A stretch of DNA of 63,982 nucleotides, filler included, from an uncultured bacterium (GTDB taxonomy: Bacteria > CAZDME01 > JAYEMH01), in the NCBI GenBank assembly GCA_964506785.1. It is 6 parts of 6 records of this genome, joined end to end, with 100 filler letters (N's around TTAATTAATTAA, not from the genome) between each part and the next. Parts side by side here need not be neighbours in the genome. Positions count along the whole stretch, not along the records: positions 35,271 to 45,965 come from CAZDME010000045.1; 5 more parts are not named here. One strand, given 5' to 3'. Shown one piece after another: positions 1 through 63,982 of this stretch. The notes under the pieces were generated by a model. It saw nothing but the letters and a program-made list of their open reading frames with translations, was not told where the DNA came from and searched no databases. Position 1 is the first letter of the stretch. Each line of letters starts with the position of its first letter. Both the position numbers and the translations under genes were made by a program.

Positions 1-2
1 TT

Positions 3-278
3 ACCTTCGCTACGAATTTTTTATATAAAGCCAGGCTTACTGATATGGAAACCTGTTATAAATTAGTTGAAACTGGTTTATTGAAAGAATTGGGACTTAA
101 ATCAAATCATTTTGAAATCGAACCTGAAATAACCGCAAAAATTCTTAAAAGAGACGTTCCGATTAAAGAGGTGCCGATTAACTACCTGGGAAGAAAATTT
201 CATGAGGGAAAGAAAATTACCTGGCGGGACGGTTTTTCTTCTTTGAGGGTATTGATAAAATATCGGTTTACAGATTAA
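3..278 (+). CDS. GT2 glycosyltransferase (DPM-synthase-like), C-terminal fragment
   Basis: Frame open from the window edge; TDMETCYK, FEIEPEITAK and EGKKITWRDG motifs typical of this GT2 subfamily. Confidence 0.85.
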   Translation, partial: TFATNFLYKARLTDMETCYKLVETGLLKELGLKSNHFEIEPEITAKILKRDVPIKEVPINYLGRKFHEGKKITWRDGFSSLRVLIKYRFTD

Positions 279-310
279 AGCCAAAATTCTGTTAAGTTGA
301 ATTGTAAAGA

Positions 311-1000
311 GTGCAAATCAAAGTCAAAAATATGAGTCGAAATAAACCGTTTGTAACTATTAAATACGCCCAGACGCTGGATGGCAAAATAGCTGACCAG
401 AAAGGGCAGTCGAGATGGATTAGCGGAAGGGAAGCCCGCAAATTCGCCCATCAGTTGAGAGCCGAACACCAGGCTATCCTCGTCGGGGTTAATACAGTGA
501 TAAAGGATGACCCTCTTTTAACCGTTCGTTTGGTCAAGGGTAAGAATCCTCTCCGGATTATTCTGGACTCTCGATTACGCACGCCGCCCGGTTCCAGGAT
601 TATAAAGGGGGCTGGTAAGGTCCCGATAATTATTGCCACCACTGTCCGGGCGCCAAAGAGAAAAATTAAATTATTTCAGAAAAGAGGCATAAGAATTATT
701 GTTGTCCCCGGAGGTAAAGCAGGCGGGTTAGATTTGACAAAACTTCTAATTTTTTTAGGCAAATTGAAAATAAAAACCCTGCTGGTCGAAGGAGGGAGTA
801 AGATTATTACGTCTTTTCTAAAGAAAAAATTAGTCGGTAGATTGACACTTCTTATTGCGCCTCGGATTTTAGGAAAAGACTTGGCGGCCATTGGTGATTT
901 AGAAATTTCCGGGATTAATAAAAGCCTCAAATTTAAATTAGAAGAAGTGAAAAAAACAGGGAAGGATCTGATTATCGTAAATAAAGTAGTTAGGAGATAG
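311..1000 (+). CDS. RibD C-terminal-type reductase (stand-alone, no deaminase domain); start may be ATG 332
   Basis: KYAQTLDGKIA, ILVGVNTVIKDDPLLTVR, LLVEGGS motifs. Confidence 0.85.
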   Translation: MQIKVKNMSRNKPFVTIKYAQTLDGKIADQKGQSRWISGREARKFAHQLRAEHQAILVGVNTVIKDDPLLTVRLVKGKNPLRIILDSRLRTPPGSRIIKGAGKVPIIIATTVRAPKRKIKLFQKRGIRIIVVPGGKAGGLDLTKLLIFLGKLKIKTLLVEGGSKIITSFLKKKLVGRLTLLIAPRILGKDLAAIGDLEISGINKSLKFKLEEVKKTGKDLIIVNKVVRR

Positions 1001-1032
1001 CAGTCAGTAGACAGTAAGAAGTCCGGTGGAAA

Positions 1033-1557
1033 ATGAAATTGAGGTTTATTTACGTTTTAATTTTTGGCTGTTTGTTATTTAAAGGAGGTGGAATTATGGC
1101 TCTAGAATTGAAAAGCGCAGCCTTTGGCAATAATGAGTTTATTCCCGAAGAATACACCTGTCAGGGGGAAGATATTTCGCCGCCTCTCAGCTGGTCAGAG
1201 GTTCCGGAAGGGACAAAAAGCTTTGCTCTTATTTGTGATGACCCGGATGCCCCGGCGGGAACCTGGGTGCATTGGGTTATATATAACATTCCTCCAGGAG
1301 AGCAGGGCTTTTCTCCTGGAGTAAAAAGTCAAGAAACATTAGGAAATGGCAGCAAACAGGGGATGACTGACTTTGGAAGGGTAGGTTACGGTGGCCCCTG
1401 TCCGCCGCCAGGGAATCCACACCGTTATTTCTTTAAACTTTATGCCCTGGATGTATTACTTAATATCAATCCCGGTTTGACTAAAAAAGAGCTTTTGCAA
1501 AAGATAGAGGGCCATATAATCGAAGAAACCCAGATTATTGGTAAGTTCAGGCGCTGA
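1033..1557 (+). CDS. YbhB/YbcL (PEBP, Raf-kinase-inhibitor-like) protein; alternative start at 1096 after AAGGAGG
   Basis: DDPDAP, WVHWVIYNIP, GYGGPCPPPG, HRYFFKLYALD. Confidence 0.92.
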   Translation: MKLRFIYVLIFGCLLFKGGGIMALELKSAAFGNNEFIPEEYTCQGEDISPPLSWSEVPEGTKSFALICDDPDAPAGTWVHWVIYNIPPGEQGFSPGVKSQETLGNGSKQGMTDFGRVGYGGPCPPPGNPHRYFFKLYALDVLLNINPGLTKKELLQKIEGHIIEETQIIGKFRR

Positions 1558-1572
1558 GAATATTAAAGATAG

Positions 1573-3390
1573 ATGAATATTTTAGGAATCTCTGCTTTTT
1601 ATCATGACAGTGCCGCCTGCTTGGTTCAGGACGGAAGGATATCTTCGGCTGTTCAAGAAGAGAGGTTTACCCGAAAAAAACACGATTTTTCTTTCCCTCA
1701 AAATGCCGTTAAGGCTTGTTTGAAAGAAGCTAAACTACACGTTGAAGATTTAAATTTCGTTGTTTTCTACGACAAGCCATTCGTGAAATTCGAACGGATA
1801 CTCAATTCTTATCTTGCCTATGCCCCCTTTGGGATTAACTCTTTTATCAAGGCTGTTCCATTATGGATAAAGGGGAAATTGTGGATAAAGGATATTATAA
1901 GAGGCGAGCTTAAATTTGAAGGAAAGATTCTTTTTTGTGAACATCACCAGTCTCATGCGGCTTCAGCTTTTTTCCCTTCACCCTTTCCGGAAGCGGCTTT
2001 TCTTACCATTGACGGCGTCGGCGAATGGGCGACGGCGAGTTTTGGAAAGGGTGAGGCTAACCAGATAAAAATTATGAAAGAGATTTACTTTCCTCACTCC
2101 CTGGGCCTTCTTTATTCAGCCTTTACTTATTATGCCGGGTTTAAAGTGAATTCCGGCGAATATAAACTTATGGGTTTAGCGCCTTATGGCGAACCTAAGT
2201 ATAAAGACTTAATTCTTTCTGAGTTAGTAGATTTGAAAGAAGATGGCTCCTTTAAAATTAATATGGAGTATTTTTCTTATGGGGCCGGCCTTAAGATGAT
2301 TAATAAAAAATTCGAGAAATTATTCGGCGGCCCAGCCAGAAACCCAGGGGCAAAATTAAGGCAGCGCGATATGGATATAGCCGCCTCCATACAGAAAGTA
2401 ACCGAAGAAATCATGCTGCGCATGGCGAATTATGTTTATAAAGAAACCAACCAGAAGAATCTTTGCTTAGCCGGAGGCGCGGCTTTAAATTGCGTCGGTA
2501 ACGGAAGAATTTTACGCCAGGGGCCGTTTGAAAATATTTGGATACAGCCGGCGGCCAGCGATGCCGGAGGGGCCTTAGGAGCGGCTTTGTTTGTCTGGTA
2601 CCAATACTTAGGCAATAAAAGAATCTCTGACGGCATTCATGATTTTCAACAGGGCTCATTACTTGGCCCGGCATTTAAAGAAGGCTATATATCAAGTTAC
2701 TTAAAGGCTAACAGAATATCTTGTCTGGAATTGAAGGACGAAGAAATCCCGGAAAGAATAGCTGACTTAATTGCCGCCCAGAAAGTAATCGGCCTTTTCC
2801 AAGGGCGAATGGAGTTTGGCCCCCGGGCTCTGGGTAACCGCTCGATTATCGGCGACGCCCGTTCGCCCAAAATGCAGGAGATAATTAATTTGAAGATTAA
2901 ATTCCGGGAAAGTTTTCGCCCCTTCGCCCCGGCAGTAATGAAGGAAAAGGTTTCTGACTTTTTTGAGATAGATAGGGAAAGTCCGTATATGCTATTGGTA
3001 GCTTCGGTAAAAAAGAATATCCGCAAGGAACTATCTTCCGAAGAGATGGAATTGCCAGGTCTTGAGAAGCGGCGTCTGGCCCGTTCCAATATCCCGGCGG
3101 TCACCCACGTCGATTATTCCGCCCGTATTCAGACCGTCGATAAAGAAATCAATCTCAGATTTTATAAAATAATCGAAAGTTTTTATAAAAAGTATGGCAC
3201 GCCGGTAGTTATCAATACCTCCTTTAATGTCAGGGGTGAGCCGATTGTCTGCACGCCGGAGGACGCCTATTTATGTTTTAGGCGCACCAATATGGATTAT
3301 CTGCTTATGGGAAATTTTTTGCTCGAAAAAAAAGAACAAAAACCGTTGGATAAAGATAGGGATTGGCTTCGAGAGTTCGAGTTAGACTAA
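1573..3390 (+). CDS. Carbamoyltransferase, NodU/CmcH family
   Basis: ILGISAFYHDSAA, EHHQSHAASAF, GRMEFGPRALGNRS, NTSFNVRGEPIVC. Confidence 0.95.
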   Translation: MNILGISAFYHDSAACLVQDGRISSAVQEERFTRKKHDFSFPQNAVKACLKEAKLHVEDLNFVVFYDKPFVKFERILNSYLAYAPFGINSFIKAVPLWIKGKLWIKDIIRGELKFEGKILFCEHHQSHAASAFFPSPFPEAAFLTIDGVGEWATASFGKGEANQIKIMKEIYFPHSLGLLYSAFTYYAGFKVNSGEYKLMGLAPYGEPKYKDLILSELVDLKEDGSFKINMEYFSYGAGLKMINKKFEKLFGGPARNPGAKLRQRDMDIAASIQKVTEEIMLRMANYVYKETNQKNLCLAGGAALNCVGNGRILRQGPFENIWIQPAASDAGGALGAALFVWYQYLGNKRISDGIHDFQQGSLLGPAFKEGYISSYLKANRISCLELKDEEIPERIADLIAAQKVIGLFQGRMEFGPRALGNRSIIGDARSPKMQEIINLKIKFRESFRPFAPAVMKEKVSDFFEIDRESPYMLLVASVKKNIRKELSSEEMELPGLEKRRLARSNIPAVTHVDYSARIQTVDKEINLRFYKIIESFYKKYGTPVVINTSFNVRGEPIVCTPEDAYLCFRRTNMDYLLMGNFLLEKKEQKPLDKDRDWLREFELD

Positions 3391-3396
3391 AAAACG

Positions 3397-3813
3397 ATGA
3401 TTATAGAAGAATTTAGAAATATCAAAAGCGGAAAGGAGGCCTTGCGGAAGTTTGGTATAACGCTGGCAATCGTTTTTTCTTTATTGAGCCTGTTTTTCTT
3501 TTGGAGGGGGAGGGGTTTTTATATTTATTTTTTACTGGCGGCCTCTCTATTTTTATTTTCTGCCTTACTTAAACCGCTTGTATTAAAACCGGTCCAAAAG
3601 GGATGGATGATTTTTGGCCTGCTTATCGCTTGGTTTATCACCAGGACGGTTCTAATTTTTTTATTTTATCTGGTGGTTACCCCGATTGCTCTCCTGGCAA
3701 AATTAACCGGCAAAAGATTTTTGGATTTGAAATTTAAAGATAATAGAAATAGTTATTGGATAATTAAAGCCGGGCAAAAATTCGAAAAATCCGATTATGA
3801 ACGGCAATTTTAA
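3397..3813 (+). CDS. SxtJ-family membrane protein
   Basis: LRKFG N-terminal motif, hydrophobic helices, SYWI...YERQF C-terminus; follows the carbamoyltransferase. Confidence 0.85.
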   Translation: MIIEEFRNIKSGKEALRKFGITLAIVFSLLSLFFFWRGRGFYIYFLLAASLFLFSALLKPLVLKPVQKGWMIFGLLIAWFITRTVLIFLFYLVVTPIALLAKLTGKRFLDLKFKDNRNSYWIIKAGQKFEKSDYERQF

Positions 3814-3831
3814 AAGAAGGAGGTTCATCAG

Positions 3832-3990
3832 GTGAGTAAACTTTCGATTATTAAAGAATTCTGGATTTTTTTAAAGGATAATAAAAAATGGTGGCTGCTG
3901 CCGATTGTTATTGTTTTTCTTCTTTTAGGGGCTTTGATTCTGTTTAGCGAGAGCTCGGCCGTGGTACCCTTTATTTATGCCCTTTTTTAG
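3832..3990 (+). CDS. Small membrane protein, DUF5989/SxtK-like (52 aa; absent from ORF track)
   Basis: AGGAGG then GTG; translates MSKLSIIKEFWIFLKDNKKWWLLPIVIVFLLLGALILFSESSAVVPFIYALF. Confidence 0.85.
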   Translation: MSKLSIIKEFWIFLKDNKKWWLLPIVIVFLLLGALILFSESSAVVPFIYALF

Positions 3991-4158
3991 TTAGGAAAAG
4001 CAGTTTGATTCGATTGATTTACCTCGCTTTGGCAGCCATAGTTTTTAACCGGAATTTATTATGGCCGATGGCTTAAGATAGAGTTTTGGTCCCGAGCCTC
4101 AGTCCTATGCCGCCTTTTTCCTTGACTTTTCCCTGACTGTTTTATAAGATAATGTGCT

Positions 4159-4929
4159 ATGTTTATGGGGAAGGCCAAGGAGATAATTCAGAGGCGCCAG
4201 CTAATCTGGAATCTGGTTTTGAGGAATCTCAAAATCCGCTATAAAAGCTCATTTTTAGGCTTTTTGTGGACACTTTTGAATCCTCTATTTATGACACTAA
4301 TATACCTTATATTTATCGGTATATTGAGATTTAACATAGATATAAGGGTTTTGCTTACCGGGATTATGCCCTGGCAGTTTTTTGTCATGTGCATGAGCGA
4401 TTCGGTTAATTCAGTCTCCGGTAATGCAAACCTGGTTAAAAAGACCTATTTCCCGCGGATTATTCTTCCTTTCTCCATGGTGGTGGCCAATTTAGTCAAT
4501 TTTCTCCTTTCCCTGGTTGTGCTTTTTTTCCTGCTTATTTTCTTTAAAACCAGCTTTTCTTTAATGCTTGGTTTTCTTCCGCTTATAATTATTATCCAGA
4601 CGTTATTTATCTTGGGACTCTCTTTAATAATTTCCTGTTCCAACGTCTATTTTCGGGATACAGAGCATATTGTCAGTGTGCTACTTCTGGCCTGGTTTTT
4701 TCTCACCCCCATTCTTTATCCCATAAAAATGGTTCCGGAACGGTTCTTGTCTATTTATTTTTTAAACCCGATGGCCTCTATTGTTGCCCTTTACCGGACG
4801 GTTTTTCTGGGGCAGGCCCTGCCTGAGTGGCAGCTGCTTGGCCTTTCTTTAGGTATTGCCTTTGTTCTTCTGGCTGTCGGGGGCCGGGTCTTTTTAAAAT
4901 TCGAACACTATTTTGCCGATGAGCTATAA
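4159..4929 (+). CDS. wzm: ABC-2 polysaccharide export permease
   Basis: LKIRYKSSFLGFLWTLLNPL, FRDTEHIV, TPILYP; about six TM segments. Confidence 0.92.
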   Translation: MFMGKAKEIIQRRQLIWNLVLRNLKIRYKSSFLGFLWTLLNPLFMTLIYLIFIGILRFNIDIRVLLTGIMPWQFFVMCMSDSVNSVSGNANLVKKTYFPRIILPFSMVVANLVNFLLSLVVLFFLLIFFKTSFSLMLGFLPLIIIIQTLFILGLSLIISCSNVYFRDTEHIVSVLLLAWFFLTPILYPIKMVPERFLSIYFLNPMASIVALYRTVFLGQALPEWQLLGLSLGIAFVLLAVGGRVFLKFEHYFADEL

Positions 4930-6127
4930 TCCGATTGAAATAGAAGATTTAGGGAAAAGGTTTTATCCCCGCAGGGAGCGCTACCGGACGCTTAAATCCA
5001 CCGTTGTTGACCTTTTAAAATTAAAAAGGGGAGTGCAAAAAAGCGAATTCTGGGCATTGCGCCATCTGAGTTTCTGCGTAAAAAAAGGAGAGACATTAGG
5101 CATTATCGGAGCTAACGGAGCGGGTAAAAGCACTCTCTTGGGCTTAATTGCCAATACGATGCTTCCCACCGAAGGAAAAATCAGGGTCGAGGGGAGAATG
5201 TCGACTCTTTTGGAGCTGGGAGCCGGTTTCCATCCGGATCTCACCGGACGGGAAAATATATTTTTAAACGGTTCCATCCTGGGACTGGAGCGGAGAGAAA
5301 TTGAAAAAAGGTTTGACCAGATTGTCGCTTTCTCGCAACTCGAGTCTTTTATCGATGTCCCGGTAAAGCACTATTCTTCCGGTATGTATGTCCGTTTGGG
5401 CTTTTCTATCGCCGTAGAGGTGGATCCGGATATTCTCTTGATAGATGAAGTGCTGGCCGTCGGCGATGAAACCTTCCGGAAGAAATGTTTAAACAAAATC
5501 GTTGATTTCCAGAAAAGAGGGAAAACCATGCTTATTGTTTCCCATGACCTGGAGACATTGAAGAAAATATGTGACCGGATAATGCTGATTGACGAGGGTA
5601 AATTCATCGATATGGGTTTACCCCTTGAGGTCGTGGAGAAATACAGGGAATTGGGCTTGCATAAGCAGGCCGGTATTTTAGTCAAAGAATGGGGGACCAG
5701 AGAGGTTGAAATAAAAGGGGTTAAATTTCTGAATGCCCGGGGCGAGGAAACCCAGCATTTTCTCACCGGTGATAAGATTACGGTGAACATTCCTTTTTAT
5801 GCTAAGAGGAGAATCGAGAGGCCTTGCTTTGGTTTTGCCGTCACCGATAAAGAAGGAAGAATCTGCTATGGGACAAATACGCTTTTAGAAAAATATTCCA
5901 TTCCATTTATCGAAGGCAAGGGGGTTATGAGTTTGATTATCGATTCCATCCCGTTTTTTCACGGGAAATATTTTTTTTCATTAGCCGTTCATTCCGAAGA
6001 CCACCAGGCCCATTATCATCGCCTGGATAATCAATATGTTATTTGGGTGGAGAGCGGGAAGAAAACAGAAGGTTTTGTAGAAATACCCTGCCGGTGGGAG
6101 ATAAAATCGGTAGTAGGTGATAGGTAG
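4919..6127 (+). CDS. wzt: ABC polysaccharide export ATPase with C-terminal Wzt_C-like domain
   Basis: Walker A GANGAGKS, YSSGMYVRLGFS signature, DEVLAVGD; about 150-aa C-terminal extension. Confidence 0.93.
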   Translation: MSYNPIEIEDLGKRFYPRRERYRTLKSTVVDLLKLKRGVQKSEFWALRHLSFCVKKGETLGIIGANGAGKSTLLGLIANTMLPTEGKIRVEGRMSTLLELGAGFHPDLTGRENIFLNGSILGLERREIEKRFDQIVAFSQLESFIDVPVKHYSSGMYVRLGFSIAVEVDPDILLIDEVLAVGDETFRKKCLNKIVDFQKRGKTMLIVSHDLETLKKICDRIMLIDEGKFIDMGLPLEVVEKYRELGLHKQAGILVKEWGTREVEIKGVKFLNARGEETQHFLTGDKITVNIPFYAKRRIERPCFGFAVTDKEGRICYGTNTLLEKYSIPFIEGKGVMSLIIDSIPFFHGKYFFSLAVHSEDHQAHYHRLDNQYVIWVESGKKTEGFVEIPCRWEIKSVVGDR

Positions 6128-6138
6128 AAGGAGATAAG

Positions 6139-6564
6139 ATGAAAGATATTTTTGAAATTAAGGATGAGAAAGTTGATGTTCAAAGAATTATGGAAATTAT
6201 CGATAGGAGAATTACCGAAAAAAAGAAAGCCGGGCTTTACGACAAATACGATTTGAGCCGGGTAAGCAGCCTGGAGATTAAAAAAATCACTGATGACCGG
6301 GATTTTCTTGAGTATTACCTTAAGGTGATTAAAAAAAACTCTGATATCGATATCGGGGACTTTGAAATACATTCTAAGGGAGGCCCCCTGGGGAAACCGG
6401 TTGTCTGGATAAAAAAGATTATCTGGAAATTATTGAAGTTTTATACCTACCGCCTTTTCAGCCAGCAGAAAGAATTCAATGCCCAGGTAACCAATACCCT
6501 CCTCAGCTTGAATCAGAAGATAGACAAATCTTTGGCCGAGATTAAAGATAAAATTAAAAAATAA
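6139..6564 (+). CDS. Hypothetical coiled-coil protein in the polysaccharide operon
   Basis: AAGGAG RBS, tight operon spacing; no recognisable catalytic motif. Confidence 0.75.
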   Translation: MKDIFEIKDEKVDVQRIMEIIDRRITEKKKAGLYDKYDLSRVSSLEIKKITDDRDFLEYYLKVIKKNSDIDIGDFEIHSKGGPLGKPVVWIKKIIWKLLKFYTYRLFSQQKEFNAQVTNTLLSLNQKIDKSLAEIKDKIKK

Positions 6565-6578
6565 GGAAAAAGTAAGGA

Positions 6579-7772
6579 ATGGGTAGAAAAAGACGGATTG
6601 CTTTTATCGTGCCCCGTTATGAGCCTGTATCCGCCGGAGGGGCCGAGGTTCACGCCCAGCGTCTGGCGGAAAAGGTGAAAGAACGCGGGCATAATGTCGA
6701 GGTCTTTACTACCTGCGCCCGGGACCATTTTACCTGGAAGAATTTTTATGAACCGGGGAAAAAAATGATTAATGATATCCGGGTCTGGCGTTTCCGGGTT
6801 AACCTTAACCGCCGGGCTGATGAGTTTTTAGCCATTCAGAGCCGGATTGACCGCCGCTTGGATATTTCCGGTGAAGAAGAGATTAAATGGGTCAAAGAAA
6901 GCGTAAATTCCGACGAGTTATATGATTATATTGCGAAATACCGCCGTAATTACGACTGTTTTATCTTTATTCCTTATCTATTCGGTTTAACCTACTGGGG
7001 GACCCAGGTCTGTCCGGAGAAATCCATCCTCATTCCCTGCCTGCACGACGAGCCCTTTGCCTACCTTAAGATTTATAAAGATTTATTCCAGCGGGTAAGG
7101 GGATTAATGTGTAATACCTTTCCGGAAATCGAATTGGCCAAAGAGCTTTATCGGCTGCCGGATGAAAAAATTACCATGGTCAGCCTGGGATTTGAAACCG
7201 GGAGAAGATATAATCCGGAAAATTTCAGAAAAAAGTATGCTTTAAGGGCTCCTTTCGTCCTTTTTGCCGGCCGAAGAGAAGGAGGGAAAAACACCCCTCT
7301 CTTAATCGAATATTTCAGGACTTATAAGCGGTATAACAAAAATGATTTAAAATTGGTCCTTATGGGGACTGGTGAAGTAAATATTCCTCCTGAAGGGAGA
7401 AAGGAAATTTTAGACCTTGGTTACCTGAAAGAGGCAGGGGATAAACTTGGCGGGTTTAGCGCCGCTTTAGTTTTCTGCCAGCCCTCAGTCAATGAAAGCC
7501 TCTCGATTGTGACCATGGAATCCTGGCTTTCCGGCCGGCCGGTTTTAGTCCATCATGACTGCCGGGTGACCAGGGATAACTGCCGGCGCAGTCGAGGCGG
7601 GCTGTTTTTTAAAAATTATTTTGAATTTGAAGAATGTCTTAATTTTTTCTTAAGAGAAAAGGAGTTAGCCGACCGCATGGGTGAGAACGGCAGACGTTAT
7701 GTAGAGAAAAATTATAGCTGGCCGGCGGTTCTGGATAGATTCGAAGAGGCTTTGGATAAGTTTGGGGTGTGA
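6579..7772 (+). CDS. GT4 glycosyltransferase
   Basis: GGAEVH N-terminal motif, PSVNESLSIVTMESW (EX7E-like). Confidence 0.9.
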   Translation: MGRKRRIAFIVPRYEPVSAGGAEVHAQRLAEKVKERGHNVEVFTTCARDHFTWKNFYEPGKKMINDIRVWRFRVNLNRRADEFLAIQSRIDRRLDISGEEEIKWVKESVNSDELYDYIAKYRRNYDCFIFIPYLFGLTYWGTQVCPEKSILIPCLHDEPFAYLKIYKDLFQRVRGLMCNTFPEIELAKELYRLPDEKITMVSLGFETGRRYNPENFRKKYALRAPFVLFAGRREGGKNTPLLIEYFRTYKRYNKNDLKLVLMGTGEVNIPPEGRKEILDLGYLKEAGDKLGGFSAALVFCQPSVNESLSIVTMESWLSGRPVLVHHDCRVTRDNCRRSRGGLFFKNYFEFEECLNFFLREKELADRMGENGRRYVEKNYSWPAVLDRFEEALDKFGV

Positions 7773-7784
7773 GCGAAGGATAAA

Positions 7785-8855
7785 ATGCGAATAAATCAGA
7801 TGCTTCCCGGGTTCAGCCCCGGGGATGCCATAAGTAATTACGTCCTGGAATTACAGAAAATCATAAGAAGCTGGGGGTATCAATCGGAAATTTACTGTAT
7901 CTATCAGCACGCCAGCCGGGAAAGCCGGGTTTTAATCCACGATTACAGCGAATACCGCCTGACGAACAGAGAAAATGATATAACTATTTTTCATTTTTCT
8001 ATCGGTTCCGAACTGACGGAATGTTTTAAAGAGGTTTTGGGGAAGAGAATTCTTGTCTATCACAATATAACCCCGCCTGAATACTTCCAGGCAATAAGCG
8101 ATGAAAAGGCGATGGTTCTTCACGAGGGGAGGAAGGAACTTAAAGAGCTGGCCGGGATTCCTGATTTGGCTCTGGCTGTTTCCGAATATAACCGCCAGGA
8201 GCTCCTTAAGGCCGGTTTTAAGAATACCGGGGTTTTACCTCTAATTGTTAATCTTGGCTATTTATCCGGCAGGCCCAGCCGGAAAATTTTAGCGAAATTT
8301 TCTGATTACTATCATAATTTCCTTTTTGTCGGCCGGGTAGCCCCTAACAAAAAATTAGAGGATATCATTCAAATTTTCTATTATTACAAAAAACTGATAA
8401 ACCCCAAATCGAGATTATTCCTGGTTGGTTCGGCCTCAGGTATAGACCGTTATTTAGCCTATCTGCGCGGATTAATCATTGAGTTGGATTTAGCCGATAT
8501 CCACATTACCGGGCACGTAAAAACAGATGAGCTCTTGGCTTATTACAGCCTGGCGGATGTTTTTATCTGTATGAGTGAGCACGAAGGTTTCTGCATACCT
8601 CTTCTTGAAAGTATGTATTTCAGGGTTCCGATAATTGCTTATCAGGCAGCGGCAATCCCGGAAACGCTGGATGGTTCGGGGATTTTGGTTAAAGAGAAAA
8701 AATTTCCGGCCATTGCGGAAATGGCTGATCTGGTAGTTAAAGATAAAGATTTCAGGACTCAAATTACCAATAGACAAAGTGAAAGATTAAAGGATTTCCA
8801 TACCGTAAAAATAGAAAGGCAGTTGAAAAATTATCTGGGAGGTTGGCTTGAATAG
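7785..8855 (+). CDS. GT4 glycosyltransferase
   Basis: FVGRVAPNK, SEHEGFCIPLLESM (EX7E). Confidence 0.9.
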   Translation: MRINQMLPGFSPGDAISNYVLELQKIIRSWGYQSEIYCIYQHASRESRVLIHDYSEYRLTNRENDITIFHFSIGSELTECFKEVLGKRILVYHNITPPEYFQAISDEKAMVLHEGRKELKELAGIPDLALAVSEYNRQELLKAGFKNTGVLPLIVNLGYLSGRPSRKILAKFSDYYHNFLFVGRVAPNKKLEDIIQIFYYYKKLINPKSRLFLVGSASGIDRYLAYLRGLIIELDLADIHITGHVKTDELLAYYSLADVFICMSEHEGFCIPLLESMYFRVPIIAYQAAAIPETLDGSGILVKEKKFPAIAEMADLVVKDKDFRTQITNRQSERLKDFHTVKIERQLKNYLGGWLE

Positions 8856-9678
8856 AAAAAAATTCTTCAGGCGTGCTTTATTAATATTCGCTTTATTTTC
8901 GTTGATTATCAGCGGATGCGAAAGGTTGTCTTTTAAAAAGAAGTCAAGCAAACTGCCTATCTTGATGTATCATCGGGTTGATATTAAAAAACCTAACAAA
9001 TACTGGGTAGAAGTGGATATGTTTGAAGCGCAAATGGCGGCTTTAAAAAAAGCCGGATTTCAGACGGTTACTTTCCCTCAGGTAGAAGCACATTTAAAGG
9101 GTAAGAAGCCCCTTCCGAGAAAGGCGGTTTTACTTACCTTTGACGATGGGTTCCGGGATTTTTATCTTTATGCTTACCCGGTTTTGAAAAAACATGGATT
9201 TAAGGGAACGGTATTTCTGATTAGCGGCACATTAGCCGACGATGATTCTGGCCGTCTTGATAGCCGCTGGACCGGTGATCCAAAGGAAGAATGGAATCTA
9301 CATTTAATCTGGCCGGAGATTAAAGAAATGGCTGATTATGGAATTGAATTCGGAGGGCATTCCATGACCCATCCTTCTTTGACCAATCAAGCTTTAACGG
9401 ATGAGGATTTATGGCGGGAAATAAATGGATGCAAGGTAATGCTTGAGGAACATTTGGGCCAGAGGATAATTTCTTTTGCCTACCCCGGGGGAGATAATGA
9501 TGAGCGGGTGAGAGGCCTGGTTAAAAAGGCCGGATACAAATTTGCCGTTGGCAGTAAAGGAGGAACTCAGGAAAATATCGAAGAAAGCGATCCTTTTGCC
9601 TTTAAGCGATTAGCTGTTTTTAATCAAGATGCATCTCAGCTTATGTCTCAAATTACCGCGAAAGATAGTAGCCGGTAA
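8848..9678 (+). CDS. Polysaccharide deacetylase (CE4), probable lipoprotein
   Basis: Lipobox-like IISGC; LMYH, TFDDG, HSMTH, FAYPGG motifs. Confidence 0.9.
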   Translation: MNRKKFFRRALLIFALFSLIISGCERLSFKKKSSKLPILMYHRVDIKKPNKYWVEVDMFEAQMAALKKAGFQTVTFPQVEAHLKGKKPLPRKAVLLTFDDGFRDFYLYAYPVLKKHGFKGTVFLISGTLADDDSGRLDSRWTGDPKEEWNLHLIWPEIKEMADYGIEFGGHSMTHPSLTNQALTDEDLWREINGCKVMLEEHLGQRIISFAYPGGDNDERVRGLVKKAGYKFAVGSKGGTQENIEESDPFAFKRLAVFNQDASQLMSQITAKDSSR

Positions 9679-9722
9679 AGATATTTCTGAACGGACTCAA
9701 GGACAAGCAGCGAGGACGGATA

Positions 9723-10850
9723 ATGAAGAAAAAAAATTTTATTCCGGTATATGAACCAAGATTGGGCGGGAAAGAGCAAAAATATGTCCTAGATTGTTTT
9801 AAGACTAACTGGATTTCTTCTCTGGGCAGATATATTGATAAGTTTGAAAGCCGATTTAGCAAGTTTTGCGGCCGGAAATATGGGATAGCTACCTCTAACG
9901 GAACTACCGCTCTTCAGCTGGCCCTTTTAGTTTTAGGCGTGGGAGGCGGGGATGAGGTAATTGTCCCTGATTTAACCTTTGTTGCCTCGGCTAATGCAGT
10001 TGCTTATACCGGGGCTAAACCGGTTTTTGTCGATGTGGATGAAGAAACCTGGACAATTGCCCCCCGGAAGATTTTGGAGAAAATAAATCGCCGGACAAAA
10101 GCAATCATGGCCGTGCATCTCTATGGGCACCCGTCCGATATGGATGCTATTAGAAAAATTACCCGGAGGTATAGAATAAATTTAATTGAGGATGCCGCTG
10201 AAGCCCACGGCGCTTTATATAAAGGGAAAATTGTCGGCGGTTTGTCTGACCTGGGCTGTTTCAGCTTTTATGGCAACAAAATCATTACCACCGGAGAGGG
10301 GGGGATGATTGTTACCAATAATCTTAACTTAGCCCGAAAGGCCAGATTTTTGAGAGACCACGGGATGTCTCGCCAGCGCCGATACTGGCATAGGGCTATT
10401 GGCTATAATTTTCGCCTGACTAATATTCAAGCGGCCATTGGCCTGGCCCAGTTAGAAAAGATAGAGGAAGTTGTGGCAGAAAAAAGAAAGATTGCTCACC
10501 TTTACAATCACCATTTAAAAATGATTAAAGGGTTAACTTTACCCCCGGAGGCTTCCTGGGCGAAAAATGTTTACTGGATGTACAGCATTTTAGTTAATCC
10601 CGCCTTTGGCCTTTCCCGGAATAAACTGATGGCTAAACTTAAAAAGAAGGGGATTGATACCCGGCCGTTTTTTTATCCTCTTCATAAACTGCCGCCTTAT
10701 AGAAAAAACGGTAAAAATTCGGAGCGTTATCCGGTCACTGAGCGATTATCCCCAAGGGGATTGAATTTACCTTCATCTCCGAATTTAAGCCAAGCCCAGA
10801 TTAAATATATTGCCGAGGCTGTCAGAAAGATTCAAAAAGGGAATCGTTAA
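9723..10850 (+). CDS. DegT/DnrJ/EryC1/StrS aminotransferase (perosamine-synthase-like)
   Basis: EDAAEAHG, FSFYGNKIITTGEGGM. Confidence 0.93.
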   Translation: MKKKNFIPVYEPRLGGKEQKYVLDCFKTNWISSLGRYIDKFESRFSKFCGRKYGIATSNGTTALQLALLVLGVGGGDEVIVPDLTFVASANAVAYTGAKPVFVDVDEETWTIAPRKILEKINRRTKAIMAVHLYGHPSDMDAIRKITRRYRINLIEDAAEAHGALYKGKIVGGLSDLGCFSFYGNKIITTGEGGMIVTNNLNLARKARFLRDHGMSRQRRYWHRAIGYNFRLTNIQAAIGLAQLEKIEEVVAEKRKIAHLYNHHLKMIKGLTLPPEASWAKNVYWMYSILVNPAFGLSRNKLMAKLKKKGIDTRPFFYPLHKLPPYRKNGKNSERYPVTERLSPRGLNLPSSPNLSQAQIKYIAEAVRKIQKGNR

Positions 10851-10931
10851 TGATACACATTAAACTATAAGCTGTCCGCGATACGCCAAAAAACGTTTAC
10901 TAAACGCTATACGCTGTCTTGGGAGTATATT

Positions 10932-11639
10932 TTGTTAAAGGGCGTTTCTGTTATTTTACCGACTTATAACGAGGCCGGTCATATTGCTGAGTTAATCGGG
11001 GAAATCTTCCGGGTGGCCGAAGGAGCGGGATTTGATACAGAGATAATTTTGGTTGACGATAATAGCCCGGATGGGACAGTCGGAATTGTCCAACAGGCTT
11101 TTAAAGAAAACCCCCGGTTAAAGACCTATATCCGTAAGAACGAAAGAGGTTTGGCTTCGGCCATCAGATTTGGTGCCGATAAAGCGACGAAAGATAATTT
11201 AATTTTTATGGATACAGATTTTAACCATGAGCCGCGGATAATTCCCATCCTGGTTAAACAACTTGAGGATTTTGACATTGCCGTTGGTTCCAGGTTTGTC
11301 GCCGGAGGAGGGATGAAAGGAAACCAGTTTCGATACTGGGGAAGTTATCTTTTTAACGCCTTTGTCAAACTTATCCTGCAGATCAAGACCAATGACAATT
11401 TATCTGGTTTCTTTGCTGTTTCAAAGGGAATTATTTCTGGTTTGAATCTAAAGAAGATTTTTAGAGGTTATGGAGATTACTTTATCAGGTTTCTCTATGA
11501 AGCGGGCAAAAAGGGTTTTTCAATAATAGAAATACCAGTAGTTTATCAAGAAAGGCCTTCGGGGAAAAGCAAGACGAATTTTTTCTGGCATCTTTTAAGG
11601 TATGTTTTTACTGTGTTTAAAGTGCGATTCGGGGAATAG
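10932..11639 (+). CDS. GT2 polyprenol-phosphate glycosyltransferase (DPM1-like)
   Basis: ILPTYNE, VDDNSPDGT, MDTDFNH. Confidence 0.9.
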   Translation: MLKGVSVILPTYNEAGHIAELIGEIFRVAEGAGFDTEIILVDDNSPDGTVGIVQQAFKENPRLKTYIRKNERGLASAIRFGADKATKDNLIFMDTDFNHEPRIIPILVKQLEDFDIAVGSRFVAGGGMKGNQFRYWGSYLFNAFVKLILQIKTNDNLSGFFAVSKGIISGLNLKKIFRGYGDYFIRFLYEAGKKGFSIIEIPVVYQERPSGKSKTNFFWHLLRYVFTVFKVRFGE

Positions 11640-11646
11640 AGAATAA

Positions 11647-12242
11647 ATGGATAAACTTAAAAAAATAGTTTTTGTGATTATAAGCCTGGGAATAATGCTG
11701 CGTTTCCTTAATTGGCTATTGCCGGTTATGGATTCGGATATGGCAATAACCGGGTTAATGGCCCGGCATATCTTAAAAGGTGAATTCCCGGTTTTTTTCT
11801 GGGGGCAGGCTTATTGCGGTTCAATCGAAGCTTACCTGGCGGCCCTGGTTTTTGCCTTATTTGGCGCCTCGCGTTATGCTTTGAATATTGTTCCCGTACT
11901 TGAGTCGATTTTATTTATGCTGCTTATGTACCTGTTAGCTAAGCGGGCTTTCGGCAGAAAAACAGGAATTTTAACCCTTTTATTAACTGCTTTCCCTGCC
12001 CGATACCTGGTTGCCAATGCTGGTTTAGCCAGGGCAAACTATGTAGAGAATTTAATCCTGGGTGCAGTTGTTTTCTATCTTACCTATCGGATGGTTTTTG
12101 AAAAAGATGGTATGAATTCAAGGAGGCGTTTCTTTATTTTGGGAATATTTTATGGGCTAGCCTGGTGGACAAATTTTCAAAGCATCTATTTATCTTAACC
12201 AGCCTAATTTTTATTTTCCTGCGAAAAAAACGCATATTTTTT
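11647..12242 (+). CDS. GT-C (ArnT/PMT-like) membrane glycosyltransferase, N-terminal part; apparent 1-base frameshift near 12190 and cut by the contig end
   Basis: DSDMAITGLMARHI, FFWGQAYCGSIE, multiple TM helices; adding one T at 12189-12191 extends the hydrophobic frame (SIYFILTSLIFIFLRKKRIF). Confidence 0.75.
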
Positions 12243-12342
12243 NNNNNNNNNNNNNNNNNNNNNNNNNNNNNNNNNNNNNNNNNNNNTTAATTAATTAANN
12301 NNNNNNNNNNNNNNNNNNNNNNNNNNNNNNNNNNNNNNNNNN
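12243..12342. other. Artificial contig linker
   Basis: N44-TTAATTAATTAA-N44 (stop codons in all frames). Confidence 0.98.
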
Positions 12343-12736
12343 GGCTAGTAGGGATATGGACAATTCTTCTCCATCTACTACTGGGAATAGGTCGAGGCAA
12401 ATCTTTAATCTCGCCTAAATGGAATTGATAATAATTCTCATCTTTCCTGGAATGCTTAGGTTCATCAGGGAAAAGTTGAATTCTTTTAACAGTATCTATT
12501 CCTACTACGTCAGCATAATAAATTATCTGATATCGCATTTCCTCTCCAAATCTAGAAGGGAAATAGAAAGCGATAAATTCTACATCTAATGCATTCCGAG
12601 GCGCTGATTTAACCGGAATATGATACCATCTCTGATTTTGGATTATTGGCCAGAGCTTTTTCCTCGGGACAATACCGACTAAGGCGGGGTTATCTAATTT
12701 CTTCAAAAATTTCTCCAATCCTTTATGCTTTGGCAT
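12343..12736 (-). CDS. Hypothetical protein, N-terminal part; resembles the domain often fused to DUF559/Vsr-like endonucleases
   Basis: ALVGIV...QRWYHIPV...IAFYFPSRFG...RIQLFPDEP..H...YYQF pattern; truncated by contig end. Confidence 0.55.
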
Positions 12737-12794
12737 TCACGACTTAAGGTCATTCGCTTCACTCAGGGCCAATTTTTATGCAAAGCATAAAAAT

Positions 12795-12869
12795 TGGGGT
12801 GGCTAACGGGATTTGAACCCGTACAAAGAGAACCACAATCTCTTGTGCTGCCATTACACCATAGCCACC
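12795..12869 (-). tRNA. tRNA-His(GTG) with G-1 and encoded CCA
   Basis: Reverse complement folds as cloverleaf; anticodon GTG; GGTTCAAATCC T-arm. Confidence 0.95.
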
Positions 12870-12909
12870 ATTGTTCCTATGATTCAGTACCAATTCTGCC
12901 TGGCAGAAT

Positions 12910-12986
12910 TGGTGAGCCCGGTGTGATTCGAACACACGACCCTCTGCTTAGAAGGCAGATGCTCTATCCAACTGAGCTACGGGCCC
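12910..12986 (-). tRNA. tRNA-Arg(TCT) with encoded CCA
   Basis: GGGCCCGTAGCTCAGTTGGATAGAGCATCTGCCTTCTAAGCAGAGGGTCGTGTGTTCGAATCACACCGGGCTCACCA. Confidence 0.95.
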
Positions 12987-13236
12987 TTTTTACCTCTTGA
13001 TCCTTGAGTTTCTTTAGAAATTTCTTTCCGTATCCTGACTTCAGTTGCTTCTCTCTCACTCTTGCAGCAGAACGAGTAGATAATTTTTCAAAGTATAATA
13101 ACTCCCAAGGTCTATAATACTCTGTCGATTTTGTTTTACCTAAGTTGTGCTCCTTAACTCGAGCTTCCAAATTTCTGGTGAAACCCACGCATATCCGGTT
13201 CTTTAAACTTGATATCAACGCATACACATAATACAT
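12964..13236 (-). CDS. Stand-alone GIY-YIG nuclease family protein (90 aa); stop codon lies inside tRNA-Arg
   Basis: YYVYAL...RICVGFT.NL..RVKEHN.G...ST...RPW.L.Y.E...AR.REKQLKS. Confidence 0.9.
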   Translation of the reverse strand: MYYVYALISSLKNRICVGFTRNLEARVKEHNLGKTKSTEYYRPWELLYFEKLSTRSAARVREKQLKSGYGKKFLKKLKDQEVKRARSSVG

Positions 13237-13243
13237 AGAACTT

Positions 13244-13320
13244 GGCAGATGCTCCCTGCCGCTGCCTGCCTAATAACAGTCAGGGCAGGTAAATATCCTT
13301 AACAACTGAGCTACGGGCCC
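13244..13320 (-). pseudogene. Degenerate duplicate of the 5' half of tRNA-Arg(TCT), interrupted by a CCTGCC/GGCAGG palindromic insert
   Basis: 13303-13320 identical to 12969-12986 (18 bp); 13244-13254 identical to 12954-12964 (11 bp). Confidence 0.85.
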
Positions 13321-13502
13321 CTACTAGCAAATGGCAAATAGCTAATAGCTTATGGTTAATTATTATACCACATTTGAATGGGGAAAATTTCCTTTCCCCG
13401 TGAATATATAAGTGCTATAATACATTTGGCTAAATACTGTCAAAGAAACACCATAATGGTAATACTACAAAATTAACGGTAAGTCAAGAAAAGAAGTGAT
13501 GT

Positions 13503-14954
13503 TTGGAAGGGATATCACGGTCGAAACTTATGAAAGATGATTTTAATTTTGCCGGGACTAAGTTCTGTTTGATTTTTCCTCCCTATCGCCAAAGCGAAGA
13601 TTTATTTTTTTTGAAAGCGACTAAAAAAGATTTAGGCAAAATTCCCCCGCTTAGTTTATGCACGGTAGCGGCGGTATTGGAAAGATACGGAGGACGGGTT
13701 AAGATTATCGACGTTAATGTTTCAAAATTATCGTTAGAAGATACCTTAAATGAAATTATCGATTTTGGGCCTGATTTTTTAGGATTTACCTTATCTACCT
13801 ACCAGTTTCATTTTACCCTGGAATGGATTAAAAAAATACGCCGGAGAATAAATAAGCCGGTGATTGTGGGGGGGCCTCATGCGCGGATATATTCCCGCCA
13901 GATATTAACTCACCGCTGCATCGATTACTGCGTGCTGGGAGACGCCGAAAAAACGCTTCCGCACCTGATTTATGCGTTAATCGAAAAGAAACCTCTCTCG
14001 CACGTAGGCGGAGTTGCGTATCGCGATAATTCAGAAATAAAATTGAATAATTTTTCTTTGTTTATCAAAAATCTTGATAACGTACCTTTCCCTTCCCGCC
14101 ATTTAATAGATAACTCCCGGTATTATTCTTTGATTTCTAAACATAAGAATTTTACGGCGATGATCACCAGCCGCGGCTGCGTATTCCAATGCACATTTTG
14201 TGACCAGCATCGCATCCCTTACCAGGCAATGAAGCCCAAGCGAGTCGTTGATGAGATGGAAACCTGCGGGAAAGAATTTGGCGTAAAAGAAATTGATATG
14301 TTCGATGGACTATTCTCTCTCAATAAGCAAAGATTGCTGGAAATATGCGCCCAGATAAAAAAAAGGAAACTTAAAATATTTTGGTCTTTTCGGACGCGGG
14401 CGGATTTAATTGACAAAGAAGTCTTGGAGGTCTTAAAAACAGCCGGATGTATGAGAATACATTATGGTGTCGAGAGCGGTTCTCCGGAAATCTTGAAAAA
14501 TATCCGAAAGAATGAAACATTAGAACACATTATTCGCGCCGTGCGTTTAACAAAAAAAGCAGGTATTGACACTTTTGGGTATTTTATGGTAGGCAATCAC
14601 GGAGAAAATAAAGCTACGATAAAAGCCACATCGAAATTGATGCTTTCACTTCCTTTAGATTATGTGCAAATTTCCCCGATATATTACCCCCCGTATAGCA
14701 AAGTTTATTCGGATATCGTTGCGGTTATAAAACACGATTACTGGGCGAAATATACCGTAAACCCTGGCTACAAAATAGATTTTCCGATTATCGGTACGTC
14801 ATTCAATAAAAACCAGATTGACCGAATTGCCAAAAAAATGTATCTGCGGTTTTATCTCCGTTTCCCATATATGTTTAAATATCTTTTAAAAATAAAATCG
14901 CTTTCCGAAGTCCAGAGAGCTTTTAGGGCAATTTACAATATGCTTAAGGAATAG
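13503..14954 (+). CDS. B12-binding-domain radical SAM protein (start may be ATG 13530)
   Basis: PPLSL, VGGPHA, TSRGCVFQCTFC (CX3CX2C), GVESGS. Confidence 0.92.
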   Translation: MEGISRSKLMKDDFNFAGTKFCLIFPPYRQSEDLFFLKATKKDLGKIPPLSLCTVAAVLERYGGRVKIIDVNVSKLSLEDTLNEIIDFGPDFLGFTLSTYQFHFTLEWIKKIRRRINKPVIVGGPHARIYSRQILTHRCIDYCVLGDAEKTLPHLIYALIEKKPLSHVGGVAYRDNSEIKLNNFSLFIKNLDNVPFPSRHLIDNSRYYSLISKHKNFTAMITSRGCVFQCTFCDQHRIPYQAMKPKRVVDEMETCGKEFGVKEIDMFDGLFSLNKQRLLEICAQIKKRKLKIFWSFRTRADLIDKEVLEVLKTAGCMRIHYGVESGSPEILKNIRKNETLEHIIRAVRLTKKAGIDTFGYFMVGNHGENKATIKATSKLMLSLPLDYVQISPIYYPPYSKVYSDIVAVIKHDYWAKYTVNPGYKIDFPIIGTSFNKNQIDRIAKKMYLRFYLRFPYMFKYLLKIKSLSEVQRAFRAIYNMLKE

Positions 14955-15205
14955 TCTACTAAAAAACGGCTCGCTAAAAGTAAGCGCTCTGATTGCGCTG
15001 AAAGGTTAAAAGGCGATTTTAGGAACTAAAGAGGCTTGATAATGAATAGTGGGAAATATTCGAATCCGATTTGGCATGCTGATCCTTTTTCCCTTATTTT
15101 AGATAGTGAAGACGTTATTATAAAAGAAGTTACGAAAAAGAAATTCTTGTCAAAACGCAGTCAAAAAATTTTAATTTTCCCTCTAAAAATTCTCAAAGTC
15201 TAATT

Positions 15206-15282
15206 TGGTCGGGGCACCCAGACTCGAACTGGGGACCTCCTGCTCCCAAAGCAGGCGCGCTAGCCATCTGCGCTATGCCCCG
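15206..15282 (-). tRNA. tRNA-Pro(TGG) with encoded CCA
   Basis: Cloverleaf CGGGGCA...CCTGCTTTGGGAGCAGG...TGCCCCGACCA. Confidence 0.95.
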
Positions 15283-15302
15283 TATATCCTTATCACCTGC
15301 TG

Positions 15303-15367
15303 ATTATAGGCTAAATTAAGTTATCGGTCAAGGAAAAGGTTGCAAAACCAAGCGGGTGCGGTATAAT
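15303..15367. promoter_or_regulatory. Divergent sigma70-type promoters for tRNA-Pro (-) and asmA (+)
   Basis: Minus strand TTGACC-17-TATAAT (15331-15303); plus strand TTGCAA-16-TATAAT (15340-15367). Confidence 0.6.
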
Positions 15368-15375
15368 AAAGACAA

Positions 15376-18156
15376 ATGAAGACAGGAAAAAAAATATTAA
15401 CCATTCTCATCCTTATATGCGCCGTTATCGCCGGCTTGAGCTTCTATTTAGAGAAAATGTTTCTGCCGGAAAAAATAAAAAAACTGGCTACAGATTTTCT
15501 TGAGGAACAATTAGAATTAGAGGCAAGCCTCCAATCGGTAGATTTTAGCTTCTGGAAGGGAATCGAGGTAAAAGGATTCGCCATTAAAAATCCGGCTGGA
15601 TTTAAAGAGGAAGAATTAATAAAAATAGAAAGGGCTGTTTTAAAACCGTCTTTCCTATCTCTTCTCCGCCGGAAACCGGCGGTTTCAGCGATATTTATCG
15701 ATGAGCCGCAGTTCAGCCTGGAACGAAACCAGAAAGGCATCTGGAACATCGAACGGCTTTTAAAGCCGTCTCCTCAAAAATCCCCGCTGAAAGAAAAATC
15801 ACCAGATAAAAAGTTCTCTTTACGGGTTTCTAAAATTGTTATCCGCCAGGGAAATATTTCCTTCAGGGATGAAGGGATTACACCGAGCTTCTCCCGCAAA
15901 ATTAAAAACATTAATTTAAATGTCTCACCCGTGGGCGGATACCTGGCCCTTATTTATAACTTTAACCTGGCGGTGGAAGAGGATGAAACCGTAATAAAAG
16001 GCAAAGGCAAATTCTTCCCTTTAGCCAAACGGGGCGGAATCGAGCTGGATATTAACCACCTCCCCCTTTCAGGCTTTAGCCCTTATTTAAATAAAGCCGG
16101 CACTTTCTCCTTCGATAACGGCCTTCTGGATTTAGCTTTAGAGCTTTCGGTGGATAAAAACGGCCTGGACGGCCGCGCCCAGCTTAATCTTTCCCAAATA
16201 GTCCTCTTTCTTAAAGATATCTATGATACCCCCTTGGTTTTCTCATCCGGAAAAATTGACAGCCGCTTCGGAGTGGACAATGAAAAAGAAGAAATCAATT
16301 TCAAGAACAGCTCAATCTCTATCGGAAAAATAAATATTAACGGCCAGGGAGAAATTAAATCCTTTAAAACCAACCCGGAATTTAATTTCTATTTTTCCAG
16401 CCCTTTGCTTGACCTTAAGGAAATAGCTTTTGCCTTTCCGACAAGCTCAGTTGATTTCTATAAATCCTTAGAAGCCGCAGGACCGTTTACAATCAGACGG
16501 GGTGAACTCTCTATGCCTTTTAAAAATAGCCTTAAGACAGCATATAAAATAAATCTGGAGATACAAAAAGCCGGATGCAAATTCCCCTTTCTTAACTCAA
16601 GAATAGAAAATATCCAAGGGCATTTGGATTTTGGCCCGGAAAAAATCGAGGCAAAAAAATTAACCGCCCAAATCGAAAAGCTGCCTTTTTCTTTAGGCGG
16701 GAACTGGGGAACAAAAAGAAATGCCCCGGTAAATTTAGACTTTTCCTTTAGCGAGTTTTCTCTGGCAAACCTGGAAGATGTCTTTAAGAAAAATTTCGCG
16801 AAGGACTTCCCACCTTTAGATTTTCAAGGAAAAGGCGAAGGTAAATTAAATATTGCCGGGCAACCCAGTAAATTAAACTGGCAGGGCGATATAAAACTTA
16901 TCGAGGCGGCTATTTCCCAGAAGAACCGGAATAATCCAATCGAAAAACTAAACGGCCAGATTCATTTTAGCGATGATTCCTTTTCGACAAAATCGCTTCA
17001 GGGTATCTGGAGGAATAAACCCTTAAGCTTAAGCGGCTACCTTGAGGATTTTAAGGAGCCCAAATTGGAATTAAACTTGAGCGGCGAAGGAATCAACCTG
17101 AAAGGGAAAACCCAACATCTCAAAGAGGGAGGAGAATTATTGGAACTCTCCGGGAATTACCAGGGCATTCCAATGGAGGCCCGGGGGAAATTAAAAAAAA
17201 TAGCCCCTTTAACCTTTGACGGCAGCCTGAAAAGCTCACCGTTGGAATTAAATAAACTGGTAAAAATCCTCCCGGCTAATTTCAAGGAAATTTATAAAAA
17301 AATCGATTTATCCGGGACGGCTAGTTTAAGCGCCAATTTAGCCGGCGAACTTTTAAACTGGAAAACATGGAAAGCCAACGGCAGATTTTCTTTCCCTAAA
17401 CTCCACGTTACCAAATGCAGCCTGAAAGAATTTTCTTCTAATTTCAACCTGAACGAGCAGAAATTGTCCCTGTCGGATTTAAAAGCAGCTATTTGCCAAG
17501 GGGCTCTCCGGGGAAACTTCCAAATTAATTTAGCCGAGTCTTATCCAAGTTATACAGGAACTTTTTCCCTGTCGAATGTAGACTTAAGCAGGTTGAGCCA
17601 GGAAACTGACTGGAAAGATTTAGACCTTCAGGGATTAGGAAACTCGGAGGTTAAATTTAACGGGTTTGGCGGCGACTGGAATAAACTTAAAGGAGGAGGC
17701 TGGATTCATTTAGCCGGAAGCCGCCTCTGGGAAATCCCTCTCTTAGGAGAACTATCTAATATCTTATTGATCCCGGGACTGGATAAAACAATCATTCGCG
17801 AAGGACACTGCAATCTTAATATCAATCAGGGACGGGTCTATACCCGGGATTTGGAATTGTTGAGCGATAATCTAACCCTGAAGGCCGAAGGAAGCGCCGG
17901 TTTTGACACGACCCTCGATTTCGATATTCTCATGCAGTTTTCAGGGGCTTTAAGAAAAGAAGCAAAAAGTTTAACAAAATTAGCTAACCTGGTTTTAAAA
18001 ACAGTTGAGCAGCTGCTTGTTCAAATAGAACTTAAAGGAACTATCGGTAAACCTAAATATACCGTCAGGCCGTTTCCGGTAGATAAAATACTGGAGAGAG
18101 AAATAAAAAACAAACTGGGAGATTTCCTAAAAGATTTACTGGAAGAAAAACCGTAA
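15376..18156 (+). CDS. AsmA-family (bridge-like lipid transfer) protein
   Basis: Single N-terminal TM, LERNQKGIWNIERL motif, long beta-strand pattern, AsmA-like C-terminus. Confidence 0.85.
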   Translation: MKTGKKILTILILICAVIAGLSFYLEKMFLPEKIKKLATDFLEEQLELEASLQSVDFSFWKGIEVKGFAIKNPAGFKEEELIKIERAVLKPSFLSLLRRKPAVSAIFIDEPQFSLERNQKGIWNIERLLKPSPQKSPLKEKSPDKKFSLRVSKIVIRQGNISFRDEGITPSFSRKIKNINLNVSPVGGYLALIYNFNLAVEEDETVIKGKGKFFPLAKRGGIELDINHLPLSGFSPYLNKAGTFSFDNGLLDLALELSVDKNGLDGRAQLNLSQIVLFLKDIYDTPLVFSSGKIDSRFGVDNEKEEINFKNSSISIGKININGQGEIKSFKTNPEFNFYFSSPLLDLKEIAFAFPTSSVDFYKSLEAAGPFTIRRGELSMPFKNSLKTAYKINLEIQKAGCKFPFLNSRIENIQGHLDFGPEKIEAKKLTAQIEKLPFSLGGNWGTKRNAPVNLDFSFSEFSLANLEDVFKKNFAKDFPPLDFQGKGEGKLNIAGQPSKLNWQGDIKLIEAAISQKNRNNPIEKLNGQIHFSDDSFSTKSLQGIWRNKPLSLSGYLEDFKEPKLELNLSGEGINLKGKTQHLKEGGELLELSGNYQGIPMEARGKLKKIAPLTFDGSLKSSPLELNKLVKILPANFKEIYKKIDLSGTASLSANLAGELLNWKTWKANGRFSFPKLHVTKCSLKEFSSNFNLNEQKLSLSDLKAAICQGALRGNFQINLAESYPSYTGTFSLSNVDLSRLSQETDWKDLDLQGLGNSEVKFNGFGGDWNKLKGGGWIHLAGSRLWEIPLLGELSNILLIPGLDKTIIREGHCNLNINQGRVYTRDLELLSDNLTLKAEGSAGFDTTLDFDILMQFSGALRKEAKSLTKLANLVLKTVEQLLVQIELKGTIGKPKYTVRPFPVDKILEREIKNKLGDFLKDLLEEKP

Positions 18157-18170
18157 AGATAAGGAAACTA

Positions 18171-18776
18171 TTAAGCAATCAATTTCTCTATTACCCCGGC
18201 CATTTTCTTAAAGGCGCGAAAGCGGTGGCTGACTTTGTTCTTCTTCCCGGGAAGAAGCTCGGCAAAGGTTTTTTTATAAGGCGGGTAATAAAAAAGAGGG
18301 TCGTAGCCAAAACCTCTTTTCCCCCGGAACTGACCGAGGATATAACCAGAGCACTTTCCTTCAACTACCTTAATAACCTTTTTGGGATCGGCTAAAACAG
18401 CAAGACAACGAAAACTGGCCCGCCTCTTAGAAAACGGCACACCACGGAGATCCCTGAGTAACTTCCGATTATTCGCCCGGTAATTACCCTGCCTACCGGC
18501 ATAGCGGGCCGATAAAACACCGGGCCTACCCTTTAAAGCTTTTACTTCCAAACCAGAATCATCAGCTAAAGCAAGCCGGCCGGTAAACCTGGCGGCCAGA
18601 CGGGCTTTTTTTAAGGCATTCCCTCTAAAAGTGGGGGCGTCTTCCCGAACCTCAGGGAATGAAGGGAAATCACTCAAGCCGATAAGCTTGATGGGCAGGT
18701 TTTTTAAAATAGCGGCAATTTCTTTTTTCTTTTTTTTATTTCTGGTAGCTAAGACAATCTCTATTTTCCGGGCCAT
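18171..18776 (-). CDS. rdgB: dITP/XTP pyrophosphatase
   Basis: ATRNKKK, ADDSGLEV, GFGYDPLF, KNKVSHR. Confidence 0.95.
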   Translation of the reverse strand: MARKIEIVLATRNKKKKKEIAAILKNLPIKLIGLSDFPSFPEVREDAPTFRGNALKKARLAARFTGRLALADDSGLEVKALKGRPGVLSARYAGRQGNYRANNRKLLRDLRGVPFSKRRASFRCLAVLADPKKVIKVVEGKCSGYILGQFRGKRGFGYDPLFYYPPYKKTFAELLPGKKNKVSHRFRAFKKMAGVIEKLIA

Positions 18777-19498
18777 TAAAGAATTGCGCCGACAAGGCTT
18801 TTCTGGATACTAATGAGCTTTTTTATTCCCTGCCTGGCAAGATTAACCAGTTTCTCCATATCCGATAGGGCAAAAGGATGCCTTTCCGCGGTTCCCTGAA
18901 TCTCAATAAATTTCCCTCTTCCGGTCATAACCACATTCATATCTACCTCGGCCGATGAATCTTCCCGGTAAGATAAATCAAGCATTAGTTCCCCATCCTT
19001 GATACCGACACTGGTAGCCGCAACCCAATCTTTTACCGGAAACCTCTCAATCGTTTTTTCCCGATGGAGTTTTTTCAGGGCTTCGACCAGGGCGATAAAG
19101 GCACCGGTAATAGCCGCCGTCCGCGTGCCGCCATCAGCCTGAATTACATCGCAGTCAATCCAGAGGGTCCGCTCTCCCAGAAGGTCCAAATCGACTACAG
19201 AACGAAGGGAACGGCCGATTAAACGCTGAATCTCATGGGTGCGCCCGGCAATCTTTCCCCGGGAGGCCTCGCGGATAATTCGCTCGCTGACGGAACGCGG
19301 TAACATCCCGTATTCGGCAGTAATCCAGCCTTTACCTTTGTTTCTTAAAAATGACGGGACTTTTTCTTCAATACTGGCGGTGCAAATGACTTTGGTATCA
19401 CCCAATTCAATCAAAGCTGAACCCTCAGCATATTTATTAAAATTTTTTTTGATTTTAACCGGCCTGAGTTCTCTATTTTTTCTTTTGTCGGGACGCAT
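18776..19498 (-). CDS. rph: Ribonuclease PH
   Basis: [37 protein letters not shown]. Confidence 0.97.
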
Positions 19499-19518
19499 GG
19501 TTTGCTCCTTTGAAAGTG

Positions 19519-20058
19519 TCAGAGTGTCAAAGTGTCGGAGTAAATTGAATTGCCTTTAGAATCGATGGCGACGATAGCGGGGAAATCTTTTACTTCAACT
19601 TTAAAGACAGCTTCCGGGCCTAAGTCTTTATAGGCAACCTTCGAAAGCGATTTAATCTTCCGAGATAAATAGGCGGCGGCGCCGCCAATGGTCACCAGAT
19701 AAACCGCTTTGCTTTTCTTTATCGCTTTAATGACCTCTTTACCTCTTTTGCCTTTGCCAATGGTCCCGGCCAGACCTAAAGCAAGAAGCCGGGGAGTAAA
19801 GGCGTCCATTCGAGAACTGGTCGTCGGGCCGATAGCGCCGCTTATCCTCCCCGGCGGGGCCGGGGTGGGGCCGGTATAATATAAAAATTGATTATTTAAA
19901 TCTATGGGGAGGGATTTCTTTTCTTTTATGGCCGTTAGAAACCGCTGGTGGGCTTTGTCACGGGCGGTGTATAAAACACCGGAAATAGAAACCATATCTC
20001 CTTTTCGGAAATCAGCCAGAACTTTTTTATTTTTTATGGGAACGATTAATTTCTTCAT
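19519..20058 (-). CDS. Class I Fe-S hydro-lyase (fumarate hydratase/tartrate dehydratase) beta subunit
   Basis: [26 protein letters not shown]. Confidence 0.92.
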
Positions 20059-20891
20059 ATTTCTGTTTTTGCCCAGCGCAGGGAATGACAGCTTAAATTA
20101 ACCGCCAGAGGCAGGCCGGCAATATGGGTGGGTAAAAGACCCGCCTTGACGGCCAGGGCGGTAAATCTGCCGCCCCAGGCGCCGGCGCCAATACCTAATT
20201 TATTTACCGAAGCAAGAATGCTTTTTTCTAAATGTTTAATATTTCTTTCCCGGCTAACCTTTCCCAGACGCCTGATTAAAATAGTTTTAGAGGTTAAAAC
20301 GGCCTCTTCCAGGGTGCCGCCTATACCCAGGCCGATAAAAAGCGGCGGGCAGGCATTTACTCCCTTTTCTTTAACCAAATTGACCACTTCACCTTCGATA
20401 TCCGAAAGAGAGGAAGTCGGATTGAGCATAACCGTATGGCTGACATTCTCGCTGCCAAAGCCTTTAACCAGAAGGACTATCTTTAATTTATCCCCGGGGA
20501 TAACTTTCTGATGGATAGGAGAAGGGACAAAATCAGTTTTTCCCCTCTCAAGGGGATTAAGAACCACTGAGCGGCGTAAACAACCATCGCGGTAGCCAGC
20601 TTTCACTCCCTGCCAGACGGCTTCTTCTATTGAGCCGTTAGTCAGTTCTATCTCCTGGCCAATCTCTAAAAAAATTATCGGAAGACCCGTATCCTGACAA
20701 AGAGGAATTTTCTTTTTCCGGGCGACGGAGGCGTTTTCCAAGATTTTACCAATGACCCATTTTTCCCGCCCGGAGGCTTTCCTTTGGGCATTTTGCAGGA
20801 GCGCCTTTACCGGCTGAGGCAAATTAAAATTAGCCTCGAAAACCAAGTCTTTAACCTTTTCCGTAATTTTATCAACTTTAATCTTCCGCAT
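20055..20891 (-). CDS. Class I Fe-S hydro-lyase alpha subunit
   Basis: PLCQDTG, KGFGSEN, NACPP, PTHIAGLP.AVN.SCH. Confidence 0.92.
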   Translation of the reverse strand: MRKIKVDKITEKVKDLVFEANFNLPQPVKALLQNAQRKASGREKWVIGKILENASVARKKKIPLCQDTGLPIIFLEIGQEIELTNGSIEEAVWQGVKAGYRDGCLRRSVVLNPLERGKTDFVPSPIHQKVIPGDKLKIVLLVKGFGSENVSHTVMLNPTSSLSDIEGEVVNLVKEKGVNACPPLFIGLGIGGTLEEAVLTSKTILIRRLGKVSRERNIKHLEKSILASVNKLGIGAGAWGGRFTALAVKAGLLPTHIAGLPLAVNLSCHSLRWAKTEI

Positions 20892-21543
20892 ATCTTCCGG
20901 AGAGCCTATCTAAAATTAAATCAGCAATTTTTCTTTTTTTGAGACGGGGGGTGGAAATAAGAGAACCGGCCATTTCTATCAATTTAACCCGGGTGAAATC
21001 CTTCCCCAAGACTCCCCCGGCCTGCTTAAGATTGACACCTACCATTAAATCCGCATTCTTATCGATCAGTTTTTTCCTGGTGAGTTTTTCTAAATGGCCT
21101 GTCTCGGCCGAAAACCCGACGAGTATTCTCTTCCCTTTTCTTCGTCCCAGCCAGGTGAGGATATCGGGATTCCTTAGAAGTTTAAGTAAAATCTCCGAAC
21201 GGCCGCCTTTCTTTATCTTCTTCGAGCTGAATTTTTCCGGACGAAAATCAGCCACGGCAGCAGCCATAATAATTATTCGGGCCTTCCGAAAATTGAGCTT
21301 AACTTCTCTAAACATCTGCCGGGCAGTTTCAACGGTGATCACCTTAAAGGGCAATTTTTTTGAGCAATCCCCGGCGGCAGTGATAAAAATCACCGTCCCT
21401 CCCCGGGAATGAACAGCTTCGGCTAAAGCCAGGCCCATTTTCCCGCTGGAGGCATTGCTGATAAAACGAACCGGGTCAATCGGCTCCCGGGTGCCGCCAG
21501 CGGTAATCAAAACAATCTTTCCCTGGAAATCACGCTTAGACAT
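20878..21543 (-). CDS. coaB: Phosphopantothenate-cysteine ligase (stand-alone CoaB)
   Basis: [38 protein letters not shown]. Confidence 0.92.
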
Positions 21544-21618
21544 ACCCTAAAAAGTAGTCAGTAGATAGTAGTCAGTAAACAGTAATATTGTTCACGAGTT
21601 ATGTTCACACTTTGCTGA

Positions 21619-21825
21619 TAAATCTGGCGATTTCTTGAGCGAATCGCAATTTTAGGAAAAGCAGCGTGAATAATTTTGGCTGCCCGCCAAAATTTTTTTG
21701 GCGGGATGGCGAGGACTGTTTGAGCCTCCGCCAAGCATTCTGGCGGGGCGAGTTCCGCAGCCACCAAAATTATTCATGACCTTTACCGTTAAAAAATTGC
21801 CTCTGAGGAGAAATCGGCAGATTTA
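21619..21825. repeat. Nested inverted-repeat (MITE/REP-like) element between coaC and coaB
   Basis: Outer IR 21619-21635/21809-21825 (16/17 match); inner IR 21667-21679/21764-21776 (13/13); two internal CCGCCA...TGGCGG hairpins. Confidence 0.75.
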
Positions 21826-21896
21826 GAAGATTTATCCTTTAAGCTATACTGTAAATCCCACTTCTGAATAATAGAAGATTGTAGTCAATAGATAAA

Positions 21897-22463
21897 TTAT
21901 CGCCGCTTTGCCGGACGCCTTAAAATCTTTAAGGCTTCACTAAGAATTCTATCTACGGAAACTAAACGCCCCTTGCCTTTATCGCCGCTCGATAAACGGC
22001 CGCTTTCCGGACCTAAAAAGTAAAAGCCGGCTTTTTTTAATTTGCCGATATTCTCCTGAACAAAACTATTCGCATACATCTTTTGATGCATGGCCGGACA
22101 AACCAATACCGGGCAAGATAAGGCAATAACTAAGGTAGTGAGAAAATCATCGGCAATACCCTGGGCCATCTTGCCAATTATGTCAGCACTAGCCGGGGCG
22201 ATAATAACCAGACTCACCCTTCGGGCTAAAACAATGTGGTTATCCTGAGAGATTCCTTCCGGAGGAAATAAATCGGTAATAACCGGCTGGCGGGATAAGG
22301 ACCGAAAGGTTAAAGGCCGGATAAATTTTTGGGCGCCTTCGGTCATTACCACGGTAACCTCAAAATTTTTCCGGGCTAAGCGGCTGACCAGTTCGGCCGC
22401 TTTAAAAGCGGCAATACTGCCGCATACCCCAACGACTAATTCCTTCTTTTTCCCTTTTCCCAT
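21897..22463 (-). CDS. coaC: Phosphopantothenoylcysteine decarboxylase (stand-alone CoaC)
   Basis: GVCGSIAAFK, APASADIIGK, PAMH..MY, GKGRL. Confidence 0.9.
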   Translation of the reverse strand: MGKGKKKELVVGVCGSIAAFKAAELVSRLARKNFEVTVVMTEGAQKFIRPLTFRSLSRQPVITDLFPPEGISQDNHIVLARRVSLVIIAPASADIIGKMAQGIADDFLTTLVIALSCPVLVCPAMHQKMYANSFVQENIGKLKKAGFYFLGPESGRLSSGDKGKGRLVSVDRILSEALKILRRPAKRR

Positions 22464-22466
22464 TTT

Positions 22467-22649
22467 TTATAATTTAATCTTTCCCTGGGCAATTTCTTCC
22501 AGGGCTATCGTCGATATCTTCGAGGCTTCGGATTTAACCAACTTAGGAGCGCCATCGTTTAGCTGCTGGGCGCGGCGCGCCGCTAAAACGGTTAGTTTGA
22601 AAATACTATCCACTTTTTTGTTTAAATCTTCCAGGGAAACATATAGCAT
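22467..22649 (-). CDS. rpoZ: RNA polymerase omega subunit
   Basis: SIFKLTVLAARRAQQL, IALEEIAQGK; between gmk and coaC. Confidence 0.92.
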   Translation of the reverse strand: MLYVSLEDLNKKVDSIFKLTVLAARRAQQLNDGAPKLVKSEASKISTIALEEIAQGKIKL

Positions 22650-22655
22650 AATTTA

Positions 22656-23252
22656 TTACCTCATCTGGTTCAGTTTGGATTTTTCTAAAGCGATTTTCTC
22701 CTCTAATTCCCCGACGGCTTCTTCTAATTTGCGGTTAATAATTTGGTAGTCAAAACCGGCAGATTCTTCAATCTCTTCCTTCGCCCGGGCAAGTCTCATA
22801 AAAATCGCTGCTTCACTTTCGGTCCGGCGCTCTTCCAAGCGCTTTTTTAAATCTTCCGGGGTTGGGGGATGGATAAAAATGGAAACCGCATCCGGATAGT
22901 TTTTCTTAATCTGCGAAGCGCCCTGGACGTCAATGGTTAAAACAATATCCCTTCCCTGACGGATAGCTTTATCCAGGGCCTCCCGGGAAGTGCCGTATAA
23001 ATCGCCGTGAACTTCGGCCCATTCGGCAAAAAAATCCGCCTGCCGCTTCTTTAAGAAATCCTCGCGGCTGATAAAAAAATAATCGCGGCCTTCTTTTTCT
23101 CCGTCACGGCAACCGCGGGTGGTGTAAGAAACCGAAAAAAGAAGAGCGCGGTTTCTCTCGGCCAGCCTCTTACAAAGAGTGGTCTTCCCGGCGCCCGAAG
23201 GGGCGGAAATAATGACAATCAATCCGGAAGGTTTAGTTTTCGCTTCCATCAT
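22656..23252 (-). CDS. gmk: Guanylate kinase
   Basis: SAPSGAGKTT, SYTTR..RDGE.EGRDYFF, IDVQGA. Confidence 0.96.
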   Translation of the reverse strand: MMEAKTKPSGLIVIISAPSGAGKTTLCKRLAERNRALLFSVSYTTRGCRDGEKEGRDYFFISREDFLKKRQADFFAEWAEVHGDLYGTSREALDKAIRQGRDIVLTIDVQGASQIKKNYPDAVSIFIHPPTPEDLKKRLEERRTESEAAIFMRLARAKEEIEESAGFDYQIINRKLEEAVGELEEKIALEKSKLNQMR

Positions 23253-24124
23253 TCCAAATTCAAGGACTGCTCGCGGAGTTTCTCTAATTCCGCCTTAATT
23301 TTAATGGCGCTCCTGGATATATTAACTTCGCCCGCTTTATCGTTTAAGGTGTTTATTTCCCGGTGGAGCTCCTGAAGAAAAAAATCGATATTTTTGCCGC
23401 TGGCCTCTTTCAAGATAAGCTGATGCAAAGATTTGAGATGGCTCCTAAAACGGACTGTCTCTTCGGTAAAATCGGAACGGATAAGACTAAAGGCTATCTC
23501 TTTATCCAGACGCTCCCGGTCAATTTTTTTGTCCATCTGAATCTCGCGCAAGCGCTCTTTGAACCTCTTCCTTAATTTCACCCGGCAGGCGGGGAGGAAC
23601 TGCTGAATCCTCGAAAGCTCTTTATCGATAAGACGGAGACGGCCCTTGATATCCTTCTCGATACGCCTTCCTTCTTCCTTGCGGGAAGAAATTAAATTAT
23701 CAAGCGCTTTCTTCAAGGCCCGATGAATGATTAATTTGCCTTTTCTTTCTCTGTCCGGTGAGGAACTGAAATAAAGAACTCCGGGAAAATTGATAACTGC
23801 CTCCAAAGGGATTTGAGAAGAAACCTTAAATTCTCTTTGAAGTTTTTTTAACTTTTTCCCTAAGGATTGAACCAATTCTTTATTTAATTTGAGCTCACCC
23901 AATCCCGAGACACGATTCTCCCAATAAAGGTTTAGAAAAACCATGCCCCTTTTTATTCTTTTTCTTATCTCTTTTTTCAGCTCAGGCTCAAGCGAGGATA
24001 ATTCCCGGGGAAGATTGAGCTTGGAATCGAAAAAACGGTGGTTGACTGATTTTAGCTCAAGTCGTATCTCACCAAGATTCGAACGGATATTTGCTTCACC
24101 ATAGCCGGTCATACTTCGTAACAT
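23249..24124 (-). CDS. yicC: YicC/YloC-family endoribonuclease
   Basis: RSMTGYG, KSVNHRF, DFFLQELHREINT, EKLREQSLNLE. Confidence 0.94.
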   Translation of the reverse strand: MLRSMTGYGEANIRSNLGEIRLELKSVNHRFFDSKLNLPRELSSLEPELKKEIRKRIKRGMVFLNLYWENRVSGLGELKLNKELVQSLGKKLKKLQREFKVSSQIPLEAVINFPGVLYFSSSPDRERKGKLIIHRALKKALDNLISSRKEEGRRIEKDIKGRLRLIDKELSRIQQFLPACRVKLRKRFKERLREIQMDKKIDRERLDKEIAFSLIRSDFTEETVRFRSHLKSLHQLILKEASGKNIDFFLQELHREINTLNDKAGEVNISRSAIKIKAELEKLREQSLNLE

Positions 24125-24171
24125 AAAGGCTATACCTCCTATGTATATAGTTTCGATAGAGGGAACTTATA

Positions 24172-24200
24172 AGTGTAACCTAAATTGAAAGGTTTGTCAA
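24172..24200 (-). promoter_or_regulatory. sigma70 promoter of the yicC-rdgB operon
   Basis: TTGACA-17 bp-TACACT. Confidence 0.7.
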
Positions 24201-24216
24201 GTGCGACTGCCGGGTT

Positions 24217-24268
24217 TGTCAAGCCAAAATAGAAATGTCGTATTGTTACCAAAATAGAAATGTCGTAT
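24217..24268. mobile_element. Probable insertion-sequence end (ISNCY/IS1202- or IS481-like) at the contig break
   Basis: Begins TGT; 20-bp direct repeat CCAAAATAGAAATGTCGTAT at 24224-24243 and 24249-24268. Confidence 0.55.
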
Positions 24269-24368
24269 NNNNNNNNNNNNNNNNNNNNNNNNNNNNNNNN
24301 NNNNNNNNNNNNTTAATTAATTAANNNNNNNNNNNNNNNNNNNNNNNNNNNNNNNNNNNNNNNNNNNN
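24269..24368. other. Artificial contig linker
   Basis: N44-TTAATTAATTAA-N44. Confidence 0.98.
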
Positions 24369-24530
24369 TATGTGGCTGATAAATCACGTTCCAAAAAGCT
24401 TGGCGGCACCGGTTTGGGCCTTTCCATCGTAAAACACATTGTGCTTTTGCATAACGGCAGTATCAAGATAGAAAGCTCCCCTGGTGCTGGCGCCAAATTC
24501 ATCGTTACCCTTCCTATCGACGCATCCTAA
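24369..24530 (+). CDS. Sensor histidine kinase C-terminal fragment, PhoR-like (absent from ORF track)
   Basis: [49 protein letters not shown] (G2 box); upstream of pst genes. Confidence 0.85.
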
Positions 24531-24534
24531 ATTC

Positions 24535-24588
24535 CTAACAAAAAATTAACATTTCCCTTATACCCTGTTAACACTAGCGGTGTATCTT
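24535..24588 (+). promoter_or_regulatory. Pho-box-type promoter 1
   Basis: CTAACA/TTAACA/CTTATA/TTAACA at 11-bp period (24535, 24546, 24557, 24568), then TATCTT at 24583. Confidence 0.7.
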
Positions 24589-24597
24589 TTAGTTAAG

Positions 24598-24768
24598 ATG
24601 AAAAAGAAAAAGTCTTTCCAGAGATACAGCCGGATGCTGAAAGATACGGCCAAAAATTACCGTGGATTCAACGTAAACTATGACGATTTAATCAAAATTT
24701 GGCTTGATGGGTACTTAAGGGGAAGAAAAAGAGTTTCTTTAGATAGAAAAAACGGGAGCAAAAATTAA
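24598..24768 (+). CDS. Small basic hypothetical protein (about 56 aa)
   Basis: ATG 10 bp after the predicted -10 element; no recognised homology. Confidence 0.45.
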   Translation: MKKKKSFQRYSRMLKDTAKNYRGFNVNYDDLIKIWLDGYLRGRKRVSLDRKNGSKN

Positions 24769-24818
24769 CCAAAAATTAACAAATAGTTTATATTCCCTTA
24801 ACCACTCAATTGTATAGT
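24765..24818 (+). promoter_or_regulatory. Pho-box-type promoter 2
   Basis: TTAACC/TTAACA/TTTATA/TTAACC at 11-bp period (24765, 24776, 24787, 24798), then TATAGT at 24813. Confidence 0.72.
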
Positions 24819-24854
24819 GTAATTAGAAAATTAAATTTTGGAGGATAAATTTCA

Positions 24855-25082
24855 ATGTGGAGAGTGTCAAAAGATATGGACGGGCATATAGAAGATTATC
24901 AAAAAGAGATGCTGGTCCCTTTTCTTAAAAGAGAGCTTAGGGAAACCGCCGAATTCATTTCCAAAATAGAACGCGGCGAATACATTGAGCTAAAAACTCT
25001 AAAGGCCTTTTTTAATAAGAAATCCTGCCAGGAGAGGCATATCCTGCGCACCCTGCTAAGGGATGAGCCCTCCCTATTTTAA
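24855..25082 (+). CDS. Small hypothetical protein (75 aa)
   Basis: GGAGG RBS; directly downstream of Pho-box promoter 2. Confidence 0.6.
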   Translation: MWRVSKDMDGHIEDYQKEMLVPFLKRELRETAEFISKIERGEYIELKTLKAFFNKKSCQERHILRTLLRDEPSLF

Positions 25083-25290
25083 AATGATAAGACTATGACT
25101 ATATACGATAGTAGTTTCTGGTGTTTGGAAAAAATGAAAGAAAAGGAGGTGAGAACTTACTGTAATATCCGGAGGGATATTGTTCGATTGCCAGGACTAA
25201 ACTATAGAAATAAAGAAGAAACTCTGTGTGAGACGGTTTTACCGTTACATTTAAAAAATAGAGAAAAAACTTTCAAGGAGGTATTAAATA

Positions 25291-26520
25291 ATGAAGAATA
25301 GTAAATTACTGGCAATACTTTGCTTTCTGGCCATAGGGAGCTTGGCTTTGCCTTCTTACGCCAGTCAGATTGATATTCTGGTAGAAAATCTGGTTGATAA
25401 AGGGGTGCTTACTCATGGAGAGGCTCAGCAAATTTTAACCGAGACCAAGGAAGAGATGAGAGCCGAGCTCGCTCAAGGAAAGGTTGAATTTTTACCTTCC
25501 TGGGTTCAGGGGATGAAGGTAGGTGGTGACTTGCGTTTGCGCTATCAATGGGAAGAAAAAACCGGCTCTGAAGACCGCAATCGCGGAAGGTACCGTTTTA
25601 GACTTGGAATGGAAGGAAAGGTAAATGACAAGTTAAAAGCTGCTGCCGGGTTAGCCACTGGTGGTACTGATCCGCGTTCTACCAACCAGACCATGCATAA
25701 TAGCTTTGAGACTCCGGATATAAGATTAGACTATGCTTATGCCCTCTGGGATATTAATCCTCAGTTTATGATGGAAGGTGGTAAGATGCAGGGTGTTAAA
25801 AAATTGCTCTTTAGGCCTTCAGACTTACTCTGGGATTCAGATATTCATCCGGAAGGCGGCCAGCTCAATTTTAAAACCAAGGTTGATAGCCTTGATTTAT
25901 TCATCAATAACGGCTTCTGGGTTCTTGATGAGATAAAAACATCTAGCCATGACCCTTTTATGTTTGTTATTCAGCCTGGGTTCAAGTATAAGTTCAATGG
26001 TAATACCCATCTTAAAGCTGCTCTTGCCTACTATGGCTTTGAAAATGTTCAGGGCTCAGCCCTGGACCATTCTGGAGGGACCAACACCCTGACGTCCAGC
26101 AATGTTTTAAAATATGACTATGATGCTGTTGCTCCCAGTGTCGAATTGGGAATAAAGGAGCCTTTTGGTGATGTTATTCCGTATCTGGCTATATTTGGCG
26201 ATTATATCTATGCCGACGATCCTGGTGATAACAATAAAGGCTGGTTAGCCGGTGTAAAATTTGGCGATGAAAAAATTAAAGATTTTGGCCACTGGCAGCT
26301 TAAATACCAGTACCGGGAATTAGAAAAGGACGCCTGGCTGGATACTTTTCCAGATTCAGACACCTATGGCGGCATCACCGATGTCAAAGGTCATGAAGTA
26401 GTTTTAGCCTTTGGTTTAGGTAAAAACACTGAATTGAACATTGATTATTACCATAGTGAAAGAATAAGCTCTTCTAAAGAGCAAGATTTAGTCCAGGTTG
26501 ACTGGATAATGAAATTTTAA
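25291..26520 (+). CDS. Putative outer-membrane porin
   Basis: Signal peptide, helical N-domain, GDLRLRY start of barrel, alternating beta pattern, terminal Phe; upstream of pstS. Confidence 0.85.
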   Translation: MKNSKLLAILCFLAIGSLALPSYASQIDILVENLVDKGVLTHGEAQQILTETKEEMRAELAQGKVEFLPSWVQGMKVGGDLRLRYQWEEKTGSEDRNRGRYRFRLGMEGKVNDKLKAAAGLATGGTDPRSTNQTMHNSFETPDIRLDYAYALWDINPQFMMEGGKMQGVKKLLFRPSDLLWDSDIHPEGGQLNFKTKVDSLDLFINNGFWVLDEIKTSSHDPFMFVIQPGFKYKFNGNTHLKAALAYYGFENVQGSALDHSGGTNTLTSSNVLKYDYDAVAPSVELGIKEPFGDVIPYLAIFGDYIYADDPGDNNKGWLAGVKFGDEKIKDFGHWQLKYQYRELEKDAWLDTFPDSDTYGGITDVKGHEVVLAFGLGKNTELNIDYYHSERISSSKEQDLVQVDWIMKF

Positions 26521-26536
26521 AGAAAGGAGGAAGAAT

Positions 26537-27343
26537 ATGAAACTAAGTAAGATTTTCTTCGCGCTATGTGTTGCTTTATTTTTTGCCAGCCCCGCGGTTT
26601 TAGCTTTAACCATCAAAGGTTCAACCACGGTACTTCCCATTGCTCAGGCTTGTGCCGAGGTATATATGGACGATAATCCCGGGGTGAACATTTCTGTGCA
26701 GGGTGGCGGCTCAGGGGTAGGAATTGCCTCTTTAATTGATGGCACCTGTGATATTGCCGATGCTTCTCGTTCCATTAAGGACAAGGAATTGGATAAGGCG
26801 GTATCTAACGGAAGAGAGCCCAAGGCTCATGTTGTAGCCATGGACGGAATTGCCGTCATTGTTCATCCATCCAACTCCATATCCGCCATGAAGAAAAGTG
26901 AGATTAAGGCTATTTACACCGGTGGAATCTCTATGTGGTCCTCAGCTGGTGGCAGCGGCGGTAAAATTGTAGTTATCTCCCGTGACAGCGCCAGCGGAAC
27001 CTTTGAAACCTTTAACAATCTGGCTTTAGACAAGGCCAAGGTCAGGCCGGATGCTTTGCTTGAGGCTTCCAATCAGGCGGTTGCCATGACGGTAGCCAGG
27101 ACTCCTGGAGCCATTGGTTATGTGGGTTTAGGCTATGTTTCTTCCAAGGTAAAGGCTGTCTCTGTAAATGGAGTTATGCCTTCCAAAGAGACTGTTCTTT
27201 CCGGTAAGTACATGCTGGCCCGGCCGCTTTTTATGTATACCGATGGGAAACCTACTGGCGTGGTCAAAGATTTCATTGATTTTGTCTTAAGCAGCCAGGG
27301 GCAGAAAATTGCCGAAGAGAATGGATACATCGGACTCAAATAA
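26537..27343 (+). CDS. pstS: Phosphate ABC transporter substrate-binding protein
   Basis: IKGSTTVLP, GGGSGVG, SRDSASGT, signal peptide. Confidence 0.95.
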   Translation: MKLSKIFFALCVALFFASPAVLALTIKGSTTVLPIAQACAEVYMDDNPGVNISVQGGGSGVGIASLIDGTCDIADASRSIKDKELDKAVSNGREPKAHVVAMDGIAVIVHPSNSISAMKKSEIKAIYTGGISMWSSAGGSGGKIVVISRDSASGTFETFNNLALDKAKVRPDALLEASNQAVAMTVARTPGAIGYVGLGYVSSKVKAVSVNGVMPSKETVLSGKYMLARPLFMYTDGKPTGVVKDFIDFVLSSQGQKIAEENGYIGLK

Positions 27344-27376
27344 TACCGTCGTCCAACATTCATTCCTTACCCTCCA

Positions 27377-27407
27377 GGCACGGCAGGTTTCGCCCACCTG
27401 CCGTGTC
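27377..27407 (+). terminator. Stem-loop after pstS (terminator or mRNA stabiliser)
   Basis: GGCACGGCAGGT-loop-ACCTGCCGTGTC. Confidence 0.6.
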
Positions 27408-27614
27408 AAGGTTTTACTTCATAAAAAGAAGTTATTGTTTAAGGTCAAAGCGGGTAGGAAGGTTTTGGCTTTCGGTATTAGTTTTTTGTTTCCTAAACGC
27501 TATACGCTAAATATTGCCCGAACAGGACTCCCTTTAATTAGGGATGAATCGGGTTCGATTTGTTAAGGTTTTAATAGTTGATTAAAAAAAGGTTTTTTGT
27601 TAAATTAGAAGGCA

Positions 27615-28499
27615 ATGTTACGTATAAAAGAAAATATTTATAAATGGATTTTCAGTCTTTTAGCCTTTGCTTCTTTAGCTTTTCTGGTTGGCATAACCGT
27701 TATTCTTTTTAAAGAGGGCCTGCCGTTATTTCGCCAGGTAAAGTTTTTTGATTTTATCTTTGGCAAATACTGGTATCCTACCTATGAACCGCCGGATTTT
27801 GGGATTTTACCGTTAATTCTTGCCTCCATTTGGGTTACGGTTGGCGCTTTATTTATTTGTGTTCCTCTGGGAGTAGGCAGTGCTCTTTATCTAAACGAGT
27901 TAGCCTCCCGGCGTCAGAAGGTTTTTTTGAAGCCGATAATCGAATTACTGGCTGGTATTCCCTCTATTGTTTACGGATTCTTCGGCATGGTAATTGTCGC
28001 CCCGTTTATCCAGAATTTACTCAATCTGCCGGTGGGGCAGACGGCTTTTACGGGCAGCTTAATGTTAGGGATAATGGCTACCCCGACTGTTTGCAGCATT
28101 TCTGAAGATGCCCTTAATTATGTTCCCAAAAGTTTCCGGGAGGCCTCTTTAGCTGTCGGTGCCAATCGCTGGCAGACTCTTACCAGGGTAGTTATCCCGG
28201 CAGCCGGTTCAGGGATTTCCACGGCCATAATTCTCGGGATGAGCAGGGCTGTCGGTGAGACTATGACGGTCCTTATGGTAACCGGGGGAGCGGCGGTTAT
28301 TCCCCGTTCTTTTTTCCAGCCGGTCCGGCCGATGACTTCCACTATTGCCTCTGAAATGGGAGAGGCAGTCATGGGTAGTTCTCATTATCAGGCTTTATTT
28401 GCCATTGGACTTATTCTTTTTTTAATAACCTTAGTATTTAATGTTATTGCCGAACTTATCAGCCGGCGATTCCGGTTAAAATTAGGCCTGGGCAGATGA
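27615..28499 (+). CDS. pstC: Phosphate ABC transporter permease
   Basis: ELLAGIPSIVYG, SRAVGETMTV. Confidence 0.95.
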   Translation: MLRIKENIYKWIFSLLAFASLAFLVGITVILFKEGLPLFRQVKFFDFIFGKYWYPTYEPPDFGILPLILASIWVTVGALFICVPLGVGSALYLNELASRRQKVFLKPIIELLAGIPSIVYGFFGMVIVAPFIQNLLNLPVGQTAFTGSLMLGIMATPTVCSISEDALNYVPKSFREASLAVGANRWQTLTRVVIPAAGSGISTAIILGMSRAVGETMTVLMVTGGAAVIPRSFFQPVRPMTSTIASEMGEAVMGSSHYQALFAIGLILFLITLVFNVIAELISRRFRLKLGLGR

Positions 28500-29347
28500 A
28501 CAGGAAAAAGATTACTCAAAATATGGGTTTTTCTCTTTTATTTCTCTGTATTATTGCCACTTTATTCTTTCTTGGCACACTCATTTACTTTGTTGTTTTT
28601 CGAGGGATCAAGGTTCTATCCTGGGAATTTTTGACCCAGGTTCCGCGAAAGGCCATGACTTCCGGCGGCATTGCCCCGGCGATTGTGGGGACATTTTATC
28701 TTACCCTGGGGGCCATTCTTTTTTCCCTGCCGTTGGGCTTATCCTGTGCTGTTTATCTATGCGAATACAGTCCCAAGGGTTTTATTGTAAACATTATCCG
28801 GATGAGCATTAACAACCTTGCCGGTGTTCCCTCGGTGGTATTTGGTCTTTTTGGCTTGGGTATATTCGTTAAATTTTTTGGTTTTGGTGTCTCTATTCTT
28901 TCCGGGGCCCTTACCCTGGGCATCATGGTACTTCCCAGTATCATCTCTGCTTCTCAGGAGGCTTTACTTGCCGTTCCCCAGTCCTACCGGGAGGCTTCTT
29001 TAGCCGTAGGGGCTACTCACTGGCAGACGATTAAGAGGATAGTTTTACCGACGGCTTTACCGGGAATTTTAACTGGAGTAATTTTAAGCGTCGGCCGGGT
29101 AGCAGGGGAGACCGCTCCCATTCTTTTTACCGCGGCCACATTTTATACTAGAGGATATCCCGGATCTATATTTTCCGAAGTTATGGCTTTACCTTATCAC
29201 ATTTATGCCCTTATGACTGAAGGCACCCATCCTCACGAGCAGACCCAGATTGCTTATGGATGCGCTTTGGTTCTTTTAGTTTTAGTTCTTTTGATATCGG
29301 CCCTGGCCATTTATATCCGGCAAAGGCATAGGAAGGTTTATGAATAA
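28496..29347 (+). CDS. pstA: Phosphate ABC transporter permease
   Basis: [23 protein letters not shown]. Confidence 0.95.
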
Positions 29348-30113
29348 TAAAGAGAATAATAAAATAAGAATGAAAGTAGAAAATGTTAATTTTTATTACG
29401 GCCGCGTTCAGGCTTTAGAAGATATAAACTTGGATATTTACGAGAACAAAGTTACCGCTATCATTGGTCCTTCTGGCTGTGGTAAATCCACTTTAATCCG
29501 GCTTTTTAACCGGATGAACGAGCTTATTCCCAACAGCCGCTTCGAGGGTAAAATCTATTTAGACGGTAATGATATTTATCGTCCTCAGGTAGACGTGGTT
29601 GAGGTAAGAAGACGGGTAGGCATGGTTTTTCAAAAACCCAATCCGTTTCCCAAAAGTATCTATGAGAATGTCGGCTATGGTCTGGAGGTAAACGGCATAA
29701 GAGACAAAAAATTCATCGAAAGGCGAATAGTCGATTCTTTAGAAAAAGCCGCCTTATGGAAGGAAGTAAAAGACCGGCTCCACGAGAGTGCCTTGAAGAT
29801 GTCTGGCGGCCAGCAGCAAAGGCTTTGTATTGCCCGCTGTTTATCGGTTGAACCGGAGGTGCTTTTATTTGACGAGCCTTGCGCCAGTCTGGACCCGATT
29901 TCTACCAGAAAAATTGAGGAACTTCTAACCGAACTTAAAAAGGCCTACACCATCGTTATTGTCACTCACAATATGCAGCAGGCCGCCCGGGTTTCCGATT
30001 ACACGGCTTTTCTTTATTTAGGCAAGCTTATCGAATTTGGCGAAACCCAGAAATTATTCACTGTGCCCAGGAATAAGATGACCGAGGAATATTTAACCGG
30101 TAAATTCGGATAA
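29340..30113 (+). CDS. pstB: Phosphate ABC transporter ATPase
   Basis: [36 protein letters not shown]. Confidence 0.97.
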
Positions 30114-30120
30114 TCTTTTT

Positions 30121-30555
30121 ATGGAAAAGATAAAGGTTTTATTTGTTTGTCTCCATAATAGTGCCCGCAGTCAAATGGCCGAGGCATTCCTCAATTCACT
30201 ATTTGCCGATAGATTTTATGCGCAAAGTGCCGGATTGGAAGCTGGAGTGCTCAATCCTTTAGCTGTTCGCGCCATGAAGGAAGAGGGGATCGATATTTCC
30301 AAAAACAAAACTAAAAGTGTGTTCGATTTTTATAAAAAAGGGGAATTATTTCAATATGTCATAACTGTCTGTGACCAGTCTAATGCCGAGCGCTGTCCGA
30401 TTTTCCCGGGCAATGCCCGAAGGTATCACTGGAGTTTTCCCGACCCGGCTGAATTTAAAGGCAGAGATGAAGAACGCCTGACTAAAATGAGAATACTAAG
30501 GGGGCAAATAAAAGAAAAGATTGTGCTCTGGGTAAAAGAAATTAAAGAGGTTTAA
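30121..30555 (+). CDS. arsC: Arsenate reductase, LMW-PTP fold (thioredoxin-type)
   Basis: [14 protein letters not shown]-loop, TVCD....ERCP cysteine pair, HWSFPDP. Confidence 0.88.
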
Positions 30556-30578
30556 ATTTTTAGAAAGGAGGCCCAAAA

Positions 30579-31244
30579 ATGTTAGATGAGAGGATAACGG
30601 CTTTAAAGAAGGCGCTTATCGAATATGCTGCTTTAGTAGAAGGAATGATTGAAAAAAGCATAAAAGGTTTACTTCAAAAAAGAGAAGATTTATTTTTAGA
30701 GGTTCTTGAAAAAGATGAACCCCAATCCAACAGGCAGGAGATGGATCTGGATGAGATGTCTACTACGGCCATTGCCCAATTTCAGCCGACTGCCGGTGAT
30801 TTAAGAAAGATACTGATGATATCGAAGATTAACAATGATTTAGAAAGATTAGCTGACCATGCGGTCAATATTACACAGAGCAGCCAGTTTCTTATTGAAA
30901 AGCCGGCTGTCAAACCGCTCATTGATATTCCCAAAATGGCTGAAGCGGCCAGGGGTATGTTAAAGGACAGCATCAACGCTTTTATAAACGAAGATGTACG
31001 TTTAGCTAAAGAGGTATGTCAAAGAGATTCTCTTGTTGATGATTTACAAAGTCAGATTGTCCGGGAACTTATTACTTACATGGGGGCTGACCATTCGACC
31101 ATTGAGCGTTCTCTTCATTTGATGAGGATTGCCAACAATCTGGAACGCATTGCTGATTTGTCCACCAATATTGGCGAGGACGTAATTTTCATGGCTGAAG
31201 GCCGGGTTATAAAGCACCATAAAGAAGACTCTAAAGAACGGTAA
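30579..31244 (+). CDS. phoU: Phosphate signalling protein PhoU
   Basis: QPTAGDLR, DLERLADHAVNI, LERIADLSTNI. Confidence 0.95.
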   Translation: MLDERITALKKALIEYAALVEGMIEKSIKGLLQKREDLFLEVLEKDEPQSNRQEMDLDEMSTTAIAQFQPTAGDLRKILMISKINNDLERLADHAVNITQSSQFLIEKPAVKPLIDIPKMAEAARGMLKDSINAFINEDVRLAKEVCQRDSLVDDLQSQIVRELITYMGADHSTIERSLHLMRIANNLERIADLSTNIGEDVIFMAEGRVIKHHKEDSKER

Positions 31245-31329
31245 TTGCTTGTAATCGCGCCACCCGCCAGTGTTTTTTTCTTTCCTAAACGCTATACGCT
31301 ACCCGCTATACCTAAACATTAACAATCCA

Positions 31330-31358
31330 TTGACTAACTGCTTATTTTGTGTTACAAT
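31330..31358 (+). promoter_or_regulatory. sigma70 promoter upstream of the 724-aa ORF
   Basis: TTGACT-17 bp-TACAAT with TG extension. Confidence 0.65.
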
Positions 31359-31530
31359 TTTGAAGATTTCCCTCATCTACGCCGCCTTTCAACGCATGAG
31401 GAGATGTTTTAAAAGGTTGTGGTTGCCTATCTGGAAACGGTTTTTTTAACAATAATAAACTGCCCGGGAAGCTAAAGGTTCGTTTTTTTATTGTTCCTGA
31501 AGCTGAAGAAGACTTTTAAGGAGAGGTTTT

Positions 31531-33705
31531 ATGTCCAGATTGATTCTAAAGAATTACGGCGGCAGCTACCAGTTAAAAATTGAGAATGCCGATGATTTCG
31601 AAAAGATTTATGATCTTAGCGATGCCCGCTGGGCGGCCACCAGCATTCCCATTGACAGTTTGAATTGCGATACTGCTTTTCTTTCTTATGTCGATACGGA
31701 TAAAAACGGCCGTATCCGCACCGATGAATTAAAAGCTGCTCAAGGTTGGCTCTTCAAGTATTTAGCTAATCGCAGCCGTCTATCTGAAGAAAGTGATGTT
31801 CTCATCCTTGATGATATTGACACCAGCCATCCCGAAGGGAAAAAAATATATACCGCTGCCAAAAGCATTTTAGCTAATCTCGATTTACCCGATGCCCGGG
31901 AGATTAGTCTAATCGAAGTCCGGGACAGAAAAACTATTATGGCTAATGCCGCCGGTAATGGCGACGGCATTATTCCTCCGGAGGCTGCATCTAAGGCTGA
32001 TTTATCGCGGTTTATTGGTGATGTTATGGAGACGGTTGGCTCCAGGCTTGATGCCGGTGGAAAGCCGGGAATTGGTGAAGGAGAACTGCAAGAATTTTTA
32101 GCCGAGGCAGAGGCTTATCTCAACTGGCGGGCTAAAGGGGAGATTCCTAAGGGAAAAAAATTTACCGAGATTATGCCCTGGGGAAAAGAAACAGGAGAGG
32201 CCTTTGAATCGGTAGCTCGCTTGGAAGAAAAGATTGAGCAATATTTTACCCAGTGTGACATGGTTACCTTTGATGGGCAGGCTTCCACGCGGATGCAGCT
32301 CCGCCAAAAAGAACTTGAAGAAATGGATTTTAGCGATGTTTCGACGCTCAAGGCTCGTCTTAAAGAGGCGCCGCTTTCTTCACCCAATGCCAGAGGCATC
32401 CTTTATTTGGAAAAAATGATTAATCCTTTATATGCCGAGTCTCTAAATAAACTTAAAGATAATGTTTTGAAACGCGCCCTTGGGAGATTGACCAAACAGC
32501 TTAATAGGGAAGACTGGAATAAGGTCAAGGCTATTTTTATTCCTTACCGGGACTGGTTGGAAAGTAAAGAGGGGAATAAAGTTGAAAAACTGGGCATAGA
32601 AAAGCTCCGTTTTTATCTTAAAGGTTCATATAAACACGAAATAAGCAATTTTATATCCAGGGATCAGGCGGTGGCTGAGAACCTCAGCCAGATAGATAAT
32701 CTGGAAAAACTTATACTCTACCAGAGATGGTTAATGAACCTGGCCAACAATTTTGTCAATTTCCGCAATCTTTATGACCCTGAGTGTCGCGCCCTCTTTG
32801 AAACGGGAAAATTGGTTATTGACGGCCGGGAGATGACCTTTACTTTGAAGGTTCGAAATAGGGACGAGCATAAGAAAATAGCCCGGGATAGTTTTATCTA
32901 TTTAATGTATCTGGAAATTACCGGCCGCCGGGACCAAGTTTTTTCGCCAGGTTCAGAGGAATCCTCTTTGCCTGGACAAGGCACCAGCTTTGAAATTGTT
33001 ACCGCCGTAACCGCTGGCAGCGTTGGCCGGCTTCGTATCGGCAAACGGGGTATTTTTTTTACTACCGACGGCCAGGAATGGGACGCTCAGGTGGTTGATA
33101 TTGTTAGAAATCCGATAAGCCTCTGGGAATCGGTAAAAGAGCCTTTTCAGCAATTTAGTAGTTTTATAAAGGATCAGGTAGATAAGTTTACCCAATCCCG
33201 AAAGGACAAACTTGAAGGTACTGTTTCTCAAGCTGGCCCCTCGGGTATTGCCCGCGACCTTCTTCTCGGCGGGGGAATTGCCATTGCTGCTTTAGGCTCA
33301 GCTTTTGCTTATGTGACCAAGGTCCTTTCCCAGGTACGTCTCATCCATATTGCCGGCGTTTTTTTAAGCGTACTGGTAATTATTTTACTGCCCGGGCTCA
33401 TTAATGGTTTTATTAAACTTCGAAAAAGAGACATGAGTGTTATTCTGGAGGCCTCGGACTGGGCGGTAAATGTCCGAATGCGTCTGAGTGCCTCCTTAGG
33501 GGCGCTTTTTACCCGCCTTCCGGCTTTACCCAAAGGAGCCTGTAAGAAACGAAGAGACTTACTCGGCCAGTTTGTCAAAAAAATCCGTTATAGTTCCTTT
33601 GATTTTCAAAAAACGCCCAGGCTAATTTTAATTGTTCTTTTTATTTTTGTTTTAGTTGTTTTTCTGATTTTTCATTTTAAAGGAAGCTTTTATTCTATCT
33701 TTTAA
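31531..33705 (+). CDS. Hypothetical membrane protein with N-terminal EF-hand-like motif
   Basis: DTDKNGRIRTDE loop; C-terminal hydrophobic helices; AAGGAG RBS. Confidence 0.8.
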   Translation: MSRLILKNYGGSYQLKIENADDFEKIYDLSDARWAATSIPIDSLNCDTAFLSYVDTDKNGRIRTDELKAAQGWLFKYLANRSRLSEESDVLILDDIDTSHPEGKKIYTAAKSILANLDLPDAREISLIEVRDRKTIMANAAGNGDGIIPPEAASKADLSRFIGDVMETVGSRLDAGGKPGIGEGELQEFLAEAEAYLNWRAKGEIPKGKKFTEIMPWGKETGEAFESVARLEEKIEQYFTQCDMVTFDGQASTRMQLRQKELEEMDFSDVSTLKARLKEAPLSSPNARGILYLEKMINPLYAESLNKLKDNVLKRALGRLTKQLNREDWNKVKAIFIPYRDWLESKEGNKVEKLGIEKLRFYLKGSYKHEISNFISRDQAVAENLSQIDNLEKLILYQRWLMNLANNFVNFRNLYDPECRALFETGKLVIDGREMTFTLKVRNRDEHKKIARDSFIYLMYLEITGRRDQVFSPGSEESSLPGQGTSFEIVTAVTAGSVGRLRIGKRGIFFTTDGQEWDAQVVDIVRNPISLWESVKEPFQQFSSFIKDQVDKFTQSRKDKLEGTVSQAGPSGIARDLLLGGGIAIAALGSAFAYVTKVLSQVRLIHIAGVFLSVLVIILLPGLINGFIKLRKRDMSVILEASDWAVNVRMRLSASLGALFTRLPALPKGACKKRRDLLGQFVKKIRYSSFDFQKTPRLILIVLFIFVLVVFLIFHFKGSFYSIF

Positions 33706-33752
33706 AAAAATAAATAAAAGAAAAAAACAATAGGTATTGATTAAAAGACAAT

Positions 33753-35021
33753 ATGCAGAAGGCCAATTTACTTCGCGGCAGAATAATATCTTTACTTTTT
33801 GCTTGTTTTCTCTTGGGATCTTTAGAGGTATTAAGCTGGTGGATTTTTCCCTCTGAAGATAGAATGGGCGAAATACTTAGTATCCTTAAGCAGGATTCGG
33901 TTCTTTTTTGGCGGCAGAGGCCCAATTTAAATGTAATTTTTCAGAAAGTAACTGTTAAGACTAATTCGTTGGGATTAAGAAACAAAAAGGTTGCGCCAAG
34001 AAAAGCTGCAAATGTTTATAGAATTGTTTGTCTTGGGGCTTCTCCTACTTTTGGCTGGGGTGTAAACAGCCATGATACCTACCCATATAAATTAAGGAGA
34101 CTTTTAGCTGAAAAACATGGACAGCAAAGGCAGATTGAAGTTATCAATGCCGGTGAAATTGGCTACACCTCATATCAGGGGCTCCTTTTTTTAAAAAAAG
34201 AAATTTTGAATCTCTCTCCGGATTTAATCACTATTTCATATGTTCTTAATGACGTAGATAAATATCGTTTTTACAGAAGCGACGGCAGGAGTGATAAAGA
34301 ATTATCTCCTAAAAACAAAATTTTGGTGACTGTAGAGAATCTTTTAGACAAAAGCAATTTCTTCAGGAGGCTTAAACGAATCATCGTTTACAATAAAGGG
34401 ATGGCGGTTAAATACTTTGGGGAAATTAATGATGGCATTTATTCCGAGGCACGAAGGGTTTCGCCGGAAGACTATAAAATGAATTTGGAGGCAATTATTG
34501 AAACCGCTGTTCAAAATAACGTCAAAATAGTATTAGTTAAAATGCCCGTTAATCTGTCTTTTCCAGACGAGATAGCTGAATCCCTAAAGGCTAAAGCGGA
34601 CGGGCATATAATTTCTGCCTTAAGTTATGCTAGGGTTAATGAATATGATGAAGCTATTAGGGAGCTTAAAGAAGCGGTAGAATTTAATCCCTATTCAAGT
34701 AAGGCATTTTATTATTTAGGGATTTACTCCGAAAGAAAAAAGAAAATAAAGCAGGCAAAGGGTTACTTTCAAAGAGCAAAAGAGGCGGAGCTTTTTCAAT
34801 GCGGAAGGCTTGGTAAGTTTTATAATGAGACTATGGAAGAGGTATCCCATGAGAAAAATATTCCTTTAGTTGATATTGTTTCGACTTTTAAGGTTTTTAA
34901 CAGAGAAAACGGTAAGTATCTCTTCCTGGATCAAATTCATGATTCTATTCATCCCAATGCTTTAGGGCACGAGATTATCGCAAGAGCCATATACGTTTTA
35001 ACAAACAGCGTCCTGTTTTAG
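33753..35021 (+). CDS. SGNH/GDSL hydrolase with inserted TPR region
   Basis: CLGASPTFG, INAGEIGYTS, LND, DSIHPNALGH; TPR EAIRELKEAVEFNPYSSKAFYYLG. Confidence 0.85.
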   Translation: MQKANLLRGRIISLLFACFLLGSLEVLSWWIFPSEDRMGEILSILKQDSVLFWRQRPNLNVIFQKVTVKTNSLGLRNKKVAPRKAANVYRIVCLGASPTFGWGVNSHDTYPYKLRRLLAEKHGQQRQIEVINAGEIGYTSYQGLLFLKKEILNLSPDLITISYVLNDVDKYRFYRSDGRSDKELSPKNKILVTVENLLDKSNFFRRLKRIIVYNKGMAVKYFGEINDGIYSEARRVSPEDYKMNLEAIIETAVQNNVKIVLVKMPVNLSFPDEIAESLKAKADGHIISALSYARVNEYDEAIRELKEAVEFNPYSSKAFYYLGIYSERKKKIKQAKGYFQRAKEAELFQCGRLGKFYNETMEEVSHEKNIPLVDIVSTFKVFNRENGKYLFLDQIHDSIHPNALGHEIIARAIYVLTNSVLF

Positions 35022-35035
35022 TTTAAAAACTGAAA

Positions 35036-35170
35036 ATGAAAAAGATAACTGTTAAATTATTTATAGCTTTATTTAGCTTTATATTTTTCCTTACCCTTCT
35101 TGAAGCCGGTTTAAGAATTGCCGGATACCTTTATAATAAAAGGACAATTTCACAAACCGATAATTTAATT
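35036..35170 (+). CDS. Membrane-anchored protein, N-terminal fragment (probably another SGNH/TPR protein)
   Basis: TM helix ending LLEAGLRIAG; cut by contig end. Confidence 0.55.
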
Positions 35171-35270
35171 NNNNNNNNNNNNNNNNNNNNNNNNNNNNNN
35201 NNNNNNNNNNNNNNTTAATTAATTAANNNNNNNNNNNNNNNNNNNNNNNNNNNNNNNNNNNNNNNNNNNN
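35171..35270. other. Artificial contig linker
   Basis: N44-TTAATTAATTAA-N44. Confidence 0.98.
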
Positions 35271-37048
35271 GCGGGATTAGTTTTTGAACCGTAATTATAG
35301 CCGGCATCAGTAAAACCACGCGAATACCACCGGCCGTCCCAGGCAACCTTATTAATCCTATCGCTCATCACCCGGGCCTGCCTCAAGCATTCTTTTTGCT
35401 TGGATTTTTTGTTGAGCAAGCCGGCTAATTCAGCCATAATTTTAAGAGACCTGACCAGCGCCATAGCCAGCCAGACACTTTCTCCCCGGTGTTTGATGCC
35501 GGCGGCATCAATGCCGTCATTCCAATCGGCATGGCCAATTAAAGGCAGTCCCCTTTCACCAGTATCATTAAAGGTGAAATTCAAGTTTTTCTCCAGGTGT
35601 TCGAAAAGGGTGCCGGAACCGTCCTTAACCGCTCCACCTTTCCAATTTAAATCAATCTGCCAACCTCTAATCCAGCGGTCTTTTAAATAAGGAATCTTCT
35701 GGGAAAGTATTTTTTTATCGCCGGTTTCTTTTATATAAGAAGCCACCGTCGGCGTCAGCCAAATCTGGTGGTCTTTGTTGGGGCGGTGCCCGGCCGGCCC
35801 GTCTGTATCCGACCAGCCCGGAGCCGAAGTGCCGTCCTGCCGGATAAGCAAGGCAATCTTTAATATCTTGCGGCGGGCCAACTCCGGATTAATGGAGGTA
35901 ATCGATTCGGCATCCTGGCAGGAATCCCGATAGCCGCGGCCGCCGGAACTTTCGTGATAATATGAAGGAGAACGGGACCAGAAATTACAAATGTATAACT
36001 GGTATTTTACCCAGATATTGGCAATTTTATCAAAATCTTTGTCCGGCGTTTCTATCCAAACATTTTCCAATATTCTTTTCTGCCAGAGCTTTTTTACCTT
36101 TTCTAATTCCTTTTTGGCCTCATCTACCTTTCGATATTTATCTATCATCGATTTTACCGAACCAGTAGCCCTGGGATAACGCCAGGGAAATCTTCCGTCA
36201 ATCTTCATATCTTCACATAGGGTCTGCCCCATAACAATAACAAATTCTTTTGATTCTCCCGGTTTTAATTTTAATTCATGCTTTAAGAGGCCAACGCCGT
36301 CTTCACCGGAGCAAAACTCATAATTTTTAAAATTTTTCTCCTTTAAAAATTCCGGGCTGGCTTCCGTCTGAAATCGGCCGAGACTAGGCACCTTGCGGAC
36401 GGAAAAACCCCGAACCGGCAGGCTGCTCGCCAGGAAAGTCAAATATGGATTGGACTGAATATCCATATCGCCCCAGACAGCCGTTTTACGGCCAATGACG
36501 GCAGATAAATCTTTATCGAACCAGATGCGGTTATATAAATTCATAATATTGCGATAGCGAATCTCCATGTGAAAATCGCCGATTAACCATTCAACATACG
36601 GGAAAACCTCTAAATTTTTTAGACGCTTAGTCTGATTGCTGATTTTAACCAGCCAGATTTCACAGGTGTCTTTGCGGGGGACAAAATAGGTTACCTTCGA
36701 TTCGAGACCATACAAACTAGTTTCAATGGAAGTATAACCCAACCCGTGAGAAGCCCGGAAGGATTTGGGTTTAATTCTTAAAGGCTGATAGGCGGCACTC
36801 CAGGATTTTTGGGTATCTTTATCTTTCAAAAAAAGAAAACGGCCGGGACGGTCAATCTGCCAGTTACCCTGCTCCCAGCGAAGAAGACGGTCAGTGCGGC
36901 AGTCTTTATAAAAGGAATAGCCGCCGGCGACCTGCGAAATTATGGCGCAGTAATTTTCGTTGGTCAGATAATTTATCCAGGGACGGGGCGGGGTTGGATT
37001 AGTAATAATAAATTCAGTGCCGTCTTTAGAAAAATACCCGTATTTCAT
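35271..37048 (-). CDS. GH94 glycoside phosphorylase, C-terminally truncated
   Basis: MKYGYF...TPPRPWINYL, GRGYRDSCQD, GHADWNDG, GESVW, WDGRWYSRGF. Confidence 0.92.
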
Positions 37049-37099
37049 AGTTGCGTTTTTCCTCCTTACTCGTTAAACCGATTTGTCATCCACGACTTA

Positions 37100-38995
37100 C
37101 TATTTATTCCACAATTCTTTATAAACATAATAGGCTTTTCGAAGATGGCGGATAAATGGGCTTAAGGTGCCGTTGGCCTGGCTGACCACTCCCAACCATT
37201 CTTCATACATCCAGCCGTCGGGAAAAGGGCCGATAAACTGGCCGTAGCGCTCCTGAATAGCCGGATTATTTTCCGGCGGAGGGCCGGCTTTCCACCACTC
37301 GTCATTCCACTCGAAAAGGACGCCGCCTAAAGAGTTTCCCTGGCCGCTTCCAGCCATGTTATATTCGATATCCTCCCAGCAGCCCTTTAAATAATTTGCC
37401 TGTTCTTCTTCCATCCTCTGGCGCGTGTAATTACCGTGCATATAAGCCGGACAGCCATATTCGGTAATTAAAACGGGATGGCCATAAACATCCCTGACAT
37501 TTTCCCAGAGACTGCGGCCAAAACCGTAACTGCCCCGGTAGGTGTTTGTCCCAAAAATATCGACATCAGGGCAATTCTCGGCCAGTTTATCCAAATAAAG
37601 GACATCGCCGTTACAAATCGCTACCGGATGGTCCGGGTCGACGGAGTGAATCCACCTGGCCACATCATTGACAAATTTGTAATAAGGAATGGGGTCGCTC
37701 TTGGCGTTACAGGCAACACCATAATTATTTTCATTGCCGAGAATCCAGATTAAAACCCAGGGCTCATCCTTGCAGTTCATAACCATCTCTTTGACACTGT
37801 TCATCATATTCTCGCGGTGCTTAGGGTTACTATAGTCCGTTCCGGCATACCATTCCGCACCGGAGCCAATGGTATACATACCCAGATAATCGCCGACGGC
37901 ACAGCGGATGCCGTAATTTTCGTATAATTCGCCAAGCAGCTTTTTGTTATAGGCGTGATGATAAAGCCGGATGGTATTTACCCCCATATCCTTCATCAGC
38001 TGGAAATCTCCGACGGGCGGTTCGACCTCAATCTCCTGTTTATTATTGCCGCTGGTATCGATAAAGGCATCATAAGGGCCGTCAATTTTTCCGTTTTGAT
38101 TATAATCGGCAAACATCCAGTCCCGGTGGACGACTAAACTTCCGTTATCCGGAGTCAGGCCGACCTTATTAGGCGTATAGGCGACACATTTGATTTTATA
38201 GGGTTCGCCGTCAACCAGAAGCTGCCAATGTCCGTTATCGTATTTTACCAGCCGCACCTTGCCTTTTCCCCGGCCGCCGACCACCCGGTGCCGGGTGAGG
38301 TCCACTTTAGGAGGGGTAACTTCTTCGGGCGGCGCGGCAACAAGCTTGCCCGGGTCAGTAATCACAATGTCGTTATTGACATTATCATCAAAACCGTTCT
38401 CGACGACAATCTTGGCGCCCACCAGCTTTATCCCCAATTCCGGATGAATCCGGGTTAAATAATCGATTTTATCAATAGAGACCTTGCCGATATACCAGGG
38501 GGTTTTCCAGTATGTCCAGCCGACGGTAAAAGGGTAATGGACAATGACGGCGTAATAGGCCTTTATGGCCGGAAGAATCAATCCGGATTTTTCCAAAGCC
38601 AAAGCGGTATAAAAAAGTTTTACCCCCGGGTCTTCATCAGTGGTTGCCCATTTATAAAAACAGACGCGTTGATAATCGGTATTGACGAAATCCCAGTGGC
38701 TGCCTTCAAGCCACTGATGTTGGTCTAACCAGCGGTAATCCGGGTCGCGAAAGATAGAAATCTCATTAGGATAAATTCCCTCCCCAACTGCTTTGGAAAG
38801 CCCGTCGCGGTCGGTTATTTCATAAACGTACTCTCTTGTTCCCTTATTTTTAAACTGGCCGTATTTTTCGTAATCAACAATCTTCTCGGTGCCCGGGTCG
38901 TATAAGTTAATCGGCCGAGCAGGAGGCTGCCAGGAAGCAAAAGCTACTGCACTAAAAAACAATAAGATGATACTGGTTAAACATAATTTCTTCAT
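37100..38995 (-). CDS. Secreted clan GH-A (GH2-TIM-barrel-like) glycoside hydrolase with N-terminal TPR-like module
   Basis: Signal peptide; MGVNTIRLY, LGNENN (acid/base), ITEYG (nucleophile), FEWNDEWWK. Confidence 0.85.
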   Translation of the reverse strand: MKKLCLTSIILLFFSAVAFASWQPPARPINLYDPGTEKIVDYEKYGQFKNKGTREYVYEITDRDGLSKAVGEGIYPNEISIFRDPDYRWLDQHQWLEGSHWDFVNTDYQRVCFYKWATTDEDPGVKLFYTALALEKSGLILPAIKAYYAVIVHYPFTVGWTYWKTPWYIGKVSIDKIDYLTRIHPELGIKLVGAKIVVENGFDDNVNNDIVITDPGKLVAAPPEEVTPPKVDLTRHRVVGGRGKGKVRLVKYDNGHWQLLVDGEPYKIKCVAYTPNKVGLTPDNGSLVVHRDWMFADYNQNGKIDGPYDAFIDTSGNNKQEIEVEPPVGDFQLMKDMGVNTIRLYHHAYNKKLLGELYENYGIRCAVGDYLGMYTIGSGAEWYAGTDYSNPKHRENMMNSVKEMVMNCKDEPWVLIWILGNENNYGVACNAKSDPIPYYKFVNDVARWIHSVDPDHPVAICNGDVLYLDKLAENCPDVDIFGTNTYRGSYGFGRSLWENVRDVYGHPVLITEYGCPAYMHGNYTRQRMEEEQANYLKGCWEDIEYNMAGSGQGNSLGGVLFEWNDEWWKAGPPPENNPAIQERYGQFIGPFPDGWMYEEWLGVVSQANGTLSPFIRHLRKAYYVYKELWNK

Positions 38996-39029
38996 CGGCT
39001 ATCTCCTTTACCTACCTATAATAACAGTT

Positions 39030-40835
39030 TTATTTCTTCTTAACTACTTCCACATAGACGATATCGCCGAATCTTCTTTGGTAATTGCCCTTTTGATAAG
39101 TGCTCCCGGCGGAAAAGCTGATAAAACCCGGCTCTTTTAAAAGATAGCGAAACTCTATCTCGCCTTTTTCATCGGTAACTTTCGACCCTTTTACCTGCTC
39201 CCAATAACTGGACTCAAAAATTCCGTAATCAACCCTCTGCCGGCAAACGGGGTTACCGTCAGCATCGGTAACTCTAACCTTAACCACAGCATCAATAGTT
39301 TTGTGACCGACAAAATATTTGGGCTCGTCGGGAATAACCTTGACGGAAATAGGAGGAGGCGGAATTCTTGTTTTATTAAAAGTCCAGATCTGGGCCTCTT
39401 TTTCAACCAATAGTATCTTTTCTTCTTCCCCGGTTTCTTCACTTTTAATTTCAAAAGCCCGGATTCTTAAGATGTGTTCTCCATCTTTCACCCGGGAAGA
39501 ATCCCAGCTACCCTTCCACCAAAGCCTTCCCTCTTTTTCTAAAGGCTGCCACTTAGTTTTATCAACCTGGTATTCAACTAAAGAAGCCCATTCAGTAACA
39601 AAAACCTCAATGGGCACCTCGGCTCGATAATAATCCATCTTTTTCGGCTCAATCATAATGGCTTGATTATAATCTTTGAGCGCTTTATAAAGCAGTCGCG
39701 GTGTCCCGGTTATATTCGAGCTTTCATCCGGAATCGCCAAAACGCCAAACCACTCTTCCGGGTCGTTTTTATCATGTTTGGTTTCATCCCCGGAGAAATC
39801 ATCGTTTTTCCACCATTCATCAACCCAGGCAAAAACACAGCCGCCCGTAGCCCCGGCCTGAACCAAATCATCGTACATCTCAAGCATACCTTCGGCCTGT
39901 TCTTCATCGCTTAAACCCCCATACCTTTCGATAGAAGCATGGGCAACCGGCGAAACCGAAAGGCCAAATTCACTGATAACTAAAGGTTTATTCCGGGCAT
40001 GCTTTTGCTTCAACCATTCCACATAGGGCCGGTATCCCAGGCAGTGGCTGACGGTAACCGGATTATACGAGAATACATTGAAACAGACGGCATCCAGGTA
40101 ATCAAGCCCAAGGAAAGCCAACTGAGGCCAGTTAGAAAACGAGATGTATCGGTTTTTTTCCAACTCATGTATTTTTTCTACCATTTTAGCGAACATCGAT
40201 TCGGTCGTCTCTTTTCCGGAAATCAAGACGCGTTCTACGGGAGGTTCATTTGAAATCAAAAAGAGCATAATGTTATCAAAAGCCTGAACGTTTTTAATAT
40301 CATGCAAGGCCATATTCAAGGCGTAATTTTGCGCCGCCGGAGAGCCATAATCCCGGGTAGGGTCAAACCAGATACCCATAATTACCAGAAGCCCATATTT
40401 TCGGGCTAAATCCAATTCACTCCGGGTTAACGGCGCCCAGGTGCGAATGGCGTTAAAACCAGCGGAGCGGATGAGCTCGAAATCCTTCTCCATAATATCC
40501 GGATTAATCCGGTGTAACCAGGGAAGCTGATTGGGCCGCCAGGCGCCATAACCCATTCCTTTAATAAAAATCTTTTCGCCGTTTAAACAAAACCAATTAT
40601 CTTTAATCTCTACCTCTATCGGGCCGTAAAATCCGGTTACCTTTCTTTCTTCTAAAACGGGTGAAAGAGCTTCTTTTACCGGCATGACTTCCGGTTTGGT
40701 AACTTCCTTTACCCGGCGGGCAGAAAATAATTTAAAACCAATGAAACCGGCAGTTATTATTAAAACAATAATTAAAAGATTCTCTATGCTTTTTTTCCCT
40801 CGGGGCGTATCATTGCTCTTTTCCATGTTTTCCAT
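39030..40835 (-). CDS. Membrane-anchored clan GH-A glycoside hydrolase with C-terminal Ig-like domains
   Basis: N-terminal TM; GFNAIRTW, ISNEP, ISEFG, WVDEWWK; VTDADGNPV Ig-like motif. Confidence 0.85.
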   Translation of the reverse strand: MENMEKSNDTPRGKKSIENLLIIVLIITAGFIGFKLFSARRVKEVTKPEVMPVKEALSPVLEERKVTGFYGPIEVEIKDNWFCLNGEKIFIKGMGYGAWRPNQLPWLHRINPDIMEKDFELIRSAGFNAIRTWAPLTRSELDLARKYGLLVIMGIWFDPTRDYGSPAAQNYALNMALHDIKNVQAFDNIMLFLISNEPPVERVLISGKETTESMFAKMVEKIHELEKNRYISFSNWPQLAFLGLDYLDAVCFNVFSYNPVTVSHCLGYRPYVEWLKQKHARNKPLVISEFGLSVSPVAHASIERYGGLSDEEQAEGMLEMYDDLVQAGATGGCVFAWVDEWWKNDDFSGDETKHDKNDPEEWFGVLAIPDESSNITGTPRLLYKALKDYNQAIMIEPKKMDYYRAEVPIEVFVTEWASLVEYQVDKTKWQPLEKEGRLWWKGSWDSSRVKDGEHILRIRAFEIKSEETGEEEKILLVEKEAQIWTFNKTRIPPPPISVKVIPDEPKYFVGHKTIDAVVKVRVTDADGNPVCRQRVDYGIFESSYWEQVKGSKVTDEKGEIEFRYLLKEPGFISFSAGSTYQKGNYQRRFGDIVYVEVVKKK

Positions 40836-40870
40836 AATTTAGGCTCCTTTATCATCCAAATTAACCGTTA

Positions 40871-40899
40871 ATGGTAGCATACTTCAGGCACAGTGTCAA
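40871..40899 (-). promoter_or_regulatory. sigma70 promoter of the GH-GH-GH94 operon
   Basis: TTGACA-17 bp-TACCAT with TG extension. Confidence 0.65.
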
Positions 40900-41052
40900 G
40901 AAAAGTCGCCTTTCAAAGTTCCGATATCTTACTCCCTTTATCTTTTATGCCTCTCGCTATTATAAAAATAAAGGGGCGCTTTACCTGCCACCCCCCTATT
41001 GCCGCATGCAAATTAAGTTATTTGCTAAAACCTTATTTTTTAATCCCCAGTA

Positions 41053-41559
41053 TTAATAAACTTTTATGGCTATTGGTAATTTATAGAATTTATTTTGGGG
41101 ATCCAGCTTTAACCTCGACTTGGCCTCATCGGCCAATTTAATCAAAACGAATTTCCCTCGCTGGATTTCTAATAAATTGCGGCTTTCCGGATATTCCATA
41201 ATAACCTTCTTATATGCCTGGTTGGCCTCTTTGGATTTACCCTGAACCCGGCAGGCTTCAGCGACAATAAACTGGGACATCCCCACATCATTAAGAATCC
41301 GGTATTTGCTAAAGACCTCTTTAGAATCAGCGCTTAAAGCAATCTTACCCAAAACCTTTATTTTACTTTGCTCTTTCTTTGCTTCCCGGCTAGAAAGTTC
41401 AATGCATTTTTCTGCGGCGGCAATGGCCTGGGTGAATTTTCCCTGAGCTAAAGCCCGAGCGGCCTCCCGGGTTAGCTCTTGAGAGGACCCTTCGGCAAAA
41501 GCCAAAGGAATAAAACCAAAAACCAAGCCAAAAACCAGAATTAAATTAATAACCCTCAT
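41053..41559 (-). CDS. Secreted TPR-like protein, one degenerate copy of the LNDV repeat
   Basis: Signal peptide; ELTREAARAL...KCIEL...RILNDVGMSQFIVAEA. Confidence 0.75.
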   Translation of the reverse strand: MRVINLILVFGLVFGFIPLAFAEGSSQELTREAARALAQGKFTQAIAAAEKCIELSSREAKKEQSKIKVLGKIALSADSKEVFSKYRILNDVGMSQFIVAEACRVQGKSKEANQAYKKVIMEYPESRNLLEIQRGKFVLIKLADEAKSRLKLDPQNKFYKLPIAIKVY

Positions 41560-41686
41560 TCTTCCTCCTTCCCTGCCTTTTATTCTCCTTTTTGAACTAA
41601 GCGTTTAAATGTTCGCCCGGCAGAATCCGCGTATCCCTGAATTATTATATCTCTTTAAAAATCATTTGCAAGATAAAAGATACCGA

Positions 41687-41725
41687 TAAAAAGGAGAGGA
41701 TAGCGTCTCTCGATATCCTCTCCCC
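41687..41725 (-). terminator. Intrinsic terminator downstream of the 337-aa gene
   Basis: GGAGAGGATA/TATCCTCTCC stem followed by a T run on the minus strand. Confidence 0.7.
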
Positions 41726-41762
41726 TGTTATCAAATTTTACTTCCTGAATCCATCTTTAAAT

Positions 41763-42776
41763 TTAGTAACGCAGACGGGAATCATTCCAGTCAGTAATAT
41801 TGAGCATTTCTATCCGATCATCAGCAGCTTCTGAAATTTTCCAGGTTTCGTCCTTGACAAGATCGGTCTTAGCCGCACCATCCATCGCTGAACGGCCGTA
41901 AGGGAGATTATCGCCAGCTGGATTATTACCTCCGGCGCTATCAACTGCCTGATAGGTGGTAATACAGTCAGCTTTTGTTCCAATCTTACCTTTCCTTAAA
42001 GCCTCAGCCTTGATAAACCAGCAAGAAGCCACATCACAATAGGCATAACACTCATTATATAAACCTTCGATGGTACTGGCCCCGGGCGAATCGTGGTAAT
42101 CTTGAGCCCGGCTCTTCTGCCCCTCAGCCTGATCTTTATACAGGGCAATACAAAATTCGGCATAATCTATAGCCTCACTGTACTTGCCGCTGCCTAAAGC
42201 TTCCCAGGCAGCTACCGTCATCGCCGCTGAACTGGCTTCATCACCGGTAAAACCTAATAACCGCGCATAAGCGGCATCAGCCGGCTTCCAGAGAATGGTA
42301 GCCGTGGCATCAGCACACTGAGCATAGAAATAATCACCAGGCGAACGGTCATCAGCAACTAATTTATGGAAAGCATCTTTGGCATCGTTAGTCAAAGAAC
42401 CATCCCTTAGTCTATAGGCATCTCCCAGGATGTAGTAACAGGTACCAACATCATTCAAAGCCCAATAACCGGCATAGACTTCAGTTACCGTTCCGGCGGG
42501 ATAGTCCGCTAAACCCGTTTTCTGGACATCTGCCCTGGGACTATAAAAAAGGGTACAAATCTCTGCCCAGCCGATAGCATCATCATAATCAGGCGTGCCG
42601 GCGTAATCATAGGTAAAGGCAGGATCATCATCAGCGGTGTAGGCACCTCCTGTAAAGGCGGCCCAGGCGGCTCCAGTGAGATTCTTAGAGGTACTCAATT
42701 TAAAACTGGCAAAAGCTGGAGTGGCCATTAAACCGACTAAAAGAACCGCAGCGCAAATCGCAATCAGTTTTCTCAT
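41763..42776 (-). CDS. Secreted TPR-like protein with two divergent LNDV repeats
   Basis: Signal peptide; WALNDVGTCYYILGDA, YAQC...WKPA, second unit MTVAAWEAL...CDVASCWFIKAEA. Confidence 0.8.
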   Translation of the reverse strand: MRKLIAICAAVLLVGLMATPAFASFKLSTSKNLTGAAWAAFTGGAYTADDDPAFTYDYAGTPDYDDAIGWAEICTLFYSPRADVQKTGLADYPAGTVTEVYAGYWALNDVGTCYYILGDAYRLRDGSLTNDAKDAFHKLVADDRSPGDYFYAQCADATATILWKPADAAYARLLGFTGDEASSAAMTVAAWEALGSGKYSEAIDYAEFCIALYKDQAEGQKSRAQDYHDSPGASTIEGLYNECYAYCDVASCWFIKAEALRKGKIGTKADCITTYQAVDSAGGNNPAGDNLPYGRSAMDGAAKTDLVKDETWKISEAADDRIEMLNITDWNDSRLRY

Positions 42777-42814
42777 TTTTTCACCTCCTTCAATTAAAAG
42801 TTCAATCTATCTAT

Positions 42815-42843
42815 TTAGACAAAAGAAAACTAAAAAAGTTCCC
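42815..42843 (-). promoter_or_regulatory. ECF sigma promoter
   Basis: GGGAAC-17 bp-GTCTAA. Confidence 0.8.
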
Positions 42844-42846
42844 TTT

Positions 42847-43446
42847 TTATAAACAAGCCGCTTTTCTGGCTTTACCTATAGCCGCAGGGGTATTCCAATC
42901 GGGAGAGGAAGAATAATCCAAAACCTTGCTTGTCTCGGGACTAAGCGGATAGGAAGGCACAAAAGTAAGCAAACCTTCTATCGCCTCTCTTGATTTGGCT
43001 ATCCGCCCGGGATTGGCGCTGTAAGAGGCAGGATTAAAAATAACGCCGGCGGGATGAGAAATCAAAGATTTAGAAGGGCTTTTTGAAAAATATACCTGGC
43101 CCGGGCCAACAACTACATAAAGGATAATTAATATAGAGGCGGCTAGAACCAGAGATTTAGTTAAAACCGGCAAATCTAGCGGATGAGACAGATTATCCCA
43201 GATTGAAGCGAACTTATGGGCAAAACATCTTTTATCCAGTTTTTCATTTATTTTAAGTAAAAAATCAGCCGGGGGAACAACTTCATCCAGATTTTTTACT
43301 TCCTGAACAACCGCCTTTAAGAGACTCAATTCCTTGCGGCAAACCGGACAGCCCTTAAGATGTAATTCTAACTTTTCTTTCTCTTCTTTTCGCAACTCCC
43401 CTTCAATATAAGGAGAAAATAGATTTTTCATCTTTTGACAATTCAT
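42847..43446 (-). CDS. Zinc-binding (ZAS, zf-HC2) anti-sigma factor with one TM helix
   Basis: HLKGCPVC (HX3CX2C); TM segment; directly follows the ECF sigma gene. Confidence 0.9.
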   Translation of the reverse strand: MNCQKMKNLFSPYIEGELRKEEKEKLELHLKGCPVCRKELSLLKAVVQEVKNLDEVVPPADFLLKINEKLDKRCFAHKFASIWDNLSHPLDLPVLTKSLVLAASILIILYVVVGPGQVYFSKSPSKSLISHPAGVIFNPASYSANPGRIAKSREAIEGLLTFVPSYPLSPETSKVLDYSSSPDWNTPAAIGKARKAACL

Positions 43447-43449
43447 TTT

Positions 43450-44061
43450 TTATAGTATCCCTTCTAATTTTTCTTTAAGCATTTGCCTGGCCCGGTGGAG
43501 ACGGGATTTTACCGTTCCAATCTCGCATTTCAAAACGGCGGCTATTTCTTCGTAGCTGAACATTTCCCGGTCCCTTAAAATAAGCACCATTCGATGGCTT
43601 TCCTCTAAAAAATCGATGGCTTGACGAATTGTTTCTCTTTTTTCTTTTTCCGCCAGGGCTTCCCGCGGGCCGGGGCTATCCGCCGGCAAATCCAGTTTGA
43701 GACTGCCTTCTTTTAACTCCAGCGGTTCATCCAAAGAGCGTTTTTTATAATAGCCGCGCCGTTTTCGGTATTTTAATTTGTTTTTACAAAGATTAACGGT
43801 AATCCGGTAAACCCAGGTGTAAAAACTTGCCTGGCCTCGATACTTCTTTATTGAAACGTAAACCTTAATAAAGGTATCCTGGGCTAAATCAAGCGCCTCA
43901 GTATAGTTTCCCAGGATGTGATAAGCCAAATTAATAACTTTTTTCTGGTAGCGGCAAATAATTTCGTCGAAAGCCCGTCGATCCCCAGCCTGGCATCGCT
44001 TTACTAATTGCCTTTCTTCATAGCCGAGTGCATCATTAGCCGGCTGGTAGGCTAAAGCCAT
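43450..44061 (-). CDS. ECF sigma factor (RpoE/SigW-like); start reassigned to ATG 44061
   Basis: DLAQDTFIK, FYTWVYRITVN, SYEEIA..L....GTVKSRLHRAR; AAGGAG RBS precedes MALAYQ. Confidence 0.93.
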   Translation of the reverse strand: MALAYQPANDALGYEERQLVKRCQAGDRRAFDEIICRYQKKVINLAYHILGNYTEALDLAQDTFIKVYVSIKKYRGQASFYTWVYRITVNLCKNKLKYRKRRGYYKKRSLDEPLELKEGSLKLDLPADSPGPREALAEKEKRETIRQAIDFLEESHRMVLILRDREMFSYEEIAAVLKCEIGTVKSRLHRARQMLKEKLEGIL

Positions 44062-44077
44062 TTCTTTCTTCTCCTTG

Positions 44078-44106
44078 TTAGACAAAAGAATTTCCGAAAG
44101 GTTCCC
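44078..44106 (-). promoter_or_regulatory. ECF sigma autoregulatory promoter
   Basis: GGGAAC-17 bp-GTCTAA; a sigma70-type TTGATT-17-TATACT also lies at 44212-44184. Confidence 0.8.
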
Positions 44107-44232
44107 TAAATTTTAAAAGGCCGCCTTTTTATATACAGGCAGCCCCCTATTTTTCCAAATTGGCCATTTTTCAACCCCAGTGAAGTATAGCACATAATAA
44201 CGCAAAAATCAATGCGGCCCCGAAACTTTAAA

Positions 44233-44267
44233 ATAACAGCCCAGGCTAAATACACCTGGGCTGTTAT
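44233..44267 (-). terminator. Intrinsic terminator downstream of the 464-aa gene
   Basis: Perfect 13-bp stem ATAACAGCCCAGG/CCTGGGCTGTTAT. Confidence 0.75.
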
Positions 44268-44309
44268 CATCGAACACTAAATTCTACCAACCATAGGGAT
44301 AAAAAAACT

Positions 44310-45704
44310 TTATGGCGATTGAATCTCTTTTTTTACCTCTTCAGTTTCTACCCCTGTCTCCGGGCTTTCCTGGCCAGTTTCTTCCTTAAGGGCAAGTTCT
44401 TTTTCTACCCTGATTTTGTTCAATCTTCCTCGGGCACCAACTGAAGGTTTCCAGAACCAGCCTTTAGGATCCCAGCACTGGGCAAAGTTATATTTATCAA
44501 GTATGGTCTGAAATTCCTTCTCGGCTTTATCCCACATCTTCTGATTCATATAGGCCTCACCGCGGATAAAATGACAGGTACCGACATCATTTAAAGCCCA
44601 CCAATCAAAAGCGCTTTCTTTGGGGGCATATTCAGTCAGTTTAGCCTGCTGTTTTTCTGCTTCCGGGCCATAGAGGGCAATGCATTTATCCGTATAGGCC
44701 TCAAGCGCCGGATAATCCTTCGCCCCTAAAGCACCCCAGGCTTTCACCGTTAGAGTCATCGAGGTATAGTCACCAAAATCCCATTTAGCGCTGAAACGGT
44801 CAATCTCATTCTGCGCTCCTAGGTTGACCTTCCAGAACCAACCTTGAGGATCCCAGCATTGAGCATAGTTTAAATCATTGATTACCTTTTCAAAATGCTC
44901 CCTGGCTTCCTCTTGTTTCCCCTGTTCGGCTAAAGCCTTCCCTAGAATAAAATGACAGACGCCGACATCATTCAAAGCCCAATATTTTTCGTGAAGGTCA
45001 AGAATGCCATTTTGGTCCAAATCAGCTTTGGTATCCGGATAATCAGTGAGACCGGCCTGCATTTTTAAAGCTTCGTTTTCAAAGAGGTCGATACATTTAT
45101 TGGTATAAAGCTCAACCGCGTAATAATCTTTGGCTCCCAGGGCACCCCAGGCTTTGGTCGTCAAGGTCTGCGAGGTATAATCGCCGAAATCATAGCCAGT
45201 CCCCAAAGTAGTTAGCTTATCTTTGGCACCTTCGGCTACCTTCCAAAACCAGCCTTTGGGATCCCAGCACTGGGCATAGCCCAACTTATCAATGATTGCC
45301 TGATAGGCTTCCCGGGCTTTATCGAATTCACCCTGTTCCCGATAAACTTCTCCGCGAATGAAATAACAGGTAGCCACATCATTCAAAGCCCAATAATCAA
45401 AAGCAAGCTCCTTAGGAGCAAAATCAGTCAGCTGGGACTGTTGAAAAACAGCTTCTTCCTCGTACAATTTTATACATTCATCAGTATAAGCTAAAGCGGC
45501 TTCATAATCTTTGGCTAAGAGCGCCTCCCAGCCTTTAACGGTAAGTGTTTGTGACGTCCGGTCGCCAAAATCCAAAACTTTCTCCACCACCTCTTCTTCG
45601 GTTATTTTAACGACTTCTTCCTTAGGCTTTTTCGTTTCTAAATACAACCAAGCTAAACCGCCAATAACTACTAAAACCAACACTATAATTAAGGCTTTCT
45701 TCAA
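44310..45704 (-). CDS. Membrane-anchored protein with three ~130-aa Trp/Cys-rich TPR-like repeats
   Basis: Three copies each of DFGD.TS.TLT.K.W.AL, WALNDV..C.FI.G and AQCWDP.GWFWK. Confidence 0.88.
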   Translation of the reverse strand: MKKALIIVLVLVVIGGLAWLYLETKKPKEEVVKITEEEVVEKVLDFGDRTSQTLTVKGWEALLAKDYEAALAYTDECIKLYEEEAVFQQSQLTDFAPKELAFDYWALNDVATCYFIRGEVYREQGEFDKAREAYQAIIDKLGYAQCWDPKGWFWKVAEGAKDKLTTLGTGYDFGDYTSQTLTTKAWGALGAKDYYAVELYTNKCIDLFENEALKMQAGLTDYPDTKADLDQNGILDLHEKYWALNDVGVCHFILGKALAEQGKQEEAREHFEKVINDLNYAQCWDPQGWFWKVNLGAQNEIDRFSAKWDFGDYTSMTLTVKAWGALGAKDYPALEAYTDKCIALYGPEAEKQQAKLTEYAPKESAFDWWALNDVGTCHFIRGEAYMNQKMWDKAEKEFQTILDKYNFAQCWDPKGWFWKPSVGARGRLNKIRVEKELALKEETGQESPETGVETEEVKKEIQSP

Positions 45705-45832
45705 TGTTTCCTCCTTCCATTTATTTAGTTAGAAAAAAAATGATTTTAAGCAGAAAGATTTCTAAAAGCTTTAGAAACATCTTTTAAGCTTTAGCACCAC
45801 CTTCCTTTCTTTTCCTGTCTATCCCATTTCTA

Positions 45833-45862
45833 TTAGACAGCGGGAAACCCGGATTTGTTCCC
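45833..45862 (-). promoter_or_regulatory. ECF sigma promoter
   Basis: GGGAAC-18 bp-GTCTAA. Confidence 0.7.
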
Positions 45863-45965
45863 TCCCCAGGTTGTGAAATGTGTCATGTGGAATGTATTAT
45901 GTAAATGTAGAATTATAAATTTAATTTTCCGATTTTTCATTACACATCACACATCTAACATTACA

Positions 45966-46065
45966 NNNNNNNNNNNNNNNNNNNNNNNNNNNNNNNNNNN
46001 NNNNNNNNNTTAATTAATTAANNNNNNNNNNNNNNNNNNNNNNNNNNNNNNNNNNNNNNNNNNNN
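45966..46065. other. Artificial contig linker
   Basis: N44-TTAATTAATTAA-N44. Confidence 0.98.
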
Positions 46066-47831
46066 ACCGATAATTTATGCATCTGGGCATCGGTGATTTC
46101 CTTGCCATAAGGGACCTTGCCGATAAACGACGCCTTATATTTTCCCGACAATAGTTTTATTTTCTCCGTCCAATCTTCGTTTAAATCGTACTTGTTCACT
46201 ACTACGCCGGATTTAATCCCAAAATGATTAATTACCTTTAGTACCCTTTCTAAATCATGCGCCCCCGATATAGTGGGCTCAGTAACCACCAGGGCGTAAT
46301 CGGCTCCCGTAAGAGAGGCTATCACCGGGCAGCCCGTCCCGGGAGCACCGTCCATTATAGCCTTAAATCTGCCGCTCTCCTGGGCAAGCAGGGCGGCTTT
46401 ATCGCGGACCAGGGTAACTAATCTGCCGGAATTCTCTTCGGCTACCCCTAATTTTGCGTGGCTCATCGGCCCATGCCGGGTATCAGACATAAACCATTCG
46501 CCATTTACCGCCGGTTTAGTTTTTATCGCCTTATATTCACATACCAATTCGCATACCCCGCATCCTTCACAAGCCAGTTTATCAACCATATATCTCTTTT
46601 TGCCTTTTTCTTCATATTCCTTAATAGCAGAGAATCGGCAGGCTTGCTGGCATACCCCGCACTGCACACAGATATCTTGAACTATTTCTGCCTCTACCCC
46701 CCCGCTAAAAAAACCTCTTTCTTTTATCCGGGGAGATAAAACCAAATGTAAATCTGCCGCATCCACATCACAGTCAGAAATAACGGGTGATTCCGCCAAG
46801 GCGGCAAAACAGGCCGTCAGGGAAGTTTTGCCCGTCCCGCCTTTACCGCTGATAACCACCAGTTCTCGGGGTTTTTTAGCCCTGGGAGCACCATGTTTTT
46901 TAGCCTCTTCGGGAACATCTTTGCCAGAAAAACCCTTGTTTTTTGCCTTTTTGGGTATCCTTTTGTCCCCCCGGGCTAAAACCAATATTTTATCAATCAG
47001 AACTTCAAACAATTTTTTTATTTCGGGGAACTTTTCGACGGCTAACTCGCCCCGGGAATAGCTCTCGGCTATTCGGCGCTGGTCGGGAATCTCTCCAATA
47101 ATCTCCAGCTTCTCTTTTAAACAATATTCCTTTAAGGCCCGGTCCTTATATTCTGCCCGATTTACCACGATTACCGGTTCCTGCCCTACCTCCCGAACCA
47201 TATCCACAGAAAGTTTTAAATCGTTTATGCCAAAAGGAGTAGGATCGGTAACCAAAATACATAAATCTACATCCTTAACCGTTTCTACTACCGGACAGCT
47301 TGTCCCCGGCGAGGAATCCAGGATATTGATCCCCGCCCCGCTTCTTTCTTTTACTTTTTTTACCAGGCGCGGAGACATGCCCCCTTCGGCTGTTTCTAAA
47401 AGGGCATAAGATACCTTTACCTTTTGGCTCAGGCCCTCTTTCAAGATTCCAATTTTTCTTTCCTTCTCAATAATCGCCTCCTGAGGACAAATAATCTTGC
47501 AACCGCCGCAGACATGACATAACTCCTTGAAGATAAGCACCTGCTTATTAACCAGCGCTATCGCATTATACCTGCATACCTCTACACATTTACCGCAAGA
47601 AATACATTTTTCTTTATCCACCTCCACCGGGGCAATTAAAGTAACATCCTCCTCTTTAGCGATGACCGGATTAAGGAATAAATGACCGTTGGGTTCTTCT
47701 ACATCACAGTCTAAATAGGAAACTTGAGGGTGCTTCTCAGATAATAATTTTGCCAAATTGGTGGCGATAAAAGTTTTGCCTGTCCCGCCTTTACCGCTGG
47801 AAACAGCAATATCTATTTTTTCCTTTATCAT
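46066..47831 (-). CDS. Fusion of two MinD-like P-loop ATPases, each with an inserted 2x[4Fe-4S] ferredoxin domain (COG1149-type); C-terminus truncated
   Basis: Two SGKGGTGKT motifs, two DCDV motifs, four CxxCxxCxxxC motifs. Confidence 0.9.
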
Positions 47832-47921
47832 ATCATCCTCTTCCCTTATATTTGGCAATCAACTCGTTTTTATAATTTTCCCATATCACTGCCGCACCCC
47901 ATTCCGGACCAAAATTTTTTA

Positions 47922-48284
47922 CTATCTTTCTAAACATAGCCTATCACTCCCCTGTTTTTTAGCCAAACCAGCTAATGCTTCCTCTATATTCCCCTTTTCG
48001 AAAAAAAGTTTCATTTCTCTTTCCTGCAGTCTTTTTATACCCTTTTTGCCGATAGTTTCAGATATAACTATGCGGCAATCACGAAACAATTCATATACAT
48101 CCAGGGTCTTTAAATGCTGCATAGTATCCCTATAGGGGTTATTCCTTTTTTCGATAAGCTTAAATCGCATCCCGTTTCCGCATTGGTAAATGAAAATCTC
48201 CTTTGCCCGGCCCAGCATACCCTGAAAAATGTTTATTCCATCATCAGTCGGAACAGCAACTTTTATACTACTGCCTTTATCCAT
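47922..48284 (-). CDS. NifB/NifX-like domain protein
   Basis: KVAVPTDDG...GMLGRAK, IVISETIG..G. Confidence 0.75.
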   Translation of the reverse strand: MDKGSSIKVAVPTDDGINIFQGMLGRAKEIFIYQCGNGMRFKLIEKRNNPYRDTMQHLKTLDVYELFRDCRIVISETIGKKGIKRLQEREMKLFFEKGNIEEALAGLAKKQGSDRLCLER

Positions 48285-48302
48285 AATTATCCGCTTGTAT
48301 TT

Positions 48303-48647
48303 CTATCTTCCTCTGCCGCCGCCACCCCTGCCGCCGCCCCTGCCGTCACGAGGACCTCTACCTAAACCCCTTCCAAAACCTCTTCCTAAACCCCGGCCAG
48401 AACCAGTGCCAAAACCAAAACCAGACTTAGGAACCACTTGAGCCTGATTCTGAGGTTTGCCTTCTTTAACTTTGCCTTCGGCAAAAGAAATGGCAGATTG
48501 AGGACAAACCTGCAGGCATTGCCCACAGTTGACGCATTTATCAGAATCAATCTTAGCCTTATCGTTACTCATCGATATTGCGGAAACCGGACAAATATCC
48601 AGACAAATCCCGCACCCAATACATTTATCAATATCAACCCATGGCAT
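48303..48647 (-). CDS. 2x[4Fe-4S] ferredoxin with Gly/Arg-rich tail
   Basis: CIGCGICLDICP and CVNCGQCLQVCP; GRGLGRGFGRGLGRG tail. Confidence 0.9.
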   Translation of the reverse strand: MPWVDIDKCIGCGICLDICPVSAISMSNDKAKIDSDKCVNCGQCLQVCPQSAISFAEGKVKEGKPQNQAQVVPKSGFGFGTGSGRGLGRGFGRGLGRGPRDGRGGGRGGGGRGR

Positions 48648-48648
48648 C

Positions 48649-49221
48649 TCAACACCTCCTGAAATTTAAAATGAAGCCTTTATTGTAATACTCATCATGT
48701 AAAAGAGTCCTTGAAAATTTATCCTCAAGCTTAAAACCTGATTTCTCTATTTCATCCACCAGGCTTTCCAAGTCAACATTGGCTAATTCCATCAAGGGGG
48801 AATCTTCTTGGTGATGTTTCGGGTAGACCGAAAGAAGACCGCCTTTCTTTAAGACCCGGCGGATTTCGTTATAAAGAGCGCTTCTTTTCTTTTTGCCTTC
48901 ATAATGAATAACGTCATAGCACAAAACTGCATCTAAAAAATCATTTTTTAAAGGGATTTTTGAATTTTCTTCTATAAAATCAATATTTGTTATGTTGCTC
49001 TGCTCTACCGTTTTTTTTAACCTATCCAGAGCGCCTTTGTCTTTATCCAGGGCGTAAACTTTAGCCTTTGAGCCCACCACTTTTGCGGCAGGAATGGTGT
49101 AGTGGCCCTCCCCTGAACCAAAATCCAAAACAAGATGGCCGCTTTCGATGCCTACTCCCCGCAGGAAATTTTCCCCATCTTCTTCGAGCCACTTGCTGAT
49201 TTCAATTTTCATCTTCACCAA
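48649..49221 (-). CDS. Class I SAM-dependent methyltransferase
   Basis: VLDFGSGEG, EIRRVLKKGG. Confidence 0.88.
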   Translation of the reverse strand: MVKMKIEISKWLEEDGENFLRGVGIESGHLVLDFGSGEGHYTIPAAKVVGSKAKVYALDKDKGALDRLKKTVEQSNITNIDFIEENSKIPLKNDFLDAVLCYDVIHYEGKKKRSALYNEIRRVLKKGGLLSVYPKHHQEDSPLMELANVDLESLVDEIEKSGFKLEDKFSRTLLHDEYYNKGFILNFRRC

Positions 49222-49226
49222 AGAAA

Positions 49227-49532
49227 TTATTTTTTTTGCCCGGCCACTGTTCCCTTTTTGCCTTCCCCGTCATTCGAACAGGGCGGTTTGTCGCAGCGTT
49301 CCGTCCGGCCGCAACAGGTTTTGTCCGAAGGCTCGCTTTTTTTGTAATCGGCCTTTCTGTAATCAGTGGCATAAAAACCCGAACCTTTGAAAATTATCCC
49401 CATGCCCCGGCCAATCAAACGCTTTATCTCTCCGCCGCACTCCGGACATTTCCTGAGCGGATGAGCGCTCATATTCTGAAATTTTTCAAACTTATAGCCG
49501 CATTCCCGGCATAAATATTCGTAAGTTGGCAT
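49227..49532 (-). CDS. FmdB-family zinc-ribbon protein
   Basis: MPTYEYLCRECG...CPECGG...FKGSGFYATDY. Confidence 0.92.
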   Translation of the reverse strand: MPTYEYLCRECGYKFEKFQNMSAHPLRKCPECGGEIKRLIGRGMGIIFKGSGFYATDYRKADYKKSEPSDKTCCGRTERCDKPPCSNDGEGKKGTVAGQKK

Positions 49533-49534
49533 AG

Positions 49535-50416
49535 TTAACCTTTAGCCTTTAAAATAACATCGCCAATCTGACAGCCGACATCCTTGGCTATTACCGGGCA
49601 TTTTGCCATAAAGAGAAAAAATATCGGCCGCCCGGCCCCGGATAAGGCTTCGAAATTGCCCTGCCCTTTACTGATAATTATATCTGCGGTCCTGTAGATT
49701 TTTAAAAAACTTTTTGAGCATAAAGAAAGAACCGTCCCCGGGGCGTCAGAACCCGAAGAAATAACCCGGGCTAATTTGCCGATGCCAGAGATAACGGCGT
49801 CTTCAATTAAAGCATCGTTAATGACCGGCTTCTCTTTGACCGCATAAATAATCTCTCTGTCTTTATCCGCCCTTTTTATCTCTTCAATAAGAATCCGGTC
49901 GAAAACCGTCTCGCCGGCGTTATCCCCGAGATAAAGAACGGTTTTTGCCTTTTTTAAGGCAGCTTTGAATTTTGCATAATTGAAAACTGCTTTATTTTCT
50001 TCCCTAATGGCCTTATTTTCTTCATCCAGAATTTTAGCCAGCTCCTCATCAACGTTCAGAGAATTTTTTATCCCGTAATCGATAATGTTGCCGGCGACAG
50101 CCAATTCGACAGCCATTAATAATCTATCGGAAGAACGGCTTACTTTCTCTTTTAGCCGGCCGTAAATATTCAAGGCAAGCCGATTGCTTTTCTTCTTTAT
50201 TCCTAAATAAGGGTCTTTTCTTTTGGTTATCTTTTTAACCAGGCCGTAAATAATCCTGCCCATTTCCGGAGGGGAAGCGCTTAAAGGAAACCCGGGTAAG
50301 ATTCCGGCTAATTCATTTAATACCTCCTTTTGCTTTTTCTCGGCAGCACCGGCAATCCTTGAGGCCTCAAGGGCTTGTTTGAAAAAACAGGGGATGCAAT
50401 CCAGATATGTCTTCAT
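49535..50416 (-). CDS. DUF89/ARMT1-like damage-control phosphatase
   Basis: DCIPC, AGNIIDYG, GDNAGE..FD, SKGQGNFE, KC. Confidence 0.92.
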   Translation of the reverse strand: MKTYLDCIPCFFKQALEASRIAGAAEKKQKEVLNELAGILPGFPLSASPPEMGRIIYGLVKKITKRKDPYLGIKKKSNRLALNIYGRLKEKVSRSSDRLLMAVELAVAGNIIDYGIKNSLNVDEELAKILDEENKAIREENKAVFNYAKFKAALKKAKTVLYLGDNAGETVFDRILIEEIKRADKDREIIYAVKEKPVINDALIEDAVISGIGKLARVISSGSDAPGTVLSLCSKSFLKIYRTADIIISKGQGNFEALSGAGRPIFFLFMAKCPVIAKDVGCQIGDVILKAKG

Positions 50417-50616
50417 TTTAAAGATTTATCAATCGTGCCGTCAGGCATCATGTTATCGGGATGATAAGAGCCTTCTTCTTCCATCCGGTGTCTGGCGCAT
50501 TTCAAATAATCACCCCAGCAGTAATTTTCAACCCAGCTCTTATCCAGGGAACCTTCTTCATAAAATCTTTTAAGCGGACAGACATCATACCATTTGCAGG
50601 TTTTCTTAGAGGCCAT
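50413..50616 (-). CDS. Small Cys-rich hypothetical protein
   Basis: CKWYDVCP...[10 protein letters not shown]...HPDNMMPDG; overlaps both neighbours in the operon. Confidence 0.75.
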
Positions 50617-51496
50617 TTTTATCCATCTGAAGGGTGATTTTATTTATTATTTCATCCATAATTTTTGCGCTTTGCCCCTCTTTGCCAAAATGGATAAAGG
50701 GCCGGCCTTTATCCCCGGATTTCACTATGGCCGCCTCAAACGGAATCCTTCCTAAAAAGGGCACGCCCAAATCAGCGGCGGATTTTTCACCGCCGCCTGT
50801 CCCAAATAAATCTATCTCTTTTTGGCAATGGGGACAGATAAAACCGCTCATATTTTCGATTATCCCCAAAACAGGAACTTTTAGTTCCTTGGCAAAATTA
50901 ACACTTTTCCTTGAATCCAAAATAGCAACATCCTGGGGCGTGGTTACAATAACTGCCCCATATCCCCCCTCAGAACCCCCGCCTCCCTTAGTATTTTCTT
51001 TGCTGTCTCTGCCGGGATGAACACCCTGAATAAGCTGGCAGACGCTTAAAGGTTCGTCTCCTGTTCCCGGAGGAGAATCAATAATCAAAAAATCAAGCTC
51101 ACCCCAGTTGACATCAGCCAAAAATTGTTTTATGGTTATCATCTTAAGCGGGCCGCGCCAGATTATCGGCTGGTCATGGTTCTCAAATAGCAAAGCCAGA
51201 CTTACCGCTTTTAAACCCGGAAAAACGGCGATGGCTTCGATACCCGAGTCAGAAGCAGAAAGCTTGTTTCCTTCAATCCCTAACATCTTGGCGATATTGG
51301 GACCGTGGATATCAATATCCAAAAGACCAACTCTTTTCTTCCCGGCGGCCAACCCATAGGCTAAATTAACAGCGACGGTAGTTTTGCCGACACCGCCCTT
51401 TCCGCTGAGCACCATAATTTTGTATTTTATGCGGGAAAGACGCTCTTTAAGGCGATTGTCCTGAGCCGCCCTTTCCTGTTCGGTCATTTTCTGCAT
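50606..51496 (-). CDS. Mrp/NBP35 (ApbC) Fe-S cluster carrier ATPase
   Basis: [35 protein letters not shown]. Confidence 0.95.
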
Positions 51497-51527
51497 TACC
51501 CTTTCCTCTATAGCCTGTCAGGACCGG

Positions 51528-52874
51528 CTACGTTTTGCTTATGGCATTCTGGGCGGCTAAAACCACCGGATACATTGTCGGCGCCGAAGTCAAATAAGGA
51601 TGGGTGGCCATCTGCAAGGTCTCAAGTTCGGTTATGGAAACCCTCTGCTGGATAGCCATACCAATAATATTGATTATCTCACCGGCTGATATCCCTCCGG
51701 CAACCTGCCCGCCCATAAGAAGCCCCGACTGACGGGAAAATATCAGTTTTACCTTTATTTTATTTGCGCCGGGAAGACTGCCGGGATGCTTATCGATGCT
51801 TTCAGCTTCCCCGGTAATAATTTCAAACCCTTCCTTTTCGGCGCTTGTCCTGGTAAGACCGGCGGAACCCAAAACCAGACCATCCACATAGGTCGAATAA
51901 ATGGCGATGGTTCCCTTATTCTCGCGGACAACCTTCAAACTGTAGAGATTGGCTCCGGCGATTCTGGCTTCGGCGGTAGCCGTCGAGGCAAGCATTACCG
52001 GCGTATCCCTTCGGGTATAAAAGTCTCTTTTGCCGGCACAATCACCCACGGCAAAAATGTCAGAATCAGCGGTGCGCATATATTCATCTACCCATATCCC
52101 CTTGCCCCGGCCTAAATCCAAACCGGCCTCGGTAGCCAGAATTGTGTTGGGAACGGCACCGATACCTAAAATGACGCTGTCTATTTTTAGCTCTTTGCCG
52201 TTTTTAAAACGCACCCCGGAAACCTTCTCTCTTCCTAAAAACTCAACTACCCGGGTATTGGTTAAAAGGTTAACCCCCTTTGATTTTAATTTCTCCTCCG
52301 CCAGGAGGGAAAACTTTTCGTCAAAAGAGTTGGCCAGAAGGTGGGGAAAAATCTCGGCTAAATAAACCCTGAGACCCTCTATTTTAGAAATTTCATCGGC
52401 AAATTCTACGCCGATAAAACCCCCGCCCAGAACCAATACGTTTTTTGCTTTTCGGAGTCTGGCAACGGTCTTTTCTAAATAATCCATATCTTTATAGACA
52501 GAATAGACGCCTTCTTTTTCAATGCCGGGGATAGGAGGCCTGATAGGCAAGGAACCAACAGCAAGAACTAATTTTTCATATGAATATTTTTGCCCCTTTT
52601 TGCCAGTAACGGTTTTGGTAGCGCGGTCTATCTTTACTACCTTATCGATGAGGACTTCTATCTTATTCTTATGCAAAATATCCATTCCCATCTTATTTTC
52701 TCCGGGATTCTTCAAACTCCAGAACATATAGGGAATACCGCAGGGAATACAGCCTTGAGAGACATCCTTTATAATCAGAATATTCTTGTCCGGATAATAC
52801 CTCTTGGCGGTAGTGGCGCTGACTAATCCCGCCGGGCCGCCGCCAATAATGAGAATGTCTGTCTTTTTATTCAT
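51528..52874 (-). CDS. FAD-dependent pyridine nucleotide-disulfide oxidoreductase (CoA-disulfide reductase/NADH oxidase-like); start at ATG 52874
   Basis: GGGPAG, PCGIPY, GGGFIGVE, FAVGDCA. Confidence 0.9.
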   Translation of the reverse strand: MNKKTDILIIGGGPAGLVSATTAKRYYPDKNILIIKDVSQGCIPCGIPYMFWSLKNPGENKMGMDILHKNKIEVLIDKVVKIDRATKTVTGKKGQKYSYEKLVLAVGSLPIRPPIPGIEKEGVYSVYKDMDYLEKTVARLRKAKNVLVLGGGFIGVEFADEISKIEGLRVYLAEIFPHLLANSFDEKFSLLAEEKLKSKGVNLLTNTRVVEFLGREKVSGVRFKNGKELKIDSVILGIGAVPNTILATEAGLDLGRGKGIWVDEYMRTADSDIFAVGDCAGKRDFYTRRDTPVMLASTATAEARIAGANLYSLKVVRENKGTIAIYSTYVDGLVLGSAGLTRTSAEKEGFEIITGEAESIDKHPGSLPGANKIKVKLIFSRQSGLLMGGQVAGGISAGEIINIIGMAIQQRVSITELETLQMATHPYLTSAPTMYPVVLAAQNAISKT

Positions 52875-52950
52875 AGACTTCCTTTCTGTATATAAAAAGC
52901 TCAGCCGGCTTATCTGAACCGATAACTGAATGAGTCGGCAAGAAGGAGTA

Positions 52951-53175
52951 TCAGGCCCTGACCATCTTGGCGCCACATTTGGGACAATTCAAAGAGTAAC
53001 AGGGAACTCCTGCCTGATGAGATGCCTTGGCACCACAACTGGGACAAAGACAATTACCCGCCGGACCGGCTCCGGGACGATTGCCGCCGAGCCTGCCCCG
53101 GCCGCCGCCTCCACCCATACCTCTACCAGTTCCCGGACCTCCTCCGGAAGGACCGGTTCCGTCTCCTCTTGGCAT
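52951..53175 (-). CDS. DUF5320-like Gly/Arg-rich protein with C-terminal Cys cluster
   Basis: MPRGDGTGP start; CLCPSCG...H..G.PC....CPKCG; AAGGAGG RBS. Confidence 0.85.
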   Translation of the reverse strand: MPRGDGTGPSGGGPGTGRGMGGGGGRGRLGGNRPGAGPAGNCLCPSCGAKASHQAGVPCYSLNCPKCGAKMVRA

Positions 53176-53194
53176 AACGTACCTCCTTTAAAAT

Positions 53195-53306
53195 AAAGTG
53201 TCAGAGTGTCAAAGTATCAAAGTGTCAAAACATCAAAGTGTCAGAGTATCAAAGTGTCAAAGTGTCAGAGTATCAAAGTGTCAGAGTATCAAAGCATCAA
53301 AGTATC
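53195..53306. repeat. Degenerate 8-bp tandem array, 14 units, consensus A(A/G)AGT(G/A)TC
   Basis: Counted directly; fills the intergenic space. Confidence 0.95.
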
Positions 53307-53309
53307 AAA

Positions 53310-53684
53310 TTATTTGGGCGGCGGGACGCCGAATTTTGAGCCGACGCTCGGACCCCCGGTAGATTTAAACCCACCTTTTTTATATTTCTCAACGGCTTCT
53401 TTAACCGTCCCTGAAACCCCGGTAACTATCTCTATCCCGGCGGCCTGCAGGGTTTGAAAAGCGTTGGGGCCGACATTACCGGTAAGCACGGCTTTTACTT
53501 TCTTTTCGGCAACAAACTGGCCGGACTGAACCCCGGCACCACCCATCGCTGCGATATTGGAATTCTCTACCGCCTCAATGGCCAAAGTGTCAGTATCAAC
53601 AATAACAAAGTAGCGGCAGCGGCCAAAACGGGGGTCAACATCAGAATCTAAAGTGTTGCCGACAGAAGTAAGACAAACCTTCAT
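53310..53684 (-). CDS. NifB/NifX-family protein
   Basis: [23 protein letters not shown]. Confidence 0.92.
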
Positions 53685-53698
53685 AGTTCCTCCTTTAA

Positions 53699-54097
53699 TT
53701 AATGTCCACCATCTTTATCGTCAGGATGGTCACATTCTTCCTTTTCTAATCCATACCCCCTGCCTGCACCGGGATTGCATAGACTTTCGCCGCCTTCCAA
53801 AGTGCCGCTTTTAAGTTTTTCTATGACCTCATCAATACGGCCGGTAATACCAGTAATTGTCTCTATGCCAAATTCATTAAAAAATCCGGCCGCCCGCATG
53901 CCCATACCGCCGCAAATAATAAACTGAACACCCTGCCGGTGTAAAAATTGCGGGATAGCTCCGGGCTGATGCCCGGGATTATCGACTGTCTCTTTTTTTA
54001 CCACCCGGCCGTCTTTAATGTCTATAAGGGTGAATAAAGGGCAACGGCCAAAGTGCGCAGATACAGAATCACCATCCGTAGATATGGCTACCCGCAT
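53699..54097 (-). CDS. NifB/NifX-family protein
   Basis: [22 protein letters not shown]. Confidence 0.92.
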
Positions 54098-54133
54098 AAA
54101 AATCCTCCATTTATTAGTATTCCGCTCAAAAGA

Positions 54134-54162
54134 AGTAGGCAGGAAAATTTGTCCTACCTACT
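54134..54162 (-). terminator. Stem-loop after the DUF5320 gene
   Basis: 11-bp stem with one G-U pair, followed by TCTTTT on the minus strand. Confidence 0.55.
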
Positions 54163-54195
54163 CCGGCTTACTAAAAAGCTTTATGTTGAGCGTTC

Positions 54196-54558
54196 TTATT
54201 TACTCTTTTTTGCCGCAGATTCCAATTCACTAATCCTATCGTTAACCGCCTTGAGCTCTTCCTGCATGGCTTTGGCTTGCTCTTTAAGCATCTCCGCTTC
54301 CTGTTGAGGAGCAACTTGCGGAACATACGGATTGGCGTAAGGCACTCCGTAATAATCTGCCGCATATGGATATGCCCCTCGGCCCCAGCCACGGCCTCGG
54401 CCCCAACCTCGGCCTCGACCCCAGCCGCGGCCAAAGCCCCAGCCTCTGCCGGAAACCGGATTCGCATACCCAGGCATCGAATAACCGGCACAATAACCGG
54501 CCGCACGACCGGTCATCGGCCCCATTCCTGCTGGCCCTGTTCTGTCTCCACCTGGCAT
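54196..54558 (-). CDS. DUF5320 family protein
   Basis: MPGGDRTGPAGMGPMTGRAAGYC, GRGWGR repeats, C-terminal coiled coil. Confidence 0.9.
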   Translation of the reverse strand: MPGGDRTGPAGMGPMTGRAAGYCAGYSMPGYANPVSGRGWGFGRGWGRGRGWGRGRGWGRGAYPYAADYYGVPYANPYVPQVAPQQEAEMLKEQAKAMQEELKAVNDRISELESAAKKSK

Positions 54559-54619
54559 TTTAATCACCTCCTCTTTTTATTAAAATTAATCGGAAATTTG
54601 TCTTATTAAAATCGCAAAG

Positions 54620-55096
54620 TTATTTTTTTTGCCTGCATTTTTCACATAAACCGTGAAATTGAACTATATGTTTCAAAATCTTAAAATTGTACTTATCGGA
54701 AAGACCTTTTTCGATTTTTTTTAATAATTCTTTTTCATCTTCAAGAGAATCGCTGTAGTCAATAATCCGGTTACAATTAACACATACCAGGTGATGATGA
54801 TGGTAGCTCTGAGCCTCCGGTTTTCGCACTAATTCATACCTGGCCCGGCCGTCTCCAAAATCAAATTTAAATACTAAACCAAGCTGGATGAGCAATTCTA
54901 AAGTGCGGTAAACAGTAGAAAGGCCGCTATGGGGGTAAATCTTATGCACCCCCAGATATATTTCTTCGGCACTTAAATGTTTTGAGGTTCTATTTAAGAC
55001 ATCCAGGACCGCCTGTCTTGATAAGGTAAGCCGATAGCCGTAGCCCCTGAATCTGCCATGACACCAAGCTTGACCTCCGCCAAAACCCCTGGGCAT
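54620..55096 (-). CDS. Fur-family transcriptional regulator
   Basis: HLSAEEIY, STVYRTLELL, HHHHLVCVNC, CEKC. Confidence 0.93.
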   Translation of the reverse strand: MPRGFGGGQAWCHGRFRGYGYRLTLSRQAVLDVLNRTSKHLSAEEIYLGVHKIYPHSGLSTVYRTLELLIQLGLVFKFDFGDGRARYELVRKPEAQSYHHHHLVCVNCNRIIDYSDSLEDEKELLKKIEKGLSDKYNFKILKHIVQFHGLCEKCRQKK

Positions 55097-55110
55097 GCTG
55101 CCTCCTTATT

Positions 55111-55159
55111 GATAATGGTTCTCATTATTAAGTATACGTTACGAGAGAACTTCTGTCAA
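55111..55159 (-). promoter_or_regulatory. sigma70 promoter with Fur box over the predicted start site
   Basis: TTGACA-17-TATACT (55159-55131); GATAATGGTTCTCATTATT (55111-55129) matches the classical Fur box at 15/19. Confidence 0.85.
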
Positions 55160-55187
55160 GTTTTTTTTAATTTTTGGCTGCCTTTTT

Positions 55188-56459
55188 CTATAAGCTTCTA
55201 TTTTTGCGGAGAGTATAGACGGCACTCTCGCCGGCCAGAAAACCGGTCGAAAATGCCTGCTGTAAATTATATCCGCCGCTTGAAGCGCAGCCGTCTATAA
55301 TTTCACCGGCGAAATAAAAACCGGGGATAATCTTCGACTCCATGCTTCTGGGGTCAATTTCCTTTCTTGAAACTCCACCGTTGGTAACCATGGCTTCTTC
55401 GATAGGTAAAGAGCCCTTAATAGTCAAAGGAAATGCCTTTAAAAATTTTATTAATGCCTGGCGTTCTTTACGGCTGACTTGATTGATTTTCTTTTGGGGC
55501 AGGAGACCGGCTATATTAAGGAATATAGATATTAACCTTTGCGGCAATAAACTTTTCAGGATATTTTTTAGCCGGGCGTTCCTTTGGGCATCGAATTCTC
55601 TTAATAACCTCGCCTCAAGCTCCTCCGGCTTCAGCCCGGGCTTGAGGTCAATAAAGAGAAAAATCTTTTCGTGTTTACCAAGGAGAGAAACAATCCTGCC
55701 GCTTAAATCCAAAACCAAGGGACCGGAAAGGCCGAAATGGGTGAAAATGAGCTCTCCTATATCAGAGGTTATTTTTTTTCGGCCGTATTTAAAAATCAGA
55801 CGGATGTTCTTTAATGAAAGGCCGGCCAAGTCTTTTACCCAGACTTCTTCGGTCTTCAGGGGAACCAAAGCCGGTTTTAAAGAAATTATGCTATGGCCCA
55901 ATTTTTTGGCCAGGCGAAAACCGTCACCCGAGGAGCCGGTTATTTTATAGGAAGCGCCGCCGGCAGCCAATATTACCTTTTTGGCATAAATTTTATCCCT
56001 TTTTTCCGTCTCCAGTTCGAAAAGGCCTTTTTGTTTCTTTATATCCTTCAGGCGCGTATCGTATAAAACCTTTATTTTATTCTTTAATAAGGACTTTTTT
56101 AAAATTTCTACGACAGAAGAGGCTCTGTCGGTAACCGGGAAAACACGCCCCTGTCTTTCTGTCTTCAAAAGAAGACCACCCTTTTTAAAAAAATCCATCA
56201 AATCGCGGTTAGAAAAAACAGAAAAGGCTGACCGAAAAAAACTGCCCTCTTTGCCAAAGACCTCTATGAATGTTTCTATAGGGGCAAGATTAGTAATATT
56301 GCACCTGCCCCGGCCGGTAAGAAGAATCTTTTTGCCGATTGAGCTGTTTTTTTCAATTAAAATTACATTTTTCTTATGCCAACCGGCACGGATAGCAGAC
56401 ATAACTCCGGCCGGACCGGCGCCGACTACAGCAATGTCATAAATGAAATTATTTATCAC
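55188..56459 (-). CDS. HI0933/BaiN-family flavoprotein
   Basis: GAGPAG, GKKILLTGRGRCNITN, FTHFGLSGP, GGYNLQQAFSTG. Confidence 0.93.
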   Translation of the reverse strand: MINNFIYDIAVVGAGPAGVMSAIRAGWHKKNVILIEKNSSIGKKILLTGRGRCNITNLAPIETFIEVFGKEGSFFRSAFSVFSNRDLMDFFKKGGLLLKTERQGRVFPVTDRASSVVEILKKSLLKNKIKVLYDTRLKDIKKQKGLFELETEKRDKIYAKKVILAAGGASYKITGSSGDGFRLAKKLGHSIISLKPALVPLKTEEVWVKDLAGLSLKNIRLIFKYGRKKITSDIGELIFTHFGLSGPLVLDLSGRIVSLLGKHEKIFLFIDLKPGLKPEELEARLLREFDAQRNARLKNILKSLLPQRLISIFLNIAGLLPQKKINQVSRKERQALIKFLKAFPLTIKGSLPIEEAMVTNGGVSRKEIDPRSMESKIIPGFYFAGEIIDGCASSGGYNLQQAFSTGFLAGESAVYTLRKNRSL

Positions 56460-56751
56460 TATATTTGTTTTCCATTAGTTTTTCATCAAGCTTAGAATAT
56501 GTAAAGTCATCTTTAAAAATGTTAACTGTTTCTAAAGGAATCCCTAAATCTTTTAAAACAATTTTCATTCGCTCTACTAAAAGATTACGGAAATCATTTG
56601 TATTTTTCCCATCGGTGGTATACCAATTACAAAAATGATTATTGGGCAGTACTATGCTGAAATCTTCGGGCCGACGTTCCAATTCGCTATTCGGAGCCAC
56701 TATGCAGGATGAAAGGTTTAATACCTTATTAATTATCTCTCTATTCTGAAC
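56449..56751 (-). CDS. Hypothetical protein, C-terminal fragment
   Basis: Frame stays open to the contig edge; no recognised motif. Confidence 0.5.
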   Translation of the reverse strand, partial: VQNREIINKVLNLSSCIVAPNSELERRPEDFSIVLPNNHFCNWYTTDGKNTNDFRNLLVERMKIVLKDLGIPLETVNIFKDDFTYSKLDEKLMENKYSDK

Positions 56752-56851
56752 NNNNNNNNNNNNNNNNNNNNNNNNNNNNNNNNNNNNNNNNNNNNTTAAT
56801 TAATTAANNNNNNNNNNNNNNNNNNNNNNNNNNNNNNNNNNNNNNNNNNNN
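56752..56851. other. Artificial contig linker
   Basis: N44-TTAATTAATTAA-N44. Confidence 0.98.
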
Positions 56852-56852
56852 T

Positions 56853-59800
56853 GATGAAAATGGCAGCAGCTATTTGAGTGATACTGGTGCGATATTGGAA
56901 GTGGAAAACGGAATAACTGGAGAGTTTGTCATTAATGGGACAACAACTGAAGGTAACTTGACCGAAGGCTATGAAGACTACACCCTTTATTTTACCGGTG
57001 ATCTAACGCCGAGTGATATAAGCGGAGTGCATACCATTAGCGGCACTGAAACTGAAGGTAGTCTTAATTATGCCGATAACTATCGAGAAGAATATTTTCG
57101 TGGATTAGAAGAACCCTGTATTACTGGAACCGTTACCGTTAACGGTACCGCCGAAGATGGAACAAAGGTAGACGAAACCTACAATTTTAATGATACTGTA
57201 AAAACTACGCCTTTAGAAAACGGCGGAGAACAGCTTAAACATACCATTGACAGAAGCGTTACAAAAAATAATGGAATTACGGAGGAGCTCCCCTGGGCAT
57301 ATACGTATAGCTATAATGAATGGGTACGGGAAGCCGAGTTGAATGCTACCTATACCACTTCCGCACCAGGAATCATTAATCTAAGCTATGACAAAAATGA
57401 AACCATTAATACTACCGGCGGGCAAACTATAAAATATGATTCAGAAGGTAGAATTTTATATACCCATTCTAAATCTTCTTCTACCAGTCATGTTTCTTAT
57501 ACTCTTGATGATTCTAATTTTGTCCTTAATGATCCTGATTACCGCTTCGAAGACGCAAATCAACGTTTATTTATGGAGCCCCTCATGGAAAAGAAGATAG
57601 GTGAAATCTGGCACGACTTTACCTCATCTTCAGGCAGGTTGCAAGATTACACTACTAAATCTTCCAATTGGAATACAGGTGACTATAATTGGGGGATAGA
57701 CGGTAGTTTGGAAATAAGAACACAAGGCGGTTCATCCATTTCTGGTAATCATTGGGCTATCGAAGGTGGAGGTGCACAAATTGCCTTTTGTGGTAATACG
57801 GACAATAATTTTTCAGTAATCCAGAAATTTGATGCAAACGGAAACAGGACTTTTTATAAAACTGATTCCAATACTACCGGACAGGTTGACTGGCAGGCAA
57901 CCGTTTCATTGTCTTATTGGGAAAAAGAGCCTGAAATTAAAGAAGTCTATGACCGCGGTGATCTTATATCACCACATATTTCTCATTATCAATTGCTCTC
58001 AAGCACACAAGTCGAAAATCTTTCCGGGAGTTATGCGGTTAATAATGAATCTTCCTTTACAGAAAGTAACAAGTATTTTGAAGAAACAAACCAGCTTAGA
58101 AGCCACGAAGAAAATTGGAAGTCTTCTCTTAACTATGATTGGACGGGCACCAACCCCGATAATCTTGTCTATGCCTGGCAGGGTAATCATGTCGGTCCGG
58201 CTGATGTCAGTACAAGCGGCCATGAATATGAAGCTTTTACCCCAAATGGCCAGCGTCATACACATATTAAAGATAATGATACTATAGAATATTCTATTCC
58301 TTATTTTACTGGTGAGTGGAACGTTCAAAGCGGTGCAAGACGAGAAAGCCAGGGTGAAGGGGAGTATATTGAGATACCTTTTTGGCAGGTCTTCGGTTAC
58401 CAGGGTGAACTTGCCTATGCCTCCGGCTATCGGACGGAAATAGACAAAGAAATTATTCCTCTTGATGAGAAGGGACATTTACAGGCCGAAGGAGCAGTTT
58501 CTTTCCATCAAGTAAGTGGTGTTGATGCCTGGGTTGAATGTGACATTGATGAATCTTATAGCTGGCCCCGTGACCTGGCAGAAATTGATAAGGCGGCAGA
58601 TTTAAATCTTCATGTTAATGATGTCATTAATGGTCTTACCGAAGATTACTGTGGTCCTTTTATCCAGAACCAGGGGCAATCTTATTCCCAGGGGCAATCT
58701 CATTATGTTGGCTTGCAGGCGAAAACCGCCCCTATTGGTGATAGTCCGGATGGCTATACGGTAAACCGAGAGTATCTTAATTTTGCATACGAAGGTGACA
58801 CTTTAGTTGGCTTCAGCTATCTTGGAAACGATACCCGCATCCCTGATAAGAACGAAGAGCATAGTATAGTTATAAATTATGATGAAACCTCCGGCCTGCC
58901 AATTGGATATACAGAAACTGTTACCGAAAAATTCTTAGAAGAAGATAGTCTGGTAGAGCTTGAGCCGACCACAGAGACACACGAGTTTAATTATAATACC
59001 AATATAGCTGGTTTAACCTATAATCCTTTTACTTTTCAATATCAACCTTATCTATTAGGCTCAACTTCAGATAGTGTCATAACTGATGAGACGGTAACTA
59101 TTGTTGATAGCAGCTCCCCGGCATTAACGACAGTAATTACAATTAGCCACGGCGAGGAAGGGACGACAAACGATTATCATGTATTTGGTGTTGACCCTCA
59201 AGGAGAAGCTAAAGTTAATGAAAATACCGGGGAAATCAGCTATTCGCCCGCCTCTGTAGATTATAGCTATACCGTTACTACCCAGCCGCTTCATAGCGAT
59301 TTGTTTGGGCGGACTACTGTTGTCTCTCAAACTACTACTCCAATTGAAAATGGCCAGCCGGGAGACTCCAATACCCAAATCATCCTATATGATTTTCATA
59401 ATAATGACCGTCTCTCGGGAGAGACGATATTTGAAAATGGACTGCCGGTTTATCTCCAGCAAAATATGCAATACAATTCACTGGGAGATGTAATTAACTA
59501 TCGTTTCTGGAATAGACCTGAGGTTAATGATGGCCGCTCCTACCTTAGCAAAAATACACATCCTACCCTTGGTCCTTCCTGGGGTACCTGGAAAGCAGAT
59601 AGCTTTAATAGCGCCGGACAGGTAATTGATTCCACCGTTGAGTACGCTCCGTATTGGAGTGCGGATATGGGTATGGTCAAGGAGCAATGGTTCAGGAATT
59701 TTGATGTTGAGTATAACCAATTGGGTCTGGTTTCTTCTGAAAAGGTTACCTCATATATTCATTGTGAACCTCCGGGATTGAAATATTATAAAAAGGAAGA

Positions 59801-61905
59801 GACAAGTCTCCAGGGTTACCAGTATGATGCCCAGGGGATAAAAATAGAAGATGAGACTTATAAACATATTATTGATAGCTGGGAGAAAAAGAAAGTTAAA
59901 AAAGGTAGTTTCATCTCTCGGATGGTGCCGATTGTCTTTTCAATAGCAGCTGTGGCTATTTGTTATTATGTGGCCGGGCCGATTGCAGGTAAAATTGCTG
60001 GGACTACGGTTGCTGCTGGGGCTAGTGTTAGTGCTACTATTGCGGCTACTTCTTCTTTATCAGCAACCATGGCCGGATTCGGTATCGCCGGATTTACCGG
60101 TGGCCTTATGACCGGTTTGGCTTCGGGACAGGAAATTGGCAAGGCTTTTCGTTCCGGTCTTTTTGCCGGGGCAACGGCGGCCGCTTTGGTTGGGGTGGGA
60201 CAGTGGATTAAGAATTCCGAATGGGCCGAAAAAATCAAAGGTGCTTATACAGCAGGGAAACAAGGGGCCGACATAGCTGTCGATGCCAAGTGGTATATGA
60301 AAGCCGCATATAGCGCTGGAAAGACTGTGGCTAAAATTAACCAGGGTTTAAAAGTTGTTACCGATAGTAATGTCTGGAAGAATATTGTAACCAAACCTTT
60401 GGATATTTTCGGGGATTCTATTTCTAAATATTATAGCCATTCCGGCACCAGTCTCCAGAGCGATATAATCGCTTCTTTTGTCGATACGGGAGTGAATATT
60501 GCCACTTATAAAGGAATAGAGTCTTTGGGCTTTAACGATACCTGGACCAATATTTTAAGCGGGGCAATGACCGGTGGATTTATGAGTCTCGATGGGACAA
60601 CTACTCTGGGACAGGGCTTGGCGCAAGGGGCAATTTTTTCGGCCATGGATGAAATTGGCGGAGATTTTGGCGGCTTTAAGAACGTAATTACCACTGCTTT
60701 AGTTGGTGGTGTTGGGGCTGCGTTAGATGCTAAACCGGAGACAAATTTCACAGAGGCCTTCTTTAGCCGAGAAAACCTGGGAGAGACGATTTATACATTA
60801 GTTCAGAATATTGGGGAAAATACCTTTGACATGACGTCTATTCAAAGCGGTTTTGTTGGTTTGAATATAAGGTCGCATTTCAATCAGAGTCCTGAGACTG
60901 CTTTTATCTCCGGTTTGGTTAATTTTGGAATCAGTTCGACTATTCAGGCGGCAACCGACAAGAGCTGGGATGAGCTTTCTGTCGGACAGAAGCTCTTAAC
61001 CGGGGCGATAACCAATGCCGCCACCGGCTTATTCTTAGCCGGGGTAACCGGGATAAAAGCAAACGATGATGAAGCTAAAATATCTTTTAGCCAAAGTCTT
61101 TTAAACGCAGTTTTTGATCCTTTTACCTATGGCACATATTCGAGCCTCGGCTCATTCACCAACTACTTGGGTAGCGTAATTAATTTAGGAAACAGTATTA
61201 TCGAAGACGGCTTTAGTGACGCCTTTGGTAGCCATATTGCCGATATCTGGATTAGCCAGTCAACAAGTAACCTCATGGAAGCTAAAAAGCGTGGCCTTGG
61301 TTTTGATTATGAGGGTAAACATTTCGATTTTAAAGGATTCGCTGGCAAAGATAATGAATTTAGCGTCTATGCTGTCCCTGGAGAAAAAGGTGATGATTAC
61401 CGAATGACTTTAGATCAGAGTGGCAGAACCGTTGCCATTGCCGATTATGTCAATAACAATATCTGGATGAAAGATTATGATAATAACCAGATTACGGTTA
61501 TTCATACAGATAACAAATCTGCGACAACCACTACCCAAAAAGGTAAAGATGATGATAATGACGGGAACTTAAGCATTAACGAAGTAGATACAATGAACTT
61601 TATGGGTGCTGGGGGGGCAGAGGAGATTTATAGAAGCGGGGGAGAAATACCTGGTTCTTACGGGGAGAGTCTTTTTATCTTTAATTCTCTAAATGGTCTT
61701 GAAAGCTTACAATTCAATCCAGACGGCAGTTTATTCTCCACTATTTCTAAATCTCCTGCCGGTGATTTTAGCCAGACTTTCTACCGGAGTGAGATTGATT
61801 CGGTAACTGGAAAAGAGAATAAATGGATAGAGGCGATAAATATACATGCTGATGGAACCGGCATGACTTTTAGCCAATACGCTGATGGTCCGATTAAAGT
61901 AACCA
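56853..61905 (+). CDS. Giant extracellular-type protein, internal fragment 1 (open at both ends)
   Basis: No stop from contig edge to gap; acidic Thr/Tyr-rich region, YD-like turns, then Gly/Ala-rich hydrophobic segments. Confidence 0.85.
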
Positions 61906-62005
61906 NNNNNNNNNNNNNNNNNNNNNNNNNNNNNNNNNNNNNNNNNNNNNNNNNNNNNNNNNNNNNNNNNNNNNNNNNNNNNNNNNNNNNNNNNNNNNNN
62001 NNNNN
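61906..62005. other. 100-N scaffold gap
   Basis: Pure N run; 61705-61836 recurs at 62006-62137. Confidence 0.95.
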
Positions 62006-62007
62006 GC

Positions 62008-63981
62008 TTACAATTCAATCCAGACGGCAGTTTATTCTCCACTATTTCTAAATCTCCTGCCGGTGATTTTAGCCAGACTTTCTACCGGAGTGAGATTGAT
62101 TCGGTAACTGGAAAAGAGAATAAATGGATAGAGGCGACAACAATTAATGCTGATGGCAGTTCTCAAGAAACTAAGATTTTTAAAGATTTCAACTACACAA
62201 CTTTTTACAATACCGATGGAACGGTCAAAGTAACTCAGGCTCTATATAACCGGACTGAAACTGACCCGGCGACTGGGGAAGAAAATAAGTGGACAGAAGT
62301 TAGAATTACCGATGGGAAGGGTACCTTGTTGGCAGAGACCAAGATTTTTGGAGATTTTAAGTATACAAATTTCTACAATACCGATGGAACGGCTAAGGGA
62401 ACCCTGACTGAATACTATCAGAACGGTCAGTGGATCAAAAAAGAAGAAGAGAAAAAAGATCCAAATATTGAAGAGGTTATGAATGGGTATAATGCCGCGC
62501 TTATCGCTAATGATTCTGCCTGGGACGATACGGGTGCCAGTGTTGGTAAAGGTAGGCCCGCCGAACCAGCTCCTTGGTCTGAGGTCTGGGCAGGGATTGA
62601 AGATAAATTAAGAACTGTATTTACGCAGGATAAGGAGATGAAACCCAGCGCTGAGTCTATTGACGAAGCCAATGAAATCGGCGCGCCTATTCCTGATTTT
62701 TCTAAAGAAGAGCCGGCTGATAGAGAACAAGCTGATAAAGAAGAAAAGAAGGGATTCTGGGGGACAATTAAAAGTATATTTAGTTCTCCGAAATCTACCG
62801 AGCCCAGTCGTGAATCCATCGAAGCAGCCAATGAAATCGGCGCACCCATTCCCCAAGTAGATGGGGATAAAACTTACGGAGCCGAGGATTTAATTAGCGG
62901 TTTATCAGATACGAGTACGGGTGAAGAAAAATATCCGCACACAAAAATAATGGATTCGGCCCTTCATGCTTCAGACGGATACGACCCGGAGGCTCTTGGG
63001 GTAGATTCCTCGGGAGAAAAACAGATATCGCCAGAGGCAATTAATCCCGGAGGTTATGTTGACTTTGCTCCAGTGTTTAATTTTTTCACAGAGAGTTTTG
63101 ATACAGCTAAAACTAACACGGCTAAAGCAATTGATGGATTCACACAAATATTTACGGAGTTTGATAATATAGTTCAGACCATAATGTATGCTGGAGCATA
63201 TCAGCTAAATTTAGGCCTGGCTGATTTAGCTTATTTCGTAGGATTTGATAGCGCCGGGGATTATTGTTCAGGAAAGGCAGAAGCCTGGGAAGAACTGGCT
63301 ACGCCTGTTTTGGAAAATAGTTCTTCGGCAAATTTTGTAAATTCTATCTTCTTAAAGCCACCTATTATATCTGCTAATGGACTAATTGCAATGTTAGGTG
63401 GTGCGGCTATACTGGGCTTAGACGCAGCTGGTTATAATGAAACTGCGGGTAATTTATCATTATTTCTGGAGCCTTATATTAATACTTTCACCGGCGGGGC
63501 CACGCCTACAACCTCTCATTTGACAGAAGTTGATAGTTATCAATTAGGCTGGCAGTTAGCTCAATTGGGTGTAAAGGTGTCCGGTCAGCTTCAAGGGACA
63601 TCTTTAGAAGAGTTAGAGGCCTGGATTGGTCAGGAAGATTTAACGCCAGAGGTTGAGGCTTTACTTACAACTTACAGCGAAGGGATGGCTGCTTATAATG
63701 CTCAGCTTTTAGATGGCGAGACGACATTCGGTTTTTGGGACGCAGCATGGCGAATGGCTTCTTCAACTTTTATAACTTTAGCCCCTTTTACCACAGGTAT
63801 TTTAAATATTGCCAAGGTCTTCAAACCTATCAATTTGGCGAAAGGAAAATCAGGCTGGTTTGCTAACGCCGCCTTGACCTTTGCTAAAAACTATGCCTTG
63901 GTTGAAGGGACAAAATATACGCCTTTTTATAAAAACCTTAATCAGGAATGGAAGAATGTTTTTGATACAGCCGGCGCAACA
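62008..63981 (+). CDS. Giant protein, internal fragment 2 (absent from ORF track; open to the window end)
   Basis: Manual translation gives no stop from LQFNPDGSLFS to QEWKNVFDTAGAT (658 codons). Confidence 0.85.
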
Positions 63982-63982
63982 T

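Follow-up and report, generated by a model that had tools for sequence, protein, structure and literature searches.

An undescribed Trp/Cys-rich repeat domain beside a GH158-like hydrolase in a putative ABC-type beta-glucan utilisation locus

On the contig described here, two retaining enzymes of clan GH-A, both putatively exported, and a GH94 protein of the cytoplasm are encoded beside proteins built from units of REP only, a Trp/Cys-rich, TPR-derived domain of 128 aa. The explanation that we favour, and think somewhat better than an even bet, is that the contig belongs to a beta-glucan utilisation locus of the ABC type, that REP is the non-catalytic and probably glycan-binding partner of the glucanase, and that REP here is also the regulon and the sensor of an ECF sigma factor. 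The substrate is probably a beta-1,3 or mixed-linkage glucan. REP is an undescribed domain, and the locus is of a known kind with a new accessory domain, for which the 'new system' of the original prediction is too strong a term. The predicted linkage between REP and CAZymes was right, while a single ECF operon and turnover of the bacterium's own glucan were not upheld.

Gene content of the locus

The window, i.e. the whole analysed stretch of 63,982 bases, consists of contigs concatenated by N44-TTAATTAATTAA-N44 spacers, and the locus contig covers 35271-45965. The host is an uncultured diderm of the PVC group, near Ratteibacteria and Omnitrophota; its diderm envelope is indicated by genes for AsmA/YhdP and Porin_5, which lie elsewhere in the window on other contigs. 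All eight ORFs are co-oriented on the minus strand, and their predicted identities (a 3-repeat protein, ECF sigma, ZAS anti-sigma, 2-repeat and 1-repeat proteins, two clan GH-A enzymes and GH94) were confirmed:

44310-45704, minus strand: REP3, 464 aa, three REP units
43450-44085, minus strand: ECF sigma, 211 aa; Pfam Sigma70_r2, r4_2 and Sigma70_ECF
42847-43446, minus strand: ZAS anti-sigma, 199 aa; zf-HC2
41763-42776, minus strand: R2, 337 aa, two divergent REP units
41053-41559, minus strand: R1, 168 aa, one divergent REP unit
39030-40835, minus strand: GHa, the first hydrolase, 601 aa; Glyco_hydro_2_C 3e-11
37100-38995, minus strand: GHb, the second hydrolase, 631 aa; Glyco_hydro_2_C 4e-13
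35271-37048, minus strand: GH94 phosphorylase, first 592 aa only, the gene being cut by the contig end; PF06165 9e-59, PF17167 2e-53

Export of the REP proteins and the hydrolases was judged by eye from N-terminal hydrophobic segments. Upstream of REP3, the first gene, the contig stops after 261 bp.

The REP domain

With an HMM built in-house from 278 units of 120 homologs, the predicted repeat numbers of 3, 2 and 1 (in the 464-, 337- and 168-aa proteins) were borne out. The units of REP3 score 1e-59, 1e-54 and 2e-59, those of R2 1e-19 and 7e-15, and that of R1 4e-19 over profile positions 3-102, and none of the 408 window ORFs beyond these three proteins matched at E<0.05. Pairwise BLASTP among the three gave E-values from 8e-24 to 8e-8. 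REP3 starts with a hydrophobic anchor or signal, followed by units at residues about 44-172, 171-309 and 308-440. R2 has a putative signal peptide and then its two divergent units, and R1 a putative signal peptide and a divergent unit lacking the Trp hairpin. In the AF2 model of REP3 (pLDDT 87.2) a unit is made up of four helices, a beta-hairpin (QCWDPxGWFWK) and a capping helix, and a single unit was modelled with pLDDT 95.2 and pTM 0.90.

Against Pfam, REP gave no specific family but generic TPR models alone (TPR_2, TPR_6 and others), which match helix 3 and helix 4 above threshold. Unlike a generic TPR, however, the unit is 128 aa long, two of its helices are of unusual length, and it has an invariant WALND motif as well as the conserved QCWDPxGWFWK hairpin. 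A fold search of the PDB with a single unit had no match at E<=1e-3, the fold matched neither SusD nor any other solved glycan binder, and the best TM-scores to TPR structures were 0.27-0.35. At least 1309 homologs of REP3 at E<=1e-3 are present among 8000 scored candidates, and where they are named at all they are called just 'TPR protein'. R2 matched no family in Pfam or NCBIfam, and it has paralogs in the closest relative, locus L001.

The hydrolases and the phosphorylase

GHa has an N-terminal membrane anchor, a clan GH-A TIM barrel (N196-E197 and E289 motifs) and a C-terminal Ig-like region. Its nearest solved structures are 9fz9 and 9g4n, each a 'GH2 catalytic domain-containing protein' (4e-56 with the single sequence, 5.6e-78 with a profile), and the next match is GH158(Pro) at 2.9e-9. 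GHb has a putative signal peptide, an N-domain and a GH158-like TIM barrel (N421-E422, E512). It matches GH158(Pro) (9oro, 5e-15) and BuGH158 (6pal, 7e-7) with both catalytic motifs aligned, over a similarity that spans just ~180 residues. With the GH158 family it thus shares the clan GH-A barrel and the NE acid/base and TE(Y/F/W)G nucleophile motifs, but it carries an additional N-terminal region of ~300 aa that includes half a REP. We call GHb GH158-like, its CAZy family and activity being predictions. GH158(Pro) is described as a processive beta(1,3/1,4)-glucanase releasing laminaribiose (PMC13195107), and BuGH158 as an endo-beta-1,3-glucanase whose catalytic residues are N136/E137 and E220 (PMC7157763).

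The degenerate half-REP lies at residues about 96-181 (window 38453-38710) and is found in every full-length GHb. Aligned with hhalign to the REP profile, the N-domain gave a probability of 92.8% (E 3.8e-7), against 0.1% for the reversed profile and 0.4% for GHa as controls.

The GH94 fragment is without a signal peptide. Its best PDB matches are cellobiose phosphorylases (5e-70), with chitobiose phosphorylase (4e-67) and the cyclic beta-1,2-glucan synthase domain only slightly behind, and any assignment of its specificity is tentative.

Related loci

A genome scan gave 466 confirmed stretches, and the best-scoring 80 of them, which make up 76 loci from 65 assemblies, were examined; identities in the relatives were confirmed by Pfam in 8 loci (110 proteins). 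Among these 76 best-scoring loci a GHb homolog adjoins or is fused with a REP gene in 51, and besides these L001 has a 121-aa GHb fragment at its contig end. REP and GHb are fused in frame in 34 of the 76, and GHa and GHb are fused in 13. GH94 is present in 24 loci (17 of the window's type, 7 laminaribiose-phosphorylase-like, one of which, in L045, matches laminaribiose phosphorylase 6ggy at 2e-264), LacI in 33, and an ABC solute-binding protein or permease in 50. The linkage of REP to GH-A and GH94 genes in other genomes, the test set in advance, was accordingly found. Across the relatives, REP and GHb share one conserved gene block with an oligosaccharide ABC importer, and this block often includes GH94 and LacI as well. 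The 76 loci largely share synteny by descent, and in the GHb tree the REP-fused and the GHa-fused forms are each essentially one clade, so the counts stand for perhaps three independent states and not for 51 events.

In 47 of the 76 loci a permease precedes a REP gene with no more than one other gene intervening. It is true, as originally noted, that the contig has no sugar transporter, but this reflects the contig break upstream of the first gene, since a solute-binding protein and two permeases stand directly upstream of REP in 47/76 loci, L001 among them.

The association of REP with hydrolases is not universal, which weakens the favoured explanation: full GHb is missing from 25 of the 76, most of them from Auribacterota or unnamed MAGs and with 3-8 REP units in an array, and 20 have neither GHb nor ABC genes, some of these being short contigs. 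Such loci, and the generic TPR models in Pfam, are what could be said for the repeats being ordinary TPR proteins with a coincidental CAZyme adjacency. We consider this extremely improbable: it is already contradicted by the 34 in-frame REP::GHb fusions, and the half-REP within GHb and a gene order kept in 47-51 of the 76 loci also speak against it.

According to the beta-glucan utilisation explanation, the putatively exported GHa and GHb would degrade a glucan with beta-1,3 or mixed linkages as far as disaccharides or short oligosaccharides. These would enter the cell through the ABC importer, which is missing here owing to the contig break, and GH94 would split them with phosphate to glucose and glucose-1-phosphate. 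Glycan binding by the repeats, or a scaffolding of the enzymes by them, was first proposed and still seems the best reading, and it is strengthened by the fusion of REP to the hydrolase. Non-catalytic N-terminal modules of CAZymes are mostly carbohydrate-binding, and REP would most likely be a glycan-binding module that the enzyme has as one unit, whereas separate exported proteins have 2-8 units in an array and could hold the substrate close to the enzymes and the importer.

TPR-like folds, on the other hand, bind peptides more commonly than sugars, and REP could instead be a protein-protein docking module, with anchored or secreted arrays that scaffold REP-bearing enzymes beside the importer in a cohesin/dockerin-like manner. 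The TPR-derived fold would suit this, as would the single REP unit on the fused enzyme and the 2-8 on enzyme-free proteins, the separate Cys-less subtype that the fused units make up, and the half-REP of GHb, which could complete a stack. The strongly conserved positions are Trp, Asn, Asp, Gln and Lys, which suit a sugar site at least equally, and we regard docking as unlikely, though the most serious of the alternatives.

The hydrolases and REP could also be extracellular effectors against the glycan envelope of prey or host, after the predatory lifestyle proposed for Omnitrophota, with uptake being secondary. 'GH2 catalytic-domain' hydrolases recurrently flank Omnitrophota giant genes and are read there as cell-wall-degrading (preprints 10.64898/2026.06.07.730766, 10.1101/2023.11.21.568195), and several GHa::GHb loci adjoin ORFs of 1800-2100 aa. 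The giant ORF of L003, however, is without a homolog in the other loci, and one of the two preprints reports no protein of >=5,000 aa in 34 Ratteibacteria genomes. The tight block of importer, LacI and phosphorylase is a signature of nutrient catabolism, and the window enzymes seem to be equipped with a signal peptide or an anchor in the inner membrane. The contig encodes no secretion system. It is hard to give predation more than a slight chance.

Regulation

The sigma factor scores 5e-18 for Sigma70_r2, 2e-12 for r4_2 and 110 bits for TIGR02937 (cut-off 42.9), and 152 bits for the RpoE model TIGR02939, under its cut-off of 236; by its sequence it is classified as an RpoE-like ECF sigma (group 4). 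The anti-sigma gene begins 3 nt past the sigma stop. Its product matches zf-HC2 (7e-9, 36.1 bits, cut-off 22.2) and has the motif H29-x3-C33-x2-C36, one TM segment and a putatively exported tail of ~83 aa, which is poorly conserved in comparison with L001. The following signals were called, throughout on motifs:

45833-45861, minus strand: ECF-type promoter motif GGAAC-N18-GTCTAA, upstream of REP3
44078-44105, minus strand: ECF-type promoter motif GGAAC-N17-GTCTAA, at the sigma gene start; predicted autoregulation
42815-42842, minus strand: ECF-type promoter motif GGAAC-N17-GTCTAA, upstream of R2
44184-44212, minus strand: sigma-70-like promoter TTGATT-17-TATACT, upstream of sigma; consensus scan
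41644-41671, minus strand: sigma-70-like promoter before R1; consensus scan
40871-40899, minus strand: sigma-70-like promoter TTGACA-17-TACCAT, with TG, upstream of the hydrolase genes
44232-44268, minus strand: terminator-like hairpin and U-tract after REP3; 15-bp stem, -25.9 kcal/mol, z -6.9, 0/200 shuffles as good
41690-41726, minus strand: terminator-like hairpin and U-tract after R2; -20.3 kcal/mol, z -4.1, 0/200 shuffles as good
40967-41000, minus strand: weaker terminator-like hairpin after R1; -15.6 kcal/mol, z -2.3, 6/200 shuffles as good

The three ECF-type motifs are the only exact matches to GGAAC-N17/18-GTCTAA in the window (0.03 expected; 0/100 shuffles reached three). All are on the gene strand, and allowing one mismatch added no further match in the window. 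The motif recurs in L001 at the corresponding sites of the sigma and REP genes, and the counterpart of the R2 site lies there at 10839-10866 with a different spacer sequence. Because the -10 of the motif overlaps the first TTG of the sigma gene, the protein may start at the conserved ATG of codon 9 (44061; 203 aa). The sigma-70 consensus scan was overall not enriched (27 sites against 16.3 +/- 4.4 in shuffles), so that the site at 44184-44212 is weak evidence. A comparable TTGACA-N17-TAAAAT was seen by eye before the hydrolases of L001, and the hairpin after R2 was also picked up by a terminator scan.

A single ECF-controlled operon does not agree with hairpins after REP3, R2 and R1 and with ECF motifs before REP3, sigma and R2 only. 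No such motif precedes the window hydrolases, which follow the terminators and a sigma-70-like promoter. A copy of the motif with one mismatch stands 284 nt ahead of GHa in L001, and there may therefore be an ECF input to the hydrolases. In this lineage the RpoE-like sigma and ZAS anti-sigma pair would have been inserted among the REP genes, with predicted ECF promoters driving REP3, the unit of sigma, anti-sigma and R2, and R2 alone, while the hydrolases would be driven from their own sigma-70-like promoter. REP is probably also the sensor input of the switch, since in L002, a Ratteibacteria relative, the exported domain of the anti-sigma is a fused REP3 array. The sigma stop there overlaps the start of the fusion, which is a singleton (1 match among 320 candidates). 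The ECF sigma is a lineage-specific addition, as it is present in 3 of the 76 best-scoring loci and absent from 73, against 33 with LacI.

An RpoE-like sigma with its predicted motif before REP genes could instead mean that the module senses or remodels the bacterium's own periplasmic or envelope beta-glucan, with REP proteins as envelope components under an envelope-stress sigma and GH94 in synthesis or length control. In its favour, the GH94 fragment matches the GH94 domain of cyclic beta-1,2-glucan synthase (1e-67) scarcely less well than it does cellobiose phosphorylase, and a GT2 glycosyltransferase follows a REP array in L023 and L025. In L044, however, where the ortholog is full-length, its match to cellobiose phosphorylase (1e-147) is better than that to the synthase domain (1.7e-101), seven loci have a laminaribiose phosphorylase instead, and the block contains no glucan synthase. 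The neighbours conserved among loci encode an oligosaccharide importer, a LacI repressor and a stand-alone GH94 of ~805 aa, and the ECF sigma is missing from nearly all loci. We find this alternative improbable. Of the two roles first offered, scavenging or periplasmic turnover, the context of importer, LacI and phosphorylase favours catabolic scavenging over turnover of own glucan.

Comparison with known systems

As far as the account in PMC7157763 goes, the Bacteroides 1,3GUL is alike in that a GH158-type glucanase is accompanied by exported proteins without catalytic function and by a dedicated regulator, with the products passed to an importer. Uptake here would be by a CUT1-type ABC importer (in the relatives) and not by SusC/SusD, breakdown ends in a GH94 phosphorylase rather than GH3, and where 1,3GUL has surface glycan-binding proteins, glycan binding by REP is putative. 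No SusC/SusD pair was found on the contig or in the 8 Pfam-scanned loci.

Loci with an ABC importer, LacI and a GH94 disaccharide phosphorylase serve cellobiose or laminaribiose. Their solute-binding protein, two permeases, LacI and cytoplasmic GH94 are the backbone of the block in the relatives, whose GH94 proteins matched structures 3qde and 6ggy. We know of no such locus with a REP family or a GH158-like enzyme with a REP-derived N-domain, and the window lineage differs also by its inserted ECF pair.

E. coli rpoE-rseA-rseB is an envelope-stress module, and it resembles the present unit in its RpoE-like sigma, single-pass ZAS-type anti-sigma and subsequent exported protein, as well as in the GGAAC -35, the TCTAA-like -10 and apparent sigma autoregulation. 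The third gene here, however, encodes a REP protein and not an RseB homolog, R2 having no Pfam or NCBIfam match; the RpoE equivalog score is under its cut-off, and regulated proteolysis is assumed. Glycan loci of Bacteroides can likewise have an embedded ECF sigma/anti-sigma pair, which is signalled to through a SusC-like TonB transducer. Such a transducer is lacking here, and the candidate sensor is REP, as in the anti-sigma fusion of L002.

Gene content of the window

The 63,982-base window is made up of contigs joined by spacers and is not one molecule, and gene neighbourhood across the spacers is meaningless. A separate run of 100 N (61906-62005) lies inside or beside a very long open reading frame (ORF).

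Joining spacers, each N44-TTAATTAATTAA-N44
12243-12342
24269-24368
35171-35270
45966-46065
56752-56851

All eight ORFs of the contig at 35271-45965 are on the minus strand, which bears out the original prediction of eight co-oriented genes. Besides an ECF sigma factor and its anti-sigma factor they encode three proteins built of a Trp/Cys-rich repeat unit derived from the TPR, here called REP, and three enzymes.

Repeat proteins and enzymes of the contig at 35271-45965 (minus strand)
REP3, 464 aa: generic TPR matches in Pfam
R2, 337 aa: no Pfam and no NCBIfam family
R1, 168 aa: TPR matches below threshold
GHa, 601 aa, and GHb, 631 aa: match the GH2 TIM-barrel model only (Pfam/NCBIfam)
GH94 phosphorylase: cut by the contig end after 592 residues

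Read by eye, five exported proteins have N-terminal hydrophobic segments, and GH94 and the sigma factor have none. AsmA/YhdP-like and porin proteins are encoded on other contigs of the window, and the host is therefore probably diderm. Those other contigs carry no ABC importer of the kind found in related loci, no LacI and neither of two proteins conserved there (U225 and U440), which the contig at 35271-45965 lacks too; the Pst phosphate system is the sole ABC system in the window.

Other features of the window
4159-12198 (+), separate contig: O-antigen or glycan export/synthesis cluster with a Wzm/Wzt ABC-2 transporter, GT4, GT2, polysaccharide deacetylase, DegT aminotransferase and PMT_2-like protein
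31531-33705 (+): 724-aa ORF without Pfam family
33753-35021 (+), after the 724-aa ORF: GDSL lipase/acylhydrolase with a TPR-like insert, reaching only E 6.7 with the REP model
56874-61905 (+): very long ORF that spans at least 1677 aa up to the N run and is without Pfam match at E<=1e-6
62326-63981 (+): next ORF, 552 aa, 3' end open, no Pfam match at E<=1e-6

The REP repeat family

REP3, R2 and R1 are related to one another (BLASTP 8e-24 to 8e-8). A hidden Markov model of the unit, built from 278 units of about 128 aa cut out of 120 listed homologs, finds three, two and one copies in them (E 1e-59 to 4e-19), the same numbers as had been read from the sequence originally, and no further REP match in the window, where the best other of 408 ORFs reaches only E 0.06. 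The 120 listed homologs have two (36 proteins), three (60), four (16), five (5) or six (3) units, arrays of the family reach 8 units, and at least 1309 proteins belong to it at E<=1e-3 among 8000 scored candidates. Near-invariant positions include W16, C34, the stretch W-A-L-N-D-V and Q-x-W-D-x-x-G-W-F-W-K.

Membership of the TPR superfamily holds, with REP3 at 70.3 bits against a Pfam TPR_2 threshold of 27; R1 is just under it (26 vs 27) and R2 matches no Pfam model. Neither Pfam nor NCBIfam has a REP-specific model, and homologs that are named by their source are called 'tetratricopeptide repeat protein' only, while one REP cluster in the Atlas carries the automatic name 'Beta-glucanase family protein'. 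AlphaFold2 models the unit as four helices, a beta-hairpin from the Trp-rich motif and a capping helix (pLDDT 95.2 and pTM 0.90 for the single unit, pLDDT 87.2 for the 3-unit protein). When the 3-unit model and the single unit were compared with the PDB by Foldseek, only generic TPR proteins (TM 0.12-0.35) and the SMYD2 C-terminal domain (0.50) were returned, and the single unit has no PDB fold match at E<=1e-3. No known carbohydrate-binding module (CBM) or SusD is found among the Pfam and NCBIfam matches or the Foldseek matches to the PDB.

Related loci in other genomes

A scan of species-representative genomes gave 466 stretches that encode REP relatives, and the analysis retained the 76 loci (65 assemblies) that rank highest in similarity to the window's protein. 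Their ORFs were searched with the window proteins, with reference proteins of two of the loci (L044 and L045) and with the REP model, and 110 proteins of 8 related loci were checked against Pfam. The family seems to occur chiefly in Omnitrophota, Auribacterota and Ratteibacteria.

Lineage labels of the 76 loci (taken from record titles)
Omnitrophota: 32
'Planctomycetales' MAGs: 21
Auribacterota: 11
Bacteria without lineage label: 9
Ratteibacteria: 1
Elusimicrobia: 1
Actinomycetes: 1

The linkage of the repeats to carbohydrate-active enzymes, proposed from the window alone, recurs in these genomes: a GHb homolog adjoins or is fused to a REP gene in 51 of the 76 loci, and GH94 is present in 24. 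The full-length GHb of 34 loci carries one REP unit, fused in frame, at its N-terminus, and in 13 loci GHa and GHb are a single protein of about 1200 aa. A solute-binding protein or permease of an ABC importer is encoded in 50/76 loci, in 47 a REP gene comes next after a permease or one gene further on, and LacI is found in 33. The usual order in Omnitrophota is GH94, solute-binding protein, permease, permease, REP::GHb, a free REP protein of 2-3 units, two conserved proteins and LacI. The closest relative of the window's locus, L001 (REP3 81% identity), has the order solute-binding protein, permease, permease, REP3, REP3, sigma, anti-sigma, five REP genes, GHa and GHb, the last being a fragment at the end of the locus that falls outside the 51. 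The original prediction saw no ABC transporter, and this stands for the contig itself; in L001, however, the importer precedes REP3, and the window's transporter should therefore lie just past the contig end.

A FastTree phylogeny of 48 full-length GHb segments, which omits fragments (among them L001, L012, L026, L041, L046 and L052), places the REP-fused forms essentially in one clade and the GHa-fused forms in another, with the unfused GHb of the window near the base of the REP-fused clade. Many of the 76 loci have a common gene order by descent, and as the fused forms are two clades, the locus counts represent a few evolutionary states and not dozens of events. A full GHb is lacking in 25/76 loci, mostly from Auribacterota and MAGs without lineage label and with arrays of 3-8 units, and 20/76 lack both GHb and ABC genes; in two of these, L008 and L021, REP arrays come immediately after the importer and no hydrolase is present.

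Further features of the related loci
L044 10942-11616 and equivalents (39/76 loci): protein of about 225 aa after the free REP protein, with a Cys-containing signal peptide, aromatic-rich and of beta-rich look; may be a lipoprotein or CBM
L044 11881-13200 and equivalents (36/76 loci): TM-anchored coiled coil of about 440 aa after the free REP protein
L066, L062, L067 and L058: MFS_2 sugar transporter gene between the ABC permeases and REP::GHb
L033 9471-15595: unfused GHa and GHb and, downstream, a Reg_prop propeller, a CBM30-like protein, a GH2_C-type barrel and a GH42 beta-galactosidase
L003 3-6314: 2104-aa ORF upstream of the importer, with phosphoglucomutase domains at residues 1154-1693 and no PDB match to the N-terminal 1150 aa
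L005, L028, L030, L035 and L056: ORFs of 1800-2100 aa at the position equivalent to that in L003

A conserved giant fusion of phosphorylase and phosphoglucomutase was considered for L003 and dropped, the full ORF being without homolog in the other 75 loci.

The enzymes and their probable substrate

The nearest solved structures to GHb are GH158(Pro) 9oro (5e-15) and BuGH158 6pal (7e-7), and its motifs G-N-E (E422) and T-E-Y-G (E512) align with the catalytic motifs of GH158. Because the match spans only about 180 residues, we call GHb GH158-like and not a member of the family. BuGH158 is an endo-beta-1,3-glucanase with catalytic N136/E137 and E220 (PMC7157763), and GH158(Pro) is a beta(1,3/1,4)-glucanase that acts processively, with laminaribiose as the released product (PMC13195107). 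By profile comparison (hhalign 92.8%, E 3.8e-7), residues ~96-181 of GHb are a degenerate REP unit that lacks the N-terminal third, and since the controls are clean (0.1% with the REP profile reversed, 0.4% with GHa replacing GHb), REP-derived sequence is built into the window's own GHb as well. The wider GHb family has 2102 cluster representatives at E<=1e-3, and among the best 150 of these the N-domain is found in only 54, a canonical REP unit in 4 and GHa in 3.

GHa matches the solved structures 9fz9/9g4n (4e-56 with the single sequence, 5.6e-78 with a profile), the next match being GH158(Pro) at 2.9e-9, and has the motifs N-E-P (E197) and S-E-F-G (E289). A literature search found no paper for the structures 9FZ9/9G5G/9G4N, and in the Atlas GHa carries automatic names of GH2/GH72 type. 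Membership of GH2 was rejected for both GHa and GHb: the barrel model PF02836 alone matches, weakly, with 43-50 bits, and the scores with the NCBIfam GH2 equivalogs, whose cut-offs are 544-2000, are 20-36 bits.

GH94 keeps its family assignment (PF06165 199 bits; PF17167 182 bits, over profile positions 3-265 of 420, the fragment being cut) and has at residue 506 the motif HADWNDG, which we take to hold the catalytic Asp. The fragment has its best match in cellobiose phosphorylase (5e-70), by a slight margin over the GH94 domain of cyclic beta-1,2-glucan synthase (1e-67) and chitobiose phosphorylase (4e-67), and the full-length L044 ortholog, with 1e-147, 1.7e-101 and 3e-125 in the same order, favours cellobiose phosphorylase more clearly. 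In 7 loci the GH94 at that position is a close relative of laminaribiose phosphorylase (L045 vs 6ggy 2e-264). The solute-binding protein of L001 matches only generic CUT1 oligosaccharide binders in the PDB (best 3.7e-22, a xylo-oligosaccharide binder), and we therefore draw no conclusion from it on the ligand. Taken together, the matches of GH158-like GHb, GHa and GH94 make a beta-glucan that contains beta-1,3 linkages the most likely substrate.

Regulation

The sigma factor is an ECF (group 4) sigma with region 2 and region 4 only (Sigma70_r2 65 bits, r4_2 47 bits), and scores 110 bits with TIGR02937 against a cut-off of 42.9. It is only RpoE-like: an RpoE ortholog was rejected at 152.4 bits with TIGR02939, below the cut-off of 236.15. 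The anti-sigma gene begins 3 nt past the sigma stop, and its product is of the ZAS type, with zf-HC2 at 36.1 bits against 22.2, a single TM segment (read from sequence), the motif H-x3-C-x2-C as HLKGCPVC at residue 29, and predicted zinc binding.

The motif GGAAC-N16-18-GTCTAA has three exact matches in the window, against 0.03 expected, and one mismatch allowed gives no extra site (shuffles 2.2).

Sites of the ECF motif (gene strand)
Upstream of REP3
Where the sigma ORF begins
Between the anti-sigma gene and R2 (70-nt gap)

The motif recurs in L001 at the corresponding sigma and REP sites, with spacers that differ from those of the window; further copies with one mismatch precede the second REP3 of L001 and, at a distance of 284 nt, its GHa. 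An exact GGAAC-N-GTCTAA motif was also seen just upstream of the MFS_2 gene of L066 (3637-3665). Hairpins with U-tracts are strong after REP3 and R2 and weaker after R1, and sigma-70-like hexamers lie in the gaps before sigma, R1 and GHa; the scans for sigma-70 promoters and terminators, taken overall, were not enriched over shuffles, and only sites in intergenic gaps were used. From these motifs and hairpins four transcription units may be read.

Predicted transcription units
Unit 1: REP3, from a predicted ECF promoter
Unit 2: sigma, anti-sigma and R2, from predicted sigma-70 and ECF promoters, plus a predicted internal ECF promoter
Unit 3: R1, from a predicted sigma-70 promoter
Unit 4: GHa, GHb and GH94, from a predicted sigma-70 promoter

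The ECF -10 and the opening TTG codon of the sigma ORF overlap, and translation may therefore start at codon 9, an ATG that is also conserved in L001. Repeated TAAGGAGTAAG-type and CTTAATCCTTAA-type elements were noticed by eye in the L001 gaps 13961-14227, 14728-15223 and 17029-17222, and are absent from the shorter intergenic gaps of the window.

ECF control of glycan loci is known elsewhere. Among the 76 loci an ECF sigma is found in only three: that of L001 is orthologous to the window's, the pair of L013 is unrelated and 9 kb away, and the sigma gene of L002 overlaps, at its stop codon, the start of the gene for a 541-aa fusion of zf-HC2 anti-sigma, TM segment and a REP3 array 72% identical to that of the window. 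A targeted search for further fusions of this kind with residues 1-125 of P0006, the L002 fusion, returned P0006 alone.

Possible function of the repeat and comparison with known systems

The genes present, the REP family, the block conserved among relatives, the fusions and the placement of the motif are established here, and they suggest how the locus might work. Exported GH158-like GHb and 9fz9-like GHa would cut beta-glucan, the short products would be taken up by the CUT1 ABC importer, and GH94 would phosphorolyse them inside the cell. REP would be a non-catalytic partner of GHb and most likely glycan-binding, as a single unit on the enzyme and multivalent on the free proteins. In this lineage the REP proteins may also be the regulon of the RpoE-like ECF switch and probably its sensor, a role suggested by the analogy to rpoE-rseA-rseB and by the L002 fusion. 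The likeness of R2 to RseB/MucB is in its position after the anti-sigma only, since it has no Pfam or NCBIfam family. The broadest claim, that REP is a new alpha-helical, TPR-derived carbohydrate-binding family that targets the glucanase, captures glycan beside the importer and senses it for the anti-sigma, we make tentatively, as something possible and rather doubtful.

The main rival explanation is that REP docks proteins, not sugars, which would make it a new kind of enzyme scaffold in diderm bacteria. In the fold searches REP matched neither SusD nor any solved glycan binder. A predicted complex of REP3 residues 44-440 with the exported anti-sigma tail (117-199) gave ipSAE 0.00 in both runs, done without controls and with the fold of the partner uncertain, and so speaks neither for binding nor against it. 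Should REP bind glycan, it would be a new family of carbohydrate-binding modules, with uses in enzyme engineering and CAZyme annotation, and if the sensing role is true as well, the same fold would both harvest beta-glucan and signal its presence to transcription. The anti-sigma fusion offers a simple model for this, an ECF switch that could detect polysaccharide with no need of a TonB transducer.

The backbone of the locus, with importer, LacI, GH94 and exported glucanases, is of a known kind. It is not a Bacteroidota PUL, because no pair of SusC-like and SusD-like proteins was found on the window's contig or among the 110 proteins of 8 related loci; the relatives have an ABC importer in place of SusC/D. 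The REP domain family, and the constancy with which it is paired with a family of GH158-like enzymes, are apparently undescribed, and we could find no description of the family or its locus in the available parts of the literature on Omnitrophota, Ratteibacteria and related enzymes. Omnitrophota and related groups are abundant, hardly any of them have been cultured, and it is debated whether they are free-living, symbiotic or predatory. The conserved block of importer, glucanase and phosphorylase suggests that many of them would be equipped for feeding on beta-glucan.

A quite different context of REP is seen in L023 (9698-19768) and L025, where a GT2 glycosyltransferase comes after an array of 6-7 REP units, then a protein without assigned identity and, further on, an ORF of about 1500 aa in which Pfam finds RHS, SpvB and TcdB-middle domains.
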